A stretch of 30,221 nt of DNA, taken from NCBI GenBank assembly GCA_965218585.1, contig CBDCLE010000016.1:1-30221 (forward strand). Direction: 5' to 3'. A program made the translations under genes and the position numbers. The notes beneath the pieces are model-generated. The model made no database searches. It was not told the origin of the DNA and saw nothing but the letters and a program-made list of their open reading frames with translations. Origin of the DNA: Terriglobia bacterium (lineage in GTDB: Bacteria > Acidobacteriota > Terriglobia > 20CM-2-55-15). Below, piece after piece: positions 1 through 30,221 of this stretch. How positions within the stretch are numbered: position 1 is the stretch's first letter; each line of letters begins with the position of its first letter.

Positions 1-89
1 TTAGCAAACCGGGCCGAGACAGAAAGAAGAGTCGCCAACTTGAGACGGGGTTCCCCGATCTGCAGGGTCGTAATCGCGTCAGGCCGCAC

Positions 90-1455
90 GAGGTCATTAC
101 AAAAGGTGTGTAAAAGTCATCAGGCGGCGGCCTTCGATTTCATCACGACTCTGATGCCGTCAGCGAATTGCTGACCATCATAGACCTCTTGTAAGAGTTC
201 GGATCCTTTTTAAGTGTCGCCAAGCCTTCTCAGCGACACGTAGTAGCTTCCAGATCATTGCCGTTGCATTCTCGACACGCTTGAATCGGCGAGCGGCGTT
301 GGTGCGGAGGCGAACCATGTCGAAGGGCGACTCGACGATGTTGGTCGTTCTCAGATGCACCCAGTGTTGTTTCGGGAACTCATAGAAAGTAATCATCCGG
401 TCCCAGTCCCGCAACAGCGTCTCACCCGCTTTGGGATAGTTCTTCTCATATCGGCGGACGAACTGATCCCGCTTTCGTTCGCAGGCCGCGCGGGAGTTCG
501 CGAAGGCCATCCCATGAAGCAGCTGTCTGGCCGCGGGCTGCTCGGTCTTCGGCAGATGATCGACCACGTTGATCGACTTGTGGTTCCAGCAGCGTTGTTC
601 CTGGCCCTGGGGCTGTTGCTCGGCCAGCGCGGACCAGATGCCCAGATGACCGTCCGCGACAGTCAGCCGTCCCAGCTTCAGGCCCCGTCTCTGGAGATTG
701 CGCAGAATGCGGCTCCAGGACTCCTTGCTTTCCCGCTGCCCGCTCTCACAGGCCAACACCACTTTGCGCCCGTCTGACAAGGCTCCGATGATCACCCGCA
801 ATGCCGCTCGCTCTTTCGCGATCCCCGCTTTCACGTACAAGCCGTCTGCCCACTGGTACACGACCTCGAGGCCGGACAGGTCCTGCTGGACCCACTCGTC
901 ATACTCCAACTGCCAGGTCGATTTCAGTCGTTGGATCGATGCTCGCGACAACGGAGCGCCAGCGCCAAGCAGTCCGCGCATGGCCTGCTCGAAGTCCCCT
1001 GTGGCCAGACCGTGGAGGTAGAGATCGGGAAGTAGCTCGCCCAGCTGTTTCGATTTCCGTCGAAAATACGGCAGGATCTGACTCTCGAACCGCTCGGCGG
1101 TGTTTCGAACCCGAGGTCGTCGAACCTCCATCGTACCGTTCATCATTGCGAAGCGTCGCGGCTTCCCGTGACCGTTCCGGTATCCTCGTCGATTCGGACT
1201 CCGCTCCGACTTTTCCCGACCCAGAAATTGAGTGACTTCGTCCTCAAGCAGCTCCTGTAGCCAGACTTGGACCCGGGATCGCGCCCAGTCCTCCAAACCT
1301 TCATACGCGTTCGTTGACGCCACTGATGCCGGTATGTTCTTCTTCTTCATGGGTGGTGTACCTTTCTCCCGATTGCTGCCGGGATTGCTTACGGTTTCGA
1401 ATTCACTGAAAGCGTACACCGCCTTCTCTTTTTACACACCGATTGGAACGACCTC
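90..1455 (-). mobile_element. IS256-family insertion sequence, complete (1366 bp)
   Basis: Imperfect terminal IRs GAGGTCATTACAAAAGGTGTGTAAAA (90-115) and the reverse complement of 1430-1455 (GAGGTCGTTCCAATCGGTGTGTAAAA). Perfect 8-bp target-site duplication GGCCGCAC at 82-89 and 1456-1463. Confidence 0.95.
120..1350 (-). CDS. IS256-family (Mutator-type DDE) transposase with a 1-nt frameshift near the C-terminus
   Basis: Motifs YRNGHGKPR, LYLHGLATGDF, WADGLY, QRCWNHK, LRTTNIVES. Removing one T from the run at ~207-211 restores a typical C-terminus (GSELLQEVYDGQQFADG...KAAA*) ending at 120. Start at MKKKN (1350) is inferred. Confidence 0.9.
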
Positions 1456-1466
1456 GGCCGCACTAG

Positions 1467-1492
1467 AAGATGATTTAACGGGCGTTGAGAAT
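1467..1492 (+). repeat. Recombination-site-like repeat copy 1 (spacer plus right arm only)
   Basis: AA-GATGAT-TTAACGGGCGTTGAGAAT matches copies 2-4. The left arm is absent even after removing the IS256 in silico. Confidence 0.75.
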
Positions 1493-1546
1493 GGCAGGTC
1501 GGCAATTCTCAGTAGATCAGAAAGCACACCTCGACAGTCGTCGCGG

Positions 1547-1576
1547 AGAAAAGGCACCCCATTAAGAGGTGCCCTT
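1547..1576 (-). terminator. Probable intrinsic terminator of the 1716-2028 gene
   Basis: GGCACC/GGTGCC stem followed on the minus strand by a T run. Confidence 0.5.
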
Positions 1577-1715
1577 GCCGTTGGACAGAACTACCTGCGC
1601 CCTCTTACTGATGAAAACGGAAAGGGTGGCGAAGTTCGGACACCCAAGCAGCCTGTGCGAAAGAGAGAACTCGGTCTGTTAGTCCTCCTGCTACGGAGGC
1701 AACGTTTGTGACTAC

Positions 1716-2028
1716 TTAGGGAGCGGTACAAGTCCCAGCAATGTGCTGGATTGCGGTGGCCTTCAAAGACTTCGTTGCCGTCATCCTCTGTCATCATCAT
1801 CCCGGTCACGGTCACCTCATGATTCGACGAATGCGGCTCTAGAGCATCGAGGCCGGTCACGATAATCTCCTCACCAGAACTTTTATCGGTCAGGACGTAA
1901 TACCCTTCTCTGTCAGCCTTGTTGAAGCAGCCCGTTGCGCTTTTCTCCTCTTCTTGCGCGGAAATCGCCAACGGCAGCAGAACCAGCGAGATTACCAAAA
2001 CACAGAAAACAATTATTCTTCTCTCCAT
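1716..2028 (-). CDS. Small secreted protein (signal peptide; TGC...HEVTVTG...C beta/OB-like pattern), frameshift at ~1762
   Basis: Hydrophobic N-terminus with an ISA-Q cleavage site and GGAGG RBS upstream. Shifting frame after EVFE gives ATAIQHIAGTCTAP*, supplying a second Cys to pair with TGC. Confidence 0.7.
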
Positions 2029-2175
2029 CGCGGACCTCCTATCAGTTTTAGATGGGACGACATAATCCTACTACGAGCATCCGCTTAATGGCCACACCTT
2101 TCCGCCTCGACTCTAAGTTGTTGGTTTTAAGGGATGACTTAACAGACTCGGTTGTTTCTGTCCTAGGGTAGGAAA

Positions 2176-2213
2176 GTTCAACGTCCGACAAGATGATTTA
2201 ACAGGCGTTGAGA
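2176..2213 (+). repeat. Recombination-site-like repeat copy 2
   Basis: GTTCAACGTCCGACAA-GATGAT-TTAACAGGCGTTGAGA (16-6-16 imperfect inverted repeat). Confidence 0.85.
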
Positions 2214-2296
2214 ATGGATTTCACGTCGTGGTCAAACACGTCAACGCGCAGCAGGTTCGCGTCGGCAGACGAACCGGATCCAGTGGGGGTTCGTTT

Positions 2297-2352
2297 AAAT
2301 GAAAATGACTTTCATTTGCATATTGACACTTCCGAATGCCGAACGAAATAAT
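2297..2352 (+). promoter_or_regulatory. Fur-box-like operator next to a sigma70-type promoter
   Basis: Palindrome AAATGAAAATGACTTTCATTT (2297-2317), whose core TGAAAAT-G-ACTTTCA resembles the Fur 7-1-7 TGATAAT-N-ATTATCA. TTGACA at 2323-2328 and AATAAT 18 nt downstream. Confidence 0.65.
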
Positions 2353-2399
2353 AATGGGTCCCGGATTCATTCCACCTATCAGTCAGGGAGCCAAATTCC

Positions 2400-3029
2400 A
2401 TGCGTTTTTTAACTTTGTTCACAGTGTGCCTGGGCCTTATGGTCGGCACCGCCAGCGCCCAGGTCGGCGAGAACCAGGGGCTCGTCAATCCCAACCTGGC
2501 AACCGCGTCGGAACTCCGTGCGCTGCCCCATGTCACCGACGCTGTGGCGGCGGCCATCGAAAGCAACCGGCCCTTTCTTTCCGCAATCCAGCTCGACGGG
2601 ATACTTGCGCGCTCCCTCGGCGAGTCCCAGCGCAGCGAGTTGTACTCCCGCCTGTTCCGCCCCATGAGTCTCAATACCGCAAGTGGAGACGAAATCAAGC
2701 TGATTCCCGGCATGAGCGACCGGATGGTGCATGAATTCGAGGAGTACCGGCCCTACACCAGCATGGAACAGTTCCGTCGTGAAATCGGCAAGTACGTCGA
2801 CGACGACGAAGTGGCGCGCTTCCAGCAGTACGTGTTCGCGCCCATGAACCTCAACGACGCCTCCTCGGAGGACTTCATGACCATTCCGGGCATGACAGCG
2901 CGCATGGTGCGCGAATTCGAGGAATACCGGCCCTACACCAGCATGGAACAGTTCCGCACGCGAAATCGGCCAAGTACTGTCGATGAGGACGAAGTGGCGC
3001 GCCTGGAAAGCTACGTCACGCTGGACTGA
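2400..3029 (+). CDS. Secreted helix-hairpin-helix (ComEA/HHH_3-like) repeat protein
   Basis: Signal peptide (ASA-Q). Three 'NLN.AS..E/D...IPG' HhH modules. Near-identical internal duplication of EFEEYRPYTSMEQFR. Confidence 0.8.
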   Translation: MRFLTLFTVCLGLMVGTASAQVGENQGLVNPNLATASELRALPHVTDAVAAAIESNRPFLSAIQLDGILARSLGESQRSELYSRLFRPMSLNTASGDEIKLIPGMSDRMVHEFEEYRPYTSMEQFRREIGKYVDDDEVARFQQYVFAPMNLNDASSEDFMTIPGMTARMVREFEEYRPYTSMEQFRTRNRPSTVDEDEVARLESYVTLD

Positions 3030-3040
3030 ACAGTTGGCGA

Positions 3041-3679
3041 GTGAGCACGACGTGCGGCCGTTGTCTCGATGGACGCGTCTGCTGAACGCATACTGGCCTC
3101 TGTGGACACTCCTAGGTTCTGCCGGGCGCCTACTGGACCTATATCTACTGGCAGGGCACGAGTTTTTACGGGGAGTACCTGCATGCCACAGGGGAACTGG
3201 CCGCACGGTTGCTGATCGCCGCCATGGCGGTGACGCCACTGCGGCTGATGTTCCCGAATACGGCCCTGGCGGACTGGCTGCTGCCCCGGCGCCGCCAACC
3301 TGGGCGTGGCCACGTTCGGCTATGCCCTGCTGCATACCGGGGCCTATATCATTCGCCAGCCGTTCGCGAGGATCGTCGAGGAAGCCATGGAAAATCGCCC
3401 ATGTGGACCGGCTGGCTGGCGTTTCTCCTCATGCTGGCGCTGGCCGTTACCAGCAACGACGCCTCCGAGCGCCTCATGAAGCACGGCTGGAAAGCCTTGC
3501 ACCGAGCGGTCTATGCCGTCGCCTTACTGACCTATGCGCATTGGGTTCTGTCCGCATTCAATCCCGTGCCCGGCTACATCCACCTGGGTGTACTGGCAGC
3601 GCTGGAATCTGTGCGGGTATGGCGAAGCTGGACGAATCGGCGGGAAGCGCAGGAGATCGGGGCTTCCTCCACGATGTGA
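3041..3679 (+). CDS. Ferric reductase-like transmembrane protein (MsrQ/YedZ family), several frameshifts
   Basis: Motifs across frames: L.VTPLR, RRRQ.G, LLHTG, LALAVTSND, GWKALHRAVY, YAHW (heme-ligating His pattern). Start is approximate. Confidence 0.8.
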
Positions 3680-3813
3680 CGATCTTCGGATATAGAAAAA
3701 TTGCGATGGCTGCCGTTTCTGCCGCGGCTCAAGAATCCGGTGGCCGACTCAGCGAGATTGGGTGAGAATACGAGGACTGTACCCACTTGCTCTTGCAACT
3801 AGCGACCCTCCGC

Positions 3814-4536
3814 TCATCTACCCGGTAACGCTGAATTATTCCGGATTGAAATGTCCCTGTACCACACTTCGGACGCGGCCACCTTCATGCAGCTGCAGAC
3901 ATACGAGACCACTTTCTGGAACTTGCCCTTCTCGACTGTCGTTACACCATTGAGCCGAATCTCGATTCGTGTCCCGACGGCCGTGATGGCGACATCGTTC
4001 CAGTCGTCCCTAAGCAGGACTCCTTCAACGACAGCGCGGTCAGCCACTGCTAAGAGCCACCGATTGAATCGGAATATCGGGATGCGTCCTTGGCGAAACT
4101 CGTCCAACAGACTACCCCAAAGAGGGTATGGTCGAACCGTGTCGGTAGGCACCGCGTTTGATAATCTTGAGATCAACTCCCCTGCGATGAATCCCATGTC
4201 AGCTTGGTAACCCGCCACTTCGCTCGAATCGGGAATTCTCTGACTTCGGAAATGTACGCCAGCGTTCTCTCTTCCCCTGATGAGGGCCCTCAGACGCAGT
4301 TCGAAGTTATCAAACTCCTCGGTCGTGCAGAGGTATTCGTTTTGAGGAATTGGCGCTTCCAGCGTGCCTCCAACGATAGCTCCGTCAACAACCCGAAAGG
4401 CGGCGCTAGCTCCGTCCCACCCGTTAAGCGACCGGCCATCAAAAAGCGCAACAAAGTCGCTTGCCTGTCCACTGGCATGAGAGGCCCCTGCGAACAGCAC
4501 CATCAGCACCAAGAATCCCGACCTGATCACTGCCAT
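3814..4536 (-). CDS. DUF1080 / 3-keto-disaccharide hydrolase-family secreted protein, probable indels in the C-terminal part
   Basis: LFDGRSLNGW, YLCTTEEFDNFELRL, NAGVHFRS, GYQAD, DDWN, EVWYRDISI; signal peptide. Confidence 0.85.
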   Translation of the reverse strand: MAVIRSGFLVLMVLFAGASHASGQASDFVALFDGRSLNGWDGASAAFRVVDGAIVGGTLEAPIPQNEYLCTTEEFDNFELRLRALIRGRENAGVHFRSQRIPDSSEVAGYQADMGFIAGELISRLSNAVPTDTVRPYPLWGSLLDEFRQGRIPIFRFNRWLLAVADRAVVEGVLLRDDWNDVAITAVGTRIEIRLNGVTTVEKGKFQKVVSYVCSCMKVAASEVWYRDISIRNNSALPGR

Positions 4537-4588
4537 TAACCTCGATCATTTGAAGTCGATAACAGCAGCACGCTGCAAAAAAACCAAA

Positions 4589-4626
4589 TCTCAACGTCCA
4601 ACAAGATGATTTATCAGGCGTTGAGA
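4589..4626 (+). repeat. Recombination-site-like repeat copy 3
   Basis: TCTCAACGTCCAACAA-GATGAT-TTATCAGGCGTTGAGA. Confidence 0.85.
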
Positions 4627-4714
4627 ATCATTTTCATGGTCGTTCATGGCACGGACACCCGCTCCTCCAGTTCTTCAAAAACGCGGGCATGGTTGGTGAT
4701 GGGCCGGGTGCAGG

Positions 4715-5428
4715 TTATGGCCGATCCACCGACGGTTCTGGCTCCGCGTTTCGGGCAACCCGGAAGCCGTAGTCGGTATAACGGTACTCGGGCGGAAGAC
4801 TGCTGCGATGGGCGGTCCTGGACGCCTTGACCGCGTGCCTCCAGGAGCCACCACGCGAAACGCGCCGGGTGCCTGAGCGTGGACCCTGGGGATTGTGTCC
4901 GGGTGAGACCCTATAATAGTCTGCCGCATACCAGTCCAGACACCATTCGTGAACGTTGTCACCCATGTTGTAAAGTCTGTAACCGTTGGGACCGTGTTCA
5001 GCGACGCGGCGGGGCGCAATCCACTCGTCCTGATAATACGGAAGAGTGTCGGGCGCCTCATTACCCCATGCGTAATCTGCGGCATCGTCACCTCCCCTGC
5101 AGGCTTTCTCCCATTCCGCCTCGGTCGGCAATCGATACTCCCGTCCACTGGAACGAGACAACCAATCGCAGTAAGCAACCGCATCAAACCAGTTCACACC
5201 GACCACTGGCTGTTCAGGATGTGAGAACGCAGGGTCAGCCCAATTGCGGGGTTCTTCGTGATCCGTCTCTTCTAGGAACCGGACATACTCACACCGCCTC
5301 ACCGTTGTCGACGCGATCTCGTATCCGTCGGTGTGCACCCGGTGCCGCGGTCGCTCCTGTTTGAAGTGACTATCCGATCCCATCCAGAACGGGCCTGAGG
5401 GCACGCGGATCATCGAACCCGGAGTCAT
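4715..5428 (-). CDS. Formylglycine-generating enzyme (SUMF1/EgtB/PvdO) family protein
   Basis: GPFWMGS, ERPRHRV, PVVGVNWFDAVAYCDW, YRLPTEAEWEKACRGG, NGYRLYNMGDNVHEWC, RGGSW, GFRVA. Confidence 0.92.
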   Translation of the reverse strand: MTPGSMIRVPSGPFWMGSDSHFKQERPRHRVHTDGYEIASTTVRRCEYVRFLEETDHEEPRNWADPAFSHPEQPVVGVNWFDAVAYCDWLSRSSGREYRLPTEAEWEKACRGGDDAADYAWGNEAPDTLPYYQDEWIAPRRVAEHGPNGYRLYNMGDNVHEWCLDWYAADYYRVSPGHNPQGPRSGTRRVSRGGSWRHAVKASRTAHRSSLPPEYRYTDYGFRVARNAEPEPSVDRP

Positions 5429-5534
5429 CCTCAGACCATAGTCGGACAAACCAAAAGGGTAAAGCTTTTCGTAGAAGACAGGTTGGGTGTTGAAATTCAG
5501 CAACCTTATAAGAAACCGCTGTATTTCGGCCAAT

Positions 5535-5572
5535 TCTCAACGTCCGACAAGATGATTTGTCAGGACTTGACC
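5535..5572 (+). repeat. Recombination-site-like repeat copy 4 (divergent right arm)
   Basis: TCTCAACGTCCGACAA-GATGAT-TTGTCAGGACTTGACC. Confidence 0.85.
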
Positions 5573-5679
5573 TCATTAAGTCCGAATCACATAAGGGTCC
5601 AACAGGAAACGCAGCAACCTCTGAATTAGAGGAAGCTGTTCCTGTCGATCGATCGACACGCCGAAAGCGCCCTGCCAGC

Positions 5680-6465
5680 TTACATACCGGCCACCACATA
5701 CTTCGTGAACGCAGAGCCCGCATCGCTGAGCGAGGCCGGTCCCTCGGCCACGAAGACGTTACCGTCCTCGTCCACTCCCACGCCCTCTCCCGTCACGCCA
5801 TGGTTCGGCCGGCTGTCGGACTCCCACGGCGGAATGAAGCCCACGAGCACGTCCCGATCGACAGGTCCGATGCGGACGCCGTTCCTCCAGTTGATGTGCC
5901 GGAGCCGATTGGACTCGGAGTCGATGGCGTACACCATCTCGTCCTCGGTGATGAAGAGGTCGCTGATGCGCCCGTACTGATAGCGCGATTCCAGGTAGTT
6001 ACCCTCTTGGTCGAAGATCTCGAGGCGGTGGTTGCCACGGTCCGCGACCCAGAGCCGGCCCTCAGCGTCGAACTCCAGGGCGTGCGGCGTGCGGAACTGA
6101 CCGTGATCCGTGCCGATCTCTCCCCACTCCATGATGTACTCGCCGTCGGCGGAGTATTTGACGATGCGGCCGGTCAGCCCCGCCGCGCGGGCCTCGGCCA
6201 TCTGTTCGTCTGTCGTCAAGTTCTGCCCGGTGTGGCCGTCTGCGACGAAGATGCTCCCGTCGGGCGCGACGATCACGTCAATGGGCTGGTTGAGGTGATC
6301 GGGGCCGTTCCTGGGCTGGCCGGCGATACCGAGGCTGAGGAGCAGTTCTCCGGTCGGGCTGAACTTGTGGACTTGGTGACCTTTGGTGCCGTCGTCGTTG
6401 CCGGCGAAGTCCGTCACCCAGACGTTTCCCTCGCCGTCCGCGTAAATGCCGTGGGGCGTCACGAA
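5680..6465 (-). pseudogene. NHL-repeat beta-propeller protein (PAL-like), 5'-truncated at the adjacent IS
   Basis: Repeats PHGIYAD..GNVWVTD, PIDVIVAPDGSIFVADG, PHALEFD..GRLWVADRGNHR. It begins mid-repeat (FVTPHG) with no signal peptide, right at the transposase stop. Confidence 0.8.
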
Positions 6466-6467
6466 GG

Positions 6468-7739
6468 TTAGCCGGGATCGGGGAGTTCCGCCTCAATCGG
6501 GGCTCGGTCTGCATCTGCGTCGCAGTTCGGGGACACAAGGGCGGCGCGCACGATGTCGTCCGTTAGCGTGGGAGAGGCCAGTTCCTTCGCATGTCTCCAG
6601 AATGCATCCTGGAGTTTCTCAAGCTGTCGTAGGAGATCGACCGGATCCGAACGTTCATAAATCGCAGCAAGGCGAACGCGAACCTCCGGGTCGAGCGCAT
6701 CCGAATTCGAGAGCCGTTGATAGGGTGTTTGCGCGATATCGTAGCGTTTCGTCACCCGGGATCCATCGCGAGTCTTCGTCGTGAGCTTCATGGACGGCTG
6801 GAAGAAGTTCACGTAGAGCCGGACCACTCGGTAGAGCTCGGCAAGCTGCCTGTATGCCAGTGAGCCTTCGTAGCGGTCGTAGCCGACCAATTGGCGGACG
6901 ATCGAGCCGTTCTTCTGTTCGACGAAGCACTGGTCGTTCTTCCGGCGCGCCCGGCCTCGGGTGAATTGAATCGTTTCACGCTCGCAGTAGGCGAGGAGTC
7001 CGTAGTTCATGAACTCGGAACCGTTATCCGTGTCCAGGCCGACAAGCTGAAACGGAAGGATCTGCCGTGCCGTCGTGAGCGCCTGCAGAATGTCCGCCTC
7101 CGTACGCCGTAGCAACGCCAGACATTCGGTCCAGCCGGTCGCCACGTCGGTCAGTACCAGGGTGTGGAGGAAAGGGCCTTCCGAGTTCCCGCCGCAGTGT
7201 GCAACCAAGTCCGCTTCCATGAATCCCGGCCGCGTGTCCGCCCAGTCGGCGAATGTGCGAATCGGAACGCGGTGTTTGAGTAACTGTCCGGACTTGGTGG
7301 TGGTCTTGCCGTGCGGTCGATGATCGAATCGGAATTGACGGAAGATCCGATCAGCCGTGGCGGCGCTCAGCTCAAGCAGATCCGCCCGCGTTTTATCAGA
7401 CAATGACAGATGCCCGTGACGCTCCATGGTCGGGATCAGCTCCGGCAGAAACGGAACGAGCCGTTTGCCACAGACATCATTGACTGTGCGCCAGGCCGCG
7501 ATCAGGGCGGCCTGCACCGCGGGGCCGTATCGACGGACCCGGCCGCGCGGTTGCCGTCGGGGCCGTTCGCCCCTCAGAATGTCGTTCAGAAGCCGTGTCG
7601 CGTGCTTCCGATGGAACCCGGTCGATTCAAGGAACTCATCCAGGATTCGCTTCTTCTCCGGTCGCGCCGCATTCTTGTAGCGAACCGCCGTTCGTAGAGC
7701 TAATTCTCGCCTTGCCGCAACAGTCATGTGTGTCCTCAC
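6468..7739 (-). CDS. DDE (rve integrase-core) transposase, ISNCY/IS481-related type
   Basis: GFMEADLVAHCGG, LTDVATGWTE, LDTDNGSEF, KNDQCFVEQKN catalytic motifs; N-terminal HTH; GGAGG upstream. Confidence 0.88.
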   Translation of the reverse strand: MRTHMTVAARRELALRTAVRYKNAARPEKKRILDEFLESTGFHRKHATRLLNDILRGERPRRQPRGRVRRYGPAVQAALIAAWRTVNDVCGKRLVPFLPELIPTMERHGHLSLSDKTRADLLELSAATADRIFRQFRFDHRPHGKTTTKSGQLLKHRVPIRTFADWADTRPGFMEADLVAHCGGNSEGPFLHTLVLTDVATGWTECLALLRRTEADILQALTTARQILPFQLVGLDTDNGSEFMNYGLLAYCERETIQFTRGRARRKNDQCFVEQKNGSIVRQLVGYDRYEGSLAYRQLAELYRVVRLYVNFFQPSMKLTTKTRDGSRVTKRYDIAQTPYQRLSNSDALDPEVRVRLAAIYERSDPVDLLRQLEKLQDAFWRHAKELASPTLTDDIVRAALVSPNCDADADRAPIEAELPDPG

Positions 7740-7765
7740 TTCCCACCTCCGTTCTCATAGAGTTG

Positions 7766-7823
7766 GGTAACATTTCTAATGAGGCAACAACCCTCAGTTC
7801 GGTAACATTTTCAATGAGTCAAT
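7766..7823. repeat. Two 23-bp direct repeats forming the upstream end of the rve element
   Basis: GGTAACATTTCTAATGAGGCAAC (7766-7788) and GGTAACATTTTCAATGAGTCAAT (7801-7823). No matching end is visible near 6468. Confidence 0.7.
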
Positions 7824-7909
7824 GCGGCCGGGAGTTTTGATTGTCGCTGATCACAGAGGTGACCTCCCGATTCCAGTCCTCGCCGAGGCTGTTGAGATAG
7901 AATGGCCGA

Positions 7910-8316
7910 ATGAAGCGGTGGATTCTAGCGCTCGCCATAGCGATTGCCATCCAGTCGTGGCAGCCCATGCTCATCATTCGATCGCGGGCATGTACGACAA
8001 CGCTCAGCAGGTGACCATAGAGGGGATCGTCAAGCAGTTTCAGTTCGTCAATCCACATCCATTCGTGACGATCGAGGTCACTGGTGAGAGTGGTGGCGCA
8101 GAGCATTGGCTGCTTGAGATGGACAACCGTTCGGAGCTTGTCCGGGCTGGTATCAACAGCGAAACACTGAAAGAGGGCGATCGGATCACGATCATGGGCA
8201 GTCCCGCCCGCCGCGAATCACAGCGTCTCTACATCCAGAGGCTTCATCGTTCCAGAGATGGTTTCGGGTACGAGCAGGTTCGTAATAGCCCACGACTTCT
8301 TACGCCATCGCGGTGA
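7910..8316 (+). CDS. DUF6152-family secreted protein, frameshift in the signal peptide (~7950)
   Basis: MKRWILALAIAIAI joins PVVAAHAHHS.A.YD in another frame; F.FVNPH, W.LEM and LKEGDRITI.G.P motifs. Confidence 0.8.
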
Positions 8317-8493
8317 GTTTTCGATTATCGCCCCCGCGCTCGATGGCGGCCCTTCCTACCTGTAACAGCATCCAATAGCCAGCACAGCGGTAGATCGGCG
8401 AGATGTCCGAACTGCAAGCACGAGATCAGCGAGAAGACGTTGGTGGAGAGAGGATAAACGCCTGCAAATCACGCCGCCGAGGACGTGGGAACC

Positions 8494-9051
8494 TTACAGT
8501 CGATTTATTCTGTATTGGAGGTAAAACAGTTGCAAGAAGAAGGTCGCAATGCCAGACATCGACGCCCCCGCCTTCCATTCCAATGAGAAGTGATCACTCA
8601 ATATATTCTTTACGGCAAAGCATTGGATGATAAGGATTATTGCAGCGATGCTATTCAGGAGGTCGTTAATCAGATCAAGAGTTTCCATCAATTCTACAGC
8701 TTCAACAAATTCAGCCCCTCCTGCAGCGAATTCAAACAAGAGACTTGCACTAAATAGGACGATCGCAACAATGAATACCCCTGAACCAAGTTTTCGCTTG
8801 GAGTTCAGCTTGTTTAAGGCCTTCCTTCTGGTGAGGAACCACGCAGGATAGTAAATTCCAGCAGTGATGATCACGAATAAGATGACAAGCAGAACACTGG
8901 TCCGCTTTATCTCATGAGGGGGCGCGCTATCTCCTTGGTTGCCATGCAGATATGAGACTGCCATCTCTTTCGTCGTGAAATCATAGCCGCAGTCACAACG
9001 CGCTGCTGTGTCAGGGTTGACCAAGTTGCAGTTCGGGCAATTTACGGACAT
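8494..9051 (-). CDS. Membrane protein with N-terminal zinc ribbon and DUF4234-like TM domain
   Basis: CPNC...CDCGY, IITAGIY.PAW and YLQYRIN; several TM segments; visibly lower GC than the neighbours. Confidence 0.72.
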   Translation of the reverse strand: MSVNCPNCNLVNPDTAARCDCGYDFTTKEMAVSYLHGNQGDSAPPHEIKRTSVLLVILFVIITAGIYYPAWFLTRRKALNKLNSKRKLGSGVFIVAIVLFSASLLFEFAAGGAEFVEAVELMETLDLINDLLNSIAAIILIIQCFAVKNILSDHFSLEWKAGASMSGIATFFLQLFYLQYRINRL

Positions 9052-9119
9052 TGAGGTTTCTCAGACCTCAGTGGTCACTTCAAAACCGGCCAACGGGCAT
9101 GGCCCGGGACGGTGTAGTT

Positions 9120-9875
9120 CTACCCCTTTCGTGGGGGAGTCGGCAAGCCCGTTTTGGTGCGCCAACTCCGAGGCCCGCACTTGAGGATGTGGCCGTGATG
9201 GAGCAACCGATCCAGCATCGCAGTCACAGCCGCGCTGTCGCCGAGTAGTTTGCCCCAGTCTTCGACGGGCCGATTCGATGTCAGTAACGTGCTGGTTCGT
9301 TCATACCGTCGCATAACGATCTCGAGAAGTTCCTCTGCTGCAGTCGGGGGGAGCTTCCGTATCCCCAGGTCGTCGATGATCAGCAACGGGACCGTGGCCA
9401 GAGCCTCCATAAACTCCTTACGGGTCCCGTCGATGGTGGCTTCGGCGATGTCGTCGAGAAGGGCATGGGTTTCACGGTAGACGACCCGATAGCCTTGCTC
9501 GATGGCGGCCAGACCGATGGCCTGAGCCAGATGACTCTTGCCGGTGCCGGGTGGACCGAGAAACAAGGCGTCTTCGTGTCTGGAGATGAATGCGGCCGTG
9601 GCCAGATCGAAGACCAGACTGCGATTCATCTTCTTGTTGAAAGTGAAGTCGAAGCTGTCCAGCGTCTTGTGGGGATCGCGGAACCGGGCTTGCTTCCGCC
9701 GGCGTTCCAGCAGTCGGATGCTGCGACGGTCCAGTTCGTCGGAGACTAGGCGGGAGACCAGATCGATCGGCGCCATGGGTTCGGTCTGGGCCTGGTGGAG
9801 TCGTGTTTCCAGGACCTCGGCGATGCCGCCGAGACGGAGTTGTCGGAGAGCCCGCTGGAGTTCAATGAGATTCAT
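9120..9875 (-). CDS. istB: IS21 helper AAA+ ATPase IstB
   Basis: Walker A GPPGTGKSH, Walker B LLIIDDLG, TSN and LDRLLH; 4-nt overlap with the istA stop. Confidence 0.95.
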   Translation of the reverse strand: MNLIELQRALRQLRLGGIAEVLETRLHQAQTEPMAPIDLVSRLVSDELDRRSIRLLERRRKQARFRDPHKTLDSFDFTFNKKMNRSLVFDLATAAFISRHEDALFLGPPGTGKSHLAQAIGLAAIEQGYRVVYRETHALLDDIAEATIDGTRKEFMEALATVPLLIIDDLGIRKLPPTAAEELLEIVMRRYERTSTLLTSNRPVEDWGKLLGDSAAVTAMLDRLLHHGHILKCGPRSWRTKTGLPTPPRKG

Positions 9876-11320
9876 GATTGTTCCTGCTCCTGGATCTTGA
9901 GGTTGATGAGATCGCGATACTGGGTCAGTTCACGAATGAGAGGATCGACCTGACGGAGTGCGAGTGGAGGTCGCCGCTCCAGATAGCGGCGGAGGAAACG
10001 ATACTCGTAGACGTGGAGTTCCAGTGCCACAGCCGAAGCATCCTCGACGGCGGACACACCGTACCTCTTGGCCAGGGAGAGTACACCCAGGATGCGGCGG
10101 ACCGCAGCCTTCCCCTGTCGGCGATGAATCCCCTCACATAGCGTGCCGATATGGGTTCCGGCGCGGCGGGCGCGGGCGAGCAGTTGCACGGTAGTTAGGG
10201 GCGTCTTTTTGGGATTGTCTTCGGGGCGGACACGATATCCACCGCGTTTTTGACGGACATGCTCCCGCAGGAGTTGATAGGTGTTCGGGTCGAGGATCCG
10301 GACGTGGAGAGTGTCCCACTGCACTTTGACCGTTCGTCCGATCCAACCGGGCGGTAAACCGTAATAGGCCGCTTCGACTTCCACACAACCGTCGAGATGG
10401 ACGACACGCTGCCCGTACTTGTAGTAGCGGAAGGGTTCGATCGGCAGCCGCTTTAGCGACGGCTTCTCTTCAGCGAACATGGCCCCCACCTGCCGCTTGG
10501 TCGTGCCGTGGATGCGGGTGTCGGCCCACCGGTCCAGATACGCCTGAGCCTCCTCGAGGCTCTCGAAGCGCTGTCCCTTCAGTGGGGTCTTCTGGGCGTG
10601 TCCCACCCCGGACTCCACTTTCCCTTTGCGGTCTGGGTCGCGCACCCGGCATGGCAGGGCCACCACGCCGTAGTGAGCCAGCACATCCCGGAACAGCGGA
10701 TTCAGCGTGGGGTCGTAATACTCCGGGTCGATCACACCCTCGCGCAGGTTGTCCAGGATCATGAGACGGGGACTGCCACCCAGGCGCCGGAACGCGGTCT
10801 CGTGCAGCTGGGCCCAGATAAGGGAACTGGATTTGAAGCTCAGCAACCGCACGGATTTGCGGCTGTAGCCCAGCGTCATCACGAACAGCCGGGTCCGCCG
10901 GTACTTGCCGGTCTTCGGATCCCGAACCATGGGTCCGGTTCCGTAGTCGACCTGGGCTTCTTCTCCAGGGTCGGTTTGGATGATGCCGACCGCTACGGGA
11001 GACCGCACGCCCCGGAGTTTGCGAACGAACCGCTTGACCGCTTCGTAGCTGCTGGCAAAGCCATGATCCGTAACCAGGTCCTGCCAGATCGCCATCGCGT
11101 TGCGGCCACGCTCCAGCGCCTGTTCGATCGTCTCCCGGTACGGCTCGCAGGAACTGCTCGACGGTGGGCTCGACGACTCTGCCGGGACCGGATTCTCGGC
11201 CTCCGAGTCGGTGGTCACTTCGTTGGCCGGTTTTGAAATATCGGAATCGCCAACCCTTTCAACGACACCACTTACGCCGTCCGGGTCGGTGGTCACCTCG
11301 TTGGCCGGTTTTGGGTGACC
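9872..11320 (-). pseudogene. istA: IS21 transposase IstA lacking its N-terminus
   Basis: PGEEAQVDYG, LDNLREGV, PDRKGKVESGV, RIHGTT. The IR runs directly into the KPANEVTTD linker, with no start codon or HTH inside the element. Confidence 0.85.
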
Positions 11321-11327
11321 GCCGAGG

Positions 11328-12935
11328 CCAGTCCCAGTCCATCCAGCATCTTTCCATGGCGAGGATGTACTGAACTTCCGGGAGCGCATCGTTCGCCTTA
11401 ATGGCCCGCTCGATAGCCTCTCTTGCCCGGGGTCCCGCCTCAGAGGGGGCGCTGAAATTCATCTGCTGGCGAGCGGCCCATACGGCTGCAATGCCTGCGT
11501 AACCCAGCGCCGGCTCCTTCCTCCGCGCGCGCTCGAAATATTCGAGCGCAAGGTCCAGTTCAGCTGGCGTCAGTTTGTTCCAATGGAAATACCCTTTCTG
11601 GTAGGCATCGTAAGCTTCTGGATCGACCTGGCGGGTGTTGGCGAACTGATCCTGTTCTTCGGGCGTCAACTCAACGCTGATCTGCTCCGCAATCGCCAGC
11701 GTCACTTCGCTTTGGACAATGAGTACTTCCGCCAAGTCCCGGATATAGGAGTCTCCCCAGAGGATTTCTTCTGTTCGCGCATCGATCAGCTGTACCGTGA
11801 TGCGCAGTTGATCGCCAAAACGGCTGGCCGAACCTTCGACGAGCGCCCCCACCCCGAGTTCCCGTGCGATCTGGGAAATCGACTTATCGCTGTTCCTGTA
11901 ACGGGAGGCCGATGTACGTGAGATCACTTTCAGCGCCCGGATCTTCGCAAGCTCCGTGATGAGGCTCTCGGTCAACCCCTCGGAGAAATACTCCTGGTCA
12001 GGATTTCCTGAGCCGTTGGTCAGCGGCAACACCGCGATTGATGGACGCGTTCTGGCCGAGGAGGATGCAATACGGACGGACGGCTGACCGGCCTCGACCC
12101 GCTCGAATTCATGGACGGCGTCGGTGACGCTCGGCAGCCTGCGCTCCGAATCCTTCTCGAGGCACTGCCGCAGAAGCTCGTGCATCCGATCCGGAGTCGA
12201 TCGTGGCAAGGCGTCCCAATCTGGCGCCCGCTCCAGAATCGCAGCAATCGTATCCGCAAAGGTCTTGCGGGAAAACGGCTGTTTACCCGAAAGCAACTCG
12301 TATACGAGGCAGCCGAATGCCCACACATCCGCACGGGAATCCGTTGGCTCACCGCGGGCTTGCTCAGGGCTCATGTAGGCGGGTGTGCCCAAAATCTGGC
12401 CGGCCTCTGTAGCCACACTGAGCGTCTCCTGTTGCGAAAATTCGAGGTTCGCCCCAGCCAATACGTTCTTCGCCAGACCGAAATCCAGCACCTTGATGCG
12501 ACCCTCGGGGGTGAGCTTGATGTTGGCGGGCTTGATGTCCCTGTGCGCAATCCCCCTTGCGTGAGCCGACTCTAATGCCTCGGCAATCTGCAGGCCGACC
12601 CTCAGCACCTCGTCCACTGGAAACGGCCCGCTGCGATCGAGCCTCTCGGCCAGTGTTTCCCCTTCCACCAGTTCCAATACGATGTAACTACCGTCCTCCG
12701 ATTCCTCGAGACCATAGATTGACGCGATGTTGGGATGGTTGAGTGCTGCCAGCATTTTCGCTTCTCGCTCGAATCGAGCCCGGCGATCGGAGGACGCAGC
12801 AAACTCTTCAGGAAGGGTCTTAATGGCCACTTCACGACCTAATTTCGTGTCACGCGCACGCCACACTTCCCCCATCCCACCCTTGCCTAAGAGCGTTGAG
12901 ATCTCGTAGTGGCCAAGTTTGGTGCCAGATTCCAT
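11328..12935 (-). pseudogene. Hanks-type Ser/Thr kinase with TolB_N-like and TPR domains, 3'-truncated by IS21
   Basis: LGKGGMGEV, VAIK, HRDIKPAN, DFG, YMSPEQ; SIAVLPL.N..G.PDQEYFSEG domain; the TPR region is cut at WMDWDW. Confidence 0.9.
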
Positions 12936-13022
12936 GATTTTGAAGTGTCGTGCGGTCATAGACCCCACCTACAGAAAATATGGCTAAATATAACTATAGG
13001 TGGGAGTTATTCGCAAGAAAAG

Positions 13023-13060
13023 CCTCAAGTCCTCGCAAACGACCTTGTCAGACTCTGAGA
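13023..13060 (-). repeat. Divergent, inverted copy 5 of the 16-6-16 site
   Basis: Minus strand reads TCTCAGAGTCTGACAA-GGTCGT-TTGCGAGGACTTGAGG; the arms resemble copy 4. Confidence 0.55.
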
Positions 13061-13215
13061 TCCTGATTTCAGGAACTCAAAGCTTAAACCTTGCCTTATG
13101 TCATTAATTTGAGCTATTTAGACACCATGGATTGACCTGCCCTGGCCTCGTACGCGTGGGTTATGTTGCGGGGCGAGGAACCTTCGACACAGAGCCACAA
13201 CGAGGAGGGCAGGTC

Positions 13216-14346
13216 ATGAACAAGTGTAGTGCATACGTTGGACTGGACGTTCACAAGGACACGATCGCGGTGGCGGTAGCGCTGCCCGGACGTGAGGCGC
13301 CGGTGTACCGGGGCGAGATCAAGAATCAACGCAAATCGCTGCTGCGACTCATTCGCAGCCTGAGTCCGCACGCAGAGGTGTTGAGCTTCTGCTACGAGGC
13401 GGGACCGTGCGGGTATGGGGTGTATCGAGAGATCATCGACACCGGCCACTATTGCGAGGTGGTCGCGCCGAGCCTGATCCCGCGGCGCGCGGGGGAGCGA
13501 GTGAAGACGGATCGGCGCGACGCGGTGAAGCTGGCGCGGCTGCATCGGTCGGGGGAGCTGACGGCGGTGTGGGTGCCCGACGAGGAGCAGGAGGCGATGC
13601 GCGACCTGACGCGGGCGCGCGAGGACATGAAGGCGATCGAGGCCAAGGCTCGGCAGCGACTGGGGGCGTTTCTGCTGCGTCATGATCGAGTGTATCGGGA
13701 AGGCAAGAGCCGGTGGACGCAACGGCACTTTCGGTGGCTGGAGGAGCAGCGGTTCGAGCATCCGGTACAGCAGGTGGTGTTTCAGGAATACGTCGATACG
13801 GTGATGGAGGCGCGCCGCCGCGTGGCGGGCCTGGAAGGGCAGATGCGCGAGGTGTTGGAGCAGTGGTCGCTGCGTCCGATGGTCGAGGCGCTGATCGCGT
13901 TGCGCGGGGTGGATGTGGTCACGGCCATGACGGTGCTGGCCGAACTCGGGGACCTGACGCGTTTTGATTCGCCGCGCGAGCTGATGAGCTTTCTGGGGCT
14001 GGTGCCGAGCGAGCACTCCTCGGGGCCGCGGCGGCGCCAAGGAGCCATCACGAAAACAGGCAATGGACACGTGCGCCGCGTGCTGGTTGAATCGGCCTGG
14101 AGCTACCGGCTCCCTGCGCGCAAAACCAGGCACTTGAGATGCAAGGCGAGTGCGGCGCCGCCAGCAGTGCAGGCCATCGCCTGGGCAGCCCAGAAGCGGC
14201 TGTGTGCGCGGTACCGGCATCTGTATAGCGCGGGCAAGGCGAAGTGCGTGGTCACCACCGCGGTGGCCCGCGAGCTGGTGGGGTTCATCTGGGCGATTGC
14301 TTGCGAGGTGATGGGCCGAGCCCATGCAACGCGGGCGCGGAGCTGA
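13216..14346 (+). CDS. IS110 DEDD recombinase/transposase
   Basis: YVGLDVHK, CYEAGPCGY, KTDRRDA, GLVPSEHSSG, ITKTGN, AVARELVGFIW; GGAGG RBS. Confidence 0.95.
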   Translation: MNKCSAYVGLDVHKDTIAVAVALPGREAPVYRGEIKNQRKSLLRLIRSLSPHAEVLSFCYEAGPCGYGVYREIIDTGHYCEVVAPSLIPRRAGERVKTDRRDAVKLARLHRSGELTAVWVPDEEQEAMRDLTRAREDMKAIEAKARQRLGAFLLRHDRVYREGKSRWTQRHFRWLEEQRFEHPVQQVVFQEYVDTVMEARRRVAGLEGQMREVLEQWSLRPMVEALIALRGVDVVTAMTVLAELGDLTRFDSPRELMSFLGLVPSEHSSGPRRRQGAITKTGNGHVRRVLVESAWSYRLPARKTRHLRCKASAAPPAVQAIAWAAQKRLCARYRHLYSAGKAKCVVTTAVARELVGFIWAIACEVMGRAHATRARS

Positions 14347-14498
14347 GAGATGGGCCGGAGTTCTCCACACCTTGCCACTGCTCCGCCGTGTATTCGAAGC
14401 ACGCGGTGCCATGGACAAGGTGTGGAAAACTCCTCCGACGCCTCCCCGGGCGCAATGCCATCATGCGCTTCCGGAGCAAGGCTGGACCCAAAAAACGT

Positions 14499-14700
14499 AA
14501 TGTGTTGGATTCAGGGCGTGGCAGGCCGGTGAGGAGAATCCTCGTGCACGCTATGAGAGGCTTGGCTCAGCCAGACCGACCCACGTCCTTAGACCGAGGC
14601 AGCTCCGCGACGAAGTGATGTCAGGTGGTAGCCAACCCACGAATATCAGAGTGATCCACCGTCGCGAATCATGCCGGCCGCGCCCTGAATCCAGCACATT
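14499..14700 (+). ncRNA. Predicted bridge RNA/seekRNA of the IS1111 element
   Basis: Long closing stem (AATGTGTTGGATTCAGGGCG / CGCCCTGAATCCAGCACATT) enclosing two stem-loops. TGCACGCTA is the reverse complement of the reconstructed target TAGCGTGCA, and ATATCAGA matches the predicted circle junction. Confidence 0.75.
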
Positions 14701-14767
14701 GAAGGAGGCGCATTCGAGAAACGTAACGGAAGCTTGACAGGGTCAATCCATATCAGCGTGCAAACGC

Positions 14768-15538
14768 CTAAACGAACGCCGGTGAGACGTCAGCGCCTTC
14801 CTTCTGAAGCTTTGAATCGAAGAGCGTGTAGGGGTTGACGTTTGCCAGGGCCGCGGTGACCGATTCGCGCACATCGCCGTAATTCTGACTCATCCGCTCA
14901 AGGAATTCGCGGATATCCTTGCGCGGTCCGTCTTTCTCCGCACACACACAGCCTATCCCCACCAGGTCGTCCTGCTCGACGTATTCGCGGGTGAGTTCTT
15001 CGGAAACAAACACGAGGGGCCGGATGACACGGATCGATCCTTTGCGCGACTCTGCAACGGGAGGTAGTGCTGCAATACGTCCGTTGAACAGAACATTTCT
15101 CAGCAACGCTTCCGCACAGTCGTCGGCCGTGTGGCCCAGAGCCAGGACATCGCATCCTAATTCCGATGCGATCTCATAGAGAGCGCCCCTCCTGTTCCGA
15201 CTGCAGACATCGCATCCGTGTTCAACGCCATCCTCCACCAGACCGAGCGTTCTGGGTTCGTTCCTCACAACCCAGTCGATACCCATCTCGCCCAAAGGCT
15301 TCCGGAGCTTTTCAATGGGTTCAGTGAATTTCCCCTGTTCAATTGTTACCGCCACGATTTCAAAATCAAAAGGCGCACGCCGACGGTACGCACTGAGCGC
15401 ATGCAGGAGACACAGACTGTCCTTTCCTCCGGACACGCCGACCCCAACCCGGTCTCCGCTCCGAAGCATCTGGAAAGTACCCATGGCACGGCCGATACGA
15501 TCGAGGACTTTTCGTTTGACGTCGGTCTCGCTCATCAT
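14768..15538 (-). CDS. ttcA: tRNA 2-thiocytidine(32) synthetase TtcA family
   Basis: PP-loop SGGKDS, CDVCSRNRRG, LGHTADD, IRPL and a C-terminal CxC. Confidence 0.85.
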   Translation of the reverse strand: MMSETDVKRKVLDRIGRAMGTFQMLRSGDRVGVGVSGGKDSLCLLHALSAYRRRAPFDFEIVAVTIEQGKFTEPIEKLRKPLGEMGIDWVVRNEPRTLGLVEDGVEHGCDVCSRNRRGALYEIASELGCDVLALGHTADDCAEALLRNVLFNGRIAALPPVAESRKGSIRVIRPLVFVSEELTREYVEQDDLVGIGCVCAEKDGPRKDIREFLERMSQNYGDVRESVTAALANVNPYTLFDSKLQKEGADVSPAFV

Positions 15539-15548
15539 AATCTCCCGT

Positions 15549-16844
15549 TTACTTGCGGTTTCGATCTTTCTTCAGTCCGGTAACCCGGGCCGCTATTTCA
15601 CCCTCACTCACTATGACATCGATGTCCGCACCTTCCACCACATCGTCAACCGATCGGACCACTACCCCCTCCGGCGTACGGCACACGGCGTATCCGCGTT
15701 CCAGAACAGCCAACGGACTCAATGCATCCAGCGTCTCCGTGAGCCCCCGGAACCTTTCCTTCGACCTCTCGAGTTTCAATAGCGCCAGGTTCTCGACAGA
15801 AACGCGGGCGCGGTCCAAACTGTCAATACGAGATGAAAAGAAGCGGCCCGACGTCGCAAACTGTTCCAGGCGGAACGCATAGTCATCTACGCTTTGGGAC
15901 AGCTGGCGAATCCGCTGTTCGGCCACGAGAAACCCACGCCCACCGGCCCGTGTTGCAAGAAAACGACGCAGTTCCGATAGGCGGTAACGCACTGCGGCCC
16001 CCAGGCGGCCCCGAGCCCCTTCCAGTCTCTCAAGCACTTCCCTCTTGGATTGGACGACCATCTCGGCCGCGGCACTCGGCGTGGGAGCCCGTTGATCGGC
16101 CACCAGGTCGCTGATCGTAAAGTCGACCTCGTGGCCGACAGCAGAAATGACCGGCTTCTCGCACGAAAAAATAGATCGGGCCACAGCTTCGTCGTTGAAT
16201 GGCCACAGGTCTTCGATCGACCCGCCACCCCGTGTCACGATGACGACGTCCACGTCCGAGCCACACAGGTAATCGATACCTTCGGTGATCTGCCCCGCAG
16301 CCTTATCTCCCTGAACATCGGTCGGGTATATGAGGATGTCGATCGAGTCGTGCCGTCTCTCCAAGACGGACAGAATATCGCGAAGTGCCGCGCTTGCCGG
16401 AGACGTGACGATTCCCACTCGCGACGGAAACTCGGGCAATGACTGCTTGTGGATCGCTTCGAACAGTCCCTCTTCGTGTAACTTTTCCTTAAGCCGTTCG
16501 AAAGCATCCTGGAGCGCACCCCGGCCCGCAGGCTCGAGAACATCGACGATGATCTGATACTCGCCACGCGCTTCATAGGTGCTCAAACGGCCCCGGGCCC
16601 GGAACGATTCGCCGTCTCGCGGTTTGAACCGGAGGTACATCGCCGCACTCCGGAAACACACAGCCGGAAGCTGAGCGTTCTGGTCTTTTAGCGTGAAATA
16701 GATATGGCCGGCACCGGAACGGCGAAGATTGGAAACCTCGCCTTCGATCCAGACGTCACGAAACTCACCTTCAACCAGGTCTTTGATACGACGGCTGACT
16801 TCCCCAACCGTGTATATCTTCCGCTGGCCTGGACCCGTCTCCAT
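15549..16844 (-). CDS. xseA: Exodeoxyribonuclease VII large subunit
   Basis: GEVSN..GH.YFTLKD, RGGGSIEDLWPFN, SAVGHEVD, APTPSAAAE, SPLAVLERGY. Confidence 0.97.
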   Translation of the reverse strand: METGPGQRKIYTVGEVSRRIKDLVEGEFRDVWIEGEVSNLRRSGAGHIYFTLKDQNAQLPAVCFRSAAMYLRFKPRDGESFRARGRLSTYEARGEYQIIVDVLEPAGRGALQDAFERLKEKLHEEGLFEAIHKQSLPEFPSRVGIVTSPASAALRDILSVLERRHDSIDILIYPTDVQGDKAAGQITEGIDYLCGSDVDVVIVTRGGGSIEDLWPFNDEAVARSIFSCEKPVISAVGHEVDFTISDLVADQRAPTPSAAAEMVVQSKREVLERLEGARGRLGAAVRYRLSELRRFLATRAGGRGFLVAEQRIRQLSQSVDDYAFRLEQFATSGRFFSSRIDSLDRARVSVENLALLKLERSKERFRGLTETLDALSPLAVLERGYAVCRTPEGVVVRSVDDVVEGADIDVIVSEGEIAARVTGLKKDRNRK

Positions 16845-16861
16845 GCGCCTATCCCGCGTCG

Positions 16862-17917
16862 TCAGGCAACGGTAATTTCATCGGACAGATAGACATCCTG
16901 GATCGCGTTCAACAGTCCAACACCTTCGGCCATTGGGCGCTGGAACGCTTTCCGTCCCGAGATCAATCCCATTCCGCCGGCCCTCTTGTTGATCACAGCT
17001 GTCCGAACAGCTTCTTTGAGATCGCTCTTACCGCCCGATGCGCCACCGGAGTTGATCAATCCCGCGCGTCCCATGAAGCAATTGGCCACCTGGTAACGCG
17101 TGAGATCGATGGGATGATCCGACGTCAGATCGGAATAGACCTTCTCGTGCGTCTTACCGAACTTGAGTGCGGGAAAGCCCCCGTTGCTCTCAGGAAGTTT
17201 CTGCTTGATGATGTCGGCCTCGATCGTCACCCCGAGGTGGTTTGCCTGGCCGGTCAGATCGGCAGAAGCGTGGTGATCGGTGTCTTTCATCTTGAAGTCG
17301 GAATTCCTAAGATAGCACCAGAGAACCGTGCCCATTCCCAGTTCATGCGCATACTGGAACATCTCGGTGACTTCCTGAATCTGGCGCGCGGACTCGTCGG
17401 ATCCAAAATATATCGTCGCGCCCACTGCTACTGCGCCCATATCGAAGGCCTGGTCGATGCTGGCGAACTGAATCTGGTCGAAGGTGTTCGGATAGGTCAG
17501 AAGTTCGTTGTGGTTGAACTTCATGATGAACGGAATTCGATGAGCGTATTTCCGTGACACGGCCCCAAGAACTCCCAGAGTCGAAGCTACAGCGTTACAT
17601 CCCCCCTCGATGGCAAGCTCGACAATATTTGAGGGATCGAAATACAGGAGATTGGGAGCGAACGACGCACCTGCTGAATGCTCAATACCCTGATCGACAG
17701 GCAATATCGAGACATACCCTGTCTGGGCCAGGCGTCCCGATCCGACGAGCGTCTGGAGGCTTCTCAAAACGCGGGCCGGCCGGTCCGAAAGTCCATGGAC
17801 ACGGTCTACAAAATCGGGGCCGGGCAGATGCAGAGAGTCCCTGGGAATGGTCTTACATTCATGTTCGAGTAGTGCCTTCGCGTCGTCAGCGAGTATTTCC
17901 TGAATCTTTCCCATCAT
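16862..17917 (-). CDS. fbaB: Class I fructose-bisphosphate aldolase (DhnA type)
   Basis: [34 protein letters not shown]. Confidence 0.95.
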
Positions 17918-17986
17918 ATAGTCCTCTTGGCCGAAGAAAGCATGCGGTGGAGCACTGGGCGCTCCGTAGTATAACGAAGTTCAACT

Positions 17987-18205
17987 TCAACGCCGATTGA
18001 TCGCCATGAAGATCAGGCTGAGAATGATACTCAGCAGAATCGACGTGCCCAACGGAAAGTAGAACGAAAAGTTATCTCTCTGATAACGAAGGTCCAGCGG
18101 CAGGCGGCCGAAGCGGAACGGCAGACGCTCGTTGAACGTGAGTATCAGGCCCAACAAGACCATGATCACGCCGAAGACGATAAGGGCTCGACCCAGTTGC
18201 GGCAT
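17987..18205 (-). CDS. DUF2905 small membrane protein
   Basis: GRLP.D...NFSFYFPLGTSILLS pattern. Confidence 0.85.
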   Translation of the reverse strand: MPQLGRALIVFGVIMVLLGLILTFNERLPFRFGRLPLDLRYQRDNFSFYFPLGTSILLSIILSLIFMAINRR

Positions 18206-18238
18206 AAGCGCGCATCCTTCGAATCGCCTGCGGGCAGA

Positions 18239-18652
18239 CTAGACGATTTCTAGACGCCCGAAGAAGTATGAGATTTCAAAGGCGGCCGTCTCCGGCGCGT
18301 CGGAACCGTGGATCGCGTTCCGTTCGATGTTGGTCGCGAAGTTCTTTCGGATCGTCCCGTCTTCTGCTTTCCGAGGGTCAGTTGCACCCATCAAACTGCG
18401 TAACCGCACGATCGCGTCGTCGGCTTCGAGCACCATGACGATCACCGGACTCTCCGTCATAAACGCCACGAGGCTTCCAAAAAAAGGACGTTCCCGATGG
18501 ACGGCATAGAAACCTTCGGCGTCTCGGGTGGAAAGGTGCAGCATCTTGGCAGCGCGAATCCTGAATCCCGCATCTTCGATCATCGCGATTACACCACCCG
18601 AGTTACCCGCGCTTACCGTGTCCGGCTTGAGAATCGTCAGTGTTTCTTCCAT
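18239..18652 (-). CDS. ndk: Nucleoside diphosphate kinase
   Basis: ILKPD, FYAVH..RPFF, GTIR, NAIHGSD. Confidence 0.97.
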   Translation of the reverse strand: MEETLTILKPDTVSAGNSGGVIAMIEDAGFRIRAAKMLHLSTRDAEGFYAVHRERPFFGSLVAFMTESPVIVMVLEADDAIVRLRSLMGATDPRKAEDGTIRKNFATNIERNAIHGSDAPETAAFEISYFFGRLEIV

Positions 18653-18666
18653 AGCAGATATCTTGT

Positions 18667-19539
18667 CTAGGCAATAGCCTCTTCGATCGCTGGGCCCATC
18701 TCTGCCGGGCTCTTCACGACATGAATCCCCGCAGCCTGCATCGCCTTCATCTTTTCTTCGGCTGTGCCTTTTCCACCGGCGATAATCGCCCCGGCATGGC
18801 CCATCCTACGGCCCGGCGGTGCCGTCTGACCGGCTATGAACCCTACGACGGGCTTGCTGACATTCGCCTTGACGAAATCGGCCGCATCCTCTTCAGCATT
18901 GCCACCGATTTCACCAATCATGATGATGGCCTCGGTGTCGGGATCTTCGTTGAAGAGTCCAATTGCATCGATAAAGTTTGTGCCGATGAGCGGGTCCCCG
19001 CCAATACCGATGCAGGTGGACTGGCCTATATCCCGGGCCGTGAGTTGGCCCACTGCTTCGTAGGTCAGCGTCCCGCTGCGCGAGACCACACCCACACGCC
19101 CTTCGCGGTGAATATGTCCCGGCATGATGCCGATCTTACACTTCTCGGGAGAAATGATGCCCGGACAATTGGGTCCGATCAGGCGCGTGGAGGACTTGTC
19201 TTCCAGAAAAGCCATCGTCCGAATCATGTCGAATGTCGGAATGCCTTCAGTGATACAGACGACCAGTTCGATGCCGGCATCGGCAGACTCCATAATGGCG
19301 TCGGCCGCGAATGGCGGCGGCACGAAGACTACAGACGCGTTTGCACCCGTCTCTCGCCGTGCCTCATCGACGCTGTTGAAAACGTCGATGCCCTCATGCT
19401 TCGTGCCGCCTTTTCCCGGAGTCACGCCGCCAACGACATTGGTTCCATACTGAACCGCCTGGGCGGCATGAAAACTTCCTTCACGTCCGGTCAGGCCCTG
19501 AACGATCAGCCGCGTGGATTTGTCGACCAGAATACTCAC
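18667..19539 (-). CDS. sucD: Succinyl-CoA synthetase alpha subunit
   Basis: [32 protein letters not shown]. Confidence 0.98.
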
Positions 19540-19554
19540 AGATTCATAACCTCG

Positions 19555-20712
19555 CTAATTTGCGGCCGCGACAACTTTCCGAGCCGCATCCTTCATACCG
19601 TCAGCCACAATAAAACTCAGGCCGGAGCTGCGCAGGATCTCCTGCCCCTTTTCAACGTTAGTCCCTTCGAGACGCACAACGACGGGCACCTTTACGCCAA
19701 GCTTCTTGGCGGCTTCGACTACGCCGGCCGCGACGATGTCGCAGCGCATGATGCCTCCAAAAATGTTGATCAGCACGGCCTTGACGTTTTCATCAGACAG
19801 GAGGATGTTGAACGCGTTTTCGACCTGCTCGGCCGAGGCACCCCCACCCACATCCAGGAAGTTGGCAGGGCTACCGCCGGCCAGCTTGATGATGTCCATC
19901 GTCGCCATGGCCAGTCCGGCACCGTTGACCATGCAGGCCACGTTCCCGTCCAGCTTGATGTAGTTGAGGCCGTATTTACTGGCCTCGATCTCCAGTGGCT
20001 CTTCTTCGTTGAGGTCCCGAAGTTCGGCAATGTCCGCATGGCGGTGCAGCGCGTTGTCGTCGAAATTCATCTTCGCATCCAGCGCGTAGACCTTGTTGTC
20101 ACCGGTCACAAGGAAAGGGTTGATTTCGGCCAGGGAGGCGTCCGTCTCCTCGAATGCCTTGTACAGAGCCACCATGAACTTGGACGCGTCTCGGACAAGC
20201 GCCGGGTCCAACCCCAGTCCGAAAGCCAATTTGCGGGCCTGGAAGGGCTGGAGCCCGAGACCGGGCTGAATCCATTCCTTCAATATCCGCTCGGGAGTCT
20301 TGGCGGCCACCTCTTCGATATCCATTCCCCCCTCGGTCGAAGCCATCAATACGGGCAAGCCCACCTGGCGATCAATGACGATCCCAAGATAGAGCTCCCT
20401 CTGGATATCGAGGCCTTCCTCAATGAGGACTTTGCCAACCTTCTGGCCTTCCGGCCCGGTCTGATGCGTAACCAGCTGCATGCCAATGATTTCCCGGGCC
20501 AGATTTTCCGCCTCTTCCGGGCTCTTGGCGAGTTTGACTCCACCCCCCTTGCCCCGGCCGCCGGCATGGATCTGCGCCTTTACGACTACTGTGCCTCCAA
20601 GTCGCTCTGCGATTTCGGGCACTTTGGACGGATCATCGGTCACTTCGCCTCGCGGTATCCGGACCTTGTAGCGATCCAGGATGGCTTTGGCCTGATATTC
20701 GTGGATTTTCAT
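19555..20712 (-). CDS. sucC: Succinyl-CoA synthetase beta subunit
   Basis: [44 protein letters not shown]. Confidence 0.98.
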
Positions 20713-20824
20713 CGATCGCCTACCTCAGAGAGTAATTAATACTTGGGGCCAAACTCGTAACTTTACGGAACCGATGGGGGGGGGGTCAACGCAGTGGAGT
20801 TGCCTGTGACCGGCCCTACCGTCC

Positions 20825-20847
20825 GTGCGCTCATAGAGCGCACCTAC
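20825..20847 (-). repeat. GTAG-type REP-like palindrome
   Basis: Minus strand reads GTAG-GTGCGCTC-TAT-GAGCGCAC, and a second, degenerate GTAG unit follows. Confidence 0.55.
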
Positions 20848-20910
20848 AGGCGCCTTTCTGGGCTTGGTCGGACTGCTACCAGCCGCGTAATGTCCCTCTG
20901 TGCCCAAAAC

Positions 20911-20942
20911 GGGCTTGCGATCAGGATGATCGCGAGCTCGCC
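20911..20942 (+). repeat. 32-bp hairpin repeat, copy A (downstream of pyk)
   Basis: GGGCTTGCGATCAGGATGATCGCGAGCTCGCC, identical to 22642-22673. Confidence 0.9.
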
Positions 20943-21015
20943 GGTTGTTCAGACAGGATGTCTGTAGAACAACCGAGCGAGATCTTCAGAGTTTGCTCAC
21001 TGTCCCCGAATTCAT

Positions 21016-22443
21016 TCAACCCACCCGCTCCACCCTGATAAAGTTCGTCGTTCCTGGAATATGGAGTGGCGTCCCGCTGGTGATCACGACCAGGTCTCCC
21101 GATTTAACCCATCCGGACCGGGTTGCGGCTTCCAGAGCGAAAGCCAACTGTTCTTCGGTGGTGTCGGCCGAGGCAATGGAGCGAGGAACAATCCCCCAGC
21201 AGAACGAAAGGAAGTATCCGGCCGATCTGTTTGGCGTTGCCGCAATGATCGGCTGAGAGGGCCGGAACCGCGCCACCAGTCGCGCGGTCGAACCCGACCA
21301 CGTAGGCGTGATGATCGCCCCCGCGCCCGTCCCGCGTGCGATGTTGTACGCCGAACGGCTGATCGCGTCGTTAACGATCGTCTGGCCTTCAATGTCCCAA
21401 CGAAACTTTCCTTCGTCCACCGACGATTCGACCTCGGTGGCGATACGGTCCATCATCTGGACAGCTTCGAGAGGGTAGCTGCCCGCCGCCGTCTCCTCCG
21501 AGAGCATCACAGCATCGGTTCCGTCGAGGATGGCATTGGCCACATCGGCCGTCTCCGCTCGCGTGGGTCTTGGGTTGTCCACCATGCGGACCAGCATCTG
21601 CGTCGCGGTGATCACCGGCTTGGCGACGGCATTCGCTTTTCGAATGATCATCTTCTGAACGAGCGGCACGCGCGCCAGGTCGATCTCCAACCCGAGGTCA
21701 CCCCGCGCGATCATGACTCCGTCCGATGCCTCGAGAATGCGGTCGATGTTGTCCACCGCCTGTGGTTTTTCGATCTTCGCAATGATGGGAACCTCCGAAC
21801 CCATCTTTCCAACTGCCTGGCGCAAGGCCTCGATGTCCTGCTCGCTCCGGACGAAGCTGAGCGCCATCGCATCCACGCCTTCGTCGAGGGCTACTTCGAT
21901 GTCATGCAAATCCTTTTCGGTGAGCGATTCCATTTCTACCCGTGTCGTGGGCAGGTTCACACCCTGATTCGAACTCAGAACGCCTTCGACAACGACCCGG
22001 CAATAAACGTCGGGTGGTTCGATACGTTCCACCAAAAGTTCGATCGTCCCGTCAGCGAGCAGGACGCGATGTCCCGACTGCACTTCTTCGTGAAAGTTCT
22101 CCAGGGAAACACCGACTCTGCCAGCGTCACCGGTAGCAGATTCAGAAGTCAGAACGAGGGTCGTACCTCTCCCCAGCCAGACGGTTCCGCTTTCAATCTT
22201 TCCAATCCGGATCTTGGGCCCCTGAAGATCCTGAAGAATCGCAACGGGCACATCTAGTTTTTCGCGGACGGATTTGATCCTGCGAATCAGAAGACGGTGG
22301 TAGTCGGAATCGCCATGCGAGAAGTTGATTCGGGCCACGTTGAGGCCCGCCTCGATCAGGGAGGTCAACATCTCTTCGGAGTCACATGCCGGTCCGATCG
22401 TGCAGACTAGTTTTGTTCGTCTCAGTGTGTTTTGGCCGTCCAT
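21016..22443 (-). CDS. pyk: Pyruvate kinase
   Basis: RRTKLVCTIGPA, RINFSHG, DLQGPKIR, MIARGDLG, ATQML, DAVMLSEETA. Confidence 0.98.
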   Translation of the reverse strand: MDGQNTLRRTKLVCTIGPACDSEEMLTSLIEAGLNVARINFSHGDSDYHRLLIRRIKSVREKLDVPVAILQDLQGPKIRIGKIESGTVWLGRGTTLVLTSESATGDAGRVGVSLENFHEEVQSGHRVLLADGTIELLVERIEPPDVYCRVVVEGVLSSNQGVNLPTTRVEMESLTEKDLHDIEVALDEGVDAMALSFVRSEQDIEALRQAVGKMGSEVPIIAKIEKPQAVDNIDRILEASDGVMIARGDLGLEIDLARVPLVQKMIIRKANAVAKPVITATQMLVRMVDNPRPTRAETADVANAILDGTDAVMLSEETAAGSYPLEAVQMMDRIATEVESSVDEGKFRWDIEGQTIVNDAISRSAYNIARGTGAGAIITPTWSGSTARLVARFRPSQPIIAATPNRSAGYFLSFCWGIVPRSIASADTTEEQLAFALEAATRSGWVKSGDLVVITSGTPLHIPGTTNFIRVERVG

Positions 22444-22641
22444 GAATATCTATTATGGCTTATCAGGTGGACGGACACTGCCGTAACAGCCTTGGGGACC
22501 AAAAGTGGGAATAGACTTCCTTAAATTGTCCGCTTGTCTTATTCACCTGCCGCTTCGGCTTCGCCTCGTTGGCCCCCCACACGGAGGAACCGTTCGGGGC
22601 CTTCTGCACTGACCCGCGAAGTTCCGCTGCGTCCCCAAAAA

Positions 22642-22673
22642 GGGCTTGCGATCAGGATGATCGCGAGCTCGCC
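22642..22673 (+). repeat. 32-bp hairpin repeat, copy B (upstream of pyk)
   Basis: Identical to 20911-20942; weaker similarity extends ~30 bp to the left in both copies. Confidence 0.9.
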
Positions 22674-22870
22674 CCGCTTTGACATAGAAGACTCGGCCAG
22701 GATGGCCGTTTGAACGACCGAGTGCAATCTTCGTCCTCAGGCCGGCCAAATCGTTCGCACCTCCTTAAGAGTGGAGACACGTCACCCTTCTTGCTCCCCC
22801 AATCCCAATCCCCTCCCTATGCTACAATTTCAGCCGCTCTCTTCTGGGCGAACCAGAAAGGGCCTGAGGG

Positions 22871-24193
22871 GTGGAAGTGCTTGAAAAAAGTATCACTATC
22901 GAACCTGCCGAAGGCAAACTGGGAGTCCTGATACCGGGTCTGGGCGCGGTCAGCACAACCTTCATTGCCGGCGTCGAAGCGATAAAGAAGAAGATTGCTC
23001 AGCCCATCGGATCGTTGACTCAGCTCGGCACTATTCGCCTGGGAAAACGGACCGATCACAGGGTGCCGCGCATTCAAGATTTCGTCCCGCTGGCCGGACT
23101 CGACGACCTGGTGTTCGGTGGCTGGGACATCTATGAAGACAACTGCTTCGACGCAGCGTCAAAAGCAGGAGTTCTCGACAAGACACTTCTGGATGACGTG
23201 CGGGGGGGAATCGAGGGCATCGTTCCATGGAAAGCCGTCTTCAACCAGGAATACGTCAAGAAACTCGACGGCACCAACGTCAAGACCGGCAAGAACAAAA
23301 TGGAGCTCGCCGAGCAGGTCACCGCAGACATCGACGCGTTCAGGCAGACACACAACCTCAGCCGGATGGTTATGGTCTGGTGCGGCAGCACTGAAGTGTT
23401 CATGAAACCCGGGGTCGTACATCAGACGCTGGACTCATTCGAAGCCGGACTCAGGGACAATGACCCAGCCATCGCGCCCAGCATGATCTATGCCTACGCG
23501 GCGTTGTCTCGCGGCATACCGTTTGCAAACGGGGCTCCGAACCTGACCGTCGACGTGCCCGCTCTAACCCAGCTCGCACAGGATAAGAGTGTTCCGATCT
23601 GCGGCAAGGACTTCAAAACCGGTCAAACACTGATGAAAACCATCATCGCCCCGGGATTGAAGTCGCGGCTGATCGGGCTGAACGGATGGTTTTCGACCAA
23701 CATTCTCGGCAACCGGGATGGTGAGGTTCTCGACGATCCGGATTCCTTCAAGACGAAAGAAGAAAGCAAGCTGAGCGTGCTGGATCAGATACTGCAACCG
23801 GACCTATACCCGCAGCTCTACGGAGACTTCACCCACAAGGTCCGCATCAACTATTACCCGCCGCGCGGAGACAACAAGGAAGGTTGGGATAACATCGACA
23901 TCTTCGGCTGGCTCGGACGGCCCATGCAGATCAAGATCGACTTTCTCTGCCGCGACAGCATTCTTGCGGCACCGATCGTCCTGGACCTTGTACTTTTTCT
24001 CGACCTGGCCAAACGTTGCGGCATGCACGGGATACAGGAGTGGCTGAGTTTTTACTTCAAGAGTCCCATGTGCGCGCCCGGCCTGTACCCAGAGCACGAT
24101 CTCTTCATTCAGCTGATGAAGTTGAAAAACACCTTACGCTACCTGCGCGGCGAAGAGTTGATCACTCATCTCGGTATGGAATACTACGACTGA
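22871..24193 (+). CDS. ino1: Myo-inositol-1-phosphate synthase
   Basis: GLGAVSTT, GGWD, GKDFKTGQT, NILGNRDG, GDNKE.WD, RDSILAAP, FYFKSP. Confidence 0.95.
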   Translation: MEVLEKSITIEPAEGKLGVLIPGLGAVSTTFIAGVEAIKKKIAQPIGSLTQLGTIRLGKRTDHRVPRIQDFVPLAGLDDLVFGGWDIYEDNCFDAASKAGVLDKTLLDDVRGGIEGIVPWKAVFNQEYVKKLDGTNVKTGKNKMELAEQVTADIDAFRQTHNLSRMVMVWCGSTEVFMKPGVVHQTLDSFEAGLRDNDPAIAPSMIYAYAALSRGIPFANGAPNLTVDVPALTQLAQDKSVPICGKDFKTGQTLMKTIIAPGLKSRLIGLNGWFSTNILGNRDGEVLDDPDSFKTKEESKLSVLDQILQPDLYPQLYGDFTHKVRINYYPPRGDNKEGWDNIDIFGWLGRPMQIKIDFLCRDSILAAPIVLDLVLFLDLAKRCGMHGIQEWLSFYFKSPMCAPGLYPEHDLFIQLMKLKNTLRYLRGEELITHLGMEYYD

Positions 24194-24284
24194 CTGGAAC
24201 CGACGCACAATTATTTGCTCGCGAATTTCGAGTACAAACGTCCATAATTGAGTGATATACGCTGATCGAAGACGAGGCCTCCAG

Positions 24285-25325
24285 ATGAAACCGACGACAC
24301 TTCTGGTTACAACACTCGTTCTGTTGCTGGTGTCCACCAACCCTGCAGCCGCTCAAGAGTTCCAAACCAAAGCCGAGTTCGACGCCTACATGGCGCTCTA
24401 CAACGAGACCGACACCAACACCAAAGTCGACCTGGGAGAGGTCTTCGTAGCCGAATACCCGGATTCGGAAGCCGCTCCCATCGCCTATCAGATCCTGGTA
24501 GCGGCTCATTTCAGCGGGAGGAATTGGCGAGGAGTGGTCGACGTGACCCAGCGATTCGAGCAGGCCTTTCCCGACGCCAGCCCGGAAACCCAGTCGTTTA
24601 TCTACCGGCGCGCGATGGCAGCCGCCCAGCAGACGAACAGCCCTGACGGCATCATTCAGTACGGCGAACATATCCTGGAACTTGAACGCAACGACCTTGG
24701 CGCTTTACTGACTCTGCCCCCTGTCATTCTGGACAACTTGCCGGCTTTCGGCAGCGGCCGGGAGAAAGGCCTGGCACGTTCGTTCGAGCTTGCCAATCGG
24801 GCACGCCTACAGGCACAGACAACCTATCCAGCCCTCAGAGCGAGTCAGGACCCACAGGCAAACGCCCAGCGAATACAGGTCTTTTCTACGATCCACATGT
24901 CTCTGGGTACGGTGCACTACGTCAGAGAAGACTATGACCGTGCGATACAGGAATACGAAACAGTGCTTACCTTTGACCGTCAGCACCCGCTGGCGTATCT
25001 GCAGATTGGGTTGGCACGGCAGTTCCAGGCAGCCCGTAGCTCCGTCCTCCTGCAAGAAGCGGCGGGAGACGAACTGACAGAAGACGACGACCTGCCTCCG
25101 GAAGTTGCAGCCCTGGAACAGGAAGTCATAAACAGCACTGAACTCGCCATGGACTCGCTTGCAAAGGCCGTTTCCCTTGGAGGCCAGGCCGCGGGCCAGG
25201 CCCGGATCGAGCTGGAGAGACTGTACCGAAACAGAAACGAGGACTCGGTAGAAGGTCTCGATGAGTTCATCGGAGACAAGCGGGCCGAATTGCTGGAACC
25301 GGAAGAGACCGAAGAACCGGAATAA
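24285..25325 (+). CDS. Secreted tetratricopeptide-repeat protein
   Basis: Signal peptide (AAA-Q); TPR-like LG..HY..EDYDRAI.EY..L; helical composition. Confidence 0.75.
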   Translation: MKPTTLLVTTLVLLLVSTNPAAAQEFQTKAEFDAYMALYNETDTNTKVDLGEVFVAEYPDSEAAPIAYQILVAAHFSGRNWRGVVDVTQRFEQAFPDASPETQSFIYRRAMAAAQQTNSPDGIIQYGEHILELERNDLGALLTLPPVILDNLPAFGSGREKGLARSFELANRARLQAQTTYPALRASQDPQANAQRIQVFSTIHMSLGTVHYVREDYDRAIQEYETVLTFDRQHPLAYLQIGLARQFQAARSSVLLQEAAGDELTEDDDLPPEVAALEQEVINSTELAMDSLAKAVSLGGQAAGQARIELERLYRNRNEDSVEGLDEFIGDKRAELLEPEETEEPE

Positions 25326-25415
25326 CAGCAACCCTCCGCAGCCCTCGGCCGTCAGCTCTCAGGCAGGAACTCTAAAACAATTCTCTTTGCCTCGCTGCCT
25401 CTGTGGTCAGAAGAC

Positions 25416-25931
25416 CTAGGGGGCAGGGTTCGTCTCGTGGCAGGTGAGACAGGTCACGGTTCCTGTCAGCTTCGCACTCGCGCCGAACTCGTCACTGTTC
25501 AGGCGCCCCACCCACCGCCGCATAAGGTCGGCCATAAAATCGAGATCCTCTTCGTATTCGGTAACCAGAGGGACTCGCTGTTTAGGGATATTGGCAAAGT
25601 TGACCTGGCCCGACACATGACAATCAGTACACCAGACCCGATCGTCAACGGGATCGATCAGAGGCGAATTCCAGTCAGGATTCGGATTCCGGTTCGTTGG
25701 AGTGCTGTACAGCGCCTCGACCCAGGTGTGCATGAAGTAGGCCTTGACGAAAGGTGGCGCATCGTCCTCTTCACCTTCAACGGAGAGCTCTGGCATTCCT
25801 AACGGAGAAGCCCGAGGAACCTCGGGCCGGGAGGAATCCTCCAGACGCGGGCCATCGCTGATGCGTTCGATGTTCTGGTTGCAGGCCGCAACGAAAAGGA
25901 TCAGGATGCTGGACAGAACCCACCGTTTCAT
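25416..25931 (-). CDS. Diheme c-type cytochrome lipoprotein
   Basis: Lipobox FVAAC; two CXXCH motifs (CTDCH, CLTCH), each preceded by a Met-containing helix (YFMHTW, DLMRRW). Confidence 0.8.
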   Translation of the reverse strand: MKRWVLSSILILFVAACNQNIERISDGPRLEDSSRPEVPRASPLGMPELSVEGEEDDAPPFVKAYFMHTWVEALYSTPTNRNPNPDWNSPLIDPVDDRVWCTDCHVSGQVNFANIPKQRVPLVTEYEEDLDFMADLMRRWVGRLNSDEFGASAKLTGTVTCLTCHETNPAP

Positions 25932-25999
25932 AATTACGGTATTCTACCAGAGGCTCAGTCATTGACGCTGCGGCGTCGATCCCAGGCCCTGGAAATATC

Positions 26000-26551
26000 A
26001 TGGTTAATAGAAGGGACTTCTTCCGAGGCTTCGTCAAAAAGAAGCCTAGAATCGGTCGAACACGCGCCGACCGCAACACGCGCTACCACGCCCTCGAAAC
26101 CCTCGTTCGAATCGAACTCCTGCCTGACGACTTCGCTCTGACCAAAAAGGAGGACGCTTACCTGCGGTCCCGCACCCGCTCCTTTCTGGAGGAAGCCAAC
26201 GACGACGAGCTCTTTTCGACTGAGATCGTCACCCGTTTGAAACAGCTCGTCGAGGACATCCTCGAGCCTTGGCGCATGGCCAGTGCCGAGGTCACCCCCG
26301 AGAGGAGTCCCGAGCAGTTGCGCGAGGCGGCGGTAGCCAAGGTCGCAGTGTTTCTCGATCATATGTCGGAAAGGCAGATCGAGCGCCTGAGGACCTGCCT
26401 GTCATTGTCCGACGGAACCGATCTGGGGAGCTACCTGAGAGAGGAGATTTCGACCTGGGTTGGACAGATGGAAGATTCCGAAATACTCAGGCACGACACG
26501 TTCACTATCCAGGAACCCGTCTTCGCCCACCTGCGTAACATCTGCCCATAG
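26000..26551 (+). CDS. Hypothetical protein with N-terminal NRRDFF motif
   Basis: 183-aa ORF with protein-like composition; no recognised domain. Confidence 0.65.
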   Translation: MVNRRDFFRGFVKKKPRIGRTRADRNTRYHALETLVRIELLPDDFALTKKEDAYLRSRTRSFLEEANDDELFSTEIVTRLKQLVEDILEPWRMASAEVTPERSPEQLREAAVAKVAVFLDHMSERQIERLRTCLSLSDGTDLGSYLREEISTWVGQMEDSEILRHDTFTIQEPVFAHLRNICP

Positions 26552-26617
26552 CAGCCCGTGGCATCTGGAGCTTTGACTACTCCTGTGAGAGGATTGGGGA
26601 CCGAAAAGGAGCGTCCA

Positions 26618-27241
26618 ATGCGAAGGATAGCGTGTACAGCAATAGTGTGTCTTATCCTGACCGGATCGGGGATGGGCCAGGATGTGGCAACCGAAGGCGA
26701 TGCCCTGCTTGTGCCTCTCCCGAACCTTGAACGTATCGTCGACACATACGTGCCCATCGTGTCATCAGACCCCGATGAGTATTACGAGCAATTGCGTGCC
26801 GACGTAATCCCTTACATTCGTGCCCTCAAGAAAGACGGCGTTATCCGGTGGTATGCCTTTCTCCTGCACGGTGCGGATCAGATCGGCCCCCGGGTGCCTG
26901 CCGATAGTGGCGAAAGTTATATTCACCTGTTTCTTGAACCGGGAATCGGTCTGGAATTCGAGGAATTCGCACCCCAACTGCCGGACCACTTCTCGAATCC
27001 CGAATCCCGGCCGCTAGGAAGTTTTGCAGGGATCGACGGGGAAGCAATTCAGGACAATGACTGGGCATACGGCTGGAAAGGCATCGGTGAGGCGTCGGAA
27101 TTCGTCCTTCGGCTCATCGAAAATCACGGAGACAATGCCATACCTCAATCGAATATCCTCCAGTTCCTGCACTTCATCGCGAACCCCTTACATCTGGGTA
27201 CGAAGTTCATGTTTCTTCCCGAAGACCCGATCCGCTTCTAA
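26618..27241 (+). CDS. Hypothetical secreted protein
   Basis: AAGGAG RBS and signal peptide MRRIACTAIVCLILTGSGMG. Confidence 0.7.
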   Translation: MRRIACTAIVCLILTGSGMGQDVATEGDALLVPLPNLERIVDTYVPIVSSDPDEYYEQLRADVIPYIRALKKDGVIRWYAFLLHGADQIGPRVPADSGESYIHLFLEPGIGLEFEEFAPQLPDHFSNPESRPLGSFAGIDGEAIQDNDWAYGWKGIGEASEFVLRLIENHGDNAIPQSNILQFLHFIANPLHLGTKFMFLPEDPIRF

Positions 27242-27324
27242 AAAGTGGGGTTCAGGTCACTCTTTTGTGGTCACGATCTACCTCGCGACGAAGGAACGCA
27301 AAAGAGTGACCTGTCCCCACTTTT
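27241..27324. repeat. Long inverted repeat (~27-bp arms), terminator or REP/MITE-like
   Basis: AAAAGTGGGGTTCAGGTCACTCTTTTG ... CAAAAGAGTGACCTGTCCCCACTTTT. Confidence 0.8.
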
Positions 27325-27468
27325 ATCCCGTCCTTCCGCAGCAACCTGGGGCGCCCACGCCCCAGGTACACTTGCAGCGTCGTTGACCCCCTGCTAGAAT
27401 TCTTTGTTTACGCCGCCGATAGGAAAGTGAACCTAGGAGTCCGTGGCGGAAGGAAAGTCAACAACCGA

Positions 27469-27801
27469 ATGCGCGCCTCAATCCTGAAAAAGTACAAACA
27501 AATCCTCCTCAGCAAACGAGCGGAGATCATCGACTCCCCAGAACGGTCTACAGTTGTCGACGAAGTTATGCGAACGGGTGACTGGGTCGATCACTCAAGC
27601 CAGGAGAACGACCTTCACGTCAACCTGGCGCTGAAGCAAACCGACACCAAGCTGCTTCGGGCTATCGACGACGCCCTCGGGCGCGTAGAACAGGGCACGT
27701 TCGGTATCTGCATGGATTGTGAGGAACCGATCGCAGAAGTGCGTCTCGATGCAGTGCCGTGGACTCGGGTTTGTATCGATTGCAAAGAAAGGCAGGACTA
27801 G
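27469..27801 (+). CDS. TraR/DksA C4 zinc-finger regulator
   Basis: GD..D, IDDAL.R...GTFGICMDC...I..RL.AVPW...CIDC. Confidence 0.92.
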   Translation: MRASILKKYKQILLSKRAEIIDSPERSTVVDEVMRTGDWVDHSSQENDLHVNLALKQTDTKLLRAIDDALGRVEQGTFGICMDCEEPIAEVRLDAVPWTRVCIDCKERQD

Positions 27802-27859
27802 CAGCAGAAAGCCGACCACTTCCCCTGTCTGACGCCGACCGGCGTCAACTCTTCGAACT

Positions 27860-28357
27860 TCAACCAGGACGTGTTTCAGGAATGCCGTCGCCGTCATAGA
27901 ACACGGCAGGTGGGTCGCAACCCAGCGATTCGGCCAACTCCTTCGCTAGTCTCTGGAGCGCTGGCTTGCTGAAGCCGAAATCGGCCATTCGAATCCGCCG
28001 CTCCTGGTCGATCAGAAAAAGCGTGGGAACGAACCGAAGTTCGTAAGCTGACGACACCGGATAGGGGTGTTCATCGATCGCAACCGGAAACCCCAGCCCG
28101 TGTTCGTCAATGAACTCACGTGTTTCCTTCGTGTCGTCCTGAGAAATTCCCCAGATTCTGGGCTCTCGGCTCCCGGTCAAGCCATTGAAAATATTCTGGA
28201 TGAACGGAAACGCAAACTGGCAGGTCGGGCAGGAACTCTTGTAGAAAGCCAGCGCAACAGGACCCGAGGCGATCCCTTCAGACAGCTTAAGCGACGCACC
28301 TTCCAGTGTGCGCAATTCAAAGTCGGGTGCGACGGTTCCTTCTTCGAGGTGTTCCAC
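27860..28357 (-). CDS. Redoxin (AhpC/TSA, TlpA-like) family protein
   Basis: APDFEL, CPTC, GISQD, VPTLFLID. Confidence 0.88.
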   Translation of the reverse strand: MEHLEEGTVAPDFELRTLEGASLKLSEGIASGPVALAFYKSSCPTCQFAFPFIQNIFNGLTGSREPRIWGISQDDTKETREFIDEHGLGFPVAIDEHPYPVSSAYELRFVPTLFLIDQERRIRMADFGFSKPALQRLAKELAESLGCDPPAVFYDGDGIPETRPG

Positions 28358-28571
28358 TGGCTTGTTTTTCTACTCCAAACGGTTTAAATACTTGGGACGA
28401 GTGCCCTACTCGACATAATAGCGCACGCGAAACAGTTATTCGAGAGTGGGCCCTTGGAAGGGCCTGGTGGCCTGTAATTCAACAGTTCAACGTCTTCGGC
28501 TGATTCGGCATATTACCTAGGAGTTCGGCAGGCTCCAGCCGTCGACGGGTGAAGGACGGAAAGAAGGACCC

Positions 28572-29647
28572 ATGGCGAAAATCGATGCTTTCTTTAACTT
28601 GATGGACGAAACGGGCGCGTCGGATCTTCATCTGGTTGCAGGATCCCAACCCATTCTGAGAGTCAGCGGTGAGCTGGAACGTGTCAAGTACGATCCCCTG
28701 GACAGCGATGAGCTCAAGGCGATGCTCTATGAGATCGCGCCGGAGTTCAAGGTCAAGATTTTTGAAGAAACGGGGGACGTCGATTTCGGATACGAAATAC
28801 CCGGGGTGGCCCGCTATCGCGCAAACTTCTTCAACCAAAAGAACGGGGTTGCGGCCGTTTTCAGCAGATTCCATCCACCGTCCTGACAGCCGAACAGTTG
28901 GGGCTCCCCCCGATTCTTACGAAGTTCGCGATGCTCCACAAGGGGCTGATACTGGTCACCGGACCCACGGGTAGCGGCAAATCGACCACACTGGCGGCCA
29001 TCGTAGACCATGCCAACAAGAATCGAAAGGATCACATACTGACCGTTGAGGATCCGATCGAGTTTGTTCACCAGAGCCACAGCTCGATCGTCAATCATCG
29101 GGAGGTTGGCCTTCATACCAAGTCGTTCGCGGCAGCGCTCCGCGGAGCCTTGCGCGAAGATCCCGACGTCATTCTGGTTGGTGAGATGCGTGACCTGGAA
29201 ACGATTTCCTTGGCGATTGAAGCCGCGGCCACGGGTCACCTCGTCTTTGGAACCCTACATACCCCCAGTGCTCCGAAAACAGTCGATCGTGTTATCGATG
29301 TTTTTCCAGCCGGCCAACAGAACCAGATTCGAAACACGCTGTCAGAAGCTCTCAAAGGTGTTGTCGCCCAGAACCTTTTCAAGCGTATCGATAAGAAGGG
29401 TCGGGTGGCCGCTCTGGAAATCCTTGTTGTCACACCGGCAATCGCCAACCTGATCCGCGAGGCAAAGACCTTCCAGATCCCGGGCATGTTGCAAGTCGGG
29501 AAGAAATACGGCATGCAGACGCTCGACGACGCGATCATGGCGATGTTGAACAAAAAGATCATCAGCCCGGAAGACGCCTACGATAAGGCAAATGACAAGA
29601 ATAAGTTCCGGCCGTTACTCAAGAATCCACCTGAAGAATGGCAGTGA
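28572..29647 (+). CDS. pilT: Type IV pilus retraction ATPase PilT, 1-nt frameshift at ~28862
   Basis: GASDLHL and RYRANFF in one frame; [46 protein letters not shown] in the next. Confidence 0.93.
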
Positions 29648-29706
29648 TGCCCGGCACCTGCCGTGAGGGTAGAAGGAATCTCTTGTTTTATTGGAGCTGA
29701 CCGATC

Positions 29707-30221
29707 ATGAGAAGAGCCGAAGTTGATTATATTCTCGGCACAATGCTGGACTCCAAGGACGGAGTCTCGGATCTGAACATCACTGCAGACAAACCATTTC
29801 AAGTAGAGTCATCCGGTGAACTCGTCAAGGTGGATATCGACCCGCCGGTCGATACCCTCACGCCCTTCCAGACCGAGACGCTGGCACTCAACCTGATCAA
29901 CAGCAGCCGCCGCCTGACCAGCGATCTTCTGAAGACGGGTTCCTGCGACCAATCGTATTCTCTGGGCCAGAAGGCCCGCTTCCGCGTCAACATCTTCACC
30001 CAACGCGGCCACTACACGATCATCCTCAGGAGATTGTCGACCGAAATACCGTCGCTGTCGCAGTTGAACCTTCCTCCGGTGTTTGGAGAGATGGCAAGAA
30101 AAGACGGGGCTCGTTCTGGTTACCGGCGCCACCGGCAGTGGTAAATCGACGACGCTGGCGGCATTGTTGAACGAATTCAACGAGACCAAGTCGATTCATA
30201 TTGTGACGCTCGAAGACCCTG
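29707..30221 (+). CDS. Second PilT/PilU-family ATPase, runs off the window; frameshift at ~30097
   Basis: [19 protein letters not shown], then after the shift [21 protein letters not shown]...TLEDP. Confidence 0.9.

What the first reader, a model, noticed from the sequence alone, without database searches (positions are those of the whole stretch)
1467..5572. Gene modules separated by directly repeated 16-6-16 sites: candidate recombinase-driven cassette array
Seen in the sequence: four same-orientation intergenic copies of TCTCAACGTCCRACAA-GATGAT-TTRWCRGGCGTTGAGA (1467, 2176, 4589, 5535). The arms are imperfect inverted repeats and vary between copies, while the asymmetric 6-bp spacer is invariant. 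The copies bracket unrelated cargo: [small secreted protein], [HhH + MsrQ-like + DUF1080], [FGE-family]. Established knowledge: inverted arms ending in AA/TT around a conserved 6-8-bp spacer is the architecture of tyrosine-recombinase sites (dif/XerCD 11-6-11, loxP), where spacer identity is needed for strand exchange. The arms do not match the canonical XerD arm TTATGTTAAAT, and the sites lack attC RYYYAAC/GTTRRRY ends. Inference: this is an integron- or pdif-module-like gene accretion system with its own site, served by a recombinase encoded elsewhere.
Basis: partly seen in the sequence, partly recalled or inferred. Interest (0 to 1): 0.9.

Follow-up and report, generated by a model that had tools for sequence, protein, structure and literature searches.

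The report
Repeated 38-bp sites bounding shuffled gene cassettes
A 38-base symmetric DNA site, repeated about 80 to 150 times per genome in one genus of Terriglobia (Acidobacteriota), marks the joints between unrelated gene cassettes that are shuffled within and between species, much as in an integron, but the site is not a typical integron site and its enzyme is unknown.

Summary
The repeat is real, but only partly as described. In the window, 2 copies are full (2176, 4589), one has a variant right arm (5535), and one is a half-site (1465-1490). A fifth, inverted variant lies at 13023-13060.

Genome-wide there are 71 such sites plus 19 "head" variants. They are clustered, intergenic and co-oriented. 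A profile search finds them in all 5 genomes of the genus, once in a second genus, and in none of 15 other relatives.

- Segments between sites behave as cassettes.
- 9 of 16 full-length homologous cassette pairs share nothing beyond either bounding site.
- Cassettes shared between species are 90.5-96.5% identical, where core genes are about 76%.
- Cargo is diverse.

These points argue against a simple reading:
- Breakpoints are not confined to GATGAT.
- The inner 20 bases are linked to neither flank.
- There is no hairpin covariation.
- No recombinase sits beside the arrays.
- This genome has no IntI. Three congeners have one, each more than 20 kb from any site.

The site fails several attC, pdif and REP criteria.

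Best reading (0.5): a cassette system that works like an integron, with its own double-stranded site. Main rival: passive REP-like repeats that act as recombination and IS hot spots.

The parts
1465..1490 (+). Half-site (positions 13-38 of the 38-bp element, centre GATGAT at 1469-1474). The left arm is missing.
   Evidence: Preceded by GGCCGCACT, not by the left arm.
2176..2213 (+). Full element, class A right arm (..AACAGGCGTTGAGA).
4589..4626 (+). Full element, class A right arm.
4645..4682 (-). Non-coding remnant of the 3' end of a kinase/PD40-propeller gene (reads FEELEERVSVP-stop), just upstream (in gene direction) of the element at 4589. The FGE gene itself ends at 4715.
   Evidence: 18 of 71 elements in G000 carry such a remnant.
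5535..5572 (+). Full element, class B right arm (..GTCAGGACTTGACC).
13023..13060 (-). Head-type (class C) element, centre GGTCGT, inverted relative to the array, 55 nt upstream of the kinase gene.
   Evidence: Polarity statistics.
1591..2028 (-). Cassette gene: 145-aa protein with a signal-peptide-like N-terminus and no Pfam family.
2400..3679 (+). Cassette genes on the opposite strand: HHH_3 repeat protein (2400-3029) and Ferric_reduct/MsrQ-like protein (3209-3679). The frames are broken, probably by assembly indels.
   Evidence: One search shows 1-nt differences at 3114, 3297, 3394, 3398 and a 183-nt repeat unit.
3814..4536 (-). Cassette gene: DUF1080 / 3-keto-disaccharide hydrolase family.
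4715..5533 (-). Cassette gene: FGE-sulfatase family.
5680..12968 (-). First segment of the array, between the head site and the first A/B site. It holds a Ser/Thr kinase (11259-12968) cut by an IS21-family element (istB 9120-9875, istA 9872-11389), DUF4234, DUF6152 (+ strand), an rve-type IS (about 6451-7900) and an NHL-repeat ORF (5680-6462).
90..1455 (-). IS256-like (Mutator family) insertion sequence beside the half-site. About 70 copies in the genome.
13118..14759 (+). IS110-family insertion sequence 57 nt from the head site.
   Evidence: The other copies seen are not next to elements.

Best explanation
The 38-bp elements are the boundary sites of a genus-specific mobile gene-cassette system that works like an integron cassette array but uses its own site. 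An array is polar. It begins with a head site (centre NNTCGT) upstream of the first gene. Co-directional genes or small gene groups follow, each followed by a cassette site (centre GATGAT) in the inverse orientation. INFERRED: a sequence-specific, probably dimeric, recombinase encoded elsewhere binds the two 16-bp arms (fixed TCAA, TCCG and AA) and exchanges strands inside the site. Recombination between two direct cassette sites would release the genes between them as a circle carrying one site. That circle could re-enter at any other cassette site, in the same genome or, after transfer, in another species. The different centre of the head site would keep it from recombining with the inverted cassette sites, which would otherwise flip the first gene. 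SHOWN: the anatomy, the clustering and polarity, the independence of the DNA on the two sides of a site, the recurrence of whole cassettes with different neighbours, and their excess similarity between species. NOT SHOWN: the enzyme, the exact exchange point(s), and any circular intermediate.
For: (1) Copy number and distribution. There are 57 copies at <=9 substitutions in G000. The profile model R1 finds 83 in G000, >=150 (capped) in G001, 16 in G002, 146 in G003, 5 in G004, 1 in G007 and 0 in 15 other relatives. The reversed-pattern control gives 0. (2) Array structure in G000. 63 of 71 cores are intergenic. Of 44 neighbouring pairs less than 7 kb apart, 37 are co-oriented and 7 are not. 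60 of 71 have a neighbour within 7 kb, against 13.5 by random placement (maximum 24 in 200 trials). Median spacing is 1.9 kb. Of 19 head-type sites, 14 have an inverted cassette site as the next site downstream and 0 have a direct one. (3) Independent flanks. Among 270 elements from 4 genomes, 142 pairs share the abutting left flank, 52 share the right flank and only 5 share both. (4) Whole cassettes move. Of 176 inter-site segments, 16 pairs are homologous over their full length, mostly to within 0-2 nt of the cores. Of these 16, 9 have no homology beyond either bounding site, 3 have only short non-abutting matches, and 4 lie in larger duplications. Example: the DUF3024 cassette (G000 C4:188841-189266) is 92.5-94.8% identical in G001 and G003, with unrelated neighbours in all three genomes. 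(5) Exchange between species. Inter-species cassette pairs are 90.5-96.5% identical, and an amidohydrolase cassette is 94% identical. The core genes next to the window array are 74-80% identical, 76% to G001 and G003 over 4.8 kb. (6) Cargo is unrelated: amidohydrolases, esterase, Mo-oxidoreductase, PhoX, methyltransferases, glyoxalase, cytochrome c, an outer-membrane barrel, DUFs and kinases. (7) The site looks like a protein-binding double-stranded site, not a hairpin: conserved tetrads in dyad symmetry, no covariation (83.1% paired against 83.2% in shuffles), and weak folding (z -0.2 to -2.1). (8) There is no linkage across the invariant centre (positions 14 and 25, V=0.11), and a sharp loss of linkage between positions 2 and 7. 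So exchange does happen inside the site.
Against: No recombinase gene is consistently next to arrays or head sites. G000 has no integron integrase. The breakpoints do not fall at one point. The left flank stays with positions 1-2 (14 of 14 families) and the right flank with positions 28-38 (8-9 of 9), but positions 7-26 match at the random-pair rate for both. In a 99.8%-identical cassette pair, both bounding cores differ in the arm nearest the cassette. A single crossover at the centre or at one end does not predict this. No clean pair of an empty site and an occupied site was found (3 candidates, none clean). No usable circular or deletion junction was seen: the joints between elements have only 27-38 nt on one side, on contigs. 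Several unrelated insertion sequences sit in or beside the centre of the element, as they do in passive repeats such as REP. Cassettes are large (median 1986 nt). All comparisons are between species or within one genome; no strain-level series was available.
Confidence: 0.5

Rival explanations
1. The elements are passive dispersed repeats of the REP or intergenic-mosaic kind. They arose from the 3' region of an expanded kinase/PD40-propeller gene family and spread. Their many near-identical copies then serve as substrates for homologous or short-homology recombination and gene conversion, and as preferred landing sites for insertion sequences. On this reading cassette shuffling is a by-product and there is no dedicated enzyme.
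For: The breakpoints are spread over the element and its conserved flanks, and the inner core is a mosaic, as expected from heteroduplex repair or conversion. 18 of 71 elements in G000 carry a remnant of a gene end coding ..WFEELKERVPVP-stop. In a few cases this is the real end of a PD40 or kinase gene. The single copy in another genus also follows a gene ending ..ELERLVPVP-stop. At least four kinds of insertion sequence abut or interrupt the centre. No recombinase is associated.
Against: Uninterrupted identity between two copies is usually only about 10-24 nt, which is short for RecA-driven exchange. The exchanged cassettes carry almost none of the donor's element, the opposite of what crossovers within flanking homology should give. 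The strict polarity of arrays, with an inverted head site of a different centre (14 of 19 inverted, 0 direct), is not expected of passive repeats. Neither is the near-invariant asymmetric centre. The two Y1 (RAYT-like) genes of G000 are not flanked by the element; the nearest copy is 2.1 kb away. There is no hairpin covariation.
Confidence: 0.23
2. The elements are true integron attC sites. The arrays would be clusters of attC sites lacking an integrase (CALINs), formed and shuffled by the IntI present in the genus, acting in trans on the folded single strand.
For: In gene direction the element reads TCTCAA(C/G)...GTTGAGA, a 6 of 7 match to each attC end box, including AAC/GTT (consensus recalled). 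Polarity is as in integrons: gene first, then the site, with the better conserved GTT box distal. Linkage to the downstream flank is lost between positions 2 and 7, which is where G|TT cleavage would fall. Intact IntI genes (440-458 bits, cut-off 265) are present in G001, G002 and G003, and a broken one in G004. They have no cassette array of their own nearby. Site spacing fits the 4-kb clustering rule of IntegronFinder (passages of PMC4889954). Acidobacterial chromosomal attC sites are known (passage of PMC8352920).
Against: The core is 38 bp, while attC sites are 57-141 bp with an unpaired central spacer, extrahelical bases and a variable terminal structure. attC sites are recognised by structure and share only 3 conserved nucleotides (passages of PMC5371416). 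Here the sequence is conserved and the structure shows no covariation. An attC travels whole with its cassette, but here the inner core is linked to neither side. G000 has 83 sites and no IntI at 95.5% completeness. IntI-positive G009 and G011 have no such sites. No element lies within 20 kb of any of the three IntI genes.
Confidence: 0.17
3. The elements are binding sites of a regulator, insulator or termination factor (or an RNA motif) placed between genes of accessory islands. Their position at cassette joints would be secondary.
For: The orientation follows gene direction. The head variant sits 55-100 nt upstream of first genes, with a conserved downstream flank. The dyad symmetry with fixed tetrads suits a dimeric DNA-binding protein.
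Against: This does not explain why unrelated DNA is joined exactly at the sites, or why whole inter-site segments recur elsewhere. There is no Rfam family (the only hit, sR2 at E=0.27, lies elsewhere). Hairpins are weak, with no T-run. The genes served are unrelated and are not conserved between species.
Confidence: 0.1

Closest known systems
Integron cassette arrays and CALINs (attC sites; IntI)
   Same: Arrays of co-oriented imperfect palindromes less than 4 kb apart, with one or a few co-directional, functionally unrelated genes between them. The end boxes resemble RYYYAAC/GTTRRRY. Site sequence is homogeneous within a taxon. The cassette pool is shared between species. Arrays occur without an adjacent integrase, as in CALINs.
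   Different: The core is 38 bp, not 57-141 bp. It has no unpaired central spacer or variable terminal structure. Sequence rather than structure is conserved, with no covariation. The inner core does not travel with the cassette. There are many small arrays per genome, each with an inverted head site of another centre in place of attI. IntI is absent from this genome and far from the sites in its congeners. Cassettes are about 2 kb.
dif (pdif) modules of Acinetobacter plasmids, moved by XerC/XerD (seen only as search listing and abstract starts)
   Same: Gene modules bounded by short sites of the form arm, 6-bp centre, arm. They are served by a recombinase encoded elsewhere, and modules are shuffled between replicons.
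   Different: The arms are 16 bp, not 11 bp, and are unlike the candidate chromosomal dif of this genome. Sites are direct repeats rather than alternating C/D and D/C orientations (recalled). The arrays are chromosomal. The breakpoints are not confined to the centre.
REP/BIME repeats and REPIN-RAYT systems (recalled)
   Same: High-copy, extragenic, taxon-specific imperfect palindromes at gene ends, used as targets by insertion sequences and as sites of rearrangement.
   Different: No stable hairpin and no compensatory changes. No flanking Y1 transposase. Strict polarity in arrays with a distinct head variant. Whole gene cassettes are exchanged at the sites.
Simple recombinase sites such as loxP/FRT (13-8-13) or invertase sites with a central dinucleotide (recalled)
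   Same: Dyad-symmetric arms around an asymmetric, invariant centre that sets polarity. A second class of site with a different centre would be incompatible.
   Different: The site is longer, with two conserved boxes per arm. There are hundreds of sites per genome. No cognate enzyme is known, and linkage breaks also occur outside the centre.

Membership tests
Integron attC site / CALIN | End boxes with the conserved triplets AAC ... GTT (RYYYAAC / GTTRRRY) | tested here: inconclusive
TCTCAAC and GTTGAGA each match 6 of 7 positions in class A copies. In class B copies the upstream box reads (T/G)(C/G)TCAAG. PMC4889954 passages confirm that AAC/GTT is the best conserved part.
Integron attC site / CALIN | Length 57-141 bp, folding into a hairpin with an unpaired central spacer, extrahelical bases and a variable terminal structure | tested here: not met
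   The core is 38 bp. The best pairing is 6 + 4 + 5 bp with two 1-nt bulges and a 6-nt loop. Folding energy is -4.6 to -9.6 kcal/mol, z -0.2 to -2.1. Feature list from passages of PMC5371416.
Integron attC site / CALIN | Recognition by structure: sequence varies while pairing is kept | tested here: not met
   83.1% of cells are paired against 83.2% in shuffles. The covariation score is 0.038 against 0.038, with 228 of 500 shuffles as high. Positions 14/25 pair in 35% against 34%.
Integron attC site / CALIN | An integron integrase (IntI) with attI next to the array, or at least in the genome | tested here: not met
   G000: best TIGR02249 hit 83.7 bits against a cut-off of 265. G001, G002 and G003 have IntI, but no element within 20 kb and no repeat array beside it.
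Integron attC site / CALIN | The attC stays with its cassette; crossover at G|TT of the distal box | tested here: inconclusive
   The downstream flank is linked to positions 1-2 and not to position 7 onward, which fits G|TT. But positions 7-26 are not linked to the upstream cassette either.
Integron attC site / CALIN | Clusters of co-oriented sites less than 4 kb apart with co-directional genes | tested here: met
   37 of 44 neighbouring pairs are co-oriented, and median spacing is 1910 nt. Rule from PMC4889954 passages.
pdif / Xer modules | 11-6-11 sites resembling the host's dif, with XerC and XerD arms | tested here: not met
The only good dif-like site in G000 (C10, minus strand, near 176902; arms ATGTCGCATAA / TTATGTCAAGT, centre TGAGTA) is unlike the element.
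pdif / Xer modules | Modules flanked by sites in alternating orientation | tested here: not met
   Sites in an array are direct repeats. The rule is recalled.
REP / REPIN-RAYT | Stable hairpin-forming palindromes with compensatory changes | tested here: not met
REP / REPIN-RAYT | A Y1 (RAYT) transposase gene flanked by the repeats | tested here: not met
   There are two PF01797 genes in G000. The region around the C10 gene was read and has no flanking copies; the nearest element is 2.1 kb away. No copy is near the C3 gene in the genome-wide hit list; only its gene list was read.
REP / REPIN-RAYT | High-copy, extragenic, taxon-restricted | tested here: met
   Sites are clustered and lie between non-conserved genes, and synteny breaks at the sites.

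The most novel reading that the evidence does not exclude
A previously undescribed site-specific gene-cassette system of Terriglobia. It would consist of many small polar arrays per chromosome, each opened by an inverted head site (centre NNTCGT) and built from cassettes ending in a 38-bp double-stranded site (centre GATGAT). The sites would be recognised by sequence, by a recombinase that is neither adjacent nor an integron integrase. Exchange would occur at more than one point in the site, and the cassette pool would circulate among species that are only about 76% identical in core genes.
Probability: 0.33. Interest if true: 0.9.

Novelty: new variant of a known kind. Interest (0 to 1): 0.72.

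Why it matters
If the sites are recombination sites, they point to a second way, beside integrons, in which bacteria store and trade single genes as cassettes. It would occur in a phylum that is abundant in the environment but poorly studied genetically. It would explain how these genomes gain and lose secreted and periplasmic enzymes.

Integron-finding software tuned to longer, structure-defined attC sites may miss such arrays (inference; not tested). The system offers a defined 38-bp site, with an apparently incompatible variant, for which the enzyme could be sought.

If instead the sites are passive repeats, they are still a clear case of a short repeat organising accessory-gene islands and attracting several insertion-sequence families.

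Tried and rejected
- Hairpin, terminator or RNA motif: weak folds and no T-run, no covariation, and no Rfam family at the sites. My first impression of GAGAA/TTCTC against GACAA/TTGTC covariation did not survive counting.
- Remnant as the true end of every upstream gene: in most copies the WFEELKERVPVP-stop stretch is a short out-of-context remnant. The FGE gene of the window ends 81 nt before its element.
- IS256-like element as the cause of the truncated copy 1: its 8-bp target duplication shows it inserted beside an already truncated site.
- IS110 element next to the head site as a partner: its other copies are not next to elements.
- IS91-like elements with a 301-309-aa tyrosine recombinase, which abut head-type half-sites in G001/G003, as the machinery: G000 has no Y2 transposase, and G002 has 28 matches but only 16 sites.
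- RAYT: see the membership test.
- Truncated integrase genes near two arrays (G000 C2:80299; G001 C9:1225954): these are 231-233-aa catalytic-domain fragments. Read by eye, their printed sequences look unalike; no alignment was run.
- Serine recombinases: none beside arrays.
- dif-likeness: rejected.
- Orthologous locus: G001 has other elements and other genes there, G003 has one degenerate copy, and G002 and G004 have none within 20 kb. No shared cassettes, so no gain or loss series.
- Empty-site against occupied-site search: 3 candidates, none clean.
- Reads: only Logan contigs were served. Joints between elements have 27-38 nt on the shorter side and 'between: not known', as repeats give. 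Parts without cover in X8, X10 and X1 mean nothing.
- Viral contigs: 0 matches. Metagenome contigs: 13 short stretches, not studied further. The genome-contig scan gave only 5 stretches because near relatives are left out of it.
- The first flank comparison was swamped by a chance match inside an IS and was not used.
- Neighbour test by cassette index: mostly NA, replaced.
- Print searches: I found no description of this element in two searches (Acidobacteria, integron, attC, gene cassettes; Acidobacteria, palindromic, repeat, cassette, tyrosine recombinase, genomic islands). The supplements of PMC8352920, which list acidobacterial attC sites, were closed and may bear on whether these sites are already catalogued as attC.

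Full report
**1. The observation**

The window is a whole 30.2-kb contig (C16) of a 4.55-Mb, 26-contig genome, 95.5% complete. Public records that hold the motif are titled Terriglobia bacterium MAGs, so I take the organism to be a member of that class of Acidobacteriota.

The repeat is real but less regular than described.
None is expected by chance.
- The copy at 5535-5572 shares the left arm and GATGAT but has another right arm.
- The copy at '1467' is a half-site (positions 13-38, 1465-1490). Its left arm is replaced by unrelated DNA.
- The IS256-like element at 90-1455 lies beside that half-site with its own 8-bp target duplication, so it did not cause the truncation.
- A fifth, inverted and diverged copy lies at 13023-13060.

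Pfam confirms the unrelated cargo.

**2. A genus-wide repeat family**

G000 holds 57 copies within 9 substitutions of the 38-mer. A stricter census gives 71 cassette-type (A/B) and 19 head-type (C) sites.

A 24-nt pattern at 2 or fewer mismatches gives these counts:

| Genome | Copies |
|---|---|
| G000 | 51 |
| G001 | 138 |
| G002 | 7 |
| G003 | 92 |
| G004 | 1 |
| Two genomes of a second genus | 1 each |
| The other 24 of the 31 genomes searched | 0 |

The reversed pattern gives 0.

A sequence-only profile built from 73 copies gives 83, at least 150 (capped), 16, 146 and 5 for G000-G004, 1 in G007, and 0 in 15 further relatives. There are no matches in viral contigs.

**3. Anatomy**

In 267 distinct copies the fixed positions are T3-A6 (TCAA), T9-G12 (TCCG), A15-T24 (AAGATGATTT), C27, G29-G30 and T33-A36 (TTGA). 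Positions 7, 8, 13, 14, 25, 26, 28, 31, 32, 37 and 38 vary. The collecting pattern covers positions 8-24, so their conservation is partly imposed.

The arms form a dyad, but pairing is not selected.
- The share of paired cells equals that of column shuffles (83.1 against 83.2%).
- The covariation score is not raised.
- The variable pair 14/25 is complementary in 35% of copies, against 34% expected.
- Single-strand folds are weak.
- No Rfam family matches.

This points to recognition of double-stranded sequence by a protein, rather than a hairpin.

Right arms fall into two classes: A (..AACAGGCGTTGAGA + AATCATTTTCA) and B (..NTCAGGACTTGA(CC/GA) + TCGAAAATCAGGG).

Head-type sites have the centres GATCGT (8), TGTCGT (7), GGTCGT (3) and GTTCGT (1).

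**4. Arrays are polar and follow the genes**

All figures here are unless noted.
- 63 of 71 cores are intergenic by my simple gene caller.
So in gene direction a site follows one gene and precedes the next.
- Neighbouring sites less than 7 kb apart are co-oriented in 37 of 44 cases.
- 60 of 71 have a neighbour within 7 kb, against 13.5 expected.
- Of 19 head sites, 14 have an inverted cassette site as the next site downstream, 5 have none within 12 kb, and 0 have a direct one.

In the window, read on the minus strand, the order is:
1. head site (13060-13023)
2. a kinase cut by an IS21-family element, plus other genes and an rve-type IS
3. site 5572-5535
4. FGE gene
5. site 4626-4589
6. DUF1080 (with the HhH and MsrQ-like genes on the other strand)
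7. site 2213-2176
8. small secreted protein
9. half-site.

**5. Origin**

About a quarter of cassette sites (18 of 71) are preceded in gene direction by some 40 nt that read ..NWFEELKERVPVP-stop.
- In a few places this is the true end of a PD40-propeller or kinase-PD40 gene, for example C2:549004-550113 and the 520-aa PD40 protein before C9:80359.
- Elsewhere it is a short remnant behind an unrelated gene, as behind the FGE gene of the window (4645-4682).
- The single copy in a second genus also follows a gene ending ..ELERLVPVP-stop.

The family therefore probably began as the downstream region of one member of this expanded gene family (inference).

**6. The sites are joints between independently assorting DNA**

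I collected 270 elements from G000 and from array regions of G001, G002 and G003. Among them, 142 pairs share the abutting left flank (at least 80% over at least 100 nt), 52 share the right flank and 5 share both.

I defined 176 inter-site segments, with a median length of 1986 nt. Sixteen pairs are homologous at 85% or more over at least 80% of both members, most of them to within 0-2 nt of the cores. Beyond the bounding sites:
- 9 pairs have no detectable homology on either side
- 3 have only short, non-abutting matches
- 4 lie in larger duplications.

Nine of the 16 pairs are between species, at 90.5-96.5% identity.

The 4.8 kb of core genes next to the window array is 76% identical to G001 and G003, and 74-80% to G002 and G004. 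Other conserved genes matched by an array query were 77-85% identical.

So cassettes, like the sites themselves, have moved between species recently. The homologues of the window's own cassette genes in the congeners are only 66-71% identical and have no elements nearby. At the orthologous locus the congeners carry other genes.

Cargo in four other G000 arrays is equally mixed.

**7. Where exchange happens**

This is the weak point of any simple model. The numbers below count flank-sharing families.

| Shared flank | Families | Positions that match | Positions at the random-pair rate |
|---|---|---|---|
| Left flank only, at least 93% identical | 14 | 1-2 in 14 of 14 | 7 (8 of 14, baseline 0.47), 25 (7 of 14, baseline 0.35), 37 (4 of 14, baseline 0.39) |
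| Right flank only | 9 | 31-38 in 9 of 9; 28 in 8 of 9 | 25 (3 of 9), 14 (4 of 9) |

Association between variable positions gives the blocks {-1, 1, 2}, {13, 14} and {25, 26, 31, 32, 37-42}. There is nothing between 2 and 7, or between 14 and 25.

In a 99.8%-identical cassette pair within G001, the left bounding cores differ at positions 1-2 and 25-26. The right bounding cores differ at 7, 14, 25 and 37.

Thus only the outer boxes (TCTCAA on one side, roughly positions 27-38 on the other) stay with a cassette. The inner 20 or so bases assort on their own. Three accounts remain open, and I cannot choose among them:
- exchange at two or more points, for example at the symmetric G|TTGAGA positions of either strand, plus the centre
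- frequent conversion between sites
- general recombination with patchy repair.

**8. The enzyme**

G000 has 11 tyrosine recombinase genes over the Pfam cut-off, plus one weak fragment. Among them are an XerC/XerD-like pair. There are also several resolvase-family genes and two Y1 transposases. None is beside an array or a head site. G000 has no integron integrase.

G001, G002 and G003 each have an intact IntI (also G009 and G011, which lack the sites), and G004 has a broken one. No element lies within 20 kb of these genes, and no repeat array adjoins them.

The tyrosine recombinases that do lie in arrays of G001 and G003 belong to IS91-like elements inserted at head-type half-sites. G000 has no such element.

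Several other insertion sequences also end at or in the centre of the site. The centre is therefore a favoured target, as is known for REP and attC sites (recalled).

**9. Comparison with known systems**

The arrangement works like an integron or CALIN:
- co-oriented sites less than 4 kb apart
- co-directional mixed cargo
- homogeneous sites within a taxon
- arrays without an integrase
- end boxes that match 6 of 7 positions.

But the site fails the structural definition of attC: 57-141 bp, an unpaired spacer, extrahelical bases, a terminal structure, and recognition by fold (passages of PMC5371416, and PMC4889954). It also fails the rule that an attC travels with its cassette.

It is not dif-like, and its sites are direct rather than alternating, unlike dif modules (abstract starts only; rule recalled). 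It is not a REP with a RAYT.

I therefore file it under no known family. I describe it as a new variant of the kind 'gene cassettes bounded by short recombination sites', with the caveat that a passive-repeat explanation keeps about a quarter of the odds.

**10. Limits**

- Genes were called with a home-made codon-bias caller.
- The window assembly has single-base indels relative to short-read contigs.
- Only array regions, not whole genomes, of G001-G003 were compared.
- Pairs within flank families are not independent.
- No strain-level data and no raw reads were available.
- The search of earlier findings and paper supplements were closed.

Noticed in passing
window 90-1455: IS256-like (Mutator family, PF00872) insertion sequence with terminal inverted repeats and 8-bp target duplications. 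About 70 copies in the 4.55-Mb genome, which also holds some 35-40 copies each of two or three other ISs (471-aa, 439-aa and 186-aa ORF families).
   Followed up: partly
window 13118-14759: IS110-family element (DEDD_Tnp_IS110 + Transposase_20), 4 full-length and 4 partial further matches in G000, here 57 nt from the head-type site. The other copies are not next to elements.
   Followed up: partly
window 9120-11389 and about 6451-7900: An IS21-family element (istA/istB) overlaps and apparently truncates the Ser/Thr kinase gene at 11259-12968. A second, rve-type IS (about 14 copies) lies at about 6451-7900.
   Followed up: no
window 1605, 1649, 1765, 3114, 3297, 3394, 3398; 2795-2979: Short-read contigs of the best-matching public runs lack one base at each of these places and lack one 183-nt repeat unit of the HhH gene. 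So the frameshifts in the HhH and MsrQ-like genes are probably assembly errors, not pseudogenes.
   Followed up: partly
window 20883-20942 and 22614-22673 (also 25899-25928): A different 60-nt direct repeat (85% identical) lying just downstream of (20883) and upstream of (22614) the minus-strand gene 21016-22443. Unexplained.
   Followed up: no
G001:C9:714608-715549, G002:C41:5422451-5423395, G003:C2:3040327-3041268: Intact integron integrase genes (440-458 bits to TIGR02249) with no detectable attC-like repeat array within 20 kb ('In0'-like). A broken copy lies in G004:C20:787885-788202.
   Followed up: partly
L102, L103, L104, L065, L043 (G001 and G003): Multi-copy elements encoding a 301-309-aa tyrosine recombinase followed by an IS91-family Y2 transposase. 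Four of the five examined begin right after ..CGACAA-(TGTCGT or GATGAT)-TTGAAC, that is, inside a head-type or cassette-type site; the L102 copy instead follows ..TTAGAAC some 55 nt downstream of an intact cassette site. G002 has 28 Y2-transposase matches.
   Followed up: partly
G001 and G003 array loci (e.g. L044, L052, L054, L057, L061; L080, L082, L085): Two further repeated insertions end at fixed points of the site: after GATGATTTAT, and before AGAAGATGATTT. So the centre of the site is a common IS target.
   Followed up: partly
G000 C10, minus strand, near 176902: Single good candidate for the chromosomal dif site (ATGTCGCATAA-TGAGTA-TTATGTCAAGT).
   Followed up: no
G000 C2:99644, C2:100560, C4:51214: A third, rare centre variant of the element (GGGGAT, with right inner arm TTCCGAGG).
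   Followed up: no
L027:9700-9840 and other class B copies: The conserved gene-end remnant itself contains a 7-bp palindrome (AAGGAAC..GTTCCTT) over the codons for KERVPVP, giving a second small hairpin 11-20 nt before the 38-bp core.
   Followed up: no

Follow-up and report, generated by a model that had tools for sequence, protein, structure and literature searches.

The closest described systems are the IS1111-type elements ISEc11, ISKpn4, ISPst6 and ISPa11, which, as reported by Siddiquee et al. (2024; PMC11187229), encode a DEDD transposase with a GL-P----SG motif, carry subterminal inverted repeats with short terminal extensions and have a long non-coding region downstream of the gene. 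Their RNAs (seekRNAs) hold two short target matches, the top-strand match lying 5' of the bottom-strand match as is described for IS1111-type seekRNAs in general, and the same report describes natural retargeting in relatives and assumes a circle-junction promoter for its elements (PMC11187229). IS621, according to two other reports (PMC11208160, PMC11208158), has an RNA with a target and a donor internal loop, each loop devoting one of its strands to the left half (bottom strand) and the other to the right half (top strand); its core is 2 nt long, and catalysis is shared between a RuvC-like domain and a Tnp domain with a serine. The left guide of IS621 is directed at the bottom strand and its right guide at the top strand, in an order opposite to that of the seekRNAs (PMC11208158).

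Here, we analyzed a window of 30,221 nucleotides, by which we mean the whole stretch of DNA under study (contig C16 of a Terriglobia host assembly of 4.55 Mb in 26 contigs). We found that the segment 13122-14756 is very probably a recently active IS1111-type (IS110-family) insertion sequence, whose DEDD transposase would partner with a roughly 200-nt RNA encoded in the 3' non-coding region (14499-14700). An original prediction, made from the letters of the window, had already read the locus as an IS1111-type element with a 3' bridge/seekRNA, and this reading is borne out by the protein family, the ends, the 2-nt core, the covariation of the fold and the co-variation of guides and flanks. The element is like the ISEc11 group in the transposase, its motif, the ends, the downstream non-coding region, the two ordered target matches and the retargeting among relatives, and differs from it in having other guides, another target and a transposase of 376 aa as against about 340. 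Its two predicted loops, the candidate assignment of their strands, the 2-nt core and the catalytic domains resemble those of IS621. Unlike IS621, it has its RNA 3' and not 5' of the gene, a reversed order of the guides, AG and not CT as the core, long subterminal repeats and loops set in a multi-helix junction, and the two proteins are only remotely similar (E = 4e-7 over about 95 residues).

Results

An intact transposase gene lies between defined ends

The sole long reading frame of the element (13216-14346) is intact in the window copy, in line with the earlier description of a complete element. Its product matches the Pfam domains DEDD_Tnp_IS110 (PF01548, 3.9e-16) and Transposase_20 (PF02371, 1.9e-20) as well as the NCBIfam model NF033542, 'IS110 family RNA-guided transposase', with 264.7 bits against a cut-off of 140. 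The C-terminal GLVPSEHSSG carries the G(L)-P----S(t)G motif with the conserved S/T-G that is given for the IS110 family (PMC11187229), and the length of 376 aa lies outside the 330-350 aa typical of the IS1111 group. Among the named elements of the plasmid collection, ISSso6 comes nearest: its product, which bears the annotation 'IS110-like element ISSso6 family transposase', is 47% identical in protein sequence across 96% of the query. A search of solved structures with the transposase returned only remote matches, ISCro4 and IS621.

On re-reading positions 12800-15200, all coordinates and strings of the original prediction proved correct, including the AG core, the target and the circle junction. 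The left junction of the window copy reads ...GCTATTT-AG (13120-21) followed by ACACCATGG, and the right junction CCATATC-AG (14755-56) followed by CGTGCAAA. The left end consists of ACACC and ATGGATTGACC, the right end of GGTCAATCCAT and ATC-AG. These subterminal repeats of 11 bp, with few terminal bases outside them, fit the 7-17 bp described for the IS1111 group (PMC11208160). The non-coding ends measure 94 nt on the left and about 410 nt (413 is also given) on the right, with the RNA in the right one (14499-14700). The features of the locus are collected in Table 1.

Table 1. Positions of the features of the element in the window
Feature	Position	Strand	Remarks
AG core, left copy	13120..13121	+	final 2 bases of left target ...TTT-AG; AG at both junctions in 5/5 full copies
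Insertion sequence	13122..14756	+	1635 bp, AG core counted with right end; based on 5 full genomic copies and relatives
Left subterminal inverted repeat ATGGATTGACC	13127..13137	+	11 bp; 5 nt from end (7 with core); kept in relatives
Left-end hairpin	13133..13215	+	repeat region paired with Shine-Dalgarno and start region; fold z = -4.2
Transposase gene	13216..14346	+	376 aa; DEDD/RuvC-like and Transposase_20 domains; motif GLVPSEHSSG
Bridge/seekRNA (predicted)	14499..14700	+	P1 to its partner P1'; RNAalifold and pair counts, 54 RNAs (best 80 of 527 relatives)
P1, 5' strand	14499..14515 (14499-14507 and 14510-14515)	+	pairs with 14684-14689 and 14692-14700; two-sided pair-keeping changes at 14/15 pairs
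Junction helix GGAG	14533..14536	+	pairs with CUCC 14603-06; encloses target loop; nearly invariant
Target-loop base stem CCUC(G)	14540..14544	+	pairs with (C)GAGG 14595-99; two-sided changes at pair 3 (9 rows) and pair 4 (11 rows)
Right-target guide	14545..14553	+	14545-50 against target +6 to +1; 14551-52 (CU) against core; 14553 (A) against -1; would pair with top strand
Left-target guide CUU and core AG	14588..14592	+	same as top strand, hence would pair with bottom strand
Donor-loop stem GCGACG	14607..14612	+	pairs with CGUCGC 14660-65; 100% of cells paired; two-sided changes at pair 1 in 26 rows
Candidate right-donor guide GAUGUC	14617..14622	+	against core G and ACA(U)C of consensus left end; own left end 5/6; weak
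Donor-loop inner hairpin GUGG, loop, CCAC	14625..14640	+	one pair swaps U-A (12 rows) and C-G (30 rows)
Left-donor guide AUAUC, core AG and A	14643..14650	+	same as junction of joined ends
TTGACA, -35-like hexamer	14734..14739	+	17 nt before right junction; possible half-promoter completed only in the circle
Right subterminal inverted repeat GGTCAATCCAT	14741..14751	+	11 bp; 3 nt from end (5 with core); kept in relatives
AG core, right copy	14755..14756	+	last 2 bases of element; AG at both junctions in 5/5 full copies
Right target CGTGCA	14757..14762	+	6/6 matched by guide

Searching the host genome at the DNA level, we found five full copies (the window copy on C16, two on C4 and one each on C10 and C19) and several fragments. 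The full copies are 99.6-99.8% identical and differ from the window copy at 3-6 of 1635 positions, by substitutions only; none of the differences falls within 14494-14708, and the RNA is identical in all copies. Nothing longer than AG is repeated at the junctions of any of the five, and there is thus no target-site duplication.

A scan with one genome per species yielded at least 527 relatives from many phyla, of which the best 80 (57-97% protein identity) were used together with the window element as a set of 81. By a simple end pattern and a repeat check, both ends are present in 62 of these 81 elements. All 62 two-ended elements from the best 80 of 527 relatives and the window share one end architecture, whilst their flanks differ widely, and 61 of them have the AG core at both junctions, the right junction of the remaining one (L056) being AA. 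One or both ends are missing from the stretch examined in the other 19 of the 81, several of which lie on short contigs, and the RNA core is still found in 12 of the 19. A relative with a 97% identical protein (L019) has the left junction CCCTTAG, of the same kind as that of the window element; within 1500 nt downstream it shows neither the RNA core motif nor a right end, and it is probably truncated or interrupted.

The left leader has a conserved feature of its own. An exact complement of at least 8 nt between the first 40 nt and the remainder up to the start occurs in 40 of 52 distinct leaders (elements from the best 80 of 527 relatives), adjoining the start codon in most leaders and lying 19-123 nt upstream of it in some. 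The left-end hairpin of the window element, for which relatives show compensatory variants, probably serves as a translational control element.

The guides of the target loop follow the flanks of their own elements

The original prediction placed a 9/9 reverse complement of the right target in a stem-closed loop, with TTAG on the opposite side, and both strings stand where they had been read: TGCACGCTA at 14545-53 is the exact reverse complement of T-AG-CGTGCA, and TTAG is found at 14589-92. The 9-mer TGCACGCTA occurs once on both strands of the 30-kb window. Shuffled windows held 0.12 copies on average, with at least one copy in 12 of 100 shuffles, and the chance of finding it on one strand of the 3' non-coding region (413 nt) is about 0.001. 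The left match, previously given as 4 nt, is refined to three variable nucleotides and the core (CTT-AG, 14588-92), two of the three being matched by the flank of the window copy. The programmed site reads CTT-AG-CGTGCA (11 bp), of which the site of the window copy, TTT-AG-CGTGCA, matches 10, and insertion by the RNA of the window element would be directed to CTTAGCGTGCA. In the order of its guides, with the top-strand match 5' of the bottom-strand match, the target loop is of the IS1111 type.

The other insertions in the host genome agree with this site. All six readable left junctions end in TTAG, four of them reading CTT-AG; all six exact-match right junctions start with CGT, as do two on C9 that were read by eye, and two read CGTGCA. 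The original prediction would have been abandoned had other insertions not shared the target; since every readable junction has TTAG followed by CGT, this comparison came out in favor of the guide reading.

We then compared guides and flanks across the family, the original prediction having suggested such a comparison for other copies. An alignment of 55 distinct 3' regions (best 80 of 527 relatives and the window) showed a strongly conserved frame, in which two short freely varying windows fall exactly at 14545-50 and around 14588-90. With the alignment columns as a fixed register, 54 distinct element/flank sets from the best 80 of 527 relatives and the window were scored; they were obtained by removing one duplicate from the 55 elements whose flanks reached at least 12 nt and whose 3' region exceeded 200 nt. 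The right guide was complementary to its own right flank at +1, +2, +3, +4 and +5 in 43, 43, 45, 41 and 31 of the 54 sets (about 0.3 with non-cognate flanks) and at +6 in 20 of 54 (non-cognate 0.29). The left guide was identical to its own left flank at -1, -2 and -3 in 53, 48 and 29 of 54, against non-cognate values of 0.84, 0.30 and 0.26.

Across the 41 distinct guide pairs, 6.57 of 9 variable positions matched the own flanks as compared to 3.18 +/- 0.22 after permutation, and none of 10,000 permutations of the flanks reached 6.57 (best 80 of 527 relatives and the window). This count is conservative, because the register slips in a few elements with a longer guide: in two pairs of relatives (L028/L030 and L050/L067) the guide is one base longer, and 10 of 10 positions match by eye. 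Agreement was poor, at 3-4 of 9 positions, in six elements (L045, L046, L096, L063, L070 and L032). The closest full relative among the best 80 of 527, with an 88% identical protein (L020), has different guides and a different flank. As judged by sequence comparison, the relation between guides and flanks lies far beyond chance, and the proof that it offers is comparative.

The predicted RNA fold is maintained by compensatory changes

The same 3' region had been described as an RNA with two stem-closed loops, and covariation among relatives supports this description. RNAalifold, applied to 54 distinct RNAs from the best 80 of 527 relatives, predicted an outer stem, the GGAG/CUCC helix, a target stem-loop and a donor stem-loop, with two-sided pair-keeping changes at 21 of 37 predicted pairs. 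For the pair counts the set was edited, with the fifth pair of the target base stem added and one isolated pair dropped, and again comprised 37 pairs. Standard pairing was found in 92.5% of cells, as opposed to 34.7-44.4% when the partners were slid by 1-3 columns, and 271 cells were changed on both sides, as opposed to 31-61 (54 RNAs). None of 500 shuffles reached the observed value on four of five measures, and one of 500 did so on the fifth (further standard pair types). The GGAG/CUCC helix is nearly invariant and therefore offers nothing to test for covariation. Together these comparisons indicate that the predicted fold is held by compensatory changes in 54 relatives (best 80 of 527).

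The stems named in the original prediction, CCTCG/CGAGG and CGCGACG/CGTCGCG, are present at 14540-44/14595-99 and 14606-12/14660-66; their conserved parts are shorter, 4 bp and 6 bp, and the fifth pair of the former and the seventh pair of the latter are particular to the window copy. Folding of the single sequence supported only the long outer stem (14480-14760, z = -4.2). The single-sequence fold of 14527-14708 did not recover the consensus (z = +1.0; 170 of 200 shuffles at least as good), and since the inner RNA folds no better than shuffles, the case for its structure is entirely comparative. An Rfam search of 13000-14900 at E <= 1 gave no family at the gathering score. Three microRNA look-alikes in its output (E = 0.11-0.49) scored 21-23 bits against cut-offs of 80-90 and were discarded.

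The 3' strand of the donor loop tracks the right end

In the second loop, ATATCAGA (14643-50) spells ATATC of the right end, then AG of the core and then the base with which the left end begins; this is the 8/8 match to the circle junction on which the original prediction of a donor loop was built. On its own the 8-mer is weak evidence, as shuffles give 0.52 copies per window, with at least one copy in 43 of 100. Among the best 80 of 527 relatives and the window, ATATCAG was found in the loop of 45 of 46 alignment rows with a right end in ..ATATC and the core. In all eight rows with a right end in ..ATACCAG (nine elements of one clade, mostly Halomonas) the loop has ATACCAG instead. Because these rows form one clade, the co-change of donor loop and right end was probably a single event.

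The 5' strand of the loop behaved differently. Comparing GAUGUC with the left ends by eye and by mutual information, we found no covariation, and no column tracks the left end at its variable fifth base. Clade structure dominated the mutual information for a right-donor guide, which was therefore unusable as support. In most relatives the fit of GAUGUC to the left end is shorter, comprising the core G and 2-5 nt. Of the donor loop as originally proposed, the 3' strand, which matches the junction and tracks the right end, is thus supported as a guide by the sequence comparison, and the 5' strand is not.

We considered that only the first loop might be a guide, as in a short seekRNA, with the second stem-loop acting as a scaffold for protein binding or processing, ATATCAG conserved for some other reason and the donor ends recognized by the protein through the subterminal repeats. 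The report on ISEc11 gives a precedent, as an 82-nt RNA with the target part alone was enough for transposition there and worked better than the long form (PMC11187229); because this target-only RNA sufficed, the donor loop may be dispensable here as well. The lack of convincing complementarity or covariation between the 5' strand and the left end would fit such a scaffold, and the ends are nearly invariant across the family, so that there is little to test. However, no part of the RNA is more conserved than the second loop, its ATATCAG spells the right end and core, its ATACCAG variant occurs in exactly the rows whose right end has that sequence, and nucleotides that match the donor have been reported by Durrant et al. 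for the multi-loops of IS1111 RNAs (PMC11208160). We therefore regard a purely structural second loop as rather unlikely and retain the reading in which its 3' strand is a guide.

The predicted target lies at the inner end of Tn3-family terminal repeats

The right flanks of several copies have about 35 nt in common with each other or with unoccupied sites in the genome, and together with CTTAG on the left these make up a repeat of about 38 bp. The genes on the side of the left flank are of the Tn3 family (a resolvase with HTH_7, DUF4158 and DDE_Tnp_Tn3). As read from these sequences, Tn3-family transposons carry the predicted site CTT-AG-CGTGCA at the inner end of their terminal inverted repeats (about 38 bp), an observation that is new here; that the target is a Tn3 repeat was absent from the original prediction.

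The clearest arrangement is found on C19, where one Tn3-family transposon has the element at both of its ends, with each left end pointing inward. It contains tnpR and then tnpA, which is split by an IS with a DDE_Tnp_1_4 transposase; the remainder of tnpA covers the last 119 profile positions of the Tn3 DDE domain and reaches the junction. In two paralogous repeats that are not occupied the AG core is mutated, to AA and to AT. The window copy itself lies outside any Tn3 repeat, in a 10/11 look-alike site flanked by genes for a Ser/Thr kinase and a PP-loop ATPase.

A repeat nearly identical to that of the C19 transposon occurs, interrupted by an annotated IS5075, on a plasmid whose genes include mer and a Tn3-family transposase. 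IS4321 and IS5075 are of the IS1111 type by the title of Partridge & Hall (2003), as cited in PMC11187229, and in our literature search, which was not exhaustive, they were the only elements found to be aimed at Tn3-type terminal repeats. In this one plasmid example IS5075 has the inner part of the repeat as its left flank and the outer part as its right flank, the same orientation as the window element. The two differ in their ends, in their transposases (24-25% identity of the window protein to the IS4321/IS5075 products, over 79% of the length) and in the point of insertion, which lies 5 bp from the inner end of the repeat for the window element and about 17 bp for IS5075 in that plasmid. 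On balance we lean slightly towards a second IS1111-type lineage whose guide RNA is programmed onto Tn3-family terminal repeats, with a transposase about 25% identical and another insertion position.

Possible signs of expression and recent activity

No complete sigma-70-like promoter was found on scanning the integrated element. Of 55 distinct right ends (best 80 of 527 relatives and the window), 34 have an exact TTGACA at a distance of 16 or 17 nt upstream of the junction, and a -10 hexamer could come from the start of the left end only once the ends are joined. Two metatranscriptome libraries were among the sequencing runs with the element: they gave a 281-nt contig inside the gene and a 183-nt contig over 14527-14708 with two differences. 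Such contigs come without RNA ends, strand or level, and an RNA library can hold DNA; the 183-nt contig is a weak hint of the RNA.

A fossil element, which spread in the past and whose RNA/target matches are historical and without present activity, would be in keeping with the lack of a free perfect target (0 sites CTTAGCGTGC in the host genome) and with the truncation or rearrangement of some copies. The element is likewise missing from 40 related genomes, where a DNA search with 12400-15500 found only the flanking genes, unlinked, and neither a copy nor an uninterrupted site. Against this stand the near-identity of the five full copies with their identical RNA, the intact frame of the window copy, the restriction of differences in the other copies to substitutions and, weakly, the RNA-library contigs over part of the gene and the RNA region, and we consider a fossil improbable. 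That the 3' region functions as DNA or as a cis element in the mRNA (for instance a terminator, attenuator or protein-binding site) with coincidental flank matches is hardly credible, for although no Rfam family matches and the long outer stem could act like a terminator, the base-pair covariation points to an RNA structure and the guide strands lie in unpaired loops and change with their own flanks (0/10,000 permutations), as those of a cis element would not.

Discussion

The preferred reading is that of an RNA-guided element, which would work as follows. The RNA would form a multi-helix junction made up of an outer stem, the GGAG/CUCC helix and two internal loops that are each closed by a stem. 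In the target loop, the 5' strand (UGCACG-CU-A) would recognize the right half of the target by pairing with its top strand, and the 3' strand (CUU-AG) would recognize the left half by pairing with its bottom strand; between them they would specify CTT-AG-CGTGCA, and strands would be exchanged at the AG core. In the donor loop, the 3' strand (AUAUC-AG-A) would read the junction of right and left end in the excised circle. By analogy with ISEc11, ISKpn4, ISPa11 and IS621, we infer that the RNA is produced, associates with the transposase and guides recombination via a circular intermediate, with a promoter formed at the circle junction. As the site is the inner end of Tn3-family repeats, the element would land inside the ends of other transposons.

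The window element is a new intact example of the RNA-guided IS1111-type mechanism described in 2024 and not a new mechanism; RNA-guided IS110/IS1111 recombination having been published in that year, nothing here overturns current views. What is new is the guide/flank map over 41 guide pairs, the joint change of the donor loop with the right end, and guides that spell the inner tip of a Tn3 repeat. The element is a full IS1111-type system whose guides can be read: its gene is intact, its ends are defined, its preferred site is known and its predicted RNA measures about 200 nt. It belongs to a branch of the family that has had no bench study so far. Its relatives draw a natural map of the guide positions that count, +1 to +5/6 on the right and -1 to -3 on the left, and the 41 naturally different guide pairs in one well-aligned family are a test bench for the rules of IS1111-type guides. 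The change in the donor loop that follows the right end is a candidate for deciding whether the donor loop of IS1111-type elements is read.

The targeting of Tn3 repeats echoes that by IS4321/IS5075 in an unrelated branch of the family. If the second lineage is real, RNA retargeting has more than once made IS1111-type elements parasites of other transposons. Tn3-family ends would then be safe, mobile landing pads for such elements, and the transposons that host them would probably be disabled.

Occupied and unoccupied Tn3-family terminal repeats

The programmed site of the element (CTT-AG-CGTGCA) is the inner end of Tn3-family terminal repeats. A transposon of this family (locus L110, G000:C19:180900-189600) in G000, the genome that holds the window, encodes tnpR and tnpA, and both of its terminal repeats are occupied by the element. 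Its tnpA is itself interrupted by another insertion sequence, the DDE_Tnp_1_4 transposase of which has 471 aa. Two unoccupied look-alikes of the occupied repeats were found on other contigs of the same genome, and each is altered at the AG core: at G000:C1 (about 43511-43545) the core has become AA and the following base has changed too, and at G000:C4 (about 153976-154015) the core has become AT.

Split and partial copies

We found one copy of the element in two fragments on separate contigs, with the first ~360 bp at G000:C19:188597-188957 and the remainder at G000:C10:133836-135127. The fragments overlap by about 8-11 bp, and the 35-nt right flank of the full copy on C19 is also found on the C10 fragment. 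The two are a single copy that was split by insertion, by rearrangement or by an assembly join. On a further contig (G000:C9:158686-160417), two partial copies meet in a head-to-head junction at 159254 and have an identical right flank at each end, in mirror image; the pair results either from a palindromic rearrangement or from an artefact of assembly. In both partial copies, the equivalent of window position 14733, adjoining the -35-like hexamer TTGACA, has changed from C to A.

Other repeats lie close to copies of the element. One of them, a ~110-nt repeat, lies about 40-150 nt beyond the right end of the copy at G000:C4:111118-112752, and some 30 copies of it with 96-99% identity are spread over many contigs. 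To the left of the element in the window, the intergenic stretch 12972-13060 contains a 50-80-nt sequence that recurs at a minimum of nine other sites in the genome with 87-97% identity.

Hairpins flanking the transposase gene

Two predicted hairpins border the transposase gene, one on each side.

Predicted hairpins of the element, in window coordinates
Feature	Position	Description	z
Left-end hairpin	13133-13215	long hairpin in which the repeat region (TGACCTGCCCT) pairs with the Shine-Dalgarno region as far as the start codon	-4.2
Long imperfect hairpin	14351-14435	directly 3' of the transposase stop codon	-5.5

Pairing at the left end recurs among the relatives. Of 52 distinct leaders, 40 have a stretch of 8 nt or more within the initial 40 nt of the left end that is exactly complementary to a stretch in the remainder of the leader, taken as far as the start codon. 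The complementary match adjoins the start codon in most relatives and lies 19-123 nt upstream of it in some, for example in the Halomonas clade. We also noted compensatory variants of this pairing among the relatives, such as AACCTGTCC with GGACAGGTT. The left-end hairpin resembles a lock on the translation of read-through transcripts.

The 3' hairpin forms part of the surplus length that the 3' region of the element has relative to most relatives. The 14 variable sites among the copies in the genome include five that fall in or near this hairpin (14388, 14426, 14427, 14436 and 14473).

Junctions and shared targets among relatives

Among the best 80 of 527 relatives, the nearest is L019, with 97% protein identity, from a MAG labelled Terriglobia. 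Its left junction, CCCTTAG, is of the same type as that of the element; it lacks the last 12 transposase codons, and its RNA and right end were not found within 1500 nt downstream. L056 and L057, a pair of copies from a single MAG, lie on separate contigs and have their right flank in common. The right junction of L056 reads ..ATCAA, whereas other elements have ..ATCAG, and its left junction has AG; the right junction may reflect a core mismatch during insertion or repair.

Sites resembling CTAG|GAG(C/T)CTGTCGG are occupied by L027, L037, L047, L055, L071, L087 and other relatives, all with guides for them. The hosts are mutually distant, comprising Halomonas, Desulfobulbaceae, Gammaproteobacteria, an Actinomycetes MAG and Burkholderiaceae. 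This target is widespread, and it may itself correspond to a repeat or to a mobile-element end.
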